Of a stretch of 64,000 bases of DNA, positions 1 through 64,000 are shown piece by piece. Positions within the stretch are counted from its first letter, which is position 1, and every line of letters starts with the position of its first letter. The position numbers and the translations under genes were made by a program. This DNA is from an uncultured Poribacteria bacterium. GTDB taxonomy: Bacteria; Poribacteria; WGA-4E; WGA-3G. The notes under the pieces were generated by a model. The model saw nothing but the letters and a program-made list of their open reading frames with translations. It was not told the origin of the DNA and did no database searches. The stretch lies in the NCBI GenBank assembly GCA_951813565.1, contig OX638351.1, forward strand, positions 3,648,001 to 3,712,000, written 5' to 3'.

Positions 1-112
1 GAGTCGGTGTTGGTTCTGCTGGTTGGTTTTCTTCTTCACGTTCACAACCTATAACGACAAGACAAAGACTCATAAAAAAAACAAGGCATGTATTATTCCA
101 AAACGTTAGCAT
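1..112 (-). CDS. Partial lipoprotein (N-terminus only; possibly LptC-like given its position after lpxL)
   Basis: Hand translation from ATG at 112 gives MLTFWNNTCLVFFMSLCLVVIGCEREEENQPAEPTPT, a hydrophobic signal with a VIG-C lipobox. It overlaps the stop of the upstream acyltransferase and runs off the window. Confidence 0.55.
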   Translation of the reverse strand, partial: MLTFWNNTCLVFFMSLCLVVIGCEREEENQPAEPTPT

Positions 113-1004
113 ACTTATTCGTTTTACAGGCTTCAGGACGGGTTTTCCACCGTTTATGCATCCAAATCCACTGTTCTGGGTATTTTCGGATGTAAGATTC
201 AATGATTTTGGTGAATTTTTGTGTGTTGATAACAAGTTCTTTCTCTTTTACATCGCACCGTTCTAACGCCAACGGAGGTTCAATTATCGCCCGATGTTTA
301 CCATCAGGTTGCCGAATAATAAAAGATGGTAATATCGCAGCCCCAGTTTTGAGCGCAAAAGCAACTGGACTGTAGGGCGTATAAGCAGGTTTACCAAAAA
401 AGTCTACAAAAACACCTTTCACAGTGGTGTCTACGTCAGCAACAATGCCGAGAAGTTCATTGCGTTTTAGACATCGGAGTGCTTGTCGGACACCGGTATT
501 TCTATCTATGGTAGAATATCCCGCTTTTTCTCGATAATGACTGACCAACGCGTTTAGCCGAGGTGAACGCAATTCCCGCACAATTGGACTCAACGGTGCC
601 ACTGTGGCGCTAATACTTGCCGCCAGAAGTTCCCAGTTCCCAAAATGCCCGGTTAATATTATTGCTCCCTTTCCCTTTGCTAAGGCATCTTCCACATGCT
701 GAATACCTTCAAAACTGACGGACTTTTGGATCTGCTCCGGATTTATGCGTGGAAACTGCATGAACTCTACCACAGTTTTCCCTAAATTTTCGAAGCATTT
801 CTTTGCTACTGTTTTGACGCTGCGTTCGTCCGCAATATCCAAACGCTGTCTTATGTGCTCACATGCTAATCTTCTTTGCTGTGATGCGAACCAGAAACCA
901 AGGAGACCCAACCATCCGCCGAGAACCAGTGATACCGAACGCGGAAGACAAGACACACAGAATCCGATCAGTTTGGCGGTAAATCCATAACACCAATCTT
1001 TCAT
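93..1004 (-). CDS. lpxL: Lipid A biosynthesis lauroyl/myristoyl acyltransferase (LpxL/HtrB family)
   Basis: GHFGNWEL, DVDT..GVFVDFFGKPAYT and YPEQWIWMHKRWK motifs. Start taken at ATG 1004. Confidence 0.88.
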   Translation of the reverse strand: MKDWCYGFTAKLIGFCVSCLPRSVSLVLGGWLGLLGFWFASQQRRLACEHIRQRLDIADERSVKTVAKKCFENLGKTVVEFMQFPRINPEQIQKSVSFEGIQHVEDALAKGKGAIILTGHFGNWELLAASISATVAPLSPIVRELRSPRLNALVSHYREKAGYSTIDRNTGVRQALRCLKRNELLGIVADVDTTVKGVFVDFFGKPAYTPYSPVAFALKTGAAILPSFIIRQPDGKHRAIIEPPLALERCDVKEKELVINTQKFTKIIESYIRKYPEQWIWMHKRWKTRPEACKTNKYANVLE

Positions 1005-1214
1005 TAGGAATATAGTATACCAAATTTCTTGCAAAATTACAAAGAAAAATGTAGCGCGGATAATTCAACCATATATAGATTGTACATAACAGTTTGTTGC
1101 ATTATCTACAGATTTTCTTTGTAAATTTTTGAGACACAACGTTTTATTTTCCTTCAACACAACTTGATTTTTCATTGTAATTTCAGGTAAACTCTAAAAT
1201 AGAATGGAATCCTT

Positions 1215-2525
1215 ATGCAGAAACCTGAAAACATCAACAAACAGATAATTCGGCTCACTATTCCGAACACCATCAGCAATTTCTCTATCCCGCTGCTTGG
1301 TGCAGTGGATACTGCTTTGATGGGACGTTTGGAATCTGAACACTATCTCGGTGCAGTCGGCATCGGAGGTATTATCTTCAGTTTTATCTATTGGGGATTT
1401 GGGTTTCTCAGGATGGCGACGACAGGATTGACCGCGCAGGCTTATGGAGAAAGTAATAGGGAAAAATGCGGCCTCTTGCTACAACGCGCTTTATCCATTG
1501 GTATTATTGGGAGTCTTCTGCTGTTAATCTTCCAGTGGGTTCTTGCAGATGTAAGTTTTGCACTGATTGCAACAAGTTCAGAGGTGGATCAACTTGCCCG
1601 TACCTATTTCCACATCCGCATCTATGCTGCTCCTGCGACGCTTTGCTTACATGCTTTCCACGGTGTGTTTTTGGGTTTACAGAATGCCCATTATCCGATG
1701 CTGTTGACAATCCTCGTCAACTTTATAAACATTGTGCTGAATCTGATATTTGTTAATGTGCTTGGCATGAAGGTGGAAGGTGTTGCTTTAGCGACTGTTA
1801 TAGCGCAGTATGTTGGACTCATTCTGGCAGGTGTGCTCTTTTTGGCACGTTATCGTAGTCTCCTAACAACGTGGGATTTTCGAATAATCCTTGCATTTTC
1901 TAAACTAAAGCGATTTCTCAGTATCAGTAGCGATATTTTCATTCGCACGCTTTGCCTCGTGTTTAGCCATGCCTTTTTCACAGCGAAATCCGCTGCTTTG
2001 AGCGACACTTTCTTGGCGATTAACACTATTCTGCTCCAATATATCAATCTTATGTCTTATGCGATTGATGGGTTCGCTTTTGCTGCAGAGAGTATGGTTG
2101 GCAAATACAAAGGCGCGCAGGATATGCAGAACTTAAAGCGGACAACGCGCCATATTTTTCTGTGGGCGTTTCTGTTCAGTGGCACGATTATGTTAGTTTT
2201 TGGTCTTTTTGGAGAGCAACTACTTCGTTTCTTTACGGATCAACACAATCTCATTAGACAAGCAAAACCTTATCTCATTTGGATAATCGTTGCACCTGTT
2301 GTGAACGTCGCTGCCTATATTTGGGATGGAATATATCTCGGCGCGACTGCCTCAAAAGCGTTACGAAATTCTATGATTGTCGCCATGCTGCTCTTTTTAG
2401 GTGCTGTGTATCTGTTGATGCCTTTTGGGAATCATGGGCTTTGGGCTGCATTGACGCTGCTTTTGATTGCGCGTGGTGTGTTGTTGACAGTGTTGGCACC
2501 GAAGCATCTGTTTAGTTTAGCGTGA
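1215..2525 (+). CDS. dinF: MATE family efflux transporter (DinF-like)
   Basis: About 12 TM segments, PLLGAVDTALMG, FGFLRMATTGLTAQAYG and DGFAFAAE motifs. Confidence 0.9.
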   Translation: MQKPENINKQIIRLTIPNTISNFSIPLLGAVDTALMGRLESEHYLGAVGIGGIIFSFIYWGFGFLRMATTGLTAQAYGESNREKCGLLLQRALSIGIIGSLLLLIFQWVLADVSFALIATSSEVDQLARTYFHIRIYAAPATLCLHAFHGVFLGLQNAHYPMLLTILVNFINIVLNLIFVNVLGMKVEGVALATVIAQYVGLILAGVLFLARYRSLLTTWDFRIILAFSKLKRFLSISSDIFIRTLCLVFSHAFFTAKSAALSDTFLAINTILLQYINLMSYAIDGFAFAAESMVGKYKGAQDMQNLKRTTRHIFLWAFLFSGTIMLVFGLFGEQLLRFFTDQHNLIRQAKPYLIWIIVAPVVNVAAYIWDGIYLGATASKALRNSMIVAMLLFLGAVYLLMPFGNHGLWAALTLLLIARGVLLTVLAPKHLFSLA

Positions 2526-2633
2526 GAAGCAATACTGTAGGTGTCCTTACTACAACAACTGACAACACTACAGCGTATCTCATAAATATTTTAATTGCAT
2601 GCGTATACATGCAAGCATCACAAAACCTAATAC

Positions 2634-3209
2634 AACAGGACTTACGCATTTTTATAATTGGTATGCGTCAATGAAAGTCATCAAAGCGATTGAAAAACTT
2701 TCCAAGATTTACTATGTGCCTCTCAAGCGTAATCGTCTTGTCAATGATACGGATGGTGTTGAACAACACCAACAAGTCCAAGATTTATGTTGGACCCAAA
2801 CAGAAGGACGACAAGGAAAACGAGTGCACATCAATAAGTTTCCAAAAGGACATCAAGTGAAGTTGTTCCGGATAGCGTCCTCTAACGGACACACGGTATA
2901 TATCGCTACAAACGATTTATCTCAATCAGATGCGGATGCCACAATCCAAGAATGTCCAGTGCGTTGGAAGATTGAGCAATTTCATCGTGAGATCAAACAA
3001 GTCACTGGTATTGGTAAATGTCAATGTCGCAAGTTGCGTGCGCAAAGAAATCATATTGCGTGTTGTTTTCAAGTATGGGTCTGTTTGGCACGCACTGCCC
3101 GTGCAGTTGGTAGAACAATTTATGAGCTTAAAGATAGCTTATTGGACGATTATTTACGACATCAACTCTCAAATCCTTCAATAATCTTCAAGACTGCGTA
3201 AGTCCTGTT
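2634..3209 (+). mobile_element. Internally deleted IS701-family element
   Basis: 15-bp perfect terminal inverted repeats AACAGGACTTACGCA (2634-2648) and TGCGTAAGTCCTGTT (3195-3209) enclose only the 3' half of a DDE transposase. Confidence 0.8.
2650..3201 (+). pseudogene. IS701-family transposase, N-terminally truncated
   Basis: NWYAS, YIATND and RWKIEQFHREIKQVTGIGKCQCRKLRAQRNHI motifs. The N-terminal half is missing. Confidence 0.8.
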
Positions 3210-3463
3210 AGATTAGATCCTAATGCTCCAGCTACATACTATCAGCGGGGTTGTTGAGATCCAAAATAGGTAGAACGCACGAAGCAGTGTTCGCTCTGGA
3301 AAAAGCATTGGAAATAGCCCAGGCTATTGGAAATAAGGAAATGATATCGCACATTCAGAAGATACTTCGTGAATTTAAATTTGATATTTGTTGAGAATCC
3401 AGGTGCCAGCCGAGCAATACGGCGCATTAGCGAGTTGCTAATGTTTTTCAGGGTTCGTAGCGC

Positions 3464-3613
3464 CGCACCTGTGGTTTCATTGAAGATAGAGACGTTAATG
3501 CTGCTATCAATCTAAAACTTCTCGCGTTTAGGTGGGACGAGAGTCAAAACGCCTATGGAGATTCTATAAGACCCACGATGGTAGTCTGGAATCAAGGAAG
3601 CAGGAAGGGTTGA
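3464..3613 (+). pseudogene. tnpB: IS200/IS605 TnpB C-terminal remnant (zinc-ribbon end, RuvC-III and right-end region)
   Basis: Hand translation gives RTCGFIEDRDVNAAINLKLLAFRWDESQNAYGDSIRPTMVVWNQGSRKG*. CG...DRDxNAAxN is the TnpB signature. Confidence 0.75.
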
Positions 3614-3624
3614 ACTGAACAGAT

Positions 3625-4670
3625 TAGACATTATAATGAATTAGTTTTAAATTTTGTTAACCTCTGTTATACTGACTTATTATCGGACGATAGGAGGTTA
3701 GCTCATGACCAATTTTCAAGATCTCAAAGACAGACCTGATGCGTTTCTGTCCCTCACCGGATATACATTAGTAGAGTTTACAGAACTATTACCTCATTTT
3801 TCTTGTTGTTTTTTAGAATATATGCAAACACATACCCTTGATGGCAAACCACGCAGAAATCGGAGATATAAACCGTATAAAAATAGTCGTTTTGCTTCCC
3901 ATGAAGATATGTTGCTATTTATCTTGATTTACCTTCGTGATGCTCCGAAACAAGTTCTATTGGGTGAGCTCTTTGATATGTCTCAACCACTTGCGAATAA
4001 ATGGATACACTTGCTTTTACCGATATTGAACAAAGCATTAGCAAAACTTGAAGAGCTGCCATCTCGGGAAACAGACCCCGCACCTATGTGCGATACTGGT
4101 GAGGTGTCAACTCAAAGTCAAGAAGTAGAACATTTTTTTTTCATGATGGCACGGAGCGTCTAATACAGCGTCCAAAAGACCCATCAACTCAAAAGGCGTA
4201 TTATAGTGGTAAAAAGAAATGCCATACAGTGAAAAATAATCTGATTATCAATGCGACCTGCAAAGTCGTCCTATTGACACCCTCTTTTGAAGGGAGACAC
4301 CATGACAAACACATAGCCGATAAGGTGGGCTATTGTGTGCCACAGGGAAGCACCTTGTATCAAGATACCGGTTTTCAGGGTTTTGTCCTTCCTGATATAA
4401 ATATCATTCAACCGAAGAAAAAGCCGAAAGGTGGAGAACTGACAGATCAAGAAAAAGAGATCAATAGAAAAATAGCGTCTATACGCATCCGTGTTGAACA
4501 TGCGATTAGTGGTGTCAAAAGATACCGCATTGTAAAAGACAAGTTGCGTAACTGGAAGAAAGGGTTCAGCGACTTAGTCATGGAAACTTGTTGTGGTTTA
4601 CACAACTTTCGACTAAACTTTAGACCCTGGCATTATGAAACCCCTGTTATTTAATTCATTATAATGTCTA
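3625..4670 (+). mobile_element. IS5-family (ISL2-group-like) insertion sequence, apparently intact
   Basis: Perfect 19-bp TIRs TAGACATTATAATGAATTA (3625-3643) and TAATTCATTATAATGTCTA (4652-4670) enclose the transposase. Confidence 0.88.
3705..4654 (+). CDS. IS5/ISL2 transposase (HTH + DDE_Tnp_4-like), two ORFs joined by a -1 frameshift at a T9 run (4133-4141)
   Basis: ORF1 carries the HTH (LGELFDMSQPLANKWIH). The -1 frame continues FHDGTERLIQRPKD..YYSGKKKCHTVKN..YQDTGFQG..RIRVEHAISGVKRY. Confidence 0.85.
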
Positions 4671-4696
4671 TTATAGAAGATTTTGCTATATTAGAG

Positions 4697-4852
4697 TAAC
4701 CCAAGTTGCTACCTATATCGCGAATGCTCTTGTAGGAGGGGTTTCTAACCCCGATTTAGAAAAGAAAGCATAAGAATTAGCTGGAAATCCTTGTTTTTCA
4801 GTAAAAAGCAATGTCTGCAAGCTTGAAATCTTGTCCGTAGCAACTTAGGTTA
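4697..4852. mobile_element. MITE family A (TIR TAACC[C/T]AAGTTGCTAC) carrying a GTAG-REP hairpin
   Basis: Inverted ends at 4697-4712 and 4837-4852, flanking direct repeat (A)GAG(T), internal TGTAGGAGGGGTTTCTAACCCCG. Confidence 0.7.
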
Positions 4853-5104
4853 GAGTAGGTTACCCACAGCGCCGCGGCTCAAGATCGTTGCATTCGTTGT
4901 TGACTTCGCTTTCTTGCTGGCATTTGCGCCAAGATGAACCGCTGTTATAAGCTCATAATCAATATGAGCATGAAGATTTTCGCGGTTCATATTGAAAATG
5001 TCCTCACCAGTATAGTCCATACGGTTTCAAGCGGATATGAAAATCGGCTCAAACCAAGTTATTACTGGATTCAAGCCGATTTAGAAAATGTCCGATATTT
5101 GCGC

Positions 5105-5803
5105 TTATCGGACGTTTTTGATGCTTCCCCATGTGGTTGTGAGCTTGGCTTTAGGGTCTACGGCAGTAGCACTATCATCGCCGAAGTACTCAATTTCGCC
5201 AATTTGAAAGTACGCCCCAGCCGGGTTCGATGCGGTGTCAAAAGTAACATGCCGAAAAAACCGATACCCGGTTTTTTGAACGTCGAAATCTTCCCCTGCC
5301 TCAAAAAGGACGACTTGCAGTCGCTGATCCCAAAAGCTATCCCCGTCGTGAGAAAAGATGGCAGTAAAATCTTCGCCGTCGTTCGACCCCTGAATCTCCC
5401 ACACTGTTGGGTCCCTTGCAGGAACATCGTTCGCTGAAGATACGGTGAAGTGTGTCAATATGTACGACTCCTCAAACTCAGCTGTCACGTGTAGACCTTC
5501 TTCCGGAATGCCGCCCCCACGTCCGCAGCACCATTTGGCATTGCCGCCGCCAAGGACGTTATCAAAGACGTTAAACGAAAATTCCCCGCCCCCGAATCCG
5601 GGTTCTTCATTGGCTGAGAAAATGGCGTTGTAACCCTCATCTGCATCAGGAGCACCATCGTCTTCTGGGTCGGTTAGGTCTCCTCCCAGCAGTGCCCCCG
5701 TTCCTGTTCCCAAGACTTCCTCCGCCTGTGCCATGCCGCTCGTGCTGATAATACAATAGGCTATCATCAACACAAATCCTGCTAATACCAACATAATCTT
5801 CAT
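5105..5803 (-). CDS. Secreted protein with galactose-binding/discoidin-like domain and a Poribacteria-type C-terminal motif
   Basis: Signal peptide, SANDVPARDPTVWEIQGSNDG, YRFFR, FQIGEIEYFG, and C-terminus AVDPKAKLTTTWGSIKNVR. Confidence 0.75.
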   Translation of the reverse strand: MKIMLVLAGFVLMIAYCIISTSGMAQAEEVLGTGTGALLGGDLTDPEDDGAPDADEGYNAIFSANEEPGFGGGEFSFNVFDNVLGGGNAKWCCGRGGGIPEEGLHVTAEFEESYILTHFTVSSANDVPARDPTVWEIQGSNDGEDFTAIFSHDGDSFWDQRLQVVLFEAGEDFDVQKTGYRFFRHVTFDTASNPAGAYFQIGEIEYFGDDSATAVDPKAKLTTTWGSIKNVR

Positions 5804-5946
5804 ACTGTTCAAACTCCTATAGAAATGAATCTCACTTTTACGTGAGTTTCGCGTTAAGTAGGTGAGTTTGAATAAACTGCACCCATTTTACCATACCAAT
5901 CTTTACTAATCTGTGTTCCATAATAACATATTATTTCATATTAGTA

Positions 5947-6216
5947 TAACCTAAGTTGCCATCTATGTAGCACAATCTATATGAAGATTAGCTTATTCTT
6001 TCGGTAATTTTCTGTCCGCACGAGGCAGATGTGCCCGCTGCTGGCGAGGTTTCCTAACCCGGCTAAATTACCGATTTATTTTTTTAATCTTCATTTAGAT
6101 TGTGTCTGTGAGGACGCAACTGACAGTTTGCGCTACGAAATCTTAAGAAAAATGAAGAATTTTCTATTAAAAACGGTGTTGAACGTCTAAAATCTTGTAG
6201 GTAGCAACTTGAGTTA
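5947..6216. mobile_element. MITE family A copy with a nested REPIN and a nested MITE family B (5981-6094)
   Basis: Outer ends TAACCTAAGTTGC and GTAGCAACTTGAGTTA. The inner ATGAAGATTA...TAATCTTCAT splits the hairpin GTAGCACAATCTA/TAGATTGTG. Confidence 0.7.
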
Positions 6217-6462
6217 AATTACCGAATTAATAACTTAATCTTCATACAAGTGGTTTTCACATGTTCCAAGTATTATACCTTTCTGTAATTTTTTTGTCAA
6301 GTTTTTTTGCTAATTTATCAAAAAGGTGTTGAGATTGCCTTATATCGCATTTTTCCTGCCATCTGGTTTATAATCATAAGGTTTTTACAGTTTCGGGTAG
6401 TAAAAACGATACGGAATGCAGGTAGTTTATCAGATTAGACGCGCAGGAGGGCTGTATTTATA

Positions 6463-6491
6463 TTGACACATTCAAGTTGATATGTTAATAT
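6463..6491 (+). promoter_or_regulatory. Putative sigma70 promoter for lnt-prfB
   Basis: TTGACA, 17-bp spacer ending in TGn, then TAATAT. Confidence 0.5.
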
Positions 6492-6515
6492 TTATCTAAA
6501 CTTTATACCCATCCT

Positions 6516-8126
6516 GTGGAATACATTTTGAATTTTGTGAAACGTTACCGATATTGGCTCGCTGCAAGTTCAGGAATAATCCTGTTTTGTAGTTTTCCCA
6601 ACGTTAATTTCTTCCCACTTGCATGGGTTGCGTTAGTCCCCTTATTGGTAGCACTTGAACCAGTCGAGAGTTGGAAATCAGCATTTCGTGTAGGGTATGT
6701 ATCAGGATTTCTGTTTTTCGCAGGTCTACTTTTAGCGATCGTTCTCTTATATCCTTATGCGAATATATTTGTTACACTACTCGGTTATCTGCTTTTGGTT
6801 GGATATACAGCACTCTATTTTGCTGTGTTTGCAGTATTAGTATATCAGTTGCCCTGGCAATCAGGGATATTATATCCATTAGGCGCTGCTTCTATCTGGG
6901 TTACATTAGAATGGATACGTAGTTGGTTGCTAACAGGGTTTCCGTGGGGAAACATCGGTTATTCACAGTGGAACTATCTACAAGGAATTCAAATCGCATC
7001 AATAACAGGAGTTTACGGTGTAAGTTTTATTATTGTCTTTTTCAATGCGGGAATTGCGACATTAATTCGTCGTAGACATGAATGGCAGAGAGAATTGGTG
7101 GCGGTAATCGTTCCCTGCTTGTTAGCAATGATATGTCTTATCTATGGATATACTGCAATAGCGAGAAGTGAAAATACTCCACAAAATAGCATGAAAGTGG
7201 CACTTATCCCAGGAAATATATCACAAATTGAAAAATGGCAATCAAAAAATATTGAAAAGATCATAAAAAAATACCTCAATTTGACACGAAAAGCCGCAGT
7301 TGAAAACCCAGACGTAATTGTTTGGCCCGAAACGACAGTTAGAGGGCAAGTCTTATCTGGGGAGTGGATAGTACAAGTATCATCTAATAATTTTAGGAGA
7401 TTTCATAACTTATTCAAGCAGACGTTTGGAGAAATCGGTGGCATTCCAATGCTTATAGGTGCTACTGATACTGATGCCTTTGGGGATATTTACAACCGGG
7501 TTATATCAGTTTCATCAGAGGGAGAAATACTTGGTAAGTACACCAAGATGCACCTTGTGCCGTTTGGAGAATATGTACCTTTGGCGAATTTTCTACCCAA
7601 TTTTGTCCAATTTCAACCGTTTGAACATGGAAAAACAGTAAACCTTTTACCGATTACAAACGTTGAAGCAATGCAAACTAACAATCAGACAATAGAAGTC
7701 GGGACATCAATTTGCTTTGAGTCCGCATTTCCAAGCCATTTTCGGCAGTTTGTAAAAAAAGGGGCAGATGCGATGGGCATTCTCACGAACGATGCATGGT
7801 TTGCTGGAACCGCTTTTCCTGAGTTACATCTGGCGATGGTGCCTTTGCGTGCTGTTGAGAACCGAATTGCTGTTTTCCGCTGCGCGAATGGCGGATACTC
7901 ATGCGTTGTCGACAATTTCGGACGGATAACAACACCTTTTGTCACGCCGCAACCTACAGAAGAATTCTTGATTGCAGAGGTGCCGCTTTCTGAAGGAAAC
8001 CTGACTTTCTACACCCGTTATGGGGATTGGTTGTCTATTCTTTGCTTAGTGATTAGCCTCACATGTATTGCTTACGGAATTGTGGTCCGGCATTCAAACA
8101 CAAAACCTACAACCATAGATAATTGA
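6516..8126 (+). CDS. lnt: Apolipoprotein N-acyltransferase
   Basis: GFPWG, VWPET, KMHLVPFGEYVP, ICFES, TNDAWF and RAVENR motifs. Confidence 0.95.
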   Translation: MEYILNFVKRYRYWLAASSGIILFCSFPNVNFFPLAWVALVPLLVALEPVESWKSAFRVGYVSGFLFFAGLLLAIVLLYPYANIFVTLLGYLLLVGYTALYFAVFAVLVYQLPWQSGILYPLGAASIWVTLEWIRSWLLTGFPWGNIGYSQWNYLQGIQIASITGVYGVSFIIVFFNAGIATLIRRRHEWQRELVAVIVPCLLAMICLIYGYTAIARSENTPQNSMKVALIPGNISQIEKWQSKNIEKIIKKYLNLTRKAAVENPDVIVWPETTVRGQVLSGEWIVQVSSNNFRRFHNLFKQTFGEIGGIPMLIGATDTDAFGDIYNRVISVSSEGEILGKYTKMHLVPFGEYVPLANFLPNFVQFQPFEHGKTVNLLPITNVEAMQTNNQTIEVGTSICFESAFPSHFRQFVKKGADAMGILTNDAWFAGTAFPELHLAMVPLRAVENRIAVFRCANGGYSCVVDNFGRITTPFVTPQPTEEFLIAEVPLSEGNLTFYTRYGDWLSILCLVISLTCIAYGIVVRHSNTKPTTIDN

Positions 8127-8136
8127 AAGGATATAC

Positions 8137-9280
8137 ATGCTAACAGATTTAAAAACAGAAGTTGATACGGTAGCAAACCGACTCCACGAACTCAGGGGGT
8201 ATCTTTGACCAGCCCACAAAAGAAAAAGAATTAGGAGAACTCGAAAAAGAGGCAATGGCACCCGATTTTTGGGGAAACTCGCAGCGCGTCCAAACAGTAA
8301 ATCAACGTATCGCCGCACTCAAGGATGAAATTGATGAATATGAAAAAATAAATAGTGCTGTTGACGATCTGCAGATTTTGATTGAACTTGCTATTGAAGA
8401 AAATGATAACAGTTTGGAACAAGAGATTCAGAATGGTGTAGCAACAGTTACAACGCAGTTAGAGAAAATGGAACTGCGGTTAATGTTAAATGGGGAATTT
8501 GATGAGAACAATGCTATTCTTACCATTCATCCTGGAGCAGGAGGTGTTGACGCACAGGATTGGGCAGGTATGTTGATGCGAATGTATCTGCGGTGGTGCG
8601 ACCAGCACAACTACACGACTGAAATCGCTGATCTTACGCCCGGAGATGAAGCTGGTATTAAAGGGGCAACGATTTTTGTCAAAGGCACATCTGCTTATGG
8701 ATACCTGCAAGCAGAATCCGGCGTGCATCGTCTCGTTCGTCTATCCCCGTTTGATTTTAACAAAAGACGCCATACCTCATTTGCTGCTGTGCACGTTACG
8801 CCCGAAATTGACGATAGTGTTGATGTTGAAATCAATGCTGAAGACCTTCGGATTGATACTTATAGAGCCAGCGGTGCTGGTGGACAACATGTTAATGTTA
8901 CTGACTCAGCAGTCCGAATTAACCATATTCCGACAGGTATTATGGTACAGTGTCAGAATGAACGTTCCCAGCATAAAAACCGAGAAATCGCTATGAAGGA
9001 ATTGCGCTCTCGATTGTATATCCATTTTAGAGCGCAACGTGACGAAGAGATTGCAAAACTACAACCCGAAAGACGAGATATTGACTTCGGAAGCCAAATC
9101 CGATCTTATGTTCTACACCCGTATCAACGGGTAAAGGACACAAGAACAAACGTTGAGACAGGCAACGTTGATGCTGTCTTGAATGGTGATATAGATACGT
9201 TCATTGAGAGTTTTCTGAAAATGAAACCTGCGAAAAAAAGTAACTACCGTAGGACAGGAGGAAGACATGTCCAAATATAG
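8137..9280 (+). CDS. prfB: Peptide chain release factor 2 with programmed +1 frameshift
   Basis: ATG 8137 gives MLTDLKTEVDTVANRLHELRGYL, followed by AGGGGG-TAT-CTT-TGA-C (stop 8206-8208). The +1 frame carries the SPF and GGQ motifs. Confidence 0.95.
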
Positions 9281-10661
9281 ATGTTATGTATACCTCTCAA
9301 TCATTCTAAGTTTACTTTGTGTCAACACCTATGTATTCGCAGCAATGATTCATGTGCCTGCGGATCAACCTAATATTCAATCAGGTATTGATGCTGCAAA
9401 CGATGGAGACACGGTTTTAGTTGCTGATGGAATTTACAAAGGTAAAGGAAATGTCAATATAGATTTTAAGGGAAAACAGATTACTGTTAAGTCACTGAAT
9501 GGTGCAAAGGCAGCAATTATCGACTGTGAAAGAATTGCAGAAACAAGAGGCTTCACATTCCATAACAAAGAGACCAATGACTCGATATTGGATGGATTTA
9601 CGATTAGAAACGGTCTGCATGAAAAAGGCGGTGGTATCTATTGCGACTTTGCCTCACCAACAATTAAAAACTGTGTTATCACCGAAAACCAAGCAGGTGA
9701 TCCTGCAGACTACAGTGGGTATGGTGGTGGAATTTATTTTTATAATTCTTCTGCAATCATAGAAAAATGTATGATAACGAACAACCTTGTTGGGTCACGG
9801 TTTGGTGGTGGAGGCGTTTATTTAACAGGAGAGTGGGTCGGGCAAAACGACATATCTAAACCGAACTTTATAAATTGCACTATTTCAGAAAATACCGGTA
9901 CTGGTATTTCCAGCAGATGGCGTGTAGTTGTTGCTATTAGAGGCTGTACGGTATCAAAAAACAGTCTACGTGGGGTGGTATGTAGTGAATTTTCACCGGG
10001 TATTAACCTCATTACCAATTCTCATATTGAGCAAAACAGGGACGGTGGTGTTGAAGTTTCAGGAAGTACCAATTTAAAGATTACTGAGTCTATTATTAGA
10101 CAAAACACAGCCAAATCTGGCGCTGGAATTGCCTGCAGTAGAACATCAACTATTGACGTCTCCGAATGTATTATTGCAGAAAATACAGCGACTGCATGGG
10201 GTGGTGGATTTGATATTGAATCTTGGTCCGGAAAAGCTACTATTACACATTGTACGATAACACAGAATACTTCAGGTAAAATGGGAGGCGGAATCTATTT
10301 TAGTTCTACGCCATCACCCAGAACCACTTTAACGTTAACCAATTCAATTGTTTGGGGTAATAAATCGGACGGTGCGTTTGCTGAGCTTGCATTAGGAGGG
10401 AATAAAATAGTTATCAGGTCTTGCGATATCGGGGATGGACTTAAAGGCATTGGTCGTGAAGTAGATGAGGATCGGTTAATCTATCAGGATAACATTGATG
10501 CGGACCCGCTCTTCGTTAATGCTGATAGAGGAGACTACAGGCTTAAACCTAACAGTCCTGCTGCTGCAATGGGTGTGCAATCATTGTCTGTTAGGGAAGC
10601 ACTTAGTGTAACTTCAGTCGGGAAACGGTTGGTAAAGTGGGCTGAACTGAAACGAAAATAA
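9267..10661 (+). CDS. Secreted right-handed parallel beta-helix repeat protein
   Basis: Signal peptide, IHVPADQPNIQSGIDAANDGDTVLVADGIY, repeated GGGIY..C.I..N, DPLFV..GDYRL..SPA, and C-terminus SVTSVGKRLVKWAELKRK. Confidence 0.85.
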   Translation: MSKYRCYVYLSIILSLLCVNTYVFAAMIHVPADQPNIQSGIDAANDGDTVLVADGIYKGKGNVNIDFKGKQITVKSLNGAKAAIIDCERIAETRGFTFHNKETNDSILDGFTIRNGLHEKGGGIYCDFASPTIKNCVITENQAGDPADYSGYGGGIYFYNSSAIIEKCMITNNLVGSRFGGGGVYLTGEWVGQNDISKPNFINCTISENTGTGISSRWRVVVAIRGCTVSKNSLRGVVCSEFSPGINLITNSHIEQNRDGGVEVSGSTNLKITESIIRQNTAKSGAGIACSRTSTIDVSECIIAENTATAWGGGFDIESWSGKATITHCTITQNTSGKMGGGIYFSSTPSPRTTLTLTNSIVWGNKSDGAFAELALGGNKIVIRSCDIGDGLKGIGREVDEDRLIYQDNIDADPLFVNADRGDYRLKPNSPAAAMGVQSLSVREALSVTSVGKRLVKWAELKRK

Positions 10662-10775
10662 TTAGCCGCTTTGACAGATTCAATCTGCTGCTAAGATATC
10701 TCAATTTGGCTTACGATGTCGTGGTTTGAGACACGGAAAATCAGTGGTTCTGAGGTTTTTGGAACAGATAGACTC

Positions 10776-10804
10776 TTGACTTCTAAACCACTATGTAATA
10801 TACT
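10776..10804 (+). promoter_or_regulatory. Putative sigma70 promoter
   Basis: TTGACT-17bp-TATACT upstream of the Uma2 gene. Confidence 0.55.
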
Positions 10805-10852
10805 TTAAAACAATACGTTCAATCCTTAAACTTGATGCTGGGAGATAGAACT

Positions 10853-11602
10853 ATGCAGAAAAAAATACAGTCTGCGCCGACAATAGTCTATCCGGAATCA
10901 GACGGTAAGCCTATGGCAGAAACAGATGTACACCGAAAGTTGATGATGGATTCTATTTCAATACTTGAAAACCATTTCAAGTATCAGAATGACGTTTATG
11001 TATCGGGCAACCTACTAATGTATTATGAAAAAGGGGATCCAAGGAAATCTATATCCCCTGATGTGTTCGTGGTTTTCGGGGTTGAAAAGAAACTACGGAA
11101 CACTTATCTGACGTGGGCAGAAGCAAACACACCTGATTTTGTGCTGGAAGTCGCAAGTCCGAGTACGTTTCAGAAAGATATAGGAGAAAAAAAAGAACTT
11201 TACGCGTCTGTGCTACGGGTGAACGAGTATTATATCTACGATCCACTTGGTCAGATTGCAACGAGTTTTATCGGGTACCGGCTTATTGATGGTGTATATC
11301 AAGAAATAGAATTCGTAAACAATCGTCTGCCATCAGTTGTATTAGGCTTGGAATTAGGGGAGCGTGATGGTGAGTTGCGTCTCTATAACCCAAACATATC
11401 ACAGTGGTTGCAAACGCCGTCCGAACAGGCAGAAGATGCCGAGGCACGTGCTGAAAACGCTGAAGAACGCGCACAACAGGAAGCTAACGCTCGGCAAAAT
11501 GCTGAAGAACGCGCACAACAGGAAATAATCGCACGCCAAAACGCTGAAGCAGAGCTTGCTAACGCATTAGCAGAAATTGAACGTCTTCGCGCCGAAAGAT
11601 AA
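10853..11602 (+). CDS. Uma2-family PD-(D/E)xK endonuclease with coiled-coil repeat tail
   Basis: YPESDGKPMAET, SPDVFVVFG, PDFVLEVASPST, EYYIYDP, and C-terminal AEERAQQE repeats. Confidence 0.88.
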   Translation: MQKKIQSAPTIVYPESDGKPMAETDVHRKLMMDSISILENHFKYQNDVYVSGNLLMYYEKGDPRKSISPDVFVVFGVEKKLRNTYLTWAEANTPDFVLEVASPSTFQKDIGEKKELYASVLRVNEYYIYDPLGQIATSFIGYRLIDGVYQEIEFVNNRLPSVVLGLELGERDGELRLYNPNISQWLQTPSEQAEDAEARAENAEERAQQEANARQNAEERAQQEIIARQNAEAELANALAEIERLRAER

Positions 11603-11756
11603 TGAGTAACATCGGAATAATAAGGAAGACATAGAGTAAACATAAATCAAAGTGATCGCTTGTTTGACATAATAGTCAAATTGTTTTGGTGTTGCATTGA
11701 ACATAAGATAAAAGGTATAATTAAAATGGTCATCAGACAGAAAGGAGGGTAGACGT

Positions 11757-13229
11757 ATGGAAGAAACAAATGACTTAATGCGACAACGGAAAGAAAAATT
11801 AAATGAAATCCGCGAAGCAGGTATTGACCCTTATCCGCATCAATACGCCCCAACACATACAACATCAGCAATTCATAAAGAATTTGAAGATGTCGATGAA
11901 ACACCTGATGACACACACCGAGTTACTATCGCTGGTAGGATTATGACCAAACGCGATCATGGCAAGAGTAGTTTTGCGCATTTGCAGGATAGTACCGGAC
12001 AAATCCAAATTTACGTGCGTCGAGACGATGTTGGAGTAGACTCTTATCGAATCTATCGCCGATTTGATGTTGGTGATATTATCGGTGCAAGCGGTATCGT
12101 TTTCCGTACACGCACTAGTGAATTAACAATCCTCGTTGATGCGGTGGAACTACTCTCCAAATCTATCCGCCCCCTCCCCGAAAAATGGCACGGTTTACAA
12201 GATAAACAGACTCGCTACAGACAACGATATGCCGATCTTATCATGAATCCCGAAGTGAAGGAAGTTTTTGTCAAGAGGACACAAATTGTCCAAGCTATTC
12301 GGGATATGCTCAATGAACAAAATTTTATTGAAGTAGAAACGCCTGTGTTGCAACCAATCTACGGTGGTGCAAGTGCCCGCCCCTTCACAACCTATCATAA
12401 CACCTTAGACCAACCGCTATATCTTAGAATTGCAAACGAACTCTATCTAAAACGTCTCATAGTAGGAGGATTTGATCGGGTATACGAATTCTCGCGCGAT
12501 TTCCGCAACGAAGGTATGGATAGAGACCATAGTCCAGAATTTACGATGCTTGAACTCTATCTGGCTTACGCAGATTACCTTGAGGTAATGGAACTAACAG
12601 AAATTCTGATTGCGCAAACGGTGGAGAAACTTCACGGCACAACAAAAATTACCTATCAGGATCAGGAAATAGATTTTACACCCCCGTGGCAAAGAATGAC
12701 AATGATAGAGTCAATTCAGGAATATAGCGATTTTGATCCCGATACACTTTCTGCTCATGAACTCTATACAAAGGCAGCAAACGCAGGCGTTGAATTAGCA
12801 GGAGATGAATCAAAAGGCGAAATTATTGCAGAACTATTTGATGTTTATGTAGAGTCTAAACTAACTCAACCAACGTTTATCTACGACTACCCCATTGAAG
12901 TATCCCCGTTTGCCAAAAAGAAACCTGAGAATCCTGAACTCGTAGAACGGTTTGAATTTTTTATTAGCGGTATGGAAGTTGGCAACGCCTTTAGTGAGCT
13001 TAATGACCCGATTGACCAACGGCAGCGCTTTATGGAACAAGCAAGCAATTTAGCAAAAGGTGATGAAGAAGCGTTCATGGTTGACGAAGATTATTTGCGT
13101 GCGTTGGAATACGGAATGCCGCCCACGGGTGGACTCGGTATCGGAATCGACAGATTGACGATGTTATTGACGGATCAATATTCTATTCGGGATGTAATCC
13201 TATTTCCGCAGATGCGTCCAGAAAATTAA
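11757..13229 (+). CDS. lysS: Lysine--tRNA ligase (class II)
   Basis: YRQRYADL, GGASARPF, LRIANELYLKRL, FRNEG and YGMPPTGGLGIGIDRL motifs. Confidence 0.97.
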   Translation: MEETNDLMRQRKEKLNEIREAGIDPYPHQYAPTHTTSAIHKEFEDVDETPDDTHRVTIAGRIMTKRDHGKSSFAHLQDSTGQIQIYVRRDDVGVDSYRIYRRFDVGDIIGASGIVFRTRTSELTILVDAVELLSKSIRPLPEKWHGLQDKQTRYRQRYADLIMNPEVKEVFVKRTQIVQAIRDMLNEQNFIEVETPVLQPIYGGASARPFTTYHNTLDQPLYLRIANELYLKRLIVGGFDRVYEFSRDFRNEGMDRDHSPEFTMLELYLAYADYLEVMELTEILIAQTVEKLHGTTKITYQDQEIDFTPPWQRMTMIESIQEYSDFDPDTLSAHELYTKAANAGVELAGDESKGEIIAELFDVYVESKLTQPTFIYDYPIEVSPFAKKKPENPELVERFEFFISGMEVGNAFSELNDPIDQRQRFMEQASNLAKGDEEAFMVDEDYLRALEYGMPPTGGLGIGIDRLTMLLTDQYSIRDVILFPQMRPEN

Positions 13230-13230
13230 A

Positions 13231-13780
13231 ATGAAAACCGCTCCAACACTATACACAGAAAGGTTGATACTTCGTTCTTTTACACTTGAAGATGTCGTTG
13301 ATGTGCAAAGACTTACAGATGATCCTGATATGGCATCAACAACTTATCATATAGAATATCCATACAAAGATGGTATGGCAGAGGAGGATTGGATGGTATA
13401 ACCAACAATTTGAAAAAGGCAAAGGTATTTATTTTGCGATTGCGTTTGCAAAAGACGAAACCTTGATTGGTGAAGTGGACTTAACATTCCGGACTCACCT
13501 TCCTTACAAAGACGCATCACTGAACTATTGGATAGGGAAATCGTATTGGAATTGTGGGTATTGCACTGAGGCAGCAAAAGCTGTTGTTGCTTATGGATTG
13601 CGAGAACATGACATTGAGTTAATTTTCGCCGAGCACTTCAAACGAAATCCCGCCTCTGGCAGGGTGATGCAAAAAATAGGGATGCGCTACAAAGATTTTT
13701 TTCCTAAAGACCCAGAAAACGATGCTTCTGAGGATACGCTCCTGTACATTATTAAAAAGGATGAATTTGAAGGAAAATGA
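13231..13780 (+). pseudogene. RimJ/RimL-type GNAT acetyltransferase, frameshifted near 13386
   Basis: ATG 13231 gives MKTAPTLYTERLILRSF, matching the N-terminus of the neighbouring paralogue. GAGGAGGATT here versus GAAGAGTGGATT in the paralogue implies a 2-nt deletion. The C-terminal half is in another frame. Confidence 0.75.
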
Positions 13781-14337
13781 TAACCGCACCAACACTACAC
13801 ACAGAAAGGTTGGTACTTCGTCCATTTAAACTTGAAGATGCACCAGATGTACAACGTTTCGCAGGTGATCGTGATGTGGCATCAACTACATGTGCAATCC
13901 CACATCCTTATGAAGATGGAATGGCAGAAGAGTGGATTAGTACCCATCAACCAGATTTTGAGAAAGGAACAGGAATCAATCTGGCGATAACGTTTAAAGA
14001 TACTGAAAAAACGGAAGACACAATTCTGATTGGTGCAATTGGTTTAGGAATTGATCTTACTGAAAAGATTGGAGAACTCGGTTATTGGGTCGGTAAACCG
14101 TATTGGAATAGCGGGTATTGTACAGAGGCTGCGAAGGCTATCTTAACCTATGCTTTTGACGTTTTAGAGTTGACGAGTATTCACGCTTTTTATTTCAAAC
14201 GAAATCCGGCATCGGGTCGTGTCTTGGAAAAGATTGGCATGCAATTTGAGGAATGCTTCCCTAAGGGAGTAGAAAAATGGGGCGTACTTGAAGATTTAGT
14301 AAAATACAGCATACAAAATAAAACAGATAATTCTTAA
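13777..14337 (+). CDS. RimJ/RimL-type GNAT N-acetyltransferase
   Basis: TERLVLRPF, ELGYWVGKPYWNSGYCTEA and NPASGRVLEKIGM motifs. Confidence 0.9.
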   Translation: MITAPTLHTERLVLRPFKLEDAPDVQRFAGDRDVASTTCAIPHPYEDGMAEEWISTHQPDFEKGTGINLAITFKDTEKTEDTILIGAIGLGIDLTEKIGELGYWVGKPYWNSGYCTEAAKAILTYAFDVLELTSIHAFYFKRNPASGRVLEKIGMQFEECFPKGVEKWGVLEDLVKYSIQNKTDNS

Positions 14338-14411
14338 TCGGGTAAAAAACAGTATTAGTTTCAGGAGGCTACAGATGCCTTTGATAATCTGTTCTAAACA
14401 GCATTTTTAAT

Positions 14412-16046
14412 ATGAAATTTGAATGGTTCGTAGCCTCGCGGTATCTGCTTTCACGGAGAAAACAATCGTTTATCTCAGTTATTAGCATTATCTCCATTGC
14501 AGGGGTTGGTCTCGGCGTTGCAACTGTGATTTTAGTAATTGCCGTTTTAGATGGTGTAGAACATGGACTCAAAGAGCGATTTCTTGCGAATGACGCACAC
14601 GTGATTCTAAGATTGATTGACAACGGGTACTTTAAGAATTACCAAGATAAAATTGAAGCCATTAAGAAAGTTGAGGGGGTAGTCGCCGCATCGCCTGTTG
14701 TTTATTCACAACTCGCTGTTTTTCGAGAAGGTGCCGAACAGATCGAAGATGTAATTATCATCAAAGGAATTGAACCAGAAGTTGAGGATAAAGTTACAGG
14801 TTTCACAAAGTTTGTGAATGGCTCATACGATTTCCAAAATGATGATTTAATCGACAAAGCAAGATTTTTAAATGATGAAACGATTACTGGTGGAATTGTG
14901 CTTGGCTCACGATTAGCAAAACGTCTCATTGTAAACAAGGGTGATATCCTACGTCTTGTCGTAAAATTGGTGAATGACGGGACGACAGTAGACGCGTTTA
15001 CGCCGTTAATCAGGAATTTTGTTGTAATAGGGTTTTACGAATCGGAATTGGCAGTTTATGACAACCGAACGGCTTTTATACATTTAGAAACTGCACAAAA
15101 AATATATCAAGTAGATGATAAAGTAAATTTTATTTTGATTCGATTGGAAGATGCCGAACTTGCCCCGAAAATGGGAGAAAAAATAGAAGCAGCAGCAGAT
15201 TTTGATTTTCTTGAGATGCCGGGAACAACAACATGGTTGGAAACACACGCGCCGTTGTTCACCGCATTGAAATTGGAAAAGATCGCTACGGTTATCATTG
15301 AAGCACTCATTATTTTGGTTGCTGCCTTTAATATCGCAAGCACATTGATAATGACGGTCATGGAAAAAACACGAGACGTTGGAATGCTACGTACACTTGG
15401 AGCATCGCGTGGTCACATTATGAGTATTTTCATGATTAAAGGGAGTGTGATTGGCATGTTAGGAACGATAGTTGGAACGACTCTGGGACTTTATATGTGT
15501 TGGTTGCTGAGCACAAATGTAGTAAGGCCCTCACCTTGGTATGCAGTTGAAGTTATTGGAATAGTAAGTTTATACCAGGTCGCAATTGCGTCCCGCCGTA
15601 TTGATATTGCAGGCATTCTGCTCCTCATCTTTGTGCCAATACAAAGCATAGGTTGGCTTGTTCTAAAGGTATTACCTGCAATGAGTTGGCAAATTCCGTC
15701 TGTGATACTACTTCTAATTAAGGGTATAGGTATAGGGTTGTTAATCTTCTCTATTTTTGCTATGATAAAATCATGGTCGAAGTTGTCTTCAAAATGGAAG
15801 TTGACTTTCTTACTTTTTTGGACTATAGTATTTGGTTTTGTGCTTTTCTCGATTGTTGAACCTATTTCTTTGGAAAAATTGGGCTTGAGTGCGATTTACC
15901 AAATGAATCAACTACCGATAAAAGTGAATTGGTTTTTTGTCGGTTTTATAAACGTGCTCTCATTCGCTATTTGTTGGTTTGCGACAATATATCCAGCGTG
16001 GCAAGCATCAAATTTGAAACCAATAGAGGCGTTGCAATATGAATAA
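14412..16046 (+). CDS. lolE: Lipoprotein-releasing ABC transporter permease (LolC/LolE family) with an extra hydrophobic insertion
   Basis: RYLLSRRKQSFISVIS, VAAFNIASTLIMTVMEKTRDVGMLRTLGAS and YPAWQASNLKPIEALQYE motifs. Followed by lolD. Confidence 0.88.
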   Translation: MKFEWFVASRYLLSRRKQSFISVISIISIAGVGLGVATVILVIAVLDGVEHGLKERFLANDAHVILRLIDNGYFKNYQDKIEAIKKVEGVVAASPVVYSQLAVFREGAEQIEDVIIIKGIEPEVEDKVTGFTKFVNGSYDFQNDDLIDKARFLNDETITGGIVLGSRLAKRLIVNKGDILRLVVKLVNDGTTVDAFTPLIRNFVVIGFYESELAVYDNRTAFIHLETAQKIYQVDDKVNFILIRLEDAELAPKMGEKIEAAADFDFLEMPGTTTWLETHAPLFTALKLEKIATVIIEALIILVAAFNIASTLIMTVMEKTRDVGMLRTLGASRGHIMSIFMIKGSVIGMLGTIVGTTLGLYMCWLLSTNVVRPSPWYAVEVIGIVSLYQVAIASRRIDIAGILLLIFVPIQSIGWLVLKVLPAMSWQIPSVILLLIKGIGIGLLIFSIFAMIKSWSKLSSKWKLTFLLFWTIVFGFVLFSIVEPISLEKLGLSAIYQMNQLPIKVNWFFVGFINVLSFAICWFATIYPAWQASNLKPIEALQYE

Positions 16047-16187
16047 AGCCAAATTATAGTGAATTATAAAAATATGTTGACACCCTTCTGTAGGAGCGAT
16101 CTCCGAATCGCGATTAAACACAATGATAGTCGGGAATCGGAGTTCCCTCCTACCCTAAAAATGTTAAAGTAATTCTTAAATCCACTA
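16037..16187. repeat. MITE-like element with an inverted pair of GTAG-REPs (REPIN-like)
   Basis: TGTAGGAGCGATCTCCGAATCGCGA ... TCGGGAATCGGAGTTCCCTCCTAC. A related copy lies reversed at 32614-32713. Confidence 0.6.
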
Positions 16188-16215
16188 AAAGCTAACCCTA
16201 ATACTGTGTACTTCA

Positions 16216-16920
16216 ATGGATAAACTAATAAGAATTGACAACTTATATAAATCCTTTTATGATGGTGACACAGAGCTGCAAATACTTAAAGGTGTCAACC
16301 TTAATGTTCACAAATCAGAGATGCTCGCTATAATGGGAGCATCAGGTGTTGGAAAAAGCACTTTATTACATATCATTGGAACACTGGACCGCCCTACGGG
16401 CGGAAACATTTTTTACGAGGACGAGGACATCACGGTTTTTTCTGAACGCGAATTGACTCAATTTAGAAATGACGCAATCGGTTTTGTGTTTCAGTTTCAC
16501 CAATTACTGCCAGAATTTACCGCGTTAGAAAACGTTGCAATGAGTAGATTAATTAGAAATAAAAAAAATGCAGCGGACAAAGATGGGAACCGCTATAGCA
16601 GCGATGCTTATGAAAATGCAGAAATTCTTCTTGAAAATGTCGGACTCTCCGAACGTCTTGAACATTTTCCGAGCCAACTTTCTGGAGGGGAACGCCAACG
16701 CGTAGCAATTGCAAGAGCATTGATCAATCAACCTAAAGTCGTTCTCGCCGATGAACCGACAGGCAACATTGACGACAAAACAAGTGAAGCGGTACTTGAT
16801 GTTTTACAAGATATAAATGAGCGACTCAACCAAACATTTATTATCGTAACACACGACTCGCGGCTATCCAAGCGCGCAAATCGGACAGTTCACCTTGTTG
16901 ATGGCAAAATCGCTGACTAA
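16216..16920 (+). CDS. lolD: Lipoprotein-releasing ABC transporter ATP-binding protein
   Basis: GASGVGKST, FVFQFHQLLPEFTALENV, LSGGERQRVAIARAL and ADEPTGN motifs. Confidence 0.92.
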   Translation: MDKLIRIDNLYKSFYDGDTELQILKGVNLNVHKSEMLAIMGASGVGKSTLLHIIGTLDRPTGGNIFYEDEDITVFSERELTQFRNDAIGFVFQFHQLLPEFTALENVAMSRLIRNKKNAADKDGNRYSSDAYENAEILLENVGLSERLEHFPSQLSGGERQRVAIARALINQPKVVLADEPTGNIDDKTSEAVLDVLQDINERLNQTFIIVTHDSRLSKRANRTVHLVDGKIAD

Positions 16921-16959
16921 CAACAATATGAGAAATTTGTACATAGGAAGGTATAGGTA

Positions 16960-17841
16960 ATGTTGATTTATCTCGACGGAGAATTTTTACCGCGTGAGGA
17001 GGCAAAAATTTCCGTGTTTGACCATGGATTACTCTATGGTGATGGTGTTTTTGAAGGTATCCGTTGCTATAATGGGTTCGTCTTTAAACTGGATGAACAC
17101 TTAGAAAGGCTTTACGATTCTGCAAAGTCGCTTATGCTACAAATCCCAATTTCGATTGACGTGATGAAGCAAAACGTGCTTGAAACGCTCCGTCAAAATC
17201 AACTCCGCGAGGGATATATCAGATTGATTGTAACCCGCGGCGTAGGCGACTTAGGACTCGACCCCGATAAATGCCAGAATCCATCAGTAATTATTATTGC
17301 AGATAAAATTGCATTATACCCACAAAATTTTTATGAAAATGGGTTGGAAATTGTCACGGTATCGGTTCGCAGGAATTATCCTGAAGCAATCAACCCACGG
17401 ATTAAATCGTTAAATTACCTAAACAATATTCTTGCGAAAATAGAGGCGAAACAATCAGGTGCTGTGGAAGCATTGATGCTCAACAATGACGGCTATGTTG
17501 TGGAGTGCAGCGGAGATAATATATTTTGGATTAAAAATGAGATAATTGTTACGCCACCACCTCATATCGGTATTTTGGAAGGTGTAACTCGGAATAGTGT
17601 AATCGCGCTTGCACGCGAGGCAGGATTTCAAGTTGAAGAGCGCGTTTTTACCCGACATGATCTATATATTGCAGATGAATGCTTCCTTACAGGGACAGCA
17701 GCGGAAGTGATTCCTGTTGTAAAACTTGACCAACGTGTTATTGGAAATGGAAAACCGGGAAAAGTTACGCAAAAACTTATTGCTGCATTCCGACATCTGG
17801 CGAATAACTTTGGAACCCCTATCTGTTCTGAGGACGCCTGA
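16960..17841 (+). CDS. ilvE: Branched-chain amino acid aminotransferase
   Basis: DHGLLYGDGVFEGIR, KSLNYLNNILAK, LEGVTR and FLTGTAAEV motifs. Confidence 0.95.
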   Translation: MLIYLDGEFLPREEAKISVFDHGLLYGDGVFEGIRCYNGFVFKLDEHLERLYDSAKSLMLQIPISIDVMKQNVLETLRQNQLREGYIRLIVTRGVGDLGLDPDKCQNPSVIIIADKIALYPQNFYENGLEIVTVSVRRNYPEAINPRIKSLNYLNNILAKIEAKQSGAVEALMLNNDGYVVECSGDNIFWIKNEIIVTPPPHIGILEGVTRNSVIALAREAGFQVEERVFTRHDLYIADECFLTGTAAEVIPVVKLDQRVIGNGKPGKVTQKLIAAFRHLANNFGTPICSEDA

Positions 17842-17902
17842 AGATGACAGTATCGGAGAGCAAAAAGCATAACTACACGCAATGAAAAGGAGAAACTCAA
17901 CC

Positions 17903-20341
17903 ATGAATGGGATCAAAAATTCTGCACTGACTTTTATTTTTACTTTCGTAGGCATTTCAATCTTATCTTTTATATTCAGTTTTACTGTTAGGGCAGGTCA
18001 GTCTACAGATACAACCTTTGGCCCCAAACCTGCCGAAGAAACGCAACCCGCTGAAACTGCTGTAGAGGAAGAAGAAAAACCACGAGTTGATGAGACGTTT
18101 ATGGTTAAAAAAATTGAGTTCAAAGGTGTACAAACACTCCGAAAGGAGATGCTGCAAACTCTCATTCAAACACAAGTTGGCCAAGAAATTTCGGATGAAC
18201 TGCTGACAAAAGACATTGAAAGTCTTTACAAAGACACTGGATTTTTCTATGATATAGTTGTAGATGTACGAAATAGTGAAGGTGGCGGTTTTGAGGTTAC
18301 CTATATACTTAAGGAAAGCCCAAAAGTGGAAGGGATTAACATCATTGGAAATGACGAGTTGGACACCGGAAAACTGATGGACAGGGTCACTTTACGGCGT
18401 TCAGAAATTTATAATGATCGTCTTCGTTGGGAAAGCGAACGTGCAATCCGCAAGTTATATCACGAAAAAGGTTATTATCTCGTAAATATACAAGTGCATG
18501 TTGATCAAGATGAAGAGAAGAACACTAATCAGATAACTTTTGAGATAGATGAGGGACCGCGCGTCAGAATCACTGAAATCAACTTTATCGGAAATGATCA
18601 GGTTGATGCCAAAAAACTACAAAAAAAGATGAAGACGCGCGTAGGAAAACATTTTGATGAAATCCTGTTTGAAGAAGAGGATTTAGGTCTGAATCTCCGT
18701 AATTACTATCAAGACTTGGGGTTTGCACAAGTTAAGATTTCAGGGCACACCAAACGTTTTACCGAAGACAAAACAGGGCTGATGCTTGATGTTACGGTTG
18801 ATGAAGGCGCGCAATTTGCTGTAGGTACATATACCGTTCAGATTGAAGCAGGAGAGAAAATAGTTTTTTCTGAACAAAAGGTCCAAGAGATGTTGGACCC
18901 CGCAGAAGGTGAAATCTTCAACCGCGCCACTTTTGATGAATCAATTACGAAGTTGGAGCAAACATATTATGACAAAGGCTACCTTCTTGCCAATGTAAAT
19001 CCGATGCCGTTTTTTGATGAAGTAAACGCTCTGGTGAACATCAACTTGAAAATCGACCAAGGTGATGTTATAATTATTGACGATGTGCCGATTACAGGTT
19101 TAGAAAAAACGAAGGATTATATAATTAGGCGCGAACTGGATTGGTTGAATATCAAATCGGATGAATTGCTCGATGTTAAAGTTCTCCGCAAAGCGCGGCA
19201 ACGCCTTTTCCAGATGGGTCCATTTATTCGCGCTGTTGATTTTGTTCCCAGCGATACCGAAAAGGATAGCCGAAAGGACCTTGTCGTAAATATCGCAGAA
19301 TCACCAACGACCGGAACACTTAGTGTAGGTGGCGGATACGGTAGCGAAGGCGGTATCTTTGGAACGGCAGAAGTGGGACAGCACAATCTATTTGGAAGGG
19401 CTTACCGTGTATACCTAAAAGGTGAGTTAGGCACACGCGACCATCATACAGCAGAAGCACGTTTTGGAACACCGTGGATATTTGGCACACCGACACGACT
19501 TAATGCAAGTATTTACAACAAACGCCGTTTTCGCCGATATTACAGTACGGTCGGTGCCGCCCTAAATCAAGGTTATTTGGCTGACCGATATGTTTGGGAT
19601 ACACGAGGTGCATCTGTGTCTGTCGGACGACCAATTGGTTTCGATATTGACGCATCGGTCAGGTTTCGTAACGAACTTGTTAAAGCAAATACACCAGATA
19701 GAGAAGTATTTAATCGTTCAACTCGAAGCATCTTATTTGCTATCGGGCGCGATACGCGTGATTACCGTACATCGCTTTATGACCCGATGGGTGGAAGTTC
19801 AAGCAGCATCTCTTATGAATACTCTGGTGGCTTCTTAGGCGCAGACAACGAGTTCCAAAAATATACTGCAGATACAAGTTGGTTTTTTCGTCCTTGGTGG
19901 AACCACGTCTTTGCTATCCATGCCCGTGCAGGCTATATGCGAAGCAGGAGTGGCGACCGCAGAGAACTTTTCTATGAGCGGTTTTATTTGGGTGGTGTAG
20001 ATACAATCCGCGGTTATGAGGACTGGGAAATTTATCCTGATCCTATTAATTCTGAAGTTCCTAATCCCTATGGTGGCAACAAGGTATTCTTCACCAACTT
20101 GGAGTATCGTATTCCGGTTTCACCACAACTCACAACGGCCCTCTTCTTCGATTTTGGACAGGTGTGGGATGAAAGCATACCGAATGTTTTTAATCAAATT
20201 AACCTGAAGCGCGGTGCTGGTGTTGAGGCACGCCTACAGATGTTAGGTATGTTAGCACGTTTCGGTTGGGGATACGGGTTTGATCGTCAAAATCGACAAC
20301 CACAAGGCAGGTTCTACTTTACAATCGGTCCTGGTTTTTAA
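17903..20341 (+). CDS. bamA: Outer membrane protein assembly factor BamA
   Basis: Signal peptide, POTRA repeats, GGVDTIRGY motif and C-terminal Phe. Synteny with skp-lpxD. Confidence 0.92.
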   Translation: MNGIKNSALTFIFTFVGISILSFIFSFTVRAGQSTDTTFGPKPAEETQPAETAVEEEEKPRVDETFMVKKIEFKGVQTLRKEMLQTLIQTQVGQEISDELLTKDIESLYKDTGFFYDIVVDVRNSEGGGFEVTYILKESPKVEGINIIGNDELDTGKLMDRVTLRRSEIYNDRLRWESERAIRKLYHEKGYYLVNIQVHVDQDEEKNTNQITFEIDEGPRVRITEINFIGNDQVDAKKLQKKMKTRVGKHFDEILFEEEDLGLNLRNYYQDLGFAQVKISGHTKRFTEDKTGLMLDVTVDEGAQFAVGTYTVQIEAGEKIVFSEQKVQEMLDPAEGEIFNRATFDESITKLEQTYYDKGYLLANVNPMPFFDEVNALVNINLKIDQGDVIIIDDVPITGLEKTKDYIIRRELDWLNIKSDELLDVKVLRKARQRLFQMGPFIRAVDFVPSDTEKDSRKDLVVNIAESPTTGTLSVGGGYGSEGGIFGTAEVGQHNLFGRAYRVYLKGELGTRDHHTAEARFGTPWIFGTPTRLNASIYNKRRFRRYYSTVGAALNQGYLADRYVWDTRGASVSVGRPIGFDIDASVRFRNELVKANTPDREVFNRSTRSILFAIGRDTRDYRTSLYDPMGGSSSSISYEYSGGFLGADNEFQKYTADTSWFFRPWWNHVFAIHARAGYMRSRSGDRRELFYERFYLGGVDTIRGYEDWEIYPDPINSEVPNPYGGNKVFFTNLEYRIPVSPQLTTALFFDFGQVWDESIPNVFNQINLKRGAGVEARLQMLGMLARFGWGYGFDRQNRQPQGRFYFTIGPGF

Positions 20342-20382
20342 TGTACTAATCATAAATTGTTTCTGAATAGAATACTACAACC

Positions 20383-20549
20383 TATCTCATAAATCGTGGG
20401 AGGGCTTTGTAAACGCGATCTTCAAGAAATGTTTACTTCAGTAGAAACGCGTTTGTAGTCGCGCAATTTATTGCGCCTCGGACATTTGCATTAGTATTTT
20501 ACGGCTTGGATTGAGCGTAGTGAAACAACAAATTCCGATTTATGAGATG
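20383..20549. mobile_element. MITE-like element (TIR ATCTCATAAATCG) carrying REP hairpins
   Basis: ATCTCATAAATCG...CGATTTATGAGAT ends with internal GTAGTCGCGCAATTTATTGCGCC. A lone similar end lies near 2577. Confidence 0.6.
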
Positions 20550-20626
20550 CACTCTAATAATCTGATCATATCAATGACTGGGCAACACGAATCAGATAAA
20601 TTTTGTTTGCCTGAAAAGGATAAATT

Positions 20627-21202
20627 ATGAAAAAGCTGGTTTTAGTTATATTTTCAATGGCGCTGTTCGGCTTAATGGCAGGCAGTATCGGTCAAGAGAC
20701 GTTCAAATTTGGCATAATTGATAGCAACCGGGTTCTGCTAAACTACCAAAAAGCAATTGAAGCTGACAAGGAACTCAAAGCTGGAGAGCAAAAATTGAAA
20801 GAAAATCTTGATAATATTGCTGCCGAAATAAGAACGAAGCAAGAGAAAAAAACAAAAACTGAACTTTTTGTTGAAGAAGCTGAAACTGCTGGTTTAGAGA
20901 AAGAAATTGAAGACCTAAAGTTGAACCATCAGCAAATGTTTGAACGAGGTAGACAAGTTCTCTTGGAAAGGAACCAAGAACTGATGGGACCAATTTTCAA
21001 GGAACTTGAAGAACTTATCATTAAAGTTGGCAAAGAAGAAAATTACGATCTGATTATTGACAGACAGGCTGTACTCTACTTTAATGAGAAACACGATATA
21101 ACCGATAAATTTATTAAATTAATTAATGCTGGTGCCGAAAAGACTGAACCAAAAAAAGAAAATGCCGAAAAACCACAGCCTTCAACCGGAGATGCGAAAT
21201 AA
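20627..21202 (+). CDS. skp: OmpH/Skp periplasmic chaperone
   Basis: Signal peptide, KFGIIDSNRVL, coiled coil, YDLIID...DITDKFIK. Lies between bamA and lpxD. Confidence 0.88.
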   Translation: MKKLVLVIFSMALFGLMAGSIGQETFKFGIIDSNRVLLNYQKAIEADKELKAGEQKLKENLDNIAAEIRTKQEKKTKTELFVEEAETAGLEKEIEDLKLNHQQMFERGRQVLLERNQELMGPIFKELEELIIKVGKEENYDLIIDRQAVLYFNEKHDITDKFIKLINAGAEKTEPKKENAEKPQPSTGDAK

Positions 21203-21295
21203 ATCCTATTCATACCAACAAGGTATGAGGTTATAGCTTAAAACCAATTCTCGGATTTAGTTGCACTGTGGCTCGCCTTAATGAGGAATATGCGT

Positions 21296-22342
21296 ATGAA
21301 ACTGAAGGACATTTGTGAACACTTAGGTGGTGAGCTCTCTGGTGATGGTGAGATAGAAATTACTGGTGTTTCTGGCATCAAAGAAGCTGTCCCGAGTCAG
21401 ATTACCTTTGTCGCGAATTCGAAATATCTTGGTGCTATAGCTACTACGCAAGCATCGGCAATCATCATCGGGCGCGGTGTATCTGGAAATGGAAAAGCGA
21501 CTATTTGTGTTGACAATCCGTATTGGGCCTTCGTCAAAGTTTTGGAATTATTTGCTTGGGATACAGGGCAACAGACACAATCGGGCATCCATAAAACTGC
21601 CATTATAGGTGAGAACGTCACACTCGGAGAAGGTGTTGCAATACAGGCACACAGTGTAATCGGTGACAATGTTGAGATCGGTAGTGATACTGTCATTATG
21701 CCGCTTGTCTATATCGGGTCTGGCAGCAGAATTGGAAACGGTGGGTTAATCTACTCTCACGTTAGTATCCGTGAAAACATAACTATCGGAGATCGTGTTA
21801 TTATCCACTGTGGTGCGGTTATTGGAAGCGATGGCTTCGGTTTTATGCCTGATCCTGCCAACCATAGCCAATACAAAATTCCACAAATCGGCACAGTTAT
21901 TATTGAGGACGATGTTGAAATTGGCGCCAATACTACAATTGATAGAGCAACGCTTGCTGAAACGCTTATTAAAAGTGGGACAAAACTTGATAACCTTGTT
22001 CAAATCGCTCACAATGTGGTTATCGGGAAAGATTGTTGTTTGGCTGCACAGTCTGGTATTGCGGGGAGTGCCACTCTGGGCGATCGGATAAACATTGCTG
22101 GGCAATCTGGTGTAGTTGGACATTTAACACTTGGCGAAAACAGTGTGCTTTACGCTAAATCCGCAATAACCAAAGATGTCCCTCCTGGAAGTCAACTCTC
22201 AGGATTTCCTGCCCGTCCACATAAACAGGAATTGCGGCTTCAAGCTTCCACCCGAAAATTACCTGCGCTACTCCAAGAGTTTACCCAACTCCAGAAACGT
22301 GTTGAGGAATTAGAAGCGAAACTGCAAGAATTGGAAGACTAA
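21296..22342 (+). CDS. lpxD: UDP-3-O-acyl-glucosamine N-acyltransferase
   Basis: Hexapeptide repeats, IGSDGFGF, VEIGANTTIDR and KLDNLVQIAHNV motifs. Confidence 0.95.
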   Translation: MKLKDICEHLGGELSGDGEIEITGVSGIKEAVPSQITFVANSKYLGAIATTQASAIIIGRGVSGNGKATICVDNPYWAFVKVLELFAWDTGQQTQSGIHKTAIIGENVTLGEGVAIQAHSVIGDNVEIGSDTVIMPLVYIGSGSRIGNGGLIYSHVSIRENITIGDRVIIHCGAVIGSDGFGFMPDPANHSQYKIPQIGTVIIEDDVEIGANTTIDRATLAETLIKSGTKLDNLVQIAHNVVIGKDCCLAAQSGIAGSATLGDRINIAGQSGVVGHLTLGENSVLYAKSAITKDVPPGSQLSGFPARPHKQELRLQASTRKLPALLQEFTQLQKRVEELEAKLQELED

Positions 22343-22424
22343 CGAGTTGTACTAAATAACCATTTGTAGAACTTTATTTCACAAAAGAAAATGTTTGTAA
22401 GTCATTATCATATATTTATATGTT

Positions 22425-22693
22425 CTTCAGTCCCGACAAATGCCATAAGCGCATTTGGCGTTGATTTGGTAGGGACGGTATGTTTATAGAAAATGATTGG
22501 ACGAGCACTCTTTAGTCCCGACAAATGCCGGACGGGGAATGCCAAAAGGCATTCATACCCGGTGAATGACTAAAGACGAATGCGCTTGGTAGAATACGCT
22601 TTTGGTATTCTACATGATTCGCCATGATTCATACCGTTGATTTCTTGATTTGGCGCATTTGGCGTTGATTTTGTAGGGACGATATGTTTATAG
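22425..22693. repeat. Two GTCCC..GGGAC hairpin repeats, each interrupted by CCAAATCAACG-type micro-elements (22436-22469; nested set at 22521-22673)
   Basis: The uninterrupted form GTCCCTACGGGAC is at 58242-58254. The nested block is the reverse complement of about 58066-58214. Confidence 0.75.
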
Positions 22694-22800
22694 CACAAAT
22701 GCAAATATATGTGAAAACCAACAAAACAAAATGTTAACTGGCACAAGTCGTAAGACTAATAATTGCCTTTTATAAACATACGATTGATCGGGATTAACAA

Positions 22801-23409
22801 ATGGTATTTGATAATAAACCGATATCTGAAATCACTGATCAAGATTTGAAAAAACTAATCGGTAGACAAGAAGAAAATTTATGGATTGATTTTAAGGAGG
22901 AGCACTACCAAGGATACAAAACTCACCATGAGATATATATATATAGACGTGAGATATGCAAAGATGTTACTGCAATGGCTAATGCTGAAGGTGGATATAT
23001 CCTTATTGGTGTTGATTAAAAAAACAAGATCGCAAAAGAATTTGTTGATATCCTTGATGCAGATGGAAAAGCAGATAGTATCTATAAAACTTGCCAACAA
23101 CATATAGTTACACGAATCGTAAAATTAAAAGTAAAACCATATAAATTGAGATTGTCGGCTCGAGAAGTTAACCTTATAATTATTCATATTCCTTTTAGTG
23201 AAAATCGTCCTCACGGTTTTAATTCGAATGGGACACTCAATTTTGTAAAGCGGTATGGAGATACTACAAAAGAATTTCAGATAGAAGAGTTCAGGCACGA
23301 ACTTTTAGCACGACATCATTTGCCATTCATGGATGACATTAGAGGGCAGTTGGATAGGATTGAAAGTCACACCACAATTATTTTAAAGGAAATCGGAGAG
23401 AACAAGTGA
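22801..23409 (+). pseudogene. Schlafen/AlbA_2 domain protein interrupted by an in-frame TAA (23017-23019)
   Basis: EENLWIDFKE and KDVTAMANAEGGYILIGVD* precede the stop. The same frame continues to IIIHIP..RPH..FVKRYGDTT. Confidence 0.78.
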
Positions 23410-24113
23410 ATTCGCTTTCGGCAAGATGCAATTCTTTTGTTAAAGTTATATCCGACCAACCCTATTATCACATCTTCGCGTTACCAAACGAATCCAATGG
23501 AAAAGTTGTACCTACCGAAGATCAACGTATACGCGATATTTTGCATAATCCACCGAACAAACGTTGGGCAGGTTTTGGTGTTACAGGACTATTGGAACGG
23601 GACGAGCATCAATGGGAAGAGGGCATAGAAGGAAACAATGTAACCGGAGGGCAAATTACCTTACTAAAGAATGGATATTTTGAAGTTATATGTCCTATCA
23701 ATATCCAGTTTCAAAGAGGATGGAATTCCCCTCAATTTGCAATTCCTAAATCTGTAAAATGGCTGTACCCGTATGTAGTCATTGAGTTTCCTGTCTCATT
23801 CATGCGATTAGTGAAGGCGATTTACGGTAAGTCTGATATTGACTCTGGTGTAACCATAGAACAGTACTACCATAATATCACAGGATATGCTTTGCCAGAG
23901 GGACCACCTACCTATCCTACGTTTGGGGCATTTCTGGATGAGAGAGGTGTGTACGAAGGGACATCCTCTATTCACTCTGTGCAACAGGTTCTCAATAATT
24001 TTATCCCTGACCATGTAGCTTACGATCTGGTGGTAGACGTGTACGCCAAATTTGGATTAGGTGCTAAAACAATTCCAGCGTTTGATGAAAACAAAAAATT
24101 TATTTTAGAATAG
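23406..24113 (+). CDS. Hypothetical protein translationally coupled to the AlbA_2 gene
   Basis: 235-aa ORF whose GTG overlaps the upstream TGA (GTGA). RBS GGAGA. Confidence 0.7.
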   Translation: MNSLSARCNSFVKVISDQPYYHIFALPNESNGKVVPTEDQRIRDILHNPPNKRWAGFGVTGLLERDEHQWEEGIEGNNVTGGQITLLKNGYFEVICPINIQFQRGWNSPQFAIPKSVKWLYPYVVIEFPVSFMRLVKAIYGKSDIDSGVTIEQYYHNITGYALPEGPPTYPTFGAFLDERGVYEGTSSIHSVQQVLNNFIPDHVAYDLVVDVYAKFGLGAKTIPAFDENKKFILE

Positions 24114-24332
24114 CTATTTGAATTAACGGATCCGCACCAAATTTAACTTTAAGTATAATTCGCCAAGTCTCATTTAATGATGTCTTGTGCAGGAACCGGC
24201 GATTGATTAACAAAACACTATAAATTCCCTCTCATAATTCGTTCTGTTCCCAACTCTTCCATTCCATTACTTAAAAAACTTGCGGATTTCTTATTCCGTT
24301 TTATACCATAAGTTGAAAATATCGGATTGACA

Positions 24333-25187
24333 ATGAAAACGTTGTTAGCGTATGTTGAACTTGCCCGTCCACTTAATGGAATCATTGCTTTTATCTCAGC
24401 GTGGTTGGGTGGTATGTTTGCAAGCGGTAAACCATTGGAACTCTTCACTGATGTAAAACTGATATATGTTTCTATTGCTGCCCTCCTTTTACTTTCCGCT
24501 GGAAATGCAATAAATGATTACTGCGATTATAACATTGATAAGATCAACAGATCTCAACGTCCACTTCCTTCTGGACGTATGCCGCAGCGAAACGCACTAA
24601 TTTTTGCACTTATTCTAATAGCAATCGGAATTGGACTCGGCACACTGATTAATATATATGCGGTGTACATAGCGGTTCTTGTTTCAGCACTGCTTGTGAG
24701 TTATGCTATCTGGCTAAAACGCACCCCATTCGTTGGAAATTTAGTTGTTGGCAGTTTGACCAGTTTAACTTTTATTTCTGGTGGTATAGCGATCAGTTCT
24801 GTGCAAGGCACTATTATCCCAGCAATTTTTGCTTTTTTGTTCACAACTGCAAGAGAAATTGTTAAAGACCTTGAGGATACAGAAGGGGATCTAAAAGACA
24901 ATGTGAAGACACTTGCGATTCTCAACCCACGACTCGCAGTGGCGATAGCATTGAGTTTTATGGTGTCGGTTATAATATTTAGTCCAATGCCATATCTATA
25001 CGGGTGGTATACTTGGCACTATTTAGTTGCTATTGTAATAGGTGTTGACCTTGTGCTAATCGGTTTAGGAATTCAACTCTCAAGAGATTTTTCAAAAGCA
25101 AGCTGTGCGTTCATCCAACGTTGGATGAAGTGGGACATATTTGTGGGATTAGGTGCAATCTATCTTGGAACTATTTTTCAAAGGTAA
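24333..25187 (+). CDS. UbiA-family prenyltransferase, digeranylgeranylglyceryl phosphate (DGGGP) synthase-like
   Basis: LARPLN, AGNAINDYCDYNIDKINRSQRPLPSG, LKRTPFVGNLVVG and AREIVKDLEDTEGD..KTL motifs are typical of the DGGGPS clade. Confidence 0.8.
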   Translation: MKTLLAYVELARPLNGIIAFISAWLGGMFASGKPLELFTDVKLIYVSIAALLLLSAGNAINDYCDYNIDKINRSQRPLPSGRMPQRNALIFALILIAIGIGLGTLINIYAVYIAVLVSALLVSYAIWLKRTPFVGNLVVGSLTSLTFISGGIAISSVQGTIIPAIFAFLFTTAREIVKDLEDTEGDLKDNVKTLAILNPRLAVAIALSFMVSVIIFSPMPYLYGWYTWHYLVAIVIGVDLVLIGLGIQLSRDFSKASCAFIQRWMKWDIFVGLGAIYLGTIFQR

Positions 25188-25225
25188 CGAAGAGGCGGTA
25201 ATAGGCCGCCGCCGTAATAACAGCA

Positions 25226-26452
25226 TTGGTAAAATACGATAAGTTAATTGCATTTTTAGAAAAAATAGACCCGAATACTGAAGAAGTGCTTCACTTTAAA
25301 CAAATATACCATTCCTATACTAAGACAGGTGAATGGCAACCTACTTATCAGATTTTTACTTCCGGGTGGCACAATATAGAAGGTGCTATGCTGATGACAT
25401 CGGAGCGTAAATTAGATGCTGATTATCGGGTCTATGTAACTGCTACAACTGAACGGAGTTTAAGAGAACTACTGCTTGCTTTTCCAAGGCGAAGTGTAGG
25501 AATGTTTCGCATGACAGAAAAATGGATAGAAGAAAGGATGCATGACATATTGGAAGGCAATAGTGTACAAACAGATTCAGGGACGTATTATCGCGGTGTT
25601 AAACGGGGGAGTCATGCGGAAGCAGAACAACGAACCGTCTCAAAAAGAAAGGATGCAATCGCATCTCATATCCGTAAATTAGCATCCTTAAAAGGCAAAC
25701 ATGAATATTCACAGTTTATTGTTGAAGGTGAAATGATGGTGGAACGTGCTGTTGCGGATGGGTTACCTGTTGAAACAATTCTCTATACCGCTAATTTCGT
25801 TTCAACATCGGACGGAGTAGATTTCCTAAAACGTGTAGCTGAGGAGAATCTCTCCTGCTATCTGGTTAACGACGGTGTAATGGGGTCAGTCACAACAACA
25901 CGTCCAGTGCCTTCAATAGTCGCTTCGGTGCATCTTAACTATCCACCCTTTTTGGCTGAATCAGGACAACTTAATTTTCACTTCAGCGCAGATTGCACCT
26001 TGCTTATCGTTGAAAATGTTAGTAATCCCGATAATCTTGGGATGACGTTACGTACCGCTGACGCGGCTGGTGTCTCTGCAGTTTTACTGAGCGGAGAAGG
26101 GGCAAGTCCTCTACATAAAAACTGCATTCGTGCCTCGCGCGGTGCTGTTGGTCGCCTACCCATGTTCCACATCCCAACGACTAATTCCGCAATTGAACAA
26201 CTCAAGGAATCAGGGTGGAAAGTTATTGGTGCTACAGCAAGCACAGAATACAATCTTTATACGATAGGATTTATTTCTCCTACTGCGATTGTTGTCGGCA
26301 ATGAAAATAGCGGTTTATCAGAGGAAACGCGTGAATGTTGTACAGAATTAGTTCGTATTCCTATGGCAGCTGGACAGTCCTCCTTAAATGTGGGCGTGGC
26401 AGCTGGTATTTTGCTTTATGAATTAGCGCGACAAAAGTTGACACAATCATGA
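25226..26452 (+). CDS. SpoU/TrmH-family RNA methyltransferase with an N-terminal extension
   Basis: NPDNLGMTLRTADAAG, VVGNENSGLS and IPMAAGQSSLNVGVAAGI SPOUT motifs. Confidence 0.88.
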   Translation: MVKYDKLIAFLEKIDPNTEEVLHFKQIYHSYTKTGEWQPTYQIFTSGWHNIEGAMLMTSERKLDADYRVYVTATTERSLRELLLAFPRRSVGMFRMTEKWIEERMHDILEGNSVQTDSGTYYRGVKRGSHAEAEQRTVSKRKDAIASHIRKLASLKGKHEYSQFIVEGEMMVERAVADGLPVETILYTANFVSTSDGVDFLKRVAEENLSCYLVNDGVMGSVTTTRPVPSIVASVHLNYPPFLAESGQLNFHFSADCTLLIVENVSNPDNLGMTLRTADAAGVSAVLLSGEGASPLHKNCIRASRGAVGRLPMFHIPTTNSAIEQLKESGWKVIGATASTEYNLYTIGFISPTAIVVGNENSGLSEETRECCTELVRIPMAAGQSSLNVGVAAGILLYELARQKLTQS

Positions 26453-26459
26453 CTTCAAT

Positions 26460-26488
26460 TTGACAAATTGATCAGAAGATGGTAAAAT
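26460..26488 (+). promoter_or_regulatory. Strong sigma70-like promoter upstream of GGGPS-grpE-dnaJ
   Basis: TTGACA, 17-bp spacer ending in TGG (extended -10), then TAAAAT. Confidence 0.6.
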
Positions 26489-26567
26489 TGTTTAGTTTTG
26501 TGAAGAGATGTAGACAAGTTACAGGTTTTATAACTTTAGGCATTAAATAACTAAGGAACGTTCGCAT

Positions 26568-27314
26568 TTGGCATCACGTTGTATTCTAAAATATTTACAC
26601 AAGGTCCTCGAAAAACAGAATGCTGGTTATATCGTTCTGATTGATCCCGAAGGGTGTGAGGTAGAAAAATGCGCTAAACTTGCTTGTGAAGTTGAACGAG
26701 CAGGGGCAGACGCTATTTTGCTTGGTGGTAGTCTGTTGACTACTGACCTGCATCCAATTGCAGCAACCCTAAAATCAGAAACAGCAATACCTATTATTCT
26801 TTTCCCAGGGGATTCGATGCACCTTACACCCCACGCAGATGCTATTCTCTATATGAGCCTAATCAGCGGACGAAATCCAAACTATCTTATTGGTGAACAA
26901 GTCAAAGCAGCACCTTGGATTCAACGGTATGGCTTGCAACCTATCCCCACCGGCTATATGCTTATTGAAGGAGGCAATCGAACCGCAGTTGAATTTATGA
27001 GCGGCACAGTGCCTATCCCTCGCGATAAACCTGACATAGCGGGACCACACGCATTGGCTGCGCAGTATCTCGGAATGCGGTTGGTCTATTTAGAAGCTGG
27101 AAGTGGTGCTGAATTTCCTGTACCTAACATTATGATTTCAAGTGTAAAAGCTCAAATTGAAATTCCACTGATTGTCGGCGGTGGCATACGAACCCCGGAA
27201 ATTGCTGCGGAGAAAGTTAATGCTGGTGCCGATTTTATAGTCACAGGTAATATACTTGAAAAGAGTGGTTCCTTTGAGCTGATGAAGCAGTTTGCAGATG
27301 CTGTTCATGGGTAA
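26568..27314 (+). CDS. Geranylgeranylglyceryl phosphate synthase (GGGPS/PcrB family, group II-like)
   Basis: LIDPE, DAILLGGS, LFPG, MSLISGRNPNYLIGEQV, PTGYMLIEGG, YLEAGSGA and VGGGIRT motifs. Confidence 0.92.
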   Translation: MASRCILKYLHKVLEKQNAGYIVLIDPEGCEVEKCAKLACEVERAGADAILLGGSLLTTDLHPIAATLKSETAIPIILFPGDSMHLTPHADAILYMSLISGRNPNYLIGEQVKAAPWIQRYGLQPIPTGYMLIEGGNRTAVEFMSGTVPIPRDKPDIAGPHALAAQYLGMRLVYLEAGSGAEFPVPNIMISSVKAQIEIPLIVGGGIRTPEIAAEKVNAGADFIVTGNILEKSGSFELMKQFADAVHG

Positions 27315-27385
27315 CATGTCAGCAATTTTTTTACTGAACGTATGTGAATCAGAGTCCAGTTACAAAGGAAGAGAGGTAACTCAAA

Positions 27386-28117
27386 ATGTCTAAAAATAAT
27401 GAGGTAGTAATAGAAATAGAGACAGAGAAAGAAAACAGTAAGAAACCCGATTTTCTCATTGATGAATCTGAAGAAGATACGGATGCATCTGCAGAAACGG
27501 ATGTTGAAGCAGAAGAACGTACATTAGAGACCCTTGAAACTGAACTTGAGGCACTCAAAGAAGACTTTAAAAAACAACTTGAAGCAGTTGCCGAATCCGA
27601 GCGTGAGCAGTATCAGGAAGAACGCGAACGTTTGTTACGGACCGCTGCTGAAGCCGAAAATATAAAAAAACGGGTGGAAATAGAAGCACAGAAACAACTC
27701 AAGTTTGCTAACAAAAACATTATTGAAGGACTGATTCCGGTATTAGATAGTTTTGAGGCAGCGATTAAAAGCGTTGATGGGAAGGTTGAAACGAACGAGA
27801 CCCCATCAGATTTCCTAAACTTCAGCGAAGGAGTACAGTTAGTTCATAAACAACTCTTAGATGTTCTGAAAATACACGGACTTACTCCTATTGAAGCGTC
27901 CGGTGGTCCGTTTGACCCGAATCAGCATGAAGCGGTCTTTGCGACGGAATCCGATGAAGTTCCAGAGGGAAATGTGATAGAAGAATTCAGATGCGGTTAC
28001 CAATTACACGATCAGATTCTTCGTGCCGCACAGGTCGTGGTTTCTAAAGGAAAATCTGAGCAGCCTCCACCTAAGGAAAATAAGACAGAAGAAACTGAAA
28101 ACACCACCGAAAATTAA
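27386..28117 (+). CDS. grpE: Nucleotide exchange factor GrpE
   Basis: RTAAEAENIKKR, FDPNQHEAV and GYQLHDQILRAAQVVV motifs. Confidence 0.93.
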   Translation: MSKNNEVVIEIETEKENSKKPDFLIDESEEDTDASAETDVEAEERTLETLETELEALKEDFKKQLEAVAESEREQYQEERERLLRTAAEAENIKKRVEIEAQKQLKFANKNIIEGLIPVLDSFEAAIKSVDGKVETNETPSDFLNFSEGVQLVHKQLLDVLKIHGLTPIEASGGPFDPNQHEAVFATESDEVPEGNVIEEFRCGYQLHDQILRAAQVVVSKGKSEQPPPKENKTEETENTTEN

Positions 28118-28150
28118 ATGAAATTAAAACTGCAGTGTAGGTAGGAACAG

Positions 28151-29266
28151 ATGTTGCAAAAACGGGATTATTATGAAATTCTTGATGTAAGCCGAGACGC
28201 TGATGAGAACGAAATTAAGAAGGCTTACCGAAAATTAGCGATTAAATATCACCCTGATAAAAATCCTGGTGATGAAGAAGCTGAAGATAAGTTTAAAGAA
28301 GCGACAGAGGCTTATGATGTGTTGCGGACACCTGAAAAAAGGCAGCGTTACGACCAATATGGACATGCGGGACTTGAAGGCACTTCAAGCGGTTTCGATT
28401 TTGGCGTTAACCTTGATGACATTTTCAGTGAAGTTTTCGGAGACGTTTTTGGTGGGTTCGGTAGAACACGGAATAGACCTAAACAGGGACGCAGCCTGCA
28501 ATATAATCTGGAACTTTCACTTGAAGATGCCTTCAACGGTAAAGAGGTAACAATTGAAGTACCGCGTATTGAATCCTGTCCAGAATGTAATGGAAGTGGT
28601 GCAGAAAGAGGTTCAACGGTTGAAACTTGCCCACAGTGTTACGGGCGCGGACAGGTAACCCAATCTCAAGGTTTTTTCACTATGTCCCGTCCTTGCCCGC
28701 GTTGTCGTGGCGAAGGTGAAATAATCCAAAAGCCATGTAGGAATTGTAATGGACAAGGACGCATTAGAGTGGCGCGAGAAATGAAACTGAAAATTGACAA
28801 GGGCGTTGATAGCGGCATTGAATATCGATTGCGAGGAGAAGGTGAAGCCGGAACATTGGGCGGTCCTCCGGGTGATCTACTCGTCGTCGTTCATATCAAA
28901 CCACATCAACGGTTTAGTCGTGAAGGTAACGATCTGATTACTTCCACTAAAATTTCATTCGTTGAGGCATCACTCGGTAGCACGATCCAAATCGATAGTC
29001 TTGCTGGTCCTCAAAAATTGGAGATTCCTGCTGGCACGCAGTACGGTGATAAACTCCGTATACCGGGAAAAGGCATGCCTAAATACAGAAGTTCAAGTTT
29101 CGGGGATCTCATTGTGCAGGTCGGGATTGAAACACCAACAAATCTCAATGAACAACAACACAAACTTTTAGAACAATTTGCTGAGTCACAGGGTAAATCA
29201 GTTGATTCTCGACACAAAGGATTTTGGGACAAACTTTTTCATCACGACGATGAAGACGACGCGTAA
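28151..29266 (+). CDS. dnaJ: Chaperone DnaJ
   Basis: J domain with HPD, G/F region and four CxxCxGxG repeats. Confidence 0.97.
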
Positions 29267-29270
29267 CAAT

Positions 29271-29365
29271 GGGTGTGTAAATATTTGGTTACATAGGTTC
29301 AATTTACAATGATTACGCAGCGTTTTCCACTGTAGGGCGGATTTCTACAAAAACTTTACACACCC
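29271..29365. mobile_element. 95-bp MITE with GGGTGTGTAAA TIRs and a 9-bp target duplication (IS256-like ends)
   Basis: GGGTGTGTAAA...TTTACACACCC is flanked by CGTAACAAT on both sides (29262-29270 and 29366-29374). A lone end lies near 33995. Confidence 0.78.
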
Positions 29366-29377
29366 CGTAACAATTTA

Positions 29378-29533
29378 TAGTAAGACCTATAATTAATGGG
29401 ACACTTCTGTAGCGCAAACTTTTAGTTTGCGTCTCATAAGGCACAAACTAAAAGTTTGTGCTACAACTTCTATTGTCCATTATCTTTCCAAGACAAGTTT
29501 ATCAAAGTGTCCCAATAATTTCAAAGTTCACTA
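29378..29533. repeat. MITE-like element with REPIN
   Basis: TAGT...ACTA ends with internal GGGACACTT/AAGTGTCCC. REP doublet TGTAGCGCAAACTTTTAGTTTGCG / GCACAAACTAAAAGTTTGTGCTACA. Confidence 0.65.
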
Positions 29534-29613
29534 TAGTTGTCTGGTAGAAGGATAAATACCATACTAACGATAGAATAAAACGGAGCAGAATCCAATCAAT
29601 GCTCCCTTAAATT

Positions 29614-30528
29614 ATGAATTGGGCGCAGATTACCGTAACGGCTTCTCATGATGCATCTGAAGCCGTTGCAAATTACCTATTTGAAATGGACGCTTTCGGG
29701 ATTGAAATGAAAGATGCTACCGATTCAACAACTTCTCTCATCGCATATTATCCACTGGATGACCGTTTAAACACAAGAGTTGGGAAACTAAGAAATTTTC
29801 TCTCTAAACTTCCAACATGGGGACTCCCATCTCATCCAGCAAAAATTGATTTAAAACGTGTTGAATCTAAAGATTGGACAGAAGCGTGGAAGTCATCTTT
29901 CGCGCCGCAGCGGATAGGGAAACGTCTACTTATCGCGCCAACATGGTCCGATATTGCCCCTGATGAGACAGAGATTTTAATCCGCCTTGATCCAGGGATG
30001 GCATTTGGCACCGGTTACCATCCAACTACACGTTTATCATTAGAATTGTTGGAGCAAACGATTGAGCCAGATCAAAACGTTGCCGATATCGGAACGGGTT
30101 CCGGTATACTTGCAATTGCTGCGGTAAAATTAGGTGCTAAATATGTTGATGCTGTTGAGCTTGACCCCACAGCAATACCGGTGGCAGAAACAAACTTTGC
30201 AATTAATGATGCTACAGAAAAAATCAGTTTGTATCAAGGTGATGGAATTAAGACTGTCCAAGGTAAATATCATCTAATAGTTGGAAATATCCTAACAAAG
30301 GTGATTCTTCCTATCATTCCACATTGTCCATCGCGATTGCATCTTGAAGGAAACGTTATTTTTTCTGGTATTTTGGAATCAGAATTGAAGCAAGTTCAGG
30401 AGGTATTGTCAGAAAACGGGTTGCGATGTATTGATGTAACGCACGAAGCAGAAGAGGGAGTAATGTGGGTAGCGCTTAGGGCGCAGCTTGCAAGCCCATA
30501 TTGCGAATCAGCGCGCTTCCTTGGCTAA
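29614..30528 (+). CDS. prmA: Ribosomal protein L11 methyltransferase
   Basis: LDPGMAFGTGYHPTT, DIGTGSGILAIAA and GNIL motifs. Follows dnaJ. Confidence 0.95.
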   Translation: MNWAQITVTASHDASEAVANYLFEMDAFGIEMKDATDSTTSLIAYYPLDDRLNTRVGKLRNFLSKLPTWGLPSHPAKIDLKRVESKDWTEAWKSSFAPQRIGKRLLIAPTWSDIAPDETEILIRLDPGMAFGTGYHPTTRLSLELLEQTIEPDQNVADIGTGSGILAIAAVKLGAKYVDAVELDPTAIPVAETNFAINDATEKISLYQGDGIKTVQGKYHLIVGNILTKVILPIIPHCPSRLHLEGNVIFSGILESELKQVQEVLSENGLRCIDVTHEAEEGVMWVALRAQLASPYCESARFLG

Positions 30529-30765
30529 TCCGTGACAGAGAACGCATCTGCCAAGATTGAGGTGTGGCATTGTCGGTGATTTTTCGTCACCTATTAGGTG
30601 ACATTTTAGACATGCAGCCGCTTCTTCTGATTTTCGATGATCCTCAATGTTTGAACGCGCTGGTGCCGCGTTGAAAAAGAGAATTACCATTACGATAGCA
30701 AAAATAAAACCTATAACGAAAACAATATAAAATAGCACCTTTGGATTGGCTTGTTCGGTTGGCAT
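30508..30765 (-). CDS. Small membrane-anchored diheme c-type cytochrome
   Basis: N-terminal TM helix, CLKCH and CVLCH, with an intervening MPH. Confidence 0.75.
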   Translation of the reverse strand: MPTEQANPKVLFYIVFVIGFIFAIVMVILFFNAAPARSNIEDHRKSEEAAACLKCHLIGDEKSPTMPHLNLGRCVLCHGLAKEAR

Positions 30766-30856
30766 ATAAGAATAAGTAGACTCCGAATCTATAACACTTT
30801 ATATTCAACTAATAGGATACCTTAAAATCGGCTTTTCTGCAACTGAATTTGCAGCA

Positions 30857-31681
30857 TCATTCAAAAAAAGGAAAAAGGTTCGGCAGATTTTCTGCTGTTA
30901 GTGCTGAACCGTATTCACAGGATTCAAACGCTTCAGCATATTGAATGTTTGCCGCCATCTTTTCTCCATAAAGTTGCACTAAGAGATCACGGTGCTTTTC
31001 TGCTATAGCATTGAAACGATGTCGTAAACGTCCGGCAAGCCATTCGCGCCGTGTTTCGGGACTTTCGGGCACAGCATTTAGGGTGCCACTATTGTAAGGG
31101 AGCCATTCATAAAACTGTGATGTGTGGCAATGAAGCATATCAATTTTCTGCTCCACTACGGTATCAATACCGACAACAACATTTGGTGTAAACAGATAAG
31201 GTTTCATGAATCCATCGCTGAGATAGACAATAACGGGGTTTTTATCTAAATGCGGTGTAAGTGCACATATATTGGGAACGGTCACCATATAGGCTGCATC
31301 CTGCACCAATATTGACGTATAACGATGGTCTGGATGGTAGTCGTTGGGTCGGTGTGTCATGATTAAGTCTGGACGGAATTCGAGAATGGTGCGGATAATC
31401 TGATAGCGATTTTCTAAAGTCGGCATCAGTTCGCCATCGTGATTGTCAAGTAGTTCGTATTCAATACCGATGATTTTCGCGGCGGCTTGTGCTTCTGCAT
31501 TACGCCTTTGTGCTAAAGGACCACCGCCCATCTCATGATGTCCGGCATCACCGTTGGTAACGGAGACGAATTTTACATGGTGTCCTTGTTGGACGTATAG
31601 TGCAGCAATGCCTCCTGCTTTAATATCACAATCGTCGGGATGCGCTCCAAAGACTAATACGCGAATCTGTTTTTCTGCCAT
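30857..31681 (-). CDS. PIG-L/LmbE-family deacetylase
   Basis: GAHPDD, TNGDAG and DYHPDH motifs. Confidence 0.88.
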   Translation of the reverse strand: MAEKQIRVLVFGAHPDDCDIKAGGIAALYVQQGHHVKFVSVTNGDAGHHEMGGGPLAQRRNAEAQAAAKIIGIEYELLDNHDGELMPTLENRYQIIRTILEFRPDLIMTHRPNDYHPDHRYTSILVQDAAYMVTVPNICALTPHLDKNPVIVYLSDGFMKPYLFTPNVVVGIDTVVEQKIDMLHCHTSQFYEWLPYNSGTLNAVPESPETRREWLAGRLRHRFNAIAEKHRDLLVQLYGEKMAANIQYAEAFESCEYGSALTAENLPNLFPFFE

Positions 31682-31824
31682 TTTATAGTTAAGCCAAAAT
31701 AAATGAGACATTTAGTCTCGATTAGGAATTCAAAGTCAGTAACTGGTAAATATGTTGTATCTGTTTTTGGGCATATACTCTTATATGATTAGGACACATT
31801 TCACCCGCTGGGGTTATTGAATTT

Positions 31825-32292
31825 ATGAAAAACTGGAAAGTTGAAGTTTTCTATAAGCCTGAAGTGCCTGATACTATTGGACAAGGCATTCTTGAAGATA
31901 TTTCTGACCTCGGCATCAGTGGGGTTGAATCTGTCAGGACTGCCACAGTTTATTGGATTGAAGGCAACCTTGACCCACAAACTATTGACCGAATTGGCAC
32001 GGAACTCCTTGCCGATCCAATTACGCAAGTCTTCACCTTTGACTCTGATAACGAAAACACGAGAGATTGGACGGTTGAAGTGCAATTCAAAGCTGGTGTT
32101 ACTGACGCAGTCGGAGACAGTACAGTCAAAGGCATCAAAGACCTTGGTGTTGCTGGTGTCAACACTGTTCGCACAGGACAAAAGTATTGGCTCAGCGGCA
32201 CCTTGGATGCAGAAATAATGCGGACTATTGCCCAACGTCTTCTGATGAATGATGTTATCCAAACTTTCTCTTACCAGGTACCGCAAGGGTAA
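31825..32292 (+). CDS. purS: Tandem double-PurS domain protein (FGAM synthase subunit S-like)
   Basis: Two repeats: VEVFYKPEVPDTIG...LLADPITQ and VEVQFKAGVTDAVG...LLMNDVIQ. Confidence 0.75.
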   Translation: MKNWKVEVFYKPEVPDTIGQGILEDISDLGISGVESVRTATVYWIEGNLDPQTIDRIGTELLADPITQVFTFDSDNENTRDWTVEVQFKAGVTDAVGDSTVKGIKDLGVAGVNTVRTGQKYWLSGTLDAEIMRTIAQRLLMNDVIQTFSYQVPQG

Positions 32293-32306
32293 TAGGTATC
32301 ATCTAA

Positions 32307-32494
32307 TACCATTTCTAAAAAATGAGACTTCATTGTGAAATTATCGGTTCAAGCTGTTGAAGAATGTCCGAGGCGCCAAATGCCAAACGCGCATTTGGCG
32401 TTGATTTGGCAATGAATTGCGCTTGGTGAATGTACGTATGACATTCACATTAAACGGGTTTTTGTTAATGAAAGGCGATCAATTAGAAATGTTA
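32307..32494. mobile_element. MITE family C (TIR TACCATTTCT, TAA TSD) carrying a REP with two micro-element insertions
   Basis: TAA|TACCATTTCTA...TAGAAATGTTA|TAA. Near-identical reverse copy at 54693-54860. Confidence 0.78.
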
Positions 32495-32613
32495 TAACTT
32501 GGTATTAATTAGACGCGTTGTGCCAGTTAACATTTGGTATATTTATATTTCACATGTTCCTCTTGTTTGGGTTTGCGTTCCGCAACAACTTTTCCGATAG
32601 CTGCTGTCCTCAA

Positions 32614-32713
32614 GGTAGGAGGGAACTCCGATTCCCGACTATTAGTGGTTTCGTCGCGATTCGGAGATCGCTCCTACAGAATATATGTGAACTTATTTAC
32701 ATAATTTACTATA
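32614..32713. repeat. REP doublet / MITE end
   Basis: GTAGGAGGGAACTCCGATTCCCGA ... TCGCGATTCGGAGATCGCTCCTAC. Related to 16089-16153. Confidence 0.65.
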
Positions 32714-32714
32714 A

Positions 32715-33686
32715 TTAGAATAACGGCAATCCTTGTGCTTCCACATATACTGAATAGAGAGATTGGCTACCTGTCATAAAAAGCCTATTGCGTTTCACGC
32801 CACCAAAACAGAGATTCGCACAAATTTCTGGGAGGTGAATCTTCCCGATAAGCGTGCCATCTGGCGCAAAAATATGGACACCGTCGTACCCATCGCCAAC
32901 CCAACCGGCACTTGCCCATAGATTACCATCAACATCACACCGGATACCGTCAGCAATGCCCGGTGCCATATCACAAAATACTTGTTTGTTGTCTAATCGC
33001 TCGCCGTTTACGACATCAAAGACATAAATGTGTCTTGGTGTTCCCTCTTTATGTGTAACCCCTGTATCTACGACATACAGTTTTTCATAATCAGGCGAAA
33101 AGCATATCCCATTCGGTTTTTCGAGTTCATCCGTAACAACAGTGGCTTCTTTGGTATCCGGGTCAAGACGATAAACAGAAGTCGGTAATTCAAATTCAGC
33201 AATATGTCCTTCATAATTGAGCATAATACCGTATCCTGGATCAGTAAACCAGATATTTCCATCAGGGTGAACAGTAACATCGTTTGGTGCGTTGAGGCGT
33301 TTTCCTCCGAAGTTATCCATCAGCACGGTAACCGTCCCGTCATATTCGGTTCGCGTGACGCGGCGTGTGCCGTGTTCACAACTGATAAGTCTTCCCTGCC
33401 GATCTCTTGTATGCCCATTACTATAGTTAGACGGTTTACGGTATACACTCACTTTACCTGTGGCTTCGTCCCATTTTAGAATACGGTTGTTTGGAATATC
33501 GCTCCATAGCAGATATCCACCATCTCCAAACCATACAGGTCCTTCAGACCACCGCGCACCTGTCCATAACCGTTCAACGACAGAATTGCCGATTTTGTAT
33601 CTCGCAAAACGGGGATCAATCGTTTCAATTGCTGGGTCAGGGTATCGGGTAATTGTTCCGTCCCATTCTCTTTCTGAACCATTCAT
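32715..33686 (-). CDS. SMP-30/gluconolactonase/LRE family protein
   Basis: WSEGPVW, SDIPNNR, LNAPND, PNGICFSPD and DGIRCDVDGNLW motifs. RBS GGAGG precedes ATG 33686. Confidence 0.92.
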   Translation of the reverse strand: MNGSEREWDGTITRYPDPAIETIDPRFARYKIGNSVVERLWTGARWSEGPVWFGDGGYLLWSDIPNNRILKWDEATGKVSVYRKPSNYSNGHTRDRQGRLISCEHGTRRVTRTEYDGTVTVLMDNFGGKRLNAPNDVTVHPDGNIWFTDPGYGIMLNYEGHIAEFELPTSVYRLDPDTKEATVVTDELEKPNGICFSPDYEKLYVVDTGVTHKEGTPRHIYVFDVVNGERLDNKQVFCDMAPGIADGIRCDVDGNLWASAGWVGDGYDGVHIFAPDGTLIGKIHLPEICANLCFGGVKRNRLFMTGSQSLYSVYVEAQGLPLF

Positions 33687-33831
33687 ACAGTTTCCTCCAC
33701 AAATCGGTAAAATCCACAGATAGTATAGCACAAATTGCGAATTGGATGCATAAAATATTCAAGTAGAACAGGGCATTCAATTGTCAAGTTTTCTAATCCA
33801 AAAATAAAAATTAGCGTTTCCGAAGGTTAAA

Positions 33832-33917
33832 AGAGGCGACGAATGCCATAAGCGCATTTGGCGTTGATTTGGCAATAAATGCACATAGTGAATGTGCGTC
33901 CGACATTCACATTAAAC
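33832..33917. repeat. REP carrying a 34-bp micro-element (33839-33872) and a class-2 hairpin unit
   Basis: Same architecture as 32371-32455. Confidence 0.65.
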
Positions 33918-34005
33918 ACTTTTGTTGTTAAAGCGGGCTTACAAAGTTCTCCCACAAGAGGACTCAGCGACAATTGAATGGTTCTGCCAAAACTTTACAC
34001 ACCCC

Positions 34006-34034
34006 TTGACACAGTCACAGTTTTAAATTAAAAT
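34006..34034 (+). promoter_or_regulatory. Putative sigma70 promoter for bioD
   Basis: TTGACA-17bp-TAAAAT. Confidence 0.55.
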
Positions 34035-34127
34035 GTAAATGCAGAATTTATTGAGTTTTTCAACATTTAACACTCATCTAATATTTCTATTAACACATAA
34101 AGATTTCAGCAAATCTTTTGCGGATAA

Positions 34128-34856
<729 letters not shown>

Positions 34857-34889
34857 CAAACTAAATATTATGAAAACAAACTAAATATT

Positions 34890-36260
34890 ATGAACAACGC
34901 TATTGTTTTAGCTGCAGGATTAGGACGTAAAGTTTGGCCTTATGGTGAATTCCGCCAGAAATGTACGATTCCTGTCGCAAATATACCTATAATTCGTAGA
35001 ATAGTCAATAATCTCAATGAAGTAGGAATAGAACATATTATTGTTGTGGTGGGACATTATGCGCAACAGGTGCGTGGTGCTGTCGCAGACATTCCAAATG
35101 TTGAATTTGTAACCCAACACCCGGTTGAAGGTACTGCAGATGCAGTTTTGACTGCTTTAAAAAAACTAAATGATGAAAATTTTCTTGTAATTTACGGTGA
35201 TGTTGTAACCAGTTCTGAAAATTTTCGTAAACTTATTAAAGCGTTTAACTGTCAGAATGCAGAAGCAGCTGCGTTAATTCAGCCACTTGGCGATGAGGAC
35301 GCGAACAATTGGCTTTGTGCCAAAGCTACTGACGGGTGTTTATCTGGTATTGAAGGACATCCACGAGGTGGTTTACATCGTCTATGTGGGATCTATGCTT
35401 TTAAAACGACGGCAACACCCTATTTATTACGGAACCCCGGCATTGTTACACAAGTTCCTGTCGGCGGGATGCCACCGCCTGAAGCCGAAATCGCACAATC
35501 TCTCCAACTCATGATTAATGACGGGATAGAGGTGTTAGCAGTCGAAACAACTGGCTTTTTCGTTGACGTTGATAAACCGTGGCATGTTTTAGAAGCAAAT
35601 CGTCGGTTAGTAGACTATCTCGCAAAACAAATTGATGAAAACAACATAGCAGCGAGTGCTAAAATTTCCGATGCTGCCGAAATCAACGGACACGTGGTAT
35701 TAGGGGAAAATACATTTATTGGTCCACGTGTTGTTGTAAACGGTACACTTGTAGCCGGCGCAAATAACAACATTACGAATGGCGCAATTTTACATGGAAA
35801 CACATACATCGGCGATCAGTGCCGTATTAGCGACTATTGTGATATTCAGAGCAGCAGCATCGGAAATAGATGCATCGTAGGACACGGCGCAGAAATGTCC
35901 GGCGTCATGTTTGACAAGGTTTATCTATATCACTACTGCGAAATGTCCGGTGTTTTTGGATGCGCGACAGATATTGGCGCTGCTACAGTGTGTGGAACGT
36001 TACGATTTGACGACAGAGATACATCAATTCAGATAGAAGGACGCTACGAAATTCCAACTTACGGTGCAAACGCTACCTACATGGGTGACTACTGCCGCAC
36101 TGGTGTCAATGCAATGATAATGCCGGGCAGACGTATCGGTTCTTATAGCGTTGTAGGCCCAGGGGTAATTCTATACGAAGATGTTCCAAGCAAGACCATG
36201 GTCATGGCAAAACAAGAATTGATAACGAAGCCGTGGGGACCAGAACGATATGGATGGTGA
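34890..36260 (+). CDS. Sugar-phosphate nucleotidyltransferase with a left-handed beta-helix (GlmU-like)
   Basis: LAAGLG, GTADAV, YGD and DVDKPWHVLEAN motifs, with C-terminal hexapeptide repeats. Confidence 0.8.
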   Translation: MNNAIVLAAGLGRKVWPYGEFRQKCTIPVANIPIIRRIVNNLNEVGIEHIIVVVGHYAQQVRGAVADIPNVEFVTQHPVEGTADAVLTALKKLNDENFLVIYGDVVTSSENFRKLIKAFNCQNAEAAALIQPLGDEDANNWLCAKATDGCLSGIEGHPRGGLHRLCGIYAFKTTATPYLLRNPGIVTQVPVGGMPPPEAEIAQSLQLMINDGIEVLAVETTGFFVDVDKPWHVLEANRRLVDYLAKQIDENNIAASAKISDAAEINGHVVLGENTFIGPRVVVNGTLVAGANNNITNGAILHGNTYIGDQCRISDYCDIQSSSIGNRCIVGHGAEMSGVMFDKVYLYHYCEMSGVFGCATDIGAATVCGTLRFDDRDTSIQIEGRYEIPTYGANATYMGDYCRTGVNAMIMPGRRIGSYSVVGPGVILYEDVPSKTMVMAKQELITKPWGPERYGW

Positions 36261-36298
36261 GCATAAAATTATTGCAACGCCTTTGAGTATGAGGTATA

Positions 36299-36685
36299 TT
36301 AATCTCCCAGAAGTTCCTTCAGTAGAGATGTGAGTTCCTCGTTTCCAGCAGCAAGTTCAAAAGCACGTTTCTTTTTATTTTCACGGGAATCTTCTGGTTG
36401 GTTAGAGCCCCCTGGTTCCCAGAGCACTTCAAGGTCTTTTGGATTTAAACGGTCGTAGGTTACTTTGACAATCGTGAGCAGATAATCTTCCGGAATTAGG
36501 ACAATCCAGTCAATCGTTTCGCCACGGGCTGAGTACTGTCTATCCACAGTCAGTTTCGTTTCTTGATGTGGCACGTTTTTCTTAACCCACTGTTTGCGGC
36601 CGAGTGAGTCAACTTCAAAAGCACCGACCTCAAGCCAATTGCGGCCTGCACCGTTAGGTTTTGTTGTAACTTCAATACGTTCCAT
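36299..36685 (-). CDS. Hypothetical protein
   Basis: 128-aa ORF with a GGAG RBS. No recognised motif. Confidence 0.6.
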   Translation of the reverse strand: MERIEVTTKPNGAGRNWLEVGAFEVDSLGRKQWVKKNVPHQETKLTVDRQYSARGETIDWIVLIPEDYLLTIVKVTYDRLNPKDLEVLWEPGGSNQPEDSRENKKKRAFELAAGNEELTSLLKELLGD

Positions 36686-36942
36686 GTGTATTTAAATTCT
36701 CCGTTTTGAATTCTATTCTCAAACCTTTTGCAGGTTCTACGGAAAGCATGTATAATTTAGCATGCGTTTTAAAAAATTTCAAGTTGATATGTGATCCGAA
36801 ATGGAAATATTGACATCTAATGTCAGGTATGTTACACTCTAAATTAGTATTCACGATTACTCGATTTTAAGTTTCACGATATTTTCAATATGGCATCATA
36901 ATATTTTCAACTTAAATTACACGTTTTGAAGGAAATTTAATC

Positions 36943-38226
36943 ATGCAAGTCGAGATGAGATACGGTCACAGCACAGTTGCGGTAGAGATACCTGACAAAA
37001 ATTTAGCAAGGGTCTTGGAAACAGCGCAAAGCACACCGTTAGCTGATGCCGACAAAGCGGTTCGGCAAGCGATTTCGCAGCCTATTGCTTCACCCGCCTT
37101 AGCAGAAGTAGCAAAAGGCAAAAACTCTGCCTGCATTGTAATTTCCGATATAACGCGTCCAGTCCCAAATCAGGTGATTTTGCCACCGATATTAGAAACG
37201 CTTGAACAGGCGGGATTGCCACGCGAGGATATTACTATCCTCATCGCCACAGGTATCCACCGTCCCAATGAGGGAAAAGAACTTGAGGAATTGGTTGGTC
37301 GTTCAATCATGGATTCGTACTGTATTGTCAACCATTTTTCTCAAAAGCCAGAGACCCATACATATCTCGGCAAGACGCACAAAGGTACACCCGTTTACAT
37401 TGATCAGACGTACCTCGCAGCGGACCTGAAGATTATAACTGGGTTGATTGAGCCGCACTTGATGGCAGGGTACTCTGGGGGACGGAAGGCAATCTGTCCT
37501 GGGCTCGCATCTATTGAAACAATGAAGGTTATGCATGGCCCTGAATTAATGGAACATCCAAAATCCGCCGTTGGCATTTTGGATGGAAATCCATTTCACA
37601 TGGAAGCAACCGAGATCGCTAAGATGGCAGGTGTTAATTTTAACCTTAACGTTGCTATTGACAAACAAAGACAGATAACAGGTGTTTTTGCAGGGGATAT
37701 GGTTGAATCTCATCTTGCTGGCACACAGTTCGTAGAAAAACATGCCAAGGTTACGATACCATCCCCGGTTGATGCGGTTGTTGTCTCCAGTGCGGGATAT
37801 CCCTTGGACACTACGTTCTATCAGGCGATAAAAGGTTTACTTACTGCTGTTGAAATCGTCAAACAAGGCGGCAGTATTCTGCTTGTAGCTGCTTGTAATG
37901 AAGGCATTGGTAGCAAACCATTTACCGATTTATTATTTAAAACTGACGACCTAACTGCTTTTGTTCAAGGACTTTACAATCCTGCGAACTTCGTTATTGA
38001 TCAGTGGCAATTGGAAGAATTGGCCAAAGTCGCGCGTAAAGCTGATATCTATTTTTATACAGATGGTATTCCGTATCAACAACGATCTAAACTGTTTGTA
38101 CATCCATTGAAAAAACCGCAGGAAGGGATTGAACAGTTTTTGGTACGTTATGGGGAAGATGTTCAAATAGCCGTGATTCCTGAAGGACCTTATGTTTTAG
38201 CTAAAGTTGAGAACGATTCTGTATAA
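36943..38226 (+). CDS. larA: Nickel-dependent lactate racemase family protein (LarA)
   Basis: SDITRP, ATGIHR, NH, EPHLMAGYSGGRK and YQAIK motifs. Confidence 0.88.
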   Translation: MQVEMRYGHSTVAVEIPDKNLARVLETAQSTPLADADKAVRQAISQPIASPALAEVAKGKNSACIVISDITRPVPNQVILPPILETLEQAGLPREDITILIATGIHRPNEGKELEELVGRSIMDSYCIVNHFSQKPETHTYLGKTHKGTPVYIDQTYLAADLKIITGLIEPHLMAGYSGGRKAICPGLASIETMKVMHGPELMEHPKSAVGILDGNPFHMEATEIAKMAGVNFNLNVAIDKQRQITGVFAGDMVESHLAGTQFVEKHAKVTIPSPVDAVVVSSAGYPLDTTFYQAIKGLLTAVEIVKQGGSILLVAACNEGIGSKPFTDLLFKTDDLTAFVQGLYNPANFVIDQWQLEELAKVARKADIYFYTDGIPYQQRSKLFVHPLKKPQEGIEQFLVRYGEDVQIAVIPEGPYVLAKVENDSV

Positions 38227-38303
38227 ATCAGTTGTATTCAAATTGTTTACTACTACAATGAGTTACTGCTTAGCAGGACAAAATAGTTTCGTGTGTGATA
38301 AAT

Positions 38304-38975
38304 ATGGAAAATTCAATCGTGAAACTCAGAGGATATAAGGATGGTTTGCATCTTATAATCAATCCGAAAGTCTCGCTGACTGAGGTTGAGACAGCAATTC
38401 AGGAGTTGCTGGACAGCATGAATCAACCGTTGGCAGGGACTTCTATTCATATTGATATGAGGCCATTGCCCCTATCATCTGAAGATCTGAAAAAATTAGA
38501 AACACACTTGACTGAAAACTACGATCTTGTTGTCAGCGGTGTCAACGTTTTTGATGAAAAAGATGAATCCCCAATCTTGGCAGCACCTGCAACGCATAGT
38601 ATTTCACAGAGTTTGACGAACGATAATCAACCGGATTTTGAACAATCTCAAATCGTCCGTCAAACGATTCGATCGGGACAGACAACATCTTGTTTATCAG
38701 GCAGTATGATTATCTATGGAGATGTTAATCCTGGTGGTGAAGTTGTTGCTGCAGAAGATATAATAGTACTCGGTGCTCTGCGTGGTAACGCACATGCCGG
38801 CGCTCATGGACGCCTTTCTTCTGTTATTATTGCAATGGAGTTGGTACCATTACAACTTCAGATCGGTTCGTATGTGAATCGTCCACCAGTAGGTCAAAAG
38901 CCGAGAGGGTATCCCGAAATTGCTCGGGTTGGGGCTGAAGATATTATTATCGTAGAGGAATTTATCAAATTCTAA
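38304..38975 (+). CDS. minC: Septum site-determining protein MinC
   Basis: RSGQ, GDVNPGGEVVA, LRGNAHAG and PEIA motifs. Confidence 0.9.
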   Translation: MENSIVKLRGYKDGLHLIINPKVSLTEVETAIQELLDSMNQPLAGTSIHIDMRPLPLSSEDLKKLETHLTENYDLVVSGVNVFDEKDESPILAAPATHSISQSLTNDNQPDFEQSQIVRQTIRSGQTTSCLSGSMIIYGDVNPGGEVVAAEDIIVLGALRGNAHAGAHGRLSSVIIAMELVPLQLQIGSYVNRPPVGQKPRGYPEIARVGAEDIIIVEEFIKF

Positions 38976-38993
38976 AATAAGGAAGGGTTGACT

Positions 38994-39788
38994 ATGGGTA
39001 AGGTTATCGTGATTACTTCTGGAAAGGGGGGAGTCGGTAAAACGACATCAACTGCCAACCTTGGTACTGCATTAGCGATGATCGGTAAAACGGTCGTAAT
39101 GATTGATGCCGATGTTGGATTGCGTAATCTTGATGTCGTAATGGGATTAGAGAGTCGAGTCGTTTATACGTCTATGGATGTAATTGAAAAGCGATGCGAT
39201 CTTGATAAAGCTCTTGTGAAAGACCGACGTGTTGAAGATTTGATGTTACTGGCTGCTTCACAACGGAACAGAAAAGACGATATCAAGCCAGAACAGATGC
39301 AGGAAATTTGTGAAAAACTGAAACAAGAATATGATTTTGTTCTTATTGACTCTCCCGCTGGGATAGAACAAGGATTTCGCAATGCTGCTGCTGGTGCAGA
39401 TGAAGCTGTCATTATCACGACCCCCGACGTATCAGCCATTCGAGATGCTGACCGCATCATTGGTCTCTTGCAACACCAAGGGATTGCATCAATTAACCTT
39501 GTACTAAATAGATTGTCGCCAGCACTCGTTAAAAAAGGAAACATGATTAGTAAGAATGACGTATTAGACATTCTGAACATTGATCTGCTTGGTGTTGTTC
39601 CTGAAGATACCGGTATCATCGCCTCTACAAATCGCGGTGTTCCCCTTGTGCATAACAATGGGTCTCCTGGTGCTGAGGCGTATATGCGGATCGCACGGCG
39701 TATGACCGGACAACGCATACCAATTCCTGAAATGCGTGAAGAAAACTTTTTTTCTCAAATAGCCAACTGGTTTTCAAGAAATAAGTAG
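38994..39788 (+). CDS. minD: Septum site-determining ATPase MinD
   Basis: SGKGGVGKTT, DVGLRNLD, DSPAGIEQGF and a C-terminal amphipathic helix. Confidence 0.97.
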   Translation: MGKVIVITSGKGGVGKTTSTANLGTALAMIGKTVVMIDADVGLRNLDVVMGLESRVVYTSMDVIEKRCDLDKALVKDRRVEDLMLLAASQRNRKDDIKPEQMQEICEKLKQEYDFVLIDSPAGIEQGFRNAAAGADEAVIITTPDVSAIRDADRIIGLLQHQGIASINLVLNRLSPALVKKGNMISKNDVLDILNIDLLGVVPEDTGIIASTNRGVPLVHNNGSPGAEAYMRIARRMTGQRIPIPEMREENFFSQIANWFSRNK

Positions 39789-39796
39789 AGGATACC

Positions 39797-40054
39797 ATGG
39801 ATTTTAGAAGTTTATTCACTCGTAAATCGAAATCAAGTAATATCGCTACGCAACGTCTACAACTCATTCTCACACAAGACCGGTTTGAGGTGAGTGAGGA
39901 TTCAATGAAAAAACTACAGTTTGAATTAACCGAAGTGTTGGCAAAATACTTTGAATTTACGATGAACTCTGTCAGTATGTCCTTAAAACGGGAAGGCAAT
40001 TCTTACGTATTAATGGCAGATTTTCCGTATAATAGGTCTAATAAAACTCGTTAA
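39797..40054 (+). CDS. minE: Cell division topological specificity factor MinE
   Basis: SNIATQRLQLILTQDR...VLAKY. Follows minD. Confidence 0.9.
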   Translation: MDFRSLFTRKSKSSNIATQRLQLILTQDRFEVSEDSMKKLQFELTEVLAKYFEFTMNSVSMSLKREGNSYVLMADFPYNRSNKTR

Positions 40055-40106
40055 CTTCGTAGTTGTTGCTTTAGAAGGATTCAATATACGGATCCATCCT
40101 CTTGTA

Positions 40107-40913
40107 TTACAGAATTAATTCCCATATCGCTTTGGCAACACCGTTCTCATCGTTGGTGACAGTCGTGTGATCCGCGCAGTCTTTAATGGGAGCGACAGCG
40201 TTTCCCATTGCTATGCCAAATCCTGCTGTCTTGAGCAAGCTTTCGTCGTTGTAACTATCGCCAAAAGCGACAACCGAATCTATCGGAATGTTGAACTGTT
40301 TTGCAAGTGCTGTCAGCGCGCGTCCTTTGGTTACTTCCGGATTCATGAATTCAATGTATTCCGGTTGTGTCTGTGTTACGTAAAGTTTCCCTACATATCC
40401 TGATTTGAAACTATCTAAAAGCGGTGGCAATTTTTCTGGTGGATGAATAATAAGCAGTTTAGTTGGCGTTTCACCAGCCAACTGTTTAAGATCGCCTATC
40501 GGTGTAGCAGGAACCCCCGTTCGAGTTTCATAAAGTTCACTCCACTTATTCCTTTCCGATACAAAAAGCTCATCGTTCAAGCAAAAATTAATATGCAAAT
40601 TCTGGTTAACGCAGTCGTCAACTATTGCCATAGCATAATCTGCGGGAACCGGCGTGTGGTGATATACCTCACCAGTAGTTGCATGTTTCACCATCCCCCC
40701 ATTATACGAAATTATTGGGTTTTCTAAACCAATCTGATCGCTGATCGGCTGAATAGATCGGTGCATTCTTCCAGAAACCAAAACAACAAGGATTTCATTC
40801 TCCGCAAGTTGTTGAAGTGCTTCACAGTTCTCAGGTGATAACTTGTGTTCACTATTCAATAATGTTCCGTCTAAATCGAAAGCTGCTAAACCACACGGTA
40901 TTTTTTTATTCAT
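40107..40913 (-). CDS. Cof-type HAD-IIB hydrolase
   Basis: FDLDGTLL, SGR, KG and FGDSYND motifs. Confidence 0.92.
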   Translation of the reverse strand: MNKKIPCGLAAFDLDGTLLNSEHKLSPENCEALQQLAENEILVVLVSGRMHRSIQPISDQIGLENPIISYNGGMVKHATTGEVYHHTPVPADYAMAIVDDCVNQNLHINFCLNDELFVSERNKWSELYETRTGVPATPIGDLKQLAGETPTKLLIIHPPEKLPPLLDSFKSGYVGKLYVTQTQPEYIEFMNPEVTKGRALTALAKQFNIPIDSVVAFGDSYNDESLLKTAGFGIAMGNAVAPIKDCADHTTVTNDENGVAKAIWELIL

Positions 40914-41125
40914 AATTATACTAAAGTTTGGACAATTTATGATTGTTTCATGGTGAGTTTCAAGTATTTTCTTCCAGTCAAATGTTTTATCTATTTCTAA
41001 AAGGATAACCTCTTTTTTGCTTTTGTCTCTAAAAATATTAAATTGTTCAAACTTTAGTATGATTATATCACTTCAATAATTCATTGTCAATTCTTTCGTT
41101 ACACACCCTCGAGTCCACCTATTAC

Positions 41126-41154
41126 TTGACAATTAGTTCTTAAATAGGTATCAT
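41126..41154 (+). promoter_or_regulatory. Putative sigma70 promoter
   Basis: TTGACA-17bp-TATCAT upstream of the methyltransferase. Confidence 0.55.
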
Positions 41155-41182
41155 AAAATCAATTCATCAGAGGAATTGAATT

Positions 41183-42052
41183 GTGGAAACATCATTAAAT
41201 CCATTTTACACCAAGCAAGAAGTTGCTGCATCATGTTGGAAATACTTTTCGGAAACACTGCCATCCGTTAACCGAACTGTCAATGAAATGTTCTTTGTGG
41301 AACCTTCCGCTGGCACAGGTGCATTTTACAATTGCTTGCCACCGCAACGTAGGTTTGGCATAGATATCCTTCCAAAATGCAAAAATGTAATAACACAAGA
41401 CTTTTTTATGGTCACCCGTTTTCCTTATGCCCCTAAGGACACTGCTATCATAGGCAATCCGCCATTTGGGAAGCGCGGAAAAATGGCGATTGCATTTTTT
41501 AATCACGCTGCTGAATTAGCGGATATTGTCGCTTTTATTGTTCCCGTCAATTTCAGAAAATATATTGTCCATAAACAGCTTGATACGAGTATGCGGTTTA
41601 TTAGAAAATTGGCACTACCGAGAGATGCCTTCTACCTTGATTCTGGTAAATCATTTTCGGTTAATACAGAGTTTCAGATATGGACCCGCCTGCCAAGTGC
41701 TCATCAAGATATGCGCCAATATAAACCGTTACCCATACGGCATCAAGATTTTCAAATATGGCAATATAATAATACACCCGCCGCGCTAAAAGTCTTTGAA
41801 AACAATTTTGATTTTGCCATTCCCTGTCAAGGATGGCAAGACTATTCCCGCAAAGAGATAGACGAAAAGCAGTGCGAACGAAATAAACAGTGGATTCTGC
41901 TAAAAGCGAACGATCCTAACATCTTAGCAAAATTAAAACAGATTGACTATGCACGGTTAGCCAGAGAATGTGGCACCGCCGTTCCTGGCTTTCGGAAAGG
42001 TGATCTTGTGAAAGCGTATTCAGAATATTCTTCTGTACAGCCACAACGGTAG
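41183..42052 (+). CDS. Orphan SAM-dependent amino-methyltransferase (N6A/N4C DNA MTase-like, gamma motif order)
   Basis: FYT, EPSAGTGAF (motif I), IGNPPFG (motif IV) and VAFIVP. Confidence 0.75.
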   Translation: METSLNPFYTKQEVAASCWKYFSETLPSVNRTVNEMFFVEPSAGTGAFYNCLPPQRRFGIDILPKCKNVITQDFFMVTRFPYAPKDTAIIGNPPFGKRGKMAIAFFNHAAELADIVAFIVPVNFRKYIVHKQLDTSMRFIRKLALPRDAFYLDSGKSFSVNTEFQIWTRLPSAHQDMRQYKPLPIRHQDFQIWQYNNTPAALKVFENNFDFAIPCQGWQDYSRKEIDEKQCERNKQWILLKANDPNILAKLKQIDYARLARECGTAVPGFRKGDLVKAYSEYSSVQPQR

Positions 42053-42058
42053 GGAAAA

Positions 42059-43045
42059 TTGAATAAAAAGCGACTCCTGAGGATTGCCAGAATTGCTTTG
42101 CCGACCAGTTTAGCAGTTGTTATCTCATTTTTCGTATTAAAAGAAATTGATCTTAATGAAACATCCAAAATTCTGAGTCGGATGTCAATTAAGGCTATAT
42201 TAATTGGGTTCGGATGCTATTGTTTACTTGTGTTAGCTAAAACCCTAAGATTCCGAACTTTACTCGGTTTAGACTCCAATGTGCACAGTATTTTCCCTAT
42301 TCTTGCTTTGCACACATTTTGGGGTAATTTTCTTCCGATGCGGACAGGGGATATTTCCTATGTCTACCTCATGCAACGGCGGCAAAAAGTTGATGCGACG
42401 CAGGGAATTGCCACATTAATGGTGGCAAGTATCATCGACTTAGTGTTATTAACTGTTTTAATGGCTGCCACTGCGATCCTACTGCTTCCGGAACTGGGTG
42501 GGAGCCATTCTTGGACGGTGCTTTATCTGACTCTATTGGTTATTGGCACGGGATTAACGATGCTGATGGTTTTGGCATGCGTCGCACCTAATTTCTTTGT
42601 CTCCCTTGCACAGAATTGGGCAAAACCGTTATTGCGTCTGGAGAAAAAACCAATAACTTGGTTTGTCAACAAATGTCTGGTAATCGTTGAGGAAATCACA
42701 GCATTTCGATTAAACTTACGCTTTTTGAAAGTCTGGGGATATTCTTTATTATGTCTTATAATCCGTTTCGGATTTCAGTGTTATCTTGTCGTTGAGATGG
42801 GTGTTGATATTCCTTTGATCGAAGTGCTTTTTGCACTTGCATTTACAAACGGTTTTAACCTTTTGCCGATCCAAAATTTCGGTAACTTTGGAACAACAGA
42901 ATTTCCGTTTAGAGAATTGCTACACCGTCTTGGAACTTCAAAAAAAGATGGGTTTGACACCGGATTTAGTTTGCACCTTCTGATCCTACTTTACTGTATA
43001 CCTTTAGGTATTTACGGATTCTTTAGAAAACCTAAGGAGGAGTAA
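42059..43045 (+). CDS. Lysylphosphatidylglycerol synthase TM / flippase-like protein
   Basis: Multi-TM, with GNFLPMRTGD and LLPIQNFGNFGTTE. Confidence 0.75.
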   Translation: MNKKRLLRIARIALPTSLAVVISFFVLKEIDLNETSKILSRMSIKAILIGFGCYCLLVLAKTLRFRTLLGLDSNVHSIFPILALHTFWGNFLPMRTGDISYVYLMQRRQKVDATQGIATLMVASIIDLVLLTVLMAATAILLLPELGGSHSWTVLYLTLLVIGTGLTMLMVLACVAPNFFVSLAQNWAKPLLRLEKKPITWFVNKCLVIVEEITAFRLNLRFLKVWGYSLLCLIIRFGFQCYLVVEMGVDIPLIEVLFALAFTNGFNLLPIQNFGNFGTTEFPFRELLHRLGTSKKDGFDTGFSLHLLILLYCIPLGIYGFFRKPKEE

Positions 43046-43046
43046 T

Positions 43047-43865
43047 ATGAAAATTATCGACCCGCATGTTCACGTCTGGAAAAACGATCCAAGATTCCCA
43101 TGGGCACCCAATAGAAGAAATCCACCTGCAGAGGATGCTGCACCTGAAATGTTACTTGAATTAATGGAAGCGAACGGTGTTGAAAGAACTGTCCTCGTAC
43201 AGGTTATCCACTATCTATGGGATAATAGTTATGCTGCGGATGCTATGAAAAGATACCCTGACAAATTTATGGGTGTTTGTAGAATTAACCCTGAAGACCC
43301 GGATGCCCCGGATCATCTCAGTCGCTGGACAGAGGAGGAAAGCTTTCATGGCGTGCGTTTGAGTCCCTCTGTCGGTTCTGATGGAGATTGGTTTGCTGGC
43401 CCATTGATACCGCCTATCTTTAGCCGCGCAGAATCTCTCGGTGTGCCGATGCTACTCCTTACAAGAGCGGAGCGGTTAGTTGACCTTGTACCGCTTTTAG
43501 AACAACACCCTGACCTTGATGTCGTAATTGACCACATGGCAGACTGTTCCCCTGACGATCCAGAAAAACTGCAGTTATTGCTCAATCTCGCTCGGTTTCC
43601 TCGCGTTTATGTCAAGATTAGCCATACGTGGTCTATTTCCAAGGTGAGTTATCCGTGGGCAGACACACATGAACTGGTTAAAGAGGTATATCATACCTTC
43701 GGTGGATCACGCATAATGTGGGGAACGGATTGGCCCGTCTGTTTAAGTCGCGCGACTTACGCGCAAACGCTATCTGTTGTCCGTGATGAAATGGATTTCT
43801 TCACACCTGAAGATAGAGAGTGGGTGTTAGGAAAAACTGCACTACAACTCTGGCAGTTTGCTTAA
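43047..43865 (+). CDS. Amidohydrolase family 2 protein
   Basis: IDPHVH, VIDHM, VYVKIS and MWGTDWP motifs. Confidence 0.88.
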   Translation: MKIIDPHVHVWKNDPRFPWAPNRRNPPAEDAAPEMLLELMEANGVERTVLVQVIHYLWDNSYAADAMKRYPDKFMGVCRINPEDPDAPDHLSRWTEEESFHGVRLSPSVGSDGDWFAGPLIPPIFSRAESLGVPMLLLTRAERLVDLVPLLEQHPDLDVVIDHMADCSPDDPEKLQLLLNLARFPRVYVKISHTWSISKVSYPWADTHELVKEVYHTFGGSRIMWGTDWPVCLSRATYAQTLSVVRDEMDFFTPEDREWVLGKTALQLWQFA

Positions 43866-43910
43866 CAGCGGCTTTCAATTTACATGTTTTTTATCCGTTC
43901 AAGTTGTAAA

Positions 43911-44000
43911 GTCGCGATTCGGAGATCGCTCCTACAGAAAGAGATCGCGATTCGGAGATCGTTCCTACAGATGCAGGTTGTGATCCGGAGATCGTTCCTC
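43911..44000 (-). repeat. Three tandem GTAG-REP copies
   Basis: TCGCGATTCGGAGATCG(C/T)TCCTACAG twice, plus one degenerate copy. Confidence 0.7.
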
Positions 44001-44580
44001 CTTAAAAAGTTACCATACGGTATGTTTTTTCATACCATGGTAACTTTTCTAAATTCGCTATAACACCAGTTCCTGTATGGGTTTATAGGTGTTTTTCTTG
44101 TTTTCAATAAATTTTAATTTTTCTATTACCCATCTGTATTGAGAATTTACGGTTTCCTCTTGTTGTAGATATTTGATTTGATAAGTTTTGCGTTGTCGTC
44201 TTGCATTTGGATAGTTGTTTGCGATTTTCAGGGTATCTGATTGTTTTGTGTTTGGGATCGGTTTTGTTTTTCATACTGATATTATACCTAATTCTGTGTG
44301 GTGATCAGAAGTTTTTGTGGTTTGCCGGACAATAGATATCCAATATATTTACAATAAGTTTGCCGGAAAAGTTGGGATTGACGCGATGAATTGCACATGG
44401 TGAATGTGCGTCCGACATTCACATTAAACGCTTCTGTTGTTAAATCGGTCGGACCAAGCCCTCCTAAAAGAGTGCTTGGTGGCAATTGAATGGCTCTGTA
44501 CTCCCAATATATTTCTCTTGACAACCATACCGTTTCATGGCAAAATCCAACCCAAAAAACCAAACGGAGAAATCTATATC

Positions 44581-44747
44581 ACATCCCGAATGAAATTCAA
44601 GAAAAGGTGCTTGAATCCTTTCGTTTACGCAAGCGCGTCAAAGACCTCTTGGAATATGCCAAATGCGCAGTTGAAATTGCAATTGAGCAGGACGAACAGA
44701 CCGCTATAAACTGGTTGGATTCTGTTTCATATGAGACTGATATTTAA
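44581..44747 (+). pseudogene. C-terminal remnant of a restriction-modification specificity (HsdS-like) protein
   Basis: IQEKVLESFRLRKRVKDLLEYAKCAVEIAIEQDEQTAINWL resembles the terminal helix of S-subunit proteins. The sequence upstream is repeat-derived. Confidence 0.55.
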
Positions 44748-44838
44748 AGTTTAAGGAATAAGGTATATTTGCAATTTTTATCTTGTTATGATAGAATCTG
44801 TATAATACTTGTTGCAACGCCAATACCTGAAGAGTGTC

Positions 44839-45182
44839 ATGATAGAGATTGAAAATAGCATACTCAGAAATCTGGAGGCTCATCGGATTCAAAGAGAAGA
44901 GACCCAAAGAGAATTGAGTAGGGTTGAGTCACGCTTTGAAAATCGGATTAGTGAGGTTAAAATGGATTTTGGAAAAGACATCACACAAGTCAGTGGAGAG
45001 GTTGCACAAGTTAAAACGGACATGAAAAAAGACATCAGGGAAGTCCAAATAGACCTTAGAGATGACATCAAGGCATAAGAGCACACATTACGGCATTAAC
45101 TGTTCTCGGCGTTACAAGTCTTCTTACACTGATAGGTCTCATTATTACCGTATTACTAAATAATATTCAACATAGGAGATGA
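44839..45182 (+). pseudogene. Coiled-coil plus C-terminal TM protein (DUF1640/CCDC90-like), frameshifted near 45072
   Basis: Heptad repeats ISEVKMDF..VAQVKTDM..IREVQ. A shifted frame continues GIRAHITALTVLGVTSLLTLIGLIITVLLN. Confidence 0.55.
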
Positions 45183-45485
45183 ATGATGTCCGAAAAAGCA
45201 CCTGGCTTTGAAGAATACACCCCATCCCGGTTAGAATGGTTAGCAATGATGTTAAATTCATTTTTGCCATATACGAACATACCACTTACCGGAACACTTA
45301 AGTATGATATTTGTTCCAGGGGCGATGGAAAAACGCTTATATTAAGGGTACGTTATTCTAAAGACACAGACTCTGAGATAGTGCAACAATACATAGAGAA
45401 TGGGAAGTTAAGCGTTAAAGAATTTGCCGCTATATATAAATGGGATTCTTGGGTTCAGATTCAAGTGGAACGCGATGCTGAGTAA
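45183..45485 (+). CDS. Hypothetical protein
   Basis: 100-aa ORF with an AGGAG RBS. Confidence 0.65.
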   Translation: MMSEKAPGFEEYTPSRLEWLAMMLNSFLPYTNIPLTGTLKYDICSRGDGKTLILRVRYSKDTDSEIVQQYIENGKLSVKEFAAIYKWDSWVQIQVERDAE

Positions 45486-45506
45486 ATAATCCATGAGGAG
45501 AAAATT

Positions 45507-45854
45507 ATGCCGTTTTGTCCGCAATGCAAAACTGAATATGGGGAAGATGTCTTGACTTGTTCAGAATGTCAGGAGGATCTTCTTCCTGGCTTAGTTCCTG
45601 CACAAGTTCCGGAGGCAGTTGACTGGTACGTTGTCCAATCTGTACCGAATGAAGTCGCCGGACATATCCTCAAAAGTGTGTTAGAGGATGAAGGGATTGA
45701 TGTCTATTTGCGAACTCATGAAATGCCAGCTCTCGGTGGAATAAAAGGTAACGTTGGCAAGTCTGAATGTGGAGATATTCTTGTACCAGGTTTTAGTGTG
45801 CAACGGGCCCGGGAATGTCTCAAAGCATATTTCGATTCGCTGAAAGAAGCTTAG
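45507..45854 (+). CDS. Zinc-ribbon plus DUF2007-like protein
   Basis: FCPQCKTEY..CSEC and AGHILKSVLEDEGI. GAGGAG RBS. Confidence 0.75.
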   Translation: MPFCPQCKTEYGEDVLTCSECQEDLLPGLVPAQVPEAVDWYVVQSVPNEVAGHILKSVLEDEGIDVYLRTHEMPALGGIKGNVGKSECGDILVPGFSVQRARECLKAYFDSLKEA

Positions 45855-45930
45855 CATTCGTAGAAAGGTCCCATAGCGTATGGGTAATATGCTGCTATGC
45901 AGGCAAAGCAAATCTACCTTATCTAAGACA

Positions 45931-46113
45931 ATGAAACCTCATATTGATACGAGCGGAAAAGTTTACGTTAATGGATACCGTCGATGTGGTGGTACTTACG
46001 TCAAACCCTATTGGCGAAAGCAGCCAACGAGACAGATTGGTGCGCGTAAACATGTCCCAATAAGGAAAGAGCAACTTGCACTTTTTAAATTAAGTGTTCC
46101 GTTAGATAAGTAA
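45931..46113 (+). CDS. Small basic protein with a VxGYxRxxGTYVxPYxR motif
   Basis: VYVNGYRRCGGTYVKPYWR resembles a recurrent small-protein motif. Confidence 0.45.
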   Translation: MKPHIDTSGKVYVNGYRRCGGTYVKPYWRKQPTRQIGARKHVPIRKEQLALFKLSVPLDK

Positions 46114-46154
46114 GCAAATATTAAAAATATATCAAAAATCTATTAGGATAAATT

Positions 46155-47375
46155 ATGACGTGTTTTTTGCGAAGCTTGCAAGTTGCCTATCTCACTTCGC
46201 GTCGCTTGCAAGCTGCAACAATATTACTGTTTTTGATTACAAGCACCTCGCTCTTTGGTGATGTTTACCGCATTAAGAAAGGGGATAGCCTATTAATTGC
46301 AGTAATTGGACAGCCAGAATATTCACAGTCGGTGATGGTTCGAGAAGATGGACGAATTAGTTACTTCGGCGGCGATTTGCAGGTTGCTGGAAAAACAACT
46401 GAAGAAGTTAATCGGATTATCCAAAACTTTCTATTAAAAGAGAGCCTTGTTAATAATCCGGTAATTATGGTCTCTCCGATATCTCAAGAGAATAGTGTCT
46501 ATGTCGGCGGCGCGGTAACCACTCCTGGCCGCTATGGTATATCCCCAGAAACTGATATTGACTTATCTCGCGCAATCGCTCTCGCTGGTGGGATGACAGA
46601 GAACGCTGACGTTCAACAGGTTCAATTAATACGTTTTAATGCTATTACACAACAAGAAAAAATCACTCAGAACACTCCTTCAGAAGATGGAACTGAGAAA
46701 AAACCTGCCGCACCTATTGAAACTTACGACCTGTCAACAAACCAACCTTACCGTGATATTCGTGTAAATACCAACGATTTGGTGTTTGTAATGCCGCTCA
46801 GTGTAATTGAAGTCCAAGGGGAAGTAAAGACGTCAGGAAAACTATTTATCCGAGAAAAAATCAGCATAGCTGATGCATTAGCAAGAGCTGGCGGATTCAC
46901 TGAGGCGGCTGATTTGACTGTCCTGGTGAAAATTAATAAGGAAGGTATACTCACTGAATTGAGTGTCACCGAACAATTTTGGAAACCGACTGATAAAAAC
47001 GGGACAGAAATCTCTCTATCCGATGGTGACGTTCTATTTGTTCCGAATGCGTTTAAAATAGAACCTATTTATGTCACAGGTTATGTGCGTACACCCGGTG
47101 CGCAACGCGTTCGAGGTCCGCTGACGTTACAGAAAGCAATTGCATTGGCAGGAGGCCTTGACAAAGAAGCAAACCGAGAAAAGTTTCATATCCATCGCCA
47201 CGATGGCACAACTACAGAACATCTTTTGAAACCCGGCACAGACACTACTTTACTCTATCCTGGTGACATCTTGGAGATACATAAGCGGTTTCAACTGAAT
47301 TGGGGATTGATTAGCACCATATCCTCTACTGTTATTGCAATAACATATTTCATCGTTAACCTAACTGGCGACTAA
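46155..47375 (+). CDS. Polysaccharide export protein (Wza/Poly_export plus three SLBB domains)
   Basis: YRIKKGDSL, VREDGRIS, three V.G.V..PG...AIALAGG repeats and a C-terminal hydrophobic helix. Confidence 0.8.
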   Translation: MTCFLRSLQVAYLTSRRLQAATILLFLITSTSLFGDVYRIKKGDSLLIAVIGQPEYSQSVMVREDGRISYFGGDLQVAGKTTEEVNRIIQNFLLKESLVNNPVIMVSPISQENSVYVGGAVTTPGRYGISPETDIDLSRAIALAGGMTENADVQQVQLIRFNAITQQEKITQNTPSEDGTEKKPAAPIETYDLSTNQPYRDIRVNTNDLVFVMPLSVIEVQGEVKTSGKLFIREKISIADALARAGGFTEAADLTVLVKINKEGILTELSVTEQFWKPTDKNGTEISLSDGDVLFVPNAFKIEPIYVTGYVRTPGAQRVRGPLTLQKAIALAGGLDKEANREKFHIHRHDGTTTEHLLKPGTDTTLLYPGDILEIHKRFQLNWGLISTISSTVIAITYFIVNLTGD

Positions 47376-47409
47376 TGCTACGTGCTTTCTCACAAATCGC
47401 TGGTGGTGT

Positions 47410-49230
47410 TTAGGAAATGACTAATAGTTTGCCTTGTTGTGGGTCAAAGGTCCGATTCAGATACGTCTTTCCGTTCGCTTTCCAAAAAGTTAACGGTATC
47501 TGTTCTCCTGTCTGTAAAAGCCACTCTTCAACCACTTGTGCTTCACCATCTATCTCGACCAATGTTTCAATCTGCTTTTCTCTGGTGTTGAACAGATAAA
47601 ACGTTTGGTATTTTCCATGCGTTCTGTGATGTACCCGCAATGTTTCCGTTGGTTGTTTCTTCTGCTCTGTATAAATAGAAATGGTTGGCGTAATCCATTT
47701 ACTGAGAAATTTCCTGAGATCCGTTTCCCTTTCTCCTTGCGGACCATCTAATATAGTGGTACGGTGTTTGTAAATTAGGCGTTCCAGTAGATACGGTTCA
47801 AGTCCAACTCGTCCATTAAGTAAGTACGGGATAGGTGCGTTGACAATAAGTCTTCCTTTTGCTTTCAAAAATTCTGTTAAACGTTGTACAGTCATTTCGT
47901 GCAAGGATAGGCAACTGGGAAGTAGCACAAGACGATATTTCTTTCCATTGAGACAGATCACTCCTTCCTTGTTTTCTACGGTGGCATCAAAGAGTTGTGC
48001 TTCAGAGACAATATCAAAATCATAACCCATGTTCCACACTGTCTGGCACAGCCACGCCCAGGCTTTTGTTATGCTGTTCCAATGTTGTTCTTCTGGTTTC
48101 ATCCAGAGACTCTGCGTTGGTGATAACATTAAAATTGGACGTTTTGGATGCCCAACCTGCAACAATTGGACAAAAGAGTCATGTGGATAGGTATCGGAAT
48201 GGTTCTGCCCCACGCGATTTGCTACCCACTGATTAAATCCGAGGGTAGCATCACTGAGGGATTCGGAAGATGTGTGTGTCTCTTTTCTGAAAATTCCGGC
48301 ATGCTGTGTATTACTACACATCGACTTAGCAACAACAAAACGCCTCGGCGTGTCCAACTCCGATGTAATGAGAATTGAACAATCCGCTTGCTCCAAAAGT
48401 GTCCCCAATTCATATTGTAGTGACCTTGCACTTTCTGTTAGTGTTACCGCTAACCTTAAGTTGTGCTGATGACAGAAATTTTTTATTCCTCCCAAGAAAC
48501 ACTTCGCAAATTGTGATGTCAATTCTTGCCAGAAAACACTTCTGATAACTGACGAATTATAGGTTTCAGTAAAAAGAATAGGTAGGAAACTTCCACGCTC
48601 GCCCGAGGAAGTTCTGTGATTATCTTTGAAGTTTTCTTCTTTAATTCGCTCCAGTAGCGTGCCACTCCATGGTACTGATGTTGCATCCGCTTCAAGCACA
48701 GATAAGAAACGTGGCAGTTCAATAGCAAAACCGATTACGGCATCTGTGCCATAAGACTCTACATAACTTGTTAGAACCCGTTTTACAAAGGTTTTAACAC
48801 CAGAGTCGCTAAGTAAGTCATCAGTGTTTTCTTCAGACTGATAAATGTAAAGAATTGTTCTACCACGTAACCGTTCTGCGACTGAAATGTCCTTTGCTAT
48901 ACAACGTTGAATGTAATCAGTGATGTTATAAAATAACGCATCTGTATGTGGTTCTGCAACCAGATAGAATTGATTAAAAAATGCCTCATCGTTTTCATAA
49001 ACATTTCGTAAGTATCCTTGGATAGATGCAGCTGTTTCTGATGCCTTAAAATGAAACTCTATAACCCGTAGTCGGTACCGCGTCTGAATTATTGCAGAAT
49101 CCAATTGGATCCATGCCTGCTTTCTAAACCGAGCAAGTTTGGCTAACGCATCTTGATGTGCTTTTGATTTTTCTATACTTGGATAAGATAGCAAAGCACC
49201 GTTTGGAATATAGGTGAAATTCGTTTTCAC
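47410..49230 (-). CDS. Glycoside hydrolase-like protein (GH106/class I GATase-like trimerisation domain), degenerate
   Basis: FWQELTSQFAKCF..FCHQHNL, GYDFDIVSE, YRLVLLPS, FLKAKG and FYLFN motifs. Confidence 0.5.
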   Translation of the reverse strand: MKTNFTYIPNGALLSYPSIEKSKAHQDALAKLARFRKQAWIQLDSAIIQTRYRLRVIEFHFKASETAASIQGYLRNVYENDEAFFNQFYLVAEPHTDALFYNITDYIQRCIAKDISVAERLRGRTILYIYQSEENTDDLLSDSGVKTFVKRVLTSYVESYGTDAVIGFAIELPRFLSVLEADATSVPWSGTLLERIKEENFKDNHRTSSGERGSFLPILFTETYNSSVIRSVFWQELTSQFAKCFLGGIKNFCHQHNLRLAVTLTESARSLQYELGTLLEQADCSILITSELDTPRRFVVAKSMCSNTQHAGIFRKETHTSSESLSDATLGFNQWVANRVGQNHSDTYPHDSFVQLLQVGHPKRPILMLSPTQSLWMKPEEQHWNSITKAWAWLCQTVWNMGYDFDIVSEAQLFDATVENKEGVICLNGKKYRLVLLPSCLSLHEMTVQRLTEFLKAKGRLIVNAPIPYLLNGRVGLEPYLLERLIYKHRTTILDGPQGERETDLRKFLSKWITPTISIYTEQKKQPTETLRVHHRTHGKYQTFYLFNTREKQIETLVEIDGEAQVVEEWLLQTGEQIPLTFWKANGKTYLNRTFDPQQGKLLVIS

Positions 49231-49417
49231 AACTGATATATCTCCAAGAAATTTGCATATTTGTTGGTTTTGTAGTATACTTTAGAATATGTATTGATTG
49301 GAATCTGTTGCCATTTTAACACGTTTTGTTGACAGATGCAATGCGTTAGTTGTCAACTTGCAAATTCCGTTTGTGGTGAAATACAAAATATAAACAGCTA
49401 CCGGTAGGCGCGCTTTG

Positions 49418-49531
49418 ATGAAGTTAAAAAAAATAAATCGGTAATTTAGCGAGGTTAGAAAACCTCGCCAGCAGCGGGCACATCTGCCTCGTGCGGACAG
49501 AAAATTACCGAAAGAATAAGTTAATCTTCAT
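49418..49531. mobile_element. MITE family B (TIR ATGAAG..CTTCAT) inserted in a REP loop
   Basis: Reverse-complement copy of 5981-6094. The flanks GTAGGCGCGCTTTG | GTAAGCGC rejoin into a REP hairpin. Confidence 0.75.
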
Positions 49532-49604
49532 GTAAGCGCTCAGTAAAGTGTATCGTTAATCATAAATCTGCTATATCGTTTGTAGTTATATATTCATTTT
49601 GAAA

Positions 49605-50846
49605 ATGAGAATTTTAGAGAACCTAATCACAGCATTTTCAGCACTTCGGGCAAGCAAACTCCGTACAATTCTGACGCTCTTAGGGATTACAATCGGAATT
49701 GCAGGTGTGATAGCGATGATGTCGTTAGGTGCTGGCGCCGAAAAACTCATCATGTTGGAATTTGAAAAGATTGGCGGGCCCAGTATGTTTGGTGTCTATC
49801 GTCCAGGAATGATTAGGCGTAATCATCGATGGCAACGCAACACAAGCCCACATTATCTAAATATGACGGATCTACGCGATATTATAGAACAGTGTCCATC
49901 CGTTGAAGTTGCCACCGTGGAAGGCAGTTATTACATCAACTTTGATATTGAGGGAAAACACCGACCTACCTACATGCGTGCAACCACAGTTGAATATCAA
50001 GCAGTTCGCCAATGGCATACCGAAGTAGGTAGATTTCTCGCCGATACAGACATGGACCTCTGGAATAAGGTTTGTGTCATCGGTTCACGAGTTTGGAAAG
50101 AACAGTTCAAGGGGATGGATCCGATCGGGAAAGAAGTTGGAATCAATAACAAACGTTTTACTGTTATCGGAATTATGGAAAGCCGCGGTCCAGGGTTAGA
50201 GGCAGGCAAAAGTGACGATAATATGATTTTCATTCCGATTACAACTGCCCAAACTCGGTTTTGGGGACATGATAACGTTGGACACATTATGGTTCGTGCA
50301 AAAAGTCCGCTTGTGGTAGACCAAGCGGTTAAAGAGGTGCAAACCGTAATTAGACGCAACCACGGTGGGGACGACACCTTTTTTAGAACATGGCAAGCGC
50401 AAAAAGGCATTGAAAGCGCGAAAAAGACGATCTTTATTATTGAGTTGGTGTTAGTTATTATTGCTTCTGTTTCGTTGATTGTTGGCGGCATCGGTATTCT
50501 AAATATTATGCTCGTTTCGGTTACAGAGCGAATACCGGAGATTGGATTACGAAAAGCTGTCGGTGCAAAAAACTACCAAATTCGGTTCCAATTTCTAACG
50601 GAATCGATCCTCCTATGTCTCATTGGCAGTTTGCTCGGTATTGCCTTAGGAGCATTAGTCGGACAAGGTTTTGCGTGGGCAGTCGGCAAATTCATGAGGG
50701 GAATGATCGGATGGCCTTCTGTTGTCACCATAAAATCTGTGCTTATTTCTGTTGCAGCAGGTACTGCTGTTGGCATATTTTTCGGTTATTACCCCGCCAG
50801 TCAAGCAGCAAAATTAAGTCCAATTGATGCTATCCGACATACATAG
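49605..50846 (+). CDS. MacB/FtsX-family ABC transporter permease
   Basis: LRTILTLLGITIG, GGIGILNIMLVSVTERIPEIGLRKAVGA and YPASQAAKLSPIDAIR motifs. Confidence 0.9.
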   Translation: MRILENLITAFSALRASKLRTILTLLGITIGIAGVIAMMSLGAGAEKLIMLEFEKIGGPSMFGVYRPGMIRRNHRWQRNTSPHYLNMTDLRDIIEQCPSVEVATVEGSYYINFDIEGKHRPTYMRATTVEYQAVRQWHTEVGRFLADTDMDLWNKVCVIGSRVWKEQFKGMDPIGKEVGINNKRFTVIGIMESRGPGLEAGKSDDNMIFIPITTAQTRFWGHDNVGHIMVRAKSPLVVDQAVKEVQTVIRRNHGGDDTFFRTWQAQKGIESAKKTIFIIELVLVIIASVSLIVGGIGILNIMLVSVTERIPEIGLRKAVGAKNYQIRFQFLTESILLCLIGSLLGIALGALVGQGFAWAVGKFMRGMIGWPSVVTIKSVLISVAAGTAVGIFFGYYPASQAAKLSPIDAIRHT

Positions 50847-50891
50847 TAATACCTGTTTTGACTGATGATTCTCATTAACAAAAGACGCGTT

Positions 50892-50980
50892 TGTAGTCGA
50901 GCAATTCATTGCGCCTCTTCCTGTGAATCAACGCCAAATAAGTGTTTGGTATTTGTCGGGAGCGAGTTCCAGCTCGCGAC
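50892..50980 (+). repeat. Two REPs, one carrying a degenerate 34-bp micro-element (50923-50956)
   Basis: GTAGTCGAGCAATTCATTGCGCC, then GAATCAACGCCAAATAAGTGTTTGGTATTTGT|CGGGAGCGAG. Confidence 0.6.
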
Positions 50981-51030
50981 TTTACCGAGAAATGGCAAAA
51001 AACGCGGAAACTAAATAGCCTTATGGATGC

Positions 51031-51852
51031 ATGAATGGAACAAGAGCCGTGGAAAAACTTGGCATTATCGCAGGAGCAGGTGAACTTCCAATCCTTGTTG
51101 CGAAAAACGCGGCAGCACAAGGACGAAAACCGATAATCATACAGATCACAAAAACGGATGAACAACGTTTTACTGAAATACAGTGTGAAGTCCATTCTTA
51201 CGGTGTAGGACAGATCCAGAAAATAACACAGAAACTTCTCGATTTAAACATAAAAGAACTCGTCGTAATTGGAAAAATTGAGCCAAGTATCTTGTTACGT
51301 CCCTTCCAAGTTGATGCAACCGCACTCAAGATTTTGGCACAGAATCGTAGCCAAAGCCCCACCTCACTCGTTTCAGCAGTCCTTGAACACTTTCAAAACG
51401 CGGGACTCTCTATCCTAAATCAAGATCATTTTCTATTTGATTTATTACCTGAACCCGGTGTACTCACAAAACGCAAACCGAATGATGCACAGTGGGACGA
51501 TATAAAAATGGGCATAGCGATAGCACGACAGATAGCGAACCTTGATATTGGACAAACTGTTATCATCAAAAATCAGATTATTCTTGCGATTGAGGCTATT
51601 GAAGGAACAGATGCCACAATTTATAGAGGTGGAGACTTAGGTGGGAAAGGCGTTGTGGTTGCCAAAGCCGCATCTGAAAACCACGATTTTCGTATTGATG
51701 TCCCAACAGTAGGTATGCAAACACTTCAGACACTGCATGCTGTCAAAGGAAGCGTTTTGGCAGTTGAAGCAAGACGAACCTTTGTTATGGAGCCAGAGAT
51801 CCTATTTGAACAGGCTGACCGTTGGAAGATTTCGATTGTTGCTGTGGAATAA
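51031..51852 (+). CDS. lpxI: UDP-2,3-diacylglucosamine diphosphatase LpxI
   Basis: LGIIAGAGELP, DIGQTV, AIEAIEGTD and DFRIDVPTVG motifs. Confidence 0.9.
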   Translation: MNGTRAVEKLGIIAGAGELPILVAKNAAAQGRKPIIIQITKTDEQRFTEIQCEVHSYGVGQIQKITQKLLDLNIKELVVIGKIEPSILLRPFQVDATALKILAQNRSQSPTSLVSAVLEHFQNAGLSILNQDHFLFDLLPEPGVLTKRKPNDAQWDDIKMGIAIARQIANLDIGQTVIIKNQIILAIEAIEGTDATIYRGGDLGGKGVVVAKAASENHDFRIDVPTVGMQTLQTLHAVKGSVLAVEARRTFVMEPEILFEQADRWKISIVAVE

Positions 51853-51911
51853 CGAATTCTAAAAGTTATTTGATAAGATAGGTGTAGACACCATCGGAAT
51901 CTGAATAATAT

Positions 51912-51940
51912 TTGACAAACAAAATCGTATATGGTATTAT
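51912..51940 (+). promoter_or_regulatory. Putative sigma70 promoter for ferredoxin
   Basis: TTGACA, 17-bp spacer ending in TGG, then TATTAT. Confidence 0.55.
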
Positions 51941-52010
51941 TGAAGTTAGAATAGCCCAACGCTCATGAGGCGAAATTGGTATAAAGTCTAACGAAAGGAG
52001 AATTTATACA

Positions 52011-52274
52011 ATGACTTATGTAATTTGTGAGCCTTGTATTGACCTCAAGGACAACGCTTGTGTTGATGTTTGCCCGGTGGACTGCATTCATCCGCATCCA
52101 ACTGATGCTCCCGACGAATATGAAGAGGTGAATCAACTGTTTATCGACCCCGAAGAATGCATCGATTGTAGTGTGTGTGAACCGGAATGTCCCGTTGAAG
52201 CGATCTTTATGGAAGAAGATGTCCCTGAAGAATGGGAACATTTCACACAAATCAATGCAGATTACTTTCTTTAA
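52011..52274 (+). CDS. fdxA: 7Fe/8Fe dicluster ferredoxin
   Basis: MTYVICEPCIDLKDNACVDVCPVDCI and CIDCSVCEPECP motifs. Confidence 0.93.
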   Translation: MTYVICEPCIDLKDNACVDVCPVDCIHPHPTDAPDEYEEVNQLFIDPEECIDCSVCEPECPVEAIFMEEDVPEEWEHFTQINADYFL

Positions 52275-52355
52275 TCTCAAAAAGAGGGCGAACGGGTTTG
52301 TTAATTAGGTTTCCTTATCTAACGTCCTGAAAATTAACATCCGTTTTGACTCCAA

Positions 52356-52670
52356 ATGCTGGAATTTCAACCCACCGAAATCAAACGTTTGCCGCATAGT
52401 TTATCAATTCAATGGAAGGATGGACATCGGAGTGAACACACATACCGATTACTCCGAGAGAGTTGTCCGTGTGCACGGTGTGATGCGATAAGACAAGAAA
52501 ATGACCCGTTTAGGATGGTACCATCGGAAGAATATTGGGAAAAATTACATTTGGTGGGGATTCAACGTGTTGGACGCTATGCTATACAGTTAATGTGGAG
52601 CGACGGACACAAGACTGGAATTTATACATTCACCTTTTTACGCGAACTCTCTGACTCAAAGGTTACTTAA
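52356..52670 (+). CDS. DUF971 / GBBH-like N-terminal domain protein
   Basis: WKDGH, LRESCPCARC and VGRYAIQLMWSDGHKTGIY motifs. Confidence 0.88.
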   Translation: MLEFQPTEIKRLPHSLSIQWKDGHRSEHTYRLLRESCPCARCDAIRQENDPFRMVPSEEYWEKLHLVGIQRVGRYAIQLMWSDGHKTGIYTFTFLRELSDSKVT

Positions 52671-52727
52671 GTCACTTTTCTCGCCTCTTTCAACCTGCCA
52701 GTTTTTTTAATCATGATCAATCTAACA

Positions 52728-53333
52728 TTACTCCTCTAACAACTGGGCAACCAAATAACAGTTAGGTGTTTTCTGAACAGCACCGAGTGCCTCGCTAAGT
52801 TTTTTGCACCTTTGCCAATAGTCGGCATACTTCACAGGTTCATAGTTTTTACGTTGTCCGATGAAAGTTTTTTTACAGCAAGCCAATTCCTTGCCGTTAT
52901 CAATTGGATAGCCCCATACACGACATATCACTGGGCGATGTTCATAAACAGAGCATACTCCACCAATAAGCATCGGACATTCGCCAGAAGTTTTCCCTTT
53001 GACCACTTCAATCGCTTCTATACCTGAATCTTTTATCATATTTTCAGCGGTATAACCCTCCGCTTCTAATACTTTGATAGTCCGCTGTGCTTTTTGACGA
53101 ATATGTTCGCGTATCTGTTTTGGAAGTGCGTCCAATGCGGTTTTGAGATCGCGTGCTTCCACTTCACTAATTGGTATTGTTGAAGTGTTAAGGCAGCATT
53201 GAAAACAATTTGTCGGACAAGGAACCCGACCGTATTCTTCTCGTACCCGTTGCACATCTCTATCAATTTCCGCAACAAGTTCGTGATAGACAGTCATTAC
53301 ATGTTCAATTACCTGTTCAGGTTGCGTTTCCAT
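52728..53333 (-). CDS. YkgJ-family cysteine cluster (CxxxCxxCC) protein
   Basis: CPTNCFQCC and CPMLIGGVCSVYEHRPVICR motifs. GAGGAG RBS. Confidence 0.85.
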   Translation of the reverse strand: METQPEQVIEHVMTVYHELVAEIDRDVQRVREEYGRVPCPTNCFQCCLNTSTIPISEVEARDLKTALDALPKQIREHIRQKAQRTIKVLEAEGYTAENMIKDSGIEAIEVVKGKTSGECPMLIGGVCSVYEHRPVICRVWGYPIDNGKELACCKKTFIGQRKNYEPVKYADYWQRCKKLSEALGAVQKTPNCYLVAQLLEE

Positions 53334-54267
53334 CTTGTTTCTCCTCTTCAACAACAGTAAACTCACAGATAGCATGTCGAAAAACTACGACCTTAGAACC
53401 GTTTTTCAACACCATTTTGATTTCATACGGACTGATCCAGTCAACTGTGCCTTGAAAAATTTCGCCTTCACGAAGGATTATTTCAATTGAATTCCCATCT
53501 TTCCGAGCGTGCCGAATTGTTTCTGGATCAATGATATATCCTTCATCTTGAGAGAGAGCGGGTTTGAGTTGTTTCGCTTTAATGTCTTCATTATAGCGAA
53601 GAAGCGCAATTACGTTTTCTGCGTCAACGTCCTTATAGCAATACTTCACCTCAGTTTTTGGTACAATTTTTTCCTTACCGTTACAATTAAGTGTTAATCC
53701 TGAAAGCGTCATTTCTAACACAATAGCAGGCAATTGTACATCATTATAAAGCGCAAAAAACATCGGTGTTTCAAAATTAATTTGCTTAAGGATATATAGG
53801 TCACCGAAACTAAGTTGTCTGGAAGTTTGTTCCTTCTCTTCTGTTACCGTTTCGGTTTGTGTGGTAGAACTTTCACTTTGAGGTCGTTTTCGCGATTGTT
53901 CTTGTGTATATTTAGCATTCGTATTAGAATCCTTGTCCTTTGTTTTATCGGAAAACGACTTATCTTCATCAAAGAACTGATCCTGATTTTGGGCTGGAAA
54001 TCCAGAGTAGCCGCGTGGAATAATAGTTTTACCTTGTCGTAACCACCTTCGTTCTGTCGGTGTTAGCAACACTTCAACGTTTTTAGCGACTAAACCTTTT
54101 TCGCCTTCAACAACGCTATACTTTACGCGTTGCCCAACCCGAAGTTCCTCGTATTCTGCATACTTAATCGCGGAACTATGTAAGAAGACATCTTCCTCAC
54201 TGCTATCTTGTGCGATAAATCCGAATCCTTTATCCAAATTGTAATACTTAATTCGTCCTGTAGGCAT
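53317..54267 (-). CDS. Cold-shock domain fused to two Hfq/Sm-like domains
   Basis: N-terminal GRIKYYNLDKGFGFI..DVFLH (RNP1/RNP2), a disordered linker, then two Hfq-like repeats, the last ending VVFRHAI. Confidence 0.75.
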   Translation of the reverse strand: MPTGRIKYYNLDKGFGFIAQDSSEEDVFLHSSAIKYAEYEELRVGQRVKYSVVEGEKGLVAKNVEVLLTPTERRWLRQGKTIIPRGYSGFPAQNQDQFFDEDKSFSDKTKDKDSNTNAKYTQEQSRKRPQSESSTTQTETVTEEKEQTSRQLSFGDLYILKQINFETPMFFALYNDVQLPAIVLEMTLSGLTLNCNGKEKIVPKTEVKYCYKDVDAENVIALLRYNEDIKAKQLKPALSQDEGYIIDPETIRHARKDGNSIEIILREGEIFQGTVDWISPYEIKMVLKNGSKVVVFRHAICEFTVVEEEKQDGNAT

Positions 54268-54692
54268 TATCTGCTCCTGGGTTTTTCCTCCGCATCGGGA
54301 AGATGCCTATAACCATTCGCGTTCCTGCGCCCAGCATTTAATTGTGGCTGCCTCAAAATGATTAAAAATCTGAAAACAACAAAATAGTACACAACGAGAA
54401 TTTGCCTCGCAACTGAATTGTATGTTTCTTTTGACATAACAACACTTTTTATCTATAATGTAAGCATAGACGTTCTGAACGTTTAAACGTAAATGTCTAC
54501 TTTTTTCTATATCGAATCTTGCTGGAAACAAGAAAACATTTCAAGGCATACTATAGTACATCATAATCTAATGTATTTGTCAAGTATGATTTTTTATTTA
54601 ACATAATTATTCCATAATTCAACCACTTTGACGGAAAACAACTTTCCACCTTGCCCGACCACTACACTGCATCTTAGGAAACAACAAACTAA

Positions 54693-54860
54693 TACCATTT
54701 CTATTTGATCGCCTTTCATTTACAAAAAACACGTTTGTAGTCGCGCAATTCATTGCCAAATCAACGCCAAATGCGCGTTTGGCATTTGGCGCCTCGGACA
54801 TTCTTCAACTCAGCTTGAACCGATAATTTCACAATGAAGTCTCATTTTTGAGAAATGGTA
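54693..54860. mobile_element. MITE family C copy (TAA TSD) with a REP and a 34-bp micro-element (54756-54789)
   Basis: TAA|TACCATTTCT...AGAAATGGTA|TAA. Copy of 32307-32494. Confidence 0.78.
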
Positions 54861-54863
54861 TAA

Positions 54864-55088
54864 TACCAAATTACCCTAAATCGTAGGGGCGGGTCTCTGT
54901 GCCCGCCCTTACCATCGGCAATGAAAACAATGCAATTCTCGTTAATTTGGTATAAGATGTCGCGAGCTGGAGCTCGCTCCTACAGGAAGAAGGAAGTAAT
55001 ACCAAATTACCCTAAATCGTAGGGGCGGGTCTCTGTGCCCGCCCTTACCATCGGCAATGAAAACAATGCAATTCTCGTTAATTTGGTA
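54864..55088. mobile_element. Two identical 89-bp MITEs, family D (54864-54952 and 55000-55088; TIR TACCAAATT, TAA TSD), each carrying a REP
   Basis: TAA|TACCAAATT...GTAGGGGCGGGTCTCTGTGCCCGCCC...AATTTGGTA|TAA occurs twice, separated by another REP. Confidence 0.8.
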
Positions 55089-55138
55089 TAACTCATTCCT
55101 AACGCCTACTATTCAAAAGTCTACATAAGGAGAATTTC

Positions 55139-56428
55139 ATGGCAACAGATTTGACACATCACATTCAGTCTATCCGTTTAGTTGATACACATGAACACAT
55201 GCGGCGTGAAAACGACTGGGTAGAGAATGGTCCCGATATCTTGCAAGACCTATTCGGAAATTATGTGCCAGCAGACCTACATACCGCCGGTGCTACGCCA
55301 CAGGCAATGGAAAATCTGATGGACTCATCTAAAGACATCAAGTCACGGTTTGAAGGTGTCCGAGAAGCATGGGAAGCGACACAATTTACTGGATACGGCG
55401 AAGCAGTCAGTCTTATCGCTAAACATATCTACGGACTTGACGAACTGACTGGTGATGGACTTGCTCAGGCACAAGATAAACTCAAGACAATTCGCACTCC
55501 CGGAAAACGTTATCATATTTTACACGACCTTGCGAATTTAGACCATATCCAAACAGATGATTTCAGCTGGCCGTGTACCCTCGACACCTCTGGCCCCGAT
55601 TTTTTCTTATACGATCTTTCATGGGCAACTTTCTGCAATGGTCAAATTGATCCGAATGCTATCCATGCTGAAACGGGTATTGAAGTCAAGGACCTCGCGT
55701 CGTTGAAAAGCGGCATGGAGGCGATTTTTGCCAAACATGCCTCCTGCGCAATCGCAGTAAAAGCACAACACGCTTACAACCGTACACTTCACTGGATCGA
55801 ACGGAGTGATGCCGATGCTTCCGCAGCGCTCAATGCAGTGCTAATAAAACCAGCCAAAGAAATTGATGAAGCAACACGTCTTTGTCTTGGCGATTGGTGT
55901 TGGGCACGTGGTGTTGAACTCACAATTGAACACAATCTCCCGTTCAAAATACATACTGGCTACTATGCAGGCAACAATCGGATGCCGTTAAGCCGTATTC
56001 CAGCAGGCAATATGTGTGCCTTATTTGCTCGCTATCTGGATGCAAAGTTTGTTCTAATGCACATTGCATATCCCTACAACGATGAATTGGTAGCACTTGC
56101 AAAGCACTATCGCAACATTTGGGTTGATTTTTGCTGGGCATGGAGTATAGACCCTTATAGTTCGCGCGATTTTTTGCGTCGGTGCATTCATGCGGTACCA
56201 TCAAATAAGTTGTTTGCCTTTGGAGGCGATACTGGATGGCCTACAAGTGCAATGGCTTATGCAATTCAGGCACGAAACGAAATTCGACGTGCGCTTGAAG
56301 CCGAAATAGCAGATGGATATCTTACCGAAAAACAAGCGATGACGTTTGCTACGCAGATTATGCATACAAATCAGTACGCTTGCTTTGATGTCAACGGCAC
56401 CCGTGCTAATATTGCCAAAGCAGCATAG
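55139..56428 (+). CDS. Amidohydrolase superfamily protein
   Basis: VDTHEH, KIHTG, LMHIAYP and FGGD motifs. Confidence 0.85.
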   Translation: MATDLTHHIQSIRLVDTHEHMRRENDWVENGPDILQDLFGNYVPADLHTAGATPQAMENLMDSSKDIKSRFEGVREAWEATQFTGYGEAVSLIAKHIYGLDELTGDGLAQAQDKLKTIRTPGKRYHILHDLANLDHIQTDDFSWPCTLDTSGPDFFLYDLSWATFCNGQIDPNAIHAETGIEVKDLASLKSGMEAIFAKHASCAIAVKAQHAYNRTLHWIERSDADASAALNAVLIKPAKEIDEATRLCLGDWCWARGVELTIEHNLPFKIHTGYYAGNNRMPLSRIPAGNMCALFARYLDAKFVLMHIAYPYNDELVALAKHYRNIWVDFCWAWSIDPYSSRDFLRRCIHAVPSNKLFAFGGDTGWPTSAMAYAIQARNEIRRALEAEIADGYLTEKQAMTFATQIMHTNQYACFDVNGTRANIAKAA

Positions 56429-56479
56429 TGCTACTGAGCTTACAATTAAATCTAAAAGTACCGATACATTTTCGGTGCT

Positions 56480-56643
56480 TGTAGTCGCGCAATTCATCGC
56501 GCCTCTTACATTTACAGTAATGCGTTGAAATTATAGTAAAATTCACAATTACCTTTACATTGGCGAGGTTAGGAAACCTCGCCAGCGCATGCGTGTGGGA
56601 ATTGCTGTTCATTGAAATGTGAACATATTATTGGATTTTACTA
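56480..56643. repeat. Uninterrupted REP (56480-56505) plus a MITE-like element (56534-56643)
   Basis: GTAGTCGCGCAATTCATCGCGCC, then TAGTAAAAT...ATTTTACTA enclosing TGGCGAGGTTAGGAAACCTCGCCA. Confidence 0.65.
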
Positions 56644-56693
56644 TAAAAGTGGACCGAAATATATTCATAATTATGTGTTTTCTATAAACGTAA

Positions 56694-57734
56694 TTACGAG
56701 TCGCGCAATTCCTTCAAGCTTTCTGTATAAGGCGCGTGTGCTACACCCTTTTCGGTAATAATTGCCGTGACTAATGAAGCTGGTGTAACGTCAAAAGCAG
56801 GGCTATAGACCTTTACACCCTTAGGTGCGGTCAACTTGCCGAAGCCTTCTGTCACCTCTTCTGCTGAACGTTGCTCAATCGGAATCTCTGCACCGGTTGC
56901 CAGTGCAAAATCTAACGTTGATGTCGGGGCAGCGACATAAAAAGGGATGTCGTGTGCCTGTGCAAGAATGGCAACATTATAGGTGCCGATTTTGTTCGCA
57001 GTGTCTCCGTTTGCAGCAATCCGATCTGCACCAACAATAACGCACTGGATTTTACCCTCTTTCATAACTTGCGCAGCCATATTATCACAGATAAGTGTTA
57101 CGTCAATGCCTGCTTGCATTAGTTCCCACGTTGTAAGGCGTGCACCTTGTAACAAGGGGCGTGTCTCATCAGCGTAAACCTGAATCTGCTTACCAGCTTC
57201 GTGTGCACTGAACATTACGGCTAACGCTGTGCCGTAGTCGGACGTGGCTAATCCACCAGCATTACAATGCGTCAAAATCGTATCGTTTTCATTGAGCAAT
57301 GCCATACCGTGTTGCCCAATAGCACGGCACATCGCTTTATCCTCTTCAATAATTTTCTCTGCCTCTGCAAGCAGTACCGCTTTGAGTTCAGAGACAGAAA
57401 GATGACTATTTTCTTCAGCTGTTTTTGTAATTCTATCAAGTGCCCAAAAGAGATTAACAGCTGTTGGTCGGGACGTTGCAAGATAATCGGTTGCAGATTT
57501 TAGTTCTGCTGCAAATGTTTCATAAGTTTTCGCAGTGGAATTCCATATCCCAAGCACTGCACCCAATGCCCCAGCGATGCCAATTGCGGGCGCACCTCGG
57601 ACGCGCAATGATTTAATCGCCTCCCAAATAGATGGGAGGTCATCACAATAAATCTGTTTGAATTCATTGGGCAACAGTGTTTGATCTATTAACTTAATCC
57701 TACCGTCTGCCCATTCAATTGTTGAAACTGCCAT
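56694..57734 (-). CDS. mtnA: S-methyl-5-thioribose-1-phosphate isomerase
   Basis: VRGAPAIG, RPTAVNL, THCNAG, DETRPLLQGARLT and GDTANKIGT motifs. Confidence 0.96.
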   Translation of the reverse strand: MAVSTIEWADGRIKLIDQTLLPNEFKQIYCDDLPSIWEAIKSLRVRGAPAIGIAGALGAVLGIWNSTAKTYETFAAELKSATDYLATSRPTAVNLFWALDRITKTAEENSHLSVSELKAVLLAEAEKIIEEDKAMCRAIGQHGMALLNENDTILTHCNAGGLATSDYGTALAVMFSAHEAGKQIQVYADETRPLLQGARLTTWELMQAGIDVTLICDNMAAQVMKEGKIQCVIVGADRIAANGDTANKIGTYNVAILAQAHDIPFYVAAPTSTLDFALATGAEIPIEQRSAEEVTEGFGKLTAPKGVKVYSPAFDVTPASLVTAIITEKGVAHAPYTESLKELRDS

Positions 57735-57824
57735 TTTTGCGTTAGTATCCTCCTCTTATAGTGAAACCCATAATTATTTTTACGTTCTTATTCTTATGTG
57801 GATTTCAAACACAAGATAAATTTA

Positions 57825-58810
57825 AGAGGCGCAATGAATTGCGCGACTACAAACACCGCTAACCGTCAGAAACGAAATTGCTGGATTATCTCTTGTAGGA
57901 AGGTTTACAAAGCTTTCCACCACCCCTGGTAGGCGCGTTTTGTAAACGCGCCGTTTATTGTGTCTTAGGTCTGGGCCCGGCGCGTTTACAAAACACCAAA
58001 TCAACGCTATGAATGCCTTTATGGCATTCCCCGTATGGCATGCTGCCAAATCAACGCAGCATGCGCCAAATCAAGAAATCAACGGTATGAATCATGGCGA
58101 ATCATGTAGAATACCAAAAGCGTATTCTACCAAGCGCATTCGTCTTTAGTCATTCACCGGGTATGAATGCCTTATGGCATTCCCCGTATGGCATTTGTCG
58201 GGACTAAAGAGTGTGTCCGCAACGTTTTCTATAAACATATCGTCCCTACGGGACTAAGGAAAATACCGAATTTATTTTTTAATCTTCATGTAAACGCGCC
58301 GTTTATTGTGTCTTAGGTCTGGGTCCGGCGCGTTTACAAAACACCAAATCAACGCTATGAATGCCTTATACCAAATTCATTTGATTCATCGTCTTTACAT
58401 ACCGCTCCGCTGGAGCGGAAGACAGAAAACTCCACGTGCTATAAACATACCGCTCCGCTGGAGCGGAAGAGTAGAAAAAACACTGGAAAAACAAGACGAA
58501 TTCCGTTAATTTGGTATTATGGCATTCCCCGTATGGCATGCTGCCAAATCAACGCAGCATGCGCCAAATCAACGCTATGAATGCCTTATGGCATTCCCCG
58601 TCCGGCATGCTGCCAAATCAACGCAGCATGCGCCAAATCAACGCTATGAATGCCTTATGGCATTCCCCGTCCGGCATTCATCCAAATCAACGCAGCATGC
58701 GCGTATGGCATGCTGCCAAATCAACGCTGAATGCGCGTGTAGGCATTCAGCGGGGTTGAAAACCCGCCAAATGCCAAAAAGCGCATTTGGCGTTGATTCA
58801 CTCCCACAAG
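57825..58810. repeat. Nested pile of REPs, MITEs and CCAAATCAACG micro-elements
   Basis: About 10 (CC)AAATCAACG units, a 69-bp tandem composite, a duplicated REPIN segment, and a family-D MITE at 58369-58516 with a TTA TSD. Confidence 0.85.
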
Positions 58811-58888
58811 AAAGTGTATTCTTAAGTTGACACTTATGGGTAGAGCGAAACACACACCCATCAAATCCATAACTCATCTTTGCGATCA

Positions 58889-60526
58889 TCAAATTGGGCA
58901 GGTCAACTGACCAAGTTCATTCGTTAACCGAAGGTTTTCAGCATAATTTACCGGACAATCAATAACCGAAGGCACATTTTGACTGAATGCATCTTTTAAT
59001 ATTGGAACAAGCTCGTCGCTGCCTTCAACTCGATAACCTTTAGCTCCAAAAGCATCTGCGTACTTGACAAAATCAGGATTTGTGAAATCAATGTATGCTG
59101 GCCTACCAAAACCGTTCATCTGTTTCCATTCAATCAGTCCATAAGCTTCATCGTTGAAGATGAGTGTAACAAACGGCACACCTGTTCGTGTAGCCGTTTC
59201 AAGTTCCTGAGAGTTCATCAAGAATCCACCATCACCGCACACGGCGAGACATTTCCGCTCCGGATAGATGAGTTTTGCTACGAAAGCACCCGGAACAGCG
59301 ATGCCCATAGACGCAAACCCATTTGAAATAATGCATGTATTCGGTTGAGAACACGGATACATACGGGCAATCCACATTTTATGTGCACCAACATCGGAGA
59401 TGAGTATATCGTCTTCTGCGAGTACGGAACGGATATCGCTTAAGATTTTTTGCGGTTTCATCGGGAACTCTTTATCATCGCGATGCTCAGTAAGTTGATC
59501 GAGAATTATTTTCCGCAAGGTGTTTGAAGCATACTCAGAATCTTTTGGATAAATTTCTTGTGCCATTAAATGCCTGATACTCTGTCTAATATTCCCCACC
59601 ATTTCCACATCAGTAACATAAGATGCATCGCTTTCGCTCGGTTCTGTATCAATATGGATCAGTTTTTTGTCGTGATTAGGATTCCATAAGCGCGGATGGT
59701 ATTCCACAATATCGTACCCGATAGCGATGACGAGGTCTGCCCGGTCGAACCCGCATGAGACAAAATCGTTTGCTTGAAGTCCAACGCTGAGGAGGGAGAG
59801 TCGGTGCGTCCACGGAATGCTGCCTTTGCCCATAAAAGTGTGCGCGACAGGGATATTTGTCATCTCGGCAAATTGCGTTAGAATTCGAGAAGCATTTTGG
59901 CGAACAACGCCATTCCCTGCAAGGATAATCGGTTGTTTTGCATCATTGATCAGTTGTGCTGCCCGTTGGAGACAGGACACCACAGGCTCTGCTTCACTGG
60001 GGAAATCATGCCGCATAGGTTCGGCTTCTATTTGCATCTTTGCCACGTCTTCTGGCAAGTCAATGTGTGTTGCGCCAGGTTTTTCACCTACTGCAGTTTT
60101 GAAGGCTTTGCTGATTGATTCAGGAATAATTTCAGGTAGATGAACAAGCGTATTCCATTTTGTCATCGGTTTGAAGACTGAAACCACGTCCATGTATTGA
60201 TGCGATTCTTTGTGCATTCTGTCTAAACTCGCTTGCCCTGTGATAGCAACGAGAGGTGCTCTATCCATATTCGCATCAGCAACACCAGTTACAAGGTTCA
60301 TTGCACCGGGGCCAAGTGTAGCAAGACATACTCCTGCCCTACCAGTTAGACGACCGTAGACATCTGCCATGAATGCGGCACCGCGTTCATCGCGTGTTTG
60401 AATGAATTGGATCTTGGATTCTAACAGAGCATCCATCAAATCCATATTCTCTTCACCCGGTATTCCAAAAATATATTCAACGTCCTCATTCTCCAAACAT
60501 TTCACAATCAGTTCTGATGCTTTCAT
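58889..60526 (-). CDS. ilvB: Acetolactate synthase large subunit (ThDP-dependent)
   Basis: IFGIPGEE, RDERGAAFMA, TLGPGA and GDGGFLMNSQELET motifs. Confidence 0.88.
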   Translation of the reverse strand: MKASELIVKCLENEDVEYIFGIPGEENMDLMDALLESKIQFIQTRDERGAAFMADVYGRLTGRAGVCLATLGPGAMNLVTGVADANMDRAPLVAITGQASLDRMHKESHQYMDVVSVFKPMTKWNTLVHLPEIIPESISKAFKTAVGEKPGATHIDLPEDVAKMQIEAEPMRHDFPSEAEPVVSCLQRAAQLINDAKQPIILAGNGVVRQNASRILTQFAEMTNIPVAHTFMGKGSIPWTHRLSLLSVGLQANDFVSCGFDRADLVIAIGYDIVEYHPRLWNPNHDKKLIHIDTEPSESDASYVTDVEMVGNIRQSIRHLMAQEIYPKDSEYASNTLRKIILDQLTEHRDDKEFPMKPQKILSDIRSVLAEDDILISDVGAHKMWIARMYPCSQPNTCIISNGFASMGIAVPGAFVAKLIYPERKCLAVCGDGGFLMNSQELETATRTGVPFVTLIFNDEAYGLIEWKQMNGFGRPAYIDFTNPDFVKYADAFGAKGYRVEGSDELVPILKDAFSQNVPSVIDCPVNYAENLRLTNELGQLTCPI

Positions 60527-60729
60527 GGTATTACTCCTGAGCACAGCGATAAAAGTTGTTTTTCCTACGCGGATTCAATACAATTAACTATAACAGATTA
60601 AATTTGAAATTGCAATTTTATTGGTTCGTAATAACGCATTCATCACCATTTAAGATTACATTTTACTTTTCTGAAGAAAAAACAGTAGGTTCACAACAAA
60701 AAGGATTAAACGGAAGGTTTTGCTAATCT

Positions 60730-63700
60730 ATGAGGAATTATTCTATTTATTTTTATTTTATTATACTTCTAATATGTTTGCTGAGTAGTATCACGACCAA
60801 GGCTTCAGAACAAATTATCGGTTCATCTCAAACCGATTCAGATTCACATAATCTCTATGAGATAACCCACACACCAAGAGAACTCGTTGTCCGTTTACAT
60901 TCCACTACCTCTTTTGTGCAGTTCAGGGCATTCAGCAAAAAATTAGGTGCAGCATCCGTTTCCCCTGTTTTTCCTCCAACTACTCCTGCGGGGCGACATC
61001 CGTTGCTCAATCGTATTTATCTCGTCCGATTTCCTACCATTTCGCAGTTAGAACAGTTGAAGCAAAAGTATGCGGAACATGCATTAGTTGAAGACGTTGA
61101 AATGAACAGACTCAACCGGTTCTGTGCAGAGACGATCCCTAACGACCCACGATATAATGAACAGTGGAATCTGAAGGCGATGAATTTGCCAAAAGCATGG
61201 CGCATTGAACAGGGAAAACCAAATGTGGTTGTAGCAGTTGTGGATAGCGGTATAAAGAAAGAACATCCTGAGTTTCGTAATCAGCTTTGGCGGAACCATG
61301 GCGAAATTGCTGATAATGGCATTGATGACGATGGAAACGGCTACATTGACGATATTAACGGGTGGGATTTTAGCGATGCACCCACACTCCCAGGACACGG
61401 TGATTGGAAAGAGCGCGATAACGAACCCGATGATGAGACGGGGCACGGCACACATGTTTCTGGAATTATCGCTGCGGAGACAAATAACGGTCTCGGAATT
61501 GCTGGGATCGCTTGGCAGTGTCGTCTGATGCCGCTACGAGCGGGATTTCGGATTGGTGCAGGCGCGTTCCTACAAAATGATGATGTCGCTGCAGCTATTG
61601 TTTATGCCGCTGATAACGGTGCTGATGTTATCAATCTGAGTTTAGGGGATACTGTGAACGCATTTTTAATTCAAGATGCAGTTGATTACGCCTACAATCG
61701 CGGGTGTATCCTTGTTGGTGCTGCCGGAAATTCGCCGGAGCCAGGAGCGTATTATCCTGCTGCGTTGAACACCGTCCTATCTGTTGCTTCGCTGGATAGA
61801 AATCTCCAATTGGGAAACTCCAATTTCGGTGCATCAATAGATATCGCTGCACCAGGTGAAGAAATTTTGAGCACGGATCTCAATACTGGTCAATCTTCTC
61901 CTGGATACGGATATAATTACCGATCTGGCACTTCAATGGCTGCAGCGCATATCTCTGGTGTCGTGGCGTTGTTGGTTTCTGCGAATCCATCGTGCAGCCA
62001 TACAGAAATTCAGCAATGGTTGACGGGTACGGCGAGAGAACTGTCCATAACACATCTCGTGGGAGCAGGACTTGTTGATGCCTACGCTGCATTGACAGAA
62101 CATATCGGACTCACCGCGCATATTACTATTACACCGCCCTCGCAAACTGAAGTATCAGGGAATAACAGCACGATTGAGATTTTTGGGAGTGCTGGAGGCT
62201 CTGGATTTACACAATATTGGCTTGAATACGGTGTTACCGAAACACCTGACCTCTGGTTTCGTATAGGGTTTCCGCAAACCGAACCGAAGTATAACACCGT
62301 TCTTCACGAGTGGGATACCTCAGCGTTGGAGGAAGGCACTTACACATTACGTCTTAGCGTTAAGGCTAAAGATGGAAAATCTATCAGAGACAAAATAGTT
62401 GTTGAAATCTATCATACGCTTCCCCGAATTTCCAAACATGAAGCAGGGATATGGCTTTCAGGAAACTATTATGATACGACTATTATTTGGCAGACAGATG
62501 TGCTAACTGCTGGGGCAGTTGAAATCTTTTCAAAAACAGAAAATCACACAATTATATCCAATAATTCACCGCTACGGGTTGCGCGTTCGGATTCGGTGAA
62601 TCTTCAGCATATCGTTTATTTGTCCGAGTTAGGGTTACCGTCAGGTGAATACATGTACCGTCTGAAGACACAAAACCAAACTGGGGTTATACGGATTGAT
62701 GATAATGAGAGGCAATTATATCCGATTACAGTGCGCGACGAACAAATTCAACCATCTCATCTACTTCAAACAACGTCTGCACAGTTCGGTTTGCACGGGA
62801 TTGTAACATCTAAAGATATAAACGGAAATGGGAAGTTAGAACTGATCGCTGTCGAAACAGGCACATCTTCTACCCATGTTTTTGAAACAGATCAAAATGG
62901 AAATCCAGTAATGATTTTTTTATTAAATCAACCAGTATCGCGACTATGGGCAACCGCAGACACAGATGGTGATGGACTCATAGAACTTTTAGCCAACGAA
63001 TCAGAAGATACATTTTTATTAGAACAATCTGCACCAGGGCAATTCCCGAACGTGCGAATCTGGGATGCTGAGGGAATTTGGGGTGGAACGATCGCGGATT
63101 TGGATTTGGACGGTAAACCAGAAATCTTTTCACGTCATGATGCCACAGATTCTATCTGGGTCTACGAATCAGACGCAAATAACAGTCATAACAACATTGC
63201 AATACTTGAAAATCCAACGCAAGGAAAAAACAAGATTCCAACAAGATTCGCCACGGGTGATTTTGATGCGGATGGACAGAGAGAAATTTTAGCGGGAGAT
63301 AATGATGGCTCACTATTTATATATGAAAATGTGGGAAATAACCAATACCAACAAACGTGGATTGGCACACTTCCGGATGTTATACCGCATCTTTTTGCCG
63401 CGGGAGATTTGGACGGTGATGACATCCCAGAATTTGTTGTTGGTGCAAAGGTTTGGACAACAGAATTTGATCTTCCGCGTCAACATTGGCTTTTTACAAT
63501 TTTCACATCAAACGGCAACGATTCCTATGATATAGTATGGCATCAACGAATTCGCGAACTTCAAGATGGTGAAAGTGGAATAACAATTGCGGACGCTAAC
63601 AACGATGGTAGAAATGAATTGTGTATCGCTGTTTCCCCAAACTTTTACCTCGTTCAATATGATGGGATTACTTTCCGTCCTATTTGGCATCATCCCGCAA

Positions 63701-64000
63701 CCAGTACATTCAATCCAATTGTCGCTGATATTGATAACGATAATAACAATGAATTGCTGTTTAATACTGAAGGCGCGTTGAGCATTTTTAAGAATTCTCA
63801 CGGTAATGTCTCACAAAGTGAAAGCGGCGAAGTTTCAAGTCAATCTGATCCAGTATCTGTCATTCCGACTGCACCGCCGCAAATGACTTCAGCTGTCTAT
63901 TCTCCACCACATCAACTCCTATTAACGTTTAACAAACCGATGCATATTACTGTAGCAAGCCCTTCGCGTTACCAGCTGCACAGACAAAAAAAGCAGGACG
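60730..64000 (+). CDS. Large secreted S8 subtilase with C-terminal FG-GAP/VCBS-like repeats (3'-partial, not in the ORF track)
   Basis: ATG 60730 gives MRNYSIYFYFIILLICLLSS. Catalytic motifs VAVVDSG, HGTHVSG and SGTSMAA are followed by DxNGNGK/DxDGDG/GDFDADG repeats. The frame is open to the window end. Confidence 0.9.
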   Translation, partial: MRNYSIYFYFIILLICLLSSITTKASEQIIGSSQTDSDSHNLYEITHTPRELVVRLHSTTSFVQFRAFSKKLGAASVSPVFPPTTPAGRHPLLNRIYLVRFPTISQLEQLKQKYAEHALVEDVEMNRLNRFCAETIPNDPRYNEQWNLKAMNLPKAWRIEQGKPNVVVAVVDSGIKKEHPEFRNQLWRNHGEIADNGIDDDGNGYIDDINGWDFSDAPTLPGHGDWKERDNEPDDETGHGTHVSGIIAAETNNGLGIAGIAWQCRLMPLRAGFRIGAGAFLQNDDVAAAIVYAADNGADVINLSLGDTVNAFLIQDAVDYAYNRGCILVGAAGNSPEPGAYYPAALNTVLSVASLDRNLQLGNSNFGASIDIAAPGEEILSTDLNTGQSSPGYGYNYRSGTSMAAAHISGVVALLVSANPSCSHTEIQQWLTGTARELSITHLVGAGLVDAYAALTEHIGLTAHITITPPSQTEVSGNNSTIEIFGSAGGSGFTQYWLEYGVTETPDLWFRIGFPQTEPKYNTVLHEWDTSALEEGTYTLRLSVKAKDGKSIRDKIVVEIYHTLPRISKHEAGIWLSGNYYDTTIIWQTDVLTAGAVEIFSKTENHTIISNNSPLRVARSDSVNLQHIVYLSELGLPSGEYMYRLKTQNQTGVIRIDDNERQLYPITVRDEQIQPSHLLQTTSAQFGLHGIVTSKDINGNGKLELIAVETGTSSTHVFETDQNGNPVMIFLLNQPVSRLWATADTDGDGLIELLANESEDTFLLEQSAPGQFPNVRIWDAEGIWGGTIADLDLDGKPEIFSRHDATDSIWVYESDANNSHNNIAILENPTQGKNKIPTRFATGDFDADGQREILAGDNDGSLFIYENVGNNQYQQTWIGTLPDVIPHLFAAGDLDGDDIPEFVVGAKVWTTEFDLPRQHWLFTIFTSNGNDSYDIVWHQRIRELQDGESGITIADANNDGRNELCIAVSPNFYLVQYDGITFRPIWHHPATSTFNPIVADIDNDNNNELLFNTEGALSIFKNSHGNVSQSESGEVSSQSDPVSVIPTAPPQMTSAVYSPPHQLLLTFNKPMHITVASPSRYQLHRQKKQD

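Follow-up and report, generated by a model that had tools for sequence, protein, structure and literature searches.

A conserved pair of predicted ether-lipid synthase genes and a possible mixed membrane in a lipid A-producing poribacterium

Could a bacterium that produces lipid A also make ether lipids of the archaeal type? The question is raised by a locus in a 64,000-nucleotide stretch of DNA (the window), in which an initial annotation had recognised a UbiA prenyltransferase resembling DGGGP synthase (DGGGPS) close to a GGGP synthase (GGGPS) and had proposed isoprenoid ether lipids alongside ester lipids and LPS. The features of the locus are collected in Table 1. The genome (G000) is a single contig, 95% complete, and it is the basis for the gene absences given below for G000. 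The lipid A part of the proposal holds, as LpxA, LpxC, LpxD and LpxB all score over their cut-offs, and the presumed phylum is borne out by homologues at 76% and 66% identity that are named Ca. Poribacteria.

Table 1. Features of the ether-lipid locus, in window coordinates
Feature	Position	Strand	Remarks
lpxD, last gene of lolE-lolD-ilvE-bamA-skp-lpxD	21281..22342	+	TIGR01853 363.8 > 242.5; conserved upstream landmark
DGGGP-synthase-like UbiA prenyltransferase	24333..25187	+	284 aa from ATG; predicted second ether bond
trmH, SpoU/TrmH-family RNA methyltransferase	25226..26452	+	long N-terminal extension; Pfam SpoU_methylase
Sigma-70-like putative promoter	26460..26488	+	TTGACA-17-TAAAAT, extended TG; 11/12 match; ahead of GGGPS-grpE-dnaJ
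Group II GGGP synthase	26568..27314	+	248 aa; predicted first ether bond; ORF intact
grpE, first gene of grpE-dnaJ-prmA	27386..28117	+	conserved downstream landmark

The described layout is correct: a lone trmH gene separates UbiA from GGGPS, all on the same strand, and the end of lpxD lies about 2.0 kb upstream of UbiA. The UbiA reading frame is intact up to 25187 and may start at TTG 24327 or, in frame, at ATG 24333, the latter being the start used by the database copies. The gene order recurs on contigs from public runs of two studies, one with the DGGGPS-like gene and trmH at 4 differences and a second spanning trmH-GGGPS-grpE at 0 differences, whose run may be the source sample itself. 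Two further runs, presumed to be RNA, yielded almost no coverage and so speak neither for nor against expression. Contamination or a recent transfer of the locus was rejected because of contiguity, GC content (0.40-0.43 against 0.43 genome-wide) and synteny across the phylum.

The family of the GGGP synthase is group II, as had been claimed. The protein passes TIGR01769 (221.6 > 161.55) and PRK04169.1-2 (288.8 > 247), reaches 24-45 bits on group I and PcrB models, and has as closest PDB structures the group II enzymes 4mm1 (E 7e-55) and 4jej (1.6e-54), with PcrB and group I structures at 1e-6 to 1e-7. The Mg-binding Asp and the Tyr/Tyr/Glu triad (D25, Y134, Y178 and E180 of the Mt enzyme) correspond to D26, Y130, Y174 and E176, which are conserved in 16/16 aligned Poribacteria GGGPS; S55 is also present. 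F143 aligns with Mt W141, the aromatic anchor of hexameric forms, and the enzyme is probably soluble and hexameric. The Thr expected, according to a review, in the group II phosphate-binding loop (at the position of group I Asn216) is absent, its place being taken by Asn228; across 16 Poribacteria sequences this position holds 8 Asn, 6 Thr and 2 Ser. Since Asn is the functional residue of group I, Asn228 weakens the group II signature and not the activity.

The assignment of the UbiA protein is less direct. The motifs given for the DGGGPS clade were all found (RPLN, NDYCDYNIDKINRSQRPLPSG, AREIVKDLEDTEGD), and in NCBIfam two archaeal DGGGPS-type models rank first, PRK12884 with 210.8 bits and PRK12882 with 208.9, the next family scoring about 100 bits lower. 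All three archaeal DGGGPS equivalog cut-offs are nevertheless missed (269 for PRK12884, 296 for PRK12882, and 173.9 against 353 for PRK12883), so that the protein is not assignable to these equivalogs by sequence; just 3 of the 142 nearest UbiA representatives pass them. The closest solved structure is M. jannaschii (Mj) DGGGPS, 6m31 (E 3.9e-37), followed by ChlG (5e-8) and a UbiA (3.5e-4). In the alignment to 6m31, with residue roles as described in the text of PMC9385802, the catalytic pattern N62, D66-x3-D70, Y125-x5-K130 and D180/D183/D187 together with the tunnel residue F148 is found at 9/9 positions, as N63, D67, D71, Y126, K131, D181, D184, D188 and F149 in numbering from the TTG; I29 is replaced by Leu and S171, of tunnel 2, by Phe. 

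A FastTree phylogeny (166 sequences picked by similarity to the query, 276 columns, with neither MenA nor named Cloacimonetes among them) puts the query in a clade of 22 sequences (support 1.0) that includes each of the 14 Poribacteria loci and is nested in a DGGGPS-like radiation that also contains the archaeal clade (0.99). The protein stands apart from MqnP and CyoE of its own genome and from ChlG. Grouping with UbiA, MenA, CyoE or ChlG, which the initial annotation had named as the competing placement, is thus not what the tree gives for the families it holds, although the node that excludes ChlG has a support of only 0.72. Membership of a DGGGPS-like clade, both archaeal and bacterial, is therefore supported, and the protein is predicted to be a DGGGP synthase. 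Against the genome G036, dN/dS is 0.125 for UbiA and 0.106 for GGGPS; dS is saturated in most comparisons, and the usable values are those against G036 plus lpxD and UbiA against G105.

It is conceivable, if quite improbable, that the two genes are truly coupled and yet yield no diether, with the mono-ether of GGGPS processed otherwise, as with Bacillus PcrB, and UbiA prenylating another acceptor. UbiA enzymes do use many acceptors and their common Asp motifs reflect the prenyl donor; the missed archaeal cut-offs and the Phe at the S171 column point the same way. Phe is, however, the most frequent residue of that column (70/158 relatives), and the clade-specific residues R14, N17, R176 and K180 are common to this UbiA and DGGGPS-type proteins but mostly absent from outgroups. 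Moreover, relatives carry a DGGGPL-type reductase in the same cassette, and the comparable gene pair of Cloacimonetes yielded a diether (PMC7852524).

Across 151 Poribacteria genomes, both genes occur in 121 and neither in 29, while UbiA alone is found once, in an assembly of 230 contigs, and GGGPS alone never. The two lie within 12 kb in 100 of the 121 pair-bearing genomes, far apart on one contig in 7, and away from lpxD in G013 and G036. The pair is thus an old, inherited trait of Poribacteria that is kept or lost together, and it is dispensable; because kin are not independent, its losses amount to only about 3 independent events. In all six pair-less loci that were fetched, trmH has stayed while the genes on either side of it are gone, with DNA remnants of them in three. 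The trmH gene, retained in 6 genomes without either prenyltransferase and missing between the pair in G105 and the deep lineages, is a passenger outside the lipid pathway. In most loci fetched lpxD is located upstream of UbiA, and no tie of the pair to bamA-skp-lpxD was seen other than this conserved position. The putative promoter ahead of GGGPS is the best of 17 sites, a count that is not significant by itself (15.3 expected by chance); it is 92-95% conserved in 5 relatives without GGGPS and, being kept where GGGPS was lost, would serve grpE-dnaJ at least.

In deeper lineages the genes form a cassette, DGGGPS-ferredoxin-geranylgeranyl reductase-GGGPS, and this ancestral reductase cassette, together with co-retention and co-loss, supports the ether-lipid reading. 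The same lineages offer a different view of the product, in which little diether would be made and would serve to anchor or carry a surface glycoconjugate instead of being a bulk membrane lipid: there the genes that follow lpxD are, besides the pair, those for a polysaccharide deacetylase, a second UbiA, a GT2 glycosyltransferase and a CehA/McbA-type metallohydrolase, and a dispensable pathway would fit such a role. We consider this unlikely, as G000 and its family keep the pair without orthologues of these extra genes (in G000 the second UbiA and the hydrolase have no match, and GT2 and deacetylase only partial, family-level ones) and the pair can leave lpxD.

The reductase itself is present in 41 of the 151 genomes, all of which also carry the pair, and in 15 fetched loci it sits between UbiA and GGGPS. 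It passes TIGR02032 and its nearest relative is the T. acidophilum DGGGPL reductase. An in-frame UGA interrupts 31 of the 41 reductases; among 25 fetched loci it falls on the column of the active-site Cys45 in 19, the other 6 having Cys, and selA is found in all 31 genomes with the UGA form. In all 19 a hairpin lies just 3' of the UGA; with 94% pairing, 7 compensatory cells and a loop G that never varies, it fits bSECIS rules. Over the 63 nt that follow the UGA, z-scores of folding energy gave no separation of UGA from Cys forms; only pair covariation did so, a measure in which related sequences can outscore shuffles by descent. The UGA reductase of these relatives is, on such sequence features, probably a selenoenzyme, which would connect selenium to the saturation of membrane lipids. 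Among the matches listed in a genome scan with the reductase alignment, no locus outside Poribacteria had both synthases within 8 kb, and the Cys column was free of a stop in all non-Poribacteria loci examined (46 of 80, among the matches listed). Our literature search found no paper on a selenocysteine geranylgeranyl reductase, and the type is absent from the selenoprotein list of a 2026 review.

From the line of G000 the reductase has been lost, whereas relatives keep the ferredoxin-reductase pair; the best TIGR02032 match in the genome scores 127 (cut-off 158.8; tblastn E 4e-6), and the best reductase-like gene, G000:C1:4993601, was rejected as halogenase-like. Among the genes that the initial annotation proposed to seek genome-wide, a polyprenyl synthase was found, while EgsA/AraM, CarS and geranylgeranyl reductase were not; the absence of G1P dehydrogenase and CarS that it had reported for the window extends to the rest of the genome. 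Four Fe-ADH_2 matches were discarded as G1P dehydrogenases, being three Fe-alcohol dehydrogenases and AroB, and an EgsA/AraM candidate occurs in only 2 of the 151 genomes. The short-chain prenyl synthase (G000:C1:708632-709696), whose best models are archaeal IdsA/GGPP ones, below cut-off, has counterparts in 138/151 genomes, pair-less ones included; as its presence does not follow that of the pair, it is evidence of supply but none of coupling. CdsA is present in 151/151 genomes, G000 included. Tes, for tetraether synthesis, was not found in G000 (top score 58 bits, cut-off 450; empty motif scan), and Tes homologues have been reported in 10/29 Poribacteria MAGs (PMC11868695).

The lack of a recognised G1P dehydrogenase bears on the direction in which the enzymes work, because degradation of neighbours' archaeal lipids by the enzymes run in reverse has been raised for FCB bacteria without G1PDH (PMC6431249). 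GlpK, universal in the phylum and present in G000, would suit such a use. Saturated archaeal lipids, however, are unable to form the allylic cation, pyrophosphate release disfavours the reverse prenyltransferase reaction, and the reductase within the cassette points to synthesis; we regard degradation as extremely improbable. GGGPS enzymes favour G1P, eightfold in M. maripaludis. As GlpK, which supplies G3P, is the only recognisable source of glycerol phosphate, the backbone could just as well be G3P as G1P from an unrecognised route.

The ester half is also unusual, as GpsA, PlsX and PlsY were not found in G000. GpsA occurs in 0/99 relatives of its family and PlsY in 6/151 genomes, and GpsA is present throughout the two f3 genera in which the pair has mostly disappeared (g9 20/20, g11 1/1), f3 being a family of the phylum. 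These absences would be expected if ether lipids were the main phospholipids of the lineage, the usual ester entry route being gone, which we nonetheless hold to be very unlikely. Nine genomes of the family lack the pair as well as GpsA and PlsY, so that another route must exist. With GpsA, PlsX and PlsY missing, two things are left to carry the ester half. One is a PlsC-like gene next to cmk, which at 92.5 bits stays below its cut-off of 102.95 and is joined in the genome by another three PF01553 genes. The other is a candidate acyltransferase: a 405-aa protein, L148, occurs in 130/151 genomes and in 0/6 of those with PlsY, a distribution that suggests a replacement first acyltransferase.

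Taken together, it is likely that G000 makes, in addition to ester lipids and lipid A, a phospholipid of the archaeol type that is unsaturated, and that the pair is the core that remains of a cassette for such lipids ancestral to Poribacteria. GGPP would be supplied by the short-chain prenyl synthase encoded elsewhere in the genome; GGGPS would join it to glycerol phosphate to give GGGP, with the first ether bond, and DGGGP would arise when the membrane UbiA attaches the second chain. Its activation and the addition of head groups may then fall to bacterial CdsA and CDP-alcohol phosphotransferases, standing in for CarS. As the ferredoxin-reductase pair was lost, the diether should remain unsaturated, with eight double bonds, and would be a dispensable component alongside ester phospholipids and lipid A; we thus infer a mixed membrane. 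Counted on the other side are the G1P preference of GGGPS with EgsA/AraM absent, the missed archaeal UbiA cut-offs, the 0.72 node, the dispensability of the pair and Asn228. A bolder version, which we find rather doubtful, is a new kind of natural mixed membrane, with fully unsaturated archaeol-type phospholipids built on G3P from glycerol kinase forming a substantial share of it, next to lipid A and to ester lipids that arise via a non-canonical first acyltransferase, and with sister lineages saturating theirs by a ferredoxin-fed selenocysteine reductase. An octa-unsaturated archaeol, as predicted without reductase, would be distinguishable from the saturated and tetraether lipids of co-occurring archaea. 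Some sponges harbour Poribacteria in abundance, which makes the mixed-membrane question approachable by lipidomics, and the phylum gives natural controls in close relatives with pair and reductase, with the pair only (G000) and with neither.

As in the archaeal archaeol pathway (4mm1, 6m31, 3oz2), both ether-forming enzymes have their catalytic residues and the short-chain prenyl synthase is archaeal-like, and as in Methanosarcina the reductase of relatives is adjoined by a ferredoxin; unlike that pathway, EgsA, CarS, Tes and reductase are lacking in G000, the genes are dispensable and the host makes lipid A. With Bacillus PcrB, the group Ib heptaprenylglyceryl phosphate synthase that works with AraM, our enzyme shares the TIM-barrel family and the ether linkage to glycerol phosphate in a bacterial host, but it belongs to group II, on whose models it scores 222-289 bits as against 29 or less on the heptaprenyl model. 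It is also partnered by a DGGGPS-like protein, and AraM is absent.

The closest parallel is Ca. Cloacimonetes and the FCB group (Villanueva et al. 2021, PMC7852524), where a group II GGGPS also lies near a DGGGPS-like UbiA in a diderm host, and where the pair expressed in E. coli gave PG-archaeol with 8 double bonds. According to the same source a polyprenyl synthase is present, CarS and EgsA/AraM are absent with CdsA the likely stand-in, and the reductase is Euryarchaeota-like, which in our case holds for relatives and not for G000. In contrast, Cloacimonetes has gps, acyltransferases and reductases where G000 lacks reductase, GpsA, PlsX and PlsY, and in relatives of G000 reductase and ferredoxin lie inside the cassette, mostly with UGA at the active-site Cys of the reductase. 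Neither the main text nor the preprint of that study names Poribacteria, which its supplements may list, and our literature search found no paper tying the phylum to GGGPS/DGGGPS. A natural mixed archaeal/bacterial membrane had, according to its text, not been demonstrated in any bacterium, and bacterial co-localisation was restricted to Cloacimonetes, the linkage being guessed to be ancestral. The linked, ancestral pair of Poribacteria supports that guess and contradicts the restriction to Cloacimonetes, and it extends a bacterial oddity already described to a phylum beyond the FCB group.

The initial annotation had proposed an archaeal-type ether-lipid gene pair in this window, composed of a DGGGP-synthase-like UbiA gene and a GGGP synthase (GGGPS) gene. 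The pair is a real feature: the cited UbiA motifs are present in the window sequence, and the gene order at the locus is matched by public contigs from two studies. A strong promoter-like site is common to GGGPS and grpE-dnaJ and persists where GGGPS has been lost; co-transcription of GGGPS with these chaperone genes is therefore likely, and it may be incidental. In public runs the contig depth of the palindromic repeat family downstream of lpxD (446 BLAST pieces, about 286 places in the genome) is very high. The Schlafen/AlbA_2 gene of the adjacent insert is broken in the source genome and intact, at the same position, in two others (G028 and G029); the sequence at the break point differs in another strain.

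Features of the pair locus, of the source genome (G000; C1, its one contig) and of loci fetched from Poribacteria genomes (L numbers); plain numbers are window positions
Feature	Position	Strand	Remark
UbiA (DGGGPS-like)	24333-25187	+	first of pair
TrmH-family gene	25226-26452	+	between pair members
GGGP synthase	26568-27314	+	second of pair
lolE-lolD-ilvE-bamA-skp-lpxD	upstream of UbiA, 2-kb interval between	+	
grpE-dnaJ-prmA	downstream of GGGP synthase gene	+	
Palindromic repeat family	22370-22760		intergenic
Two-gene insert 3' of lpxD	22801-24113		Schlafen/AlbA_2 gene; 235-aa ORF without Pfam family
Fourth UbiA	L017:1441-2364 (G000:C1:4979759-4980685)	+	divergent
PF01553 acyltransferase	L148:829-2046 (G000:C1:5348957-5350171)	-	405 aa, no NCBIfam family
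Three-gene cluster	L149 (G000:C1:2867133-2870501)		GT2, acyltransferase, phytoene/HpnD-like synthase
UGA reductase loci of relatives	L029, L030, L032, L034, L039-L048, L052-L055, L059; e.g. L032:7544-8731	+	strand given for L032; PVR-U-AE, covarying hairpin, adjacent ferredoxin gene
Selenoprotein-like hits	near G000:C1 1806488, 4467097	+	
Selenoprotein-like hits	near G000:C1 4232556, 3198568	-	

The host, previously given as probably Poribacteria, does belong to that phylum: NCBI names the 76%-identity UbiA homologue as the DGGGPS of Ca. Poribacteria and the 66%-identity GGGPS homologue as a Poribacteria protein, and the same locus occurs in Poribacteria records. Its genome, assembled as a single 5.43-Mb contig with GC 0.431 and 95% completeness, encodes LpxA, LpxC-FabZ, LpxD and LpxB, all scoring above cut-off, as expected of the lipid A producer that had been suggested.

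In a profile search GGGPS exceeds the TIGR01769 cut-off (221.6 vs 161.55), and its nearest solved structures are group II enzymes. D26, Y130, Y174, E176 and the aromatic anchor F143 are retained; position 228 is Asn, whereas Thr is the group II residue according to a review. The top models of UbiA are of the archaeal DGGGPS type, with the next family about 100 bits lower; at 209-211 bits it lies under their cut-offs (269-296) and is by this measure not a member of the archaeal equivalogs. Its nearest solved structure is M. jannaschii DGGGPS (6m31), with which nine motif or mutagenesis residues are identical, while I29 is Leu and S171 is Phe. A FastTree phylogeny was computed from 166 sequences: the query, 14 Poribacteria loci, nine references and the 142 nearest representatives left once eight fragments had been dropped. 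In it the query falls in a 22-member clade (support 1.0) with all 14 Poribacteria loci and with class-outsider genomes at the base. This clade belongs to a DGGGPS-like radiation of poor resolution, which also contains an archaeal clade (0.99) with two named haloarchaeal sequences and the three that exceed the DGGGPS cut-off; MqnP, CyoE and ChlG fall outside (ChlG-excluding node, 0.72), as does the genome's fourth UbiA. The latter has PRK12884 as its top model too (138 bits) and lacks the D66 and D180 equivalents.

The two genes co-evolve across the 151 Poribacteria genomes. GGGPS is found in 121 and UbiA in 122; the pair is present in 121, UbiA alone in one (an assembly of 230 contigs), and neither in 29. 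UbiA lies upstream of GGGPS, on the same strand and within 12 kb, in 100/121 pair genomes; the two are far apart on one contig in seven and on separate contigs in 14. Relative to genome G036, dN/dS is 0.125 for UbiA and 0.106 for GGGPS, near the values of neighbouring housekeeping genes. A trmH search in 29 selected genomes, including 20 without the pair, found the gene retained in six of the latter, all with the order lpxD-(AlbA_2, ORF)-trmH-grpE; since trmH stayed in place while both flanking genes disappeared, UbiA and GGGPS were removed separately. In G064 the upstream region runs straight into the 3'-terminal 130 nt of UbiA; this 3' remnant is shared by G074, and a 3' piece of GGGPS survives in G077. 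These absences are losses, about three independent ones (g1 group; g2; g9/g11) and not 29.

In deeper genera (15 fetched loci) the order is DGGGPS-(trmH)-reductase-GGGPS, where the reductase is a geranylgeranyl/DGGGPL reductase, mostly preceded by a ferredoxin gene or fused to it (G002, G006). The lpxD-DGGGPS gap there often contains further genes, for a deacetylase, a GT2, a second clade of UbiA and a CehA/McbA-type metallohydrolase (L026, L027, L049, L051 and L057). The reductase scores above the TIGR02032 cut-off, is nearest to T. acidophilum DGGGPL reductase (3oz2, E 1e-79) and occurs in 41/151 genomes, every one a pair genome. One in-frame TGA interrupts 31 of these genes (in G112 with an additional TAG); eight are stop-free and two unresolved. 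Among the fetched loci the TGA occupies the active-site Cys45 column in 19/25, the other six having Cys. All 31 genomes with a TGA reductase carry selA, and both reductases of the two complete-family exceptions without it (G045, G139) are stop-free. A hairpin 13 nt past the TGA is 94% paired with seven compensatory cells, a level reached by 0/500 shuffles; its loop has an invariant G, and it agrees with published bSECIS rules; folding energies by themselves do not discriminate. With the adjoining ferredoxin, these features indicate that the reductase of relatives is probably a selenoenzyme. It was searched for in the source genome and not found; at the second reductase site used in this genome's family, uvrA is separated from the following dnaJ-like gene by 228 bp. 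A simple TGA-plus-hairpin scan of this genome gave six hits. Four of them resemble selenoproteins, and a U-x-x-C-like motif is seen in three of these four; there is a TGA in selD as well, and the genome has a tRNA-Sec.

As for the remaining pathway, the source genome encodes a short-chain prenyl synthase in which Trp precedes the first Asp-rich motif by five residues (top matches, under cut-off, archaeal IdsA/GGPP models), a long-chain prenyl synthase, a phytoene-synthase-like gene, CdsA, three CDP-alcohol phosphotransferase motifs and GlpK. The latter occurs in 151/151 genomes, and in genus g8 its open frame of about 1,090 aa suggests a fusion. The absence of a G1P dehydrogenase and CarS, reported for the window, extends to the genome, as neither EgsA/AraM nor CarS was found; AraM/G1PDH-like genes occur in 2/151 genomes (L159 in G139, L160 in G045), both having PlsY and GpsA. 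Tes and PlsX were also searched for in the source genome and not found, nor were GpsA (33/151 in the phylum, 0/99 in the family) and PlsY (6/151); a PlsC-like gene adjoins cmk. The L149 cluster suggests glycosylated, acylated carotenoids, a second use of GGPP.

Could the membrane then consist of ether lipids alone? This is unlikely, because nine family members without the pair also lack GpsA and PlsY, and because the 405-aa acyltransferase, a candidate stand-in for the usual first acylation enzyme, is encoded by 130/151 genomes but by no genome among the six that have PlsY. We favour a mixed membrane, and consider it fairly probable that GGPP and glycerol phosphate would give GGGP, then DGGGP and, through CdsA, CDP-archaeol, leading to an unsaturated archaeol phospholipid beside ester lipids and lipid A. 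The genes, their residues and their co-evolution are observed; activity, product and amount we infer from archaeal enzymes and, by analogy, from the co-localised pair of Ca. Cloacimonetes. The backbone may be G1P or G3P: GGGPS favours G1P and also accepts G3P, and DGGGPS accepts G3P-based GGGP; AraM-independent G1P formation is described in E. coli. The literature drawn on here comprises PMC7852524 and its preprint, PMC9385802, PMC6431249, PMC11868695, PMC7888582, PMC6309074, PMC13188914, PMC13326102, PMC7203096 and PMC13400652.

Our literature search returned no paper linking Poribacteria with these enzymes, although the supplements of PMC7852524 possibly list the phylum; the NCBI protein names and the precedent of a GGGPS and DGGGPS system in Cloacimonetes are already known. 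There, as PMC7852524 describes, the pair expressed in E. coli yields PG-archaeol, and the Poribacteria pair would work in the manner of this Cloacimonetes/FCB system. The Cloacimonetes gene set differs in including a reductase and canonical ester genes; in the source genome no reductase, GpsA, PlsX or PlsY was found. What makes the Poribacteria pair notable beside this precedent is its phylum-wide linkage, its clean natural losses and its distinctive predicted product.

Follow-up and report, generated by a model that had tools for sequence, protein, structure and literature searches.

Hairpin units of 33 to 36 bp in the genome of an uncultured Poribacteria bacterium are real and mobile: they are very small non-autonomous mobile elements, and element-level insertion is shown because filled and empty orthologous sites lie inside three conserved genes. 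The window, that is, the whole stretch of 64,000 nucleotides analyzed here, lies inside a single 5.43-Mb contig of the host genome (G000), and sponge metagenome runs contain this contig. Each unit has a fixed AATCAACG head, an 8-bp covarying stem and a terminal CG; the invariant core is AATCAACG, followed by a body of 23 to 25 nt (the 8-bp stem and usually a 7-nt loop) and then CG.

The host genome contains roughly 500 to 800 copies overall, 508 by a strict pattern, 723 when nested forms are included and 827 by a weight matrix. The sequence CCAAATCAACG occurs exactly 13 times in the window, or 19 times at up to one mismatch against 1.54 expected, and exactly 519 times across the whole genome. 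The unit pattern was present in all 39 of 39 congeneric genomes, at 8 to 496 copies each, and in 47 of the 48 genomes of the bacterial family. In other families, 10 of 32 genomes gave 1 to 3 pattern matches, which is chance level, and reversed-pattern controls gave 0 or 1. Pattern matches in titled records came mostly from Candidatus Poribacteria; one cyanobacterial match had no hairpin, and none of the 52 matches in viral contigs had a full stem.

Compensatory changes in the stems, described in the first-pass annotation, were confirmed with 152 distinct bodies picked by head and loop only, with no pairing filter. Watson-Crick cells made up 86.7% of the total versus 69.8% (maximum, 72.9%) in 500 shuffles, and two-sided stem changes numbered 141 versus 53 (maximum, 69), figures that are inflated by kinship among the bodies, although the alternative stems can readily be seen. 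Fold z scores of the units ranged from −2.2 to −4.2. Only 14 of the 723 units fell within the coding mask, which covers 80% of the genome; as short palindromes of high copy number that are mostly extragenic, the units share the trait of REP-type sequences. Identity with a CRISPR repeat or an Rfam RNA was rejected, since tandem units have no spacers between copies and Rfam covariance models gave 0 matches in the window. No published description of this Poribacteria family was found in the literature searched, outside which lay subscription papers and the paper on small dispersed repeats (SDRs).

Filled and empty sites inside conserved genes

Four units of the host genome lie within genes, in the sense orientation and with the reading frame kept. 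For three of these sites, the best 15 orthologues from the 39 searched were aligned, giving 16 sequences per gene. An lplA-like gene carries an additional 36 bp in frame at T|CG (3 filled and 13 empty alleles of 16), an ogg1-like gene an additional 33 bp in frame at C|A (12 filled and 4 empty of 16), and a pstA-like gene an additional 33 bp in frame (3 filled and 13 empty of 16). The fourth in-gene unit lies in a DDE transposase remnant, of which G000 has two copies, both filled. The empty hosts first listed at 58242, ~20472 and ~56497 of the window are all present but are paralogous, not orthologous; the empty orthologous sites are those inside the three conserved genes. At the right junction of the pstA-like insertion, filled alleles read G and empty alleles read A. 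Most filled ogg1-like alleles retain A, and here G may be a later change or A may have arisen from decay. At the 5′ end of the ogg1-like gene, 11 N-terminal codons are now supplied by an old unit whose divergence resembles that of coding sequence; a more distant clade has a decayed homologue.

The inserts are nearly identical in diverged flanks. The three lplA-like inserts are 36/36 identical and the pstA-like inserts match at 33 to 34 of 34 positions (97 to 100% overall), in three non-sister genomes each, while the 90-nt flanks of the same filled alleles are only 68 to 89% identical. The filled pstA-like alleles need three changes on a tree of the downstream sequence, forced by supported branches, and two on the upstream tree, on which there may have been one origin. 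The lplA-like tree needs three changes, without support, and the ogg1-like tree two. The lplA unit variant is common elsewhere, with 100% matches of 36 to 38 nt in genomes G017, G026 and G014. This pattern may reflect hot spots that tolerate insertion and were hit more than once, precise loss, or cross-species recombination. We consider it unlikely that the unit is a minimal single-hairpin ssDNA transposon of 33 to 36 nt with an enzyme of its own, which would revisit the same sites or home base-exactly between alleles and add inserts of 11 to 12 residues to proteins.

At the strain level, 62 of 122 metagenome loci could be aligned to G000, 48 of them without an internal gap. At locus L302, a 69-bp two-unit insert occupies a position at which G000 is empty, with flanks that match over 73 and 364 bp and a left flank that is repeated, and at locus L368 a different outer unit carries a 71-bp nested insert relative to G000; both differences come from short-read contigs, in which chimeras are possible. 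MITE-type carriers were present only in G000 at loci L338 and L345, one of them with a unit aboard, and because such carriers, including the unit-bearing one, differ between contigs, they inflate the unit copy number. An unbiased indel scan gave a noisy peak at 34 to 35 bp. A tandem copy-number difference at locus L359 was set aside as a possible assembly collapse. In the intergenic comparison of G003 with G020, a pair about 97% identical, there was no clean empty site, and one unit was common to both. Synteny between these two genomes extends over only 10 to 20 kb and is rearranged, and intergenic repeat/REP cassettes have been replaced wholesale.

Junction classes and the intergenic pile

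Among 550 simple units, the heads were CCA in 328, GTG in 90, GCG in 31, ATA in 20 and AGA in 16. Units with a CCA head (class A) are clean insertions of 34 to 36 bp at N|CG, placed to within a 1-bp C ambiguity. When G000 was searched at one phase, exact empty counterparts turned up for no fewer than 179 of the 328, and for 110 there was none; among their hosts are several REPs unrelated to one another, as well as the loop and the right junction of the unit itself. Units with a G head (class B) occupy Y-A-G targets and usually replace 1 to 3 target bases. Their hosts read GTA-GG, ACA-GG or ATA-GG when empty and ...G AATCAACG...CG GG when filled. Empties of the GTG type are rare, at 26 versus 271 GTA in one host, and are absent from the common forms of two others. 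One target base is usually lost or turned to G, and at times two or three. Class B junctions are exact at the CG end and ragged at the head, which is preceded by a varying 1 to 3 nt; the right junction shows an A-to-G change, and full palindromes reach into the flank at some units.

In other genomes, the base 3′ of CG was G in 63 of 68 matches with a CCA head and in 32 of 40 with an NNG head, a few of these rows being chance matches. Both classes share one description, a Y-R-G-R target with a junction that is exact on the CG side and ragged on the head side, to which hosts reading CG-CC and CG-T are exceptions. The first-pass rule of CCAAATCAACG inserted 5′ of CG without duplication therefore describes the main, CCA-head class but not class B, with its Y-A-G targets that lose bases. 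There is no target duplication beyond 1 bp, although the absence is not complete, given the 1-bp C ambiguity at both junctions. Neither terminal inverted repeats nor the target-site duplication that mark MITEs were found at the hairpin unit. Flanks, once tabulated, were not random. Very small mobile units do enter REPs and each other, as originally proposed, but they are not restricted to repeats: protein-coding genes are also among the targets, so parasitism of other repeats is not obligatory for the unit. A RAYT-style guide rule, in which a guide ending in CG gives C|G, fits class A and was not adopted because class B does not fit it.

In the window, class A units lie at 22436..22469 (minus strand; CCA head, 34 bp) in a GTCCCTA|CGGGAC REP host and, in ATTG|CGCCTC hosts, at 32376..32409 (minus), 33839..33872 (minus) and 54756..54789 (plus). 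These four and 58682-58715 (plus) match their first description, each being followed by CG or the next head. Folded with its target CG, the unit at 54756..54789 has a 9-nt free head and a 10-bp stem. A second copy of the GTCCCTA|CGGGAC REP host contains a 153-bp nested composite (22521..22673, minus strand). At 50923-50956, a CCAAATCAACG unit had been annotated; the head there is a different one, and the sequence is a class B (G-head) unit at 50925..50958 (plus strand) that took the place of A in a GTAGG REP foot.

Further units form a pile in the intergenic gap between mtnA (methylthioribose-1-phosphate isomerase; 56694..57734, minus strand) on the left and the gene for the acetolactate synthase large subunit (58889..60544, minus strand) on the right. 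Within the pile, all features but the last are on the plus strand. A GTAG-footed REP with its inverted partner (57929..57994) hosts the first unit, a 36-bp class A unit at 57996..58031 that is followed by an orphan right arm at 58032-58045. A multi-level nested composite occupies 58046..58198: the outer unit consists of 58046-58065 and 58185-58198, the second unit of 58066-58074 and 58160-58184, a GA-head unit (58075-58092 and 58151-58159) sits within the head of the second, and headless sister hairpins (58093-58150) fill the loop of the GA-head unit. These sister hairpins are about 27 to 28 bp long, end in CATG, have the same loop type, nest in unit loops and have about 100 matches in G000. 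An empty GTCCCTA|CGGGAC host (58242..58254) precedes a class A unit (58344..58529) whose loop contains a TA-flanked MITE (58369-58516) bearing two other REPs. In G000, this MITE family is represented by 121 left ends and 105 right ends, and no autonomous partner was found for it. Its terminal repeat is one base off the class A head and begins at the same position, a likeness that may reflect either shared origin or chance.

The 69-bp repeat that follows was correctly read as a 34-bp unit whose loop contains a 35-bp unit; two such composites fill 58544..58681, at 58544-58612 and 58613-58681, the second with a chimeric right arm. Next come two class A units of 34 bp and 35 bp in tandem (58682..58750), ending at a CG|GGGTT REP host, so that 58682-58715 is a genuine unit but not the single copy it had been called, being part of a tandem inside the pile. 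The last unit has a G head (TG) and lies on the minus strand at 58765..58800, in a GTGGGAG|GGGTTTT REP host. This unit, the composite at 22521-22673 (minus strand), the MITE-bearing loop and the segmental duplication that underlies and shapes the pile had escaped the first reading.

In relatives, the gap between mtnA and the acetolactate synthase gene (ilvB) ranges from 60 bp to 5 kb with unrelated content, and the pile is absent from it in all relatives shown. Contigs of two runs span 58289-58394 at single-copy depth with 0 to 1 differences, and an assembly artefact is unlikely at that position. Over 45000-61000, contigs of four runs leave the units unresolved because they break at them.

Candidate enzymes and routes of movement

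Either an ssDNA HUH enzyme or an IS110-like recombinase had been suggested at the outset as the mover. Y1 HUH genes proved to be common, being found in 36 of 40 genomes, including all of the unit-richest, but none of the 69 Y1 loci examined has a unit on both sides. A unit lies within 500 bp of 5 of the 69 (two rows being one locus), and no unit frames a Y1 gene among 16 further loci listed. Four of the 40 genomes (G001, G010, G023 and G024, with 41 to 136 units each) had no Y1 match. G000 has five IS605-type and five RAYT-like Y1 genes, and an HMM of local Y1 proteins revealed no extra one there. Its IS605 TnpA copies have TTAG/TTAA left flanks, unlike the target of the unit; of the TnpA-TnpB copies (L001 to L005 and L391), one occupies, in a near-identical contig, a site from which it is missing in G000. 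Heads with atypical bodies, which might have marked an autonomous partner, were chance matches in genes among the matches listed.

Many of the 69 Y1 loci have their own GTAG REP, and the GTAG REPs of RAYT subfamilies are the usual hosts of the unit. Roughly twelve RAYT subfamilies occur in this one bacterial family, and most of them have a GTAG REP of their own, which makes for an uncommonly rich REPtron set. A REP with ~190 copies in G000 has an apparent RAYT in another genome and none in G000, and the missing cognate gene for the unit does not, therefore, exclude a rare one.

We give about an even chance to the reading that the unit is a non-autonomous element moved in trans, as folded ssDNA, by a HUH enzyme (Y1, TnpA/RAYT type) encoded elsewhere. 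This reading draws on analogy: TnpA-REP severs ssDNA at a dinucleotide next to a hairpin and joins the ends again (PMC3479197 and PMC8266576), and a hairpin carrying a single-stranded tail is the putative intermediate of REPINs (PMC3116915). The unit would insert at short Y-R-G-R sites in REPs, its own copies and genes. An ssDNA intermediate would be expected because a duplex circle of 33 to 36 bp is too short to form, and the hairpin-first strand would be the one that moves. That strand is the likelier substrate because its 5′ end is the exact junction, because class B targets read C-T on it, which is the TnpA-REP cleavage dinucleotide, and because of a wobble bias. G·T mismatches on the hairpin-first strand versus its reverse stood at 12:3 in variants with at least two flank contexts, a weak and non-independent count, and a mutation bias could explain them because single-context variants show the same tendency (80:54). 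The hairpin-first strand would be joined through its CG end to a target 3′-OH and released 9 to 11 nt past the hairpin, which would explain the 0 to 3 lost target bases and the varying 1 to 3 nt before the head. Later amplification would supply much of the copy number, with composites riding inside MITEs or REP cassettes and tandems expanding. There was no replication-strand bias (254/483), a comparison of little power given the weak skew, and no bias of orientation relative to transcription (126:150). The main gap of the HUH reading is that simple HUH joining predicts no loss of target bases, yet class B usually loses them. Nor did any intermediate of movement come to light.

The absence of a cognate transposase locus among the Y1 loci examined would also fit capture of a folded oligonucleotide at nicks or forks by a host housekeeping activity rather than a transposase, which we regard as possible but doubtful. 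The activity could be that of a type IA topoisomerase, or template switching during replication combined with the correction of hairpins. Units occur in all 39 congeners and in all but one of the 48 family genomes regardless of their Y1, RT and IS110 content, and the A-to-G change at the class B right junction and the palindromes that reach into the flank resemble hairpin-templated correction; CGTC repeats, too, are without a dedicated transposase in the portion of PMC3733652 available. However, in two genera the head and the length are fixed and the CG-side junction is exact, which suggests dedicated recognition, and 32 genomes of other families that have the same housekeeping enzymes gave only chance-level matches.

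The asymmetric junctions and the loss of 1 to 3 nt of target would also suit target-primed reverse transcription, in which a nick would prime the copying of a head-first transcript, starting at its CG end; as in R2 elements, the 3′ junction would then be exact, the 5′ junction ragged and a short stretch of the target deleted. An RNA route has reportedly been proposed for SDRs, and G000 has two reverse transcriptases (RTs). We judge this route improbable. RTs were found in only 18 of 40 genomes and are missing from five of the unit-richest (G034, G006, G017, G061 and G012, with 222 to 496 units each), and both RTs of G000 are CRISPR-adjacent or Abi-like. The even orientation relative to transcription argues against it as well, as does the wobble bias, weakly, by favoring the opposite strand. 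Of the two RTs, one adjoins a CRISPR array (L013, 670-2067 and 2900-3345; array repeat seen 52 times), and the Abi-like one is at L012. Small contigs of G015, G016, G036 and G063 contain many long RT frames of up to 1,436 aa, possibly host-derived contamination.

Passive spread of a few old insertions by movement of MITEs and REP cassettes, tandem slippage and gene conversion accounts for much of the copy number: identical nested composites recur at many loci, unit-bearing carriers are present or absent between conspecific contigs (L345), and intergenic cassettes are swapped wholesale between 97%-identical genomes. As a sole explanation it is contradicted, and very improbable, since exact unit-length insertions occur in unrelated genes without REP or MITE sequence and the host contexts are many and unrelated.

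An IS110-type recombinase with a short core, which would suit the lack of duplication beyond 1 bp and the use of REPs as IS targets (reported in the text available for PMC3733652), is effectively refuted unless the enzyme lies outside the PF02371 and PF01548 profiles: PF02371 matched in 0 of 40 genomes (controls, 6 of 14) and PF01548 had no match in G000, a duplex circle of 33 to 36 bp is implausible, and the head junction is ragged.

The asymmetry of an exact and a variable end resembles that of IS91/rolling-circle elements, which have a Y2 transposase, an exact ori end and a variable ter end; the PF04986 (Y2, IS91) profile had no match in G000, and its control matched nowhere. Cas1-type integration was rejected because there is no repeat-length duplication. 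Integron attC likeness was also rejected; the sole tyrosine recombinase found is a 207-aa protein, and the unit junctions lie away from what we take to be the attC crossover.

Relation to known small repeats

The closest known system, compared by description only, is the small dispersed repeats (SDR1-8) of Nostocaceae, reportedly described by Elhai et al. 2008 (Genome Res 18:1484) as elements of 21 to 27 nt that nest in themselves and have compensatory stems. SDRs and the unit are alike in being very small, lineage confined and mobile, with a short preferred target and an enzyme that is not known. A length below 100 nt, dispersal, recent mobility, self-nesting and a compensatory stem, all traits of SDRs, are seen in the unit. 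In contrast to SDRs, the unit belongs to another phylum, is 33 to 36 nt long versus 21 to 27 nt, and has a fixed unpaired head, two junction classes and orthologous in-frame insertions in genes. SDRs are cited in PMC3116915 and PMC5861425, and SDR5 prefers HIP1 as a target.

REP/REPIN-RAYT systems resemble the unit in their hairpin, high copy number, extragenic location and dinucleotide-level cleavage rule, as far as the text available for PMC3479197, PMC8266576 and PMC3116915 extends. The unit differs in lacking a GTAG/GTGG foot (the sequence 5′ of the stem is AATCAACG on one strand and belongs to the host on the opposite strand), in having no cognate RAYT locus among those examined, in not forming inverted doublets, and in inserting into the REPs of many different RAYT families. 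With CGTC-tagged repeats and the Rickettsia RPE, it has in common 8-bp stems, no dedicated transposase and a CCA-like end (in the portion seen of PMC3733652), as well as in-frame insertion in ORFs (likewise for PMC3733652 and PMC3184786). CGTC repeats have a CGTC (TGTC, CCTC) tag before an 8- to 9-bp stem and a 4- to 5-nt loop in the same portion of PMC3733652, whereas the unit has no CGTC tag 5′ of the stem, a 7-nt loop and the 8-nt fixed head AATCAACG, and nests in itself.

The unit also differs from IS200/IS605 elements in having one hairpin rather than two ends and a ragged second junction, and the resident IS605 has TTAG/TTAA flanks. PATE is a non-autonomous derivative of IS200/IS605. The likeness to this group lies in the absence of target duplication, the one-sided conserved target bases and a hairpin about 10 nt from the end (in the accessible part of PMC6006769). 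By their defining tests, the unit fails to belong to the REP, CGTC, IS605, IS110 or MITE families. This kind of element has already been described in cyanobacteria; what is new here are orthologous sites within genes, the distinction of two junction classes and a census of candidate enzymes.

To our knowledge, SDRs, RPE and CGTC repeats have no known enzyme, and how repeats shorter than 40 nt move is an open question. The Poribacteria hairpin units supply what these families lacked, namely, orthologous sites in unique genes, some empty and some filled, that are exact to the base, and their two junction classes constrain the chemistry of movement. The host is an uncultured bacterium. The mechanism is testable with oligonucleotides because, besides the base-exact sites and the two junction classes, the genomes that carry the units also encode a limited set of candidate Y1 enzymes. 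The hairpin unit further shows a route by which a tiny element can add peptides to proteins, of which the ogg1-like N-terminus is an old case.
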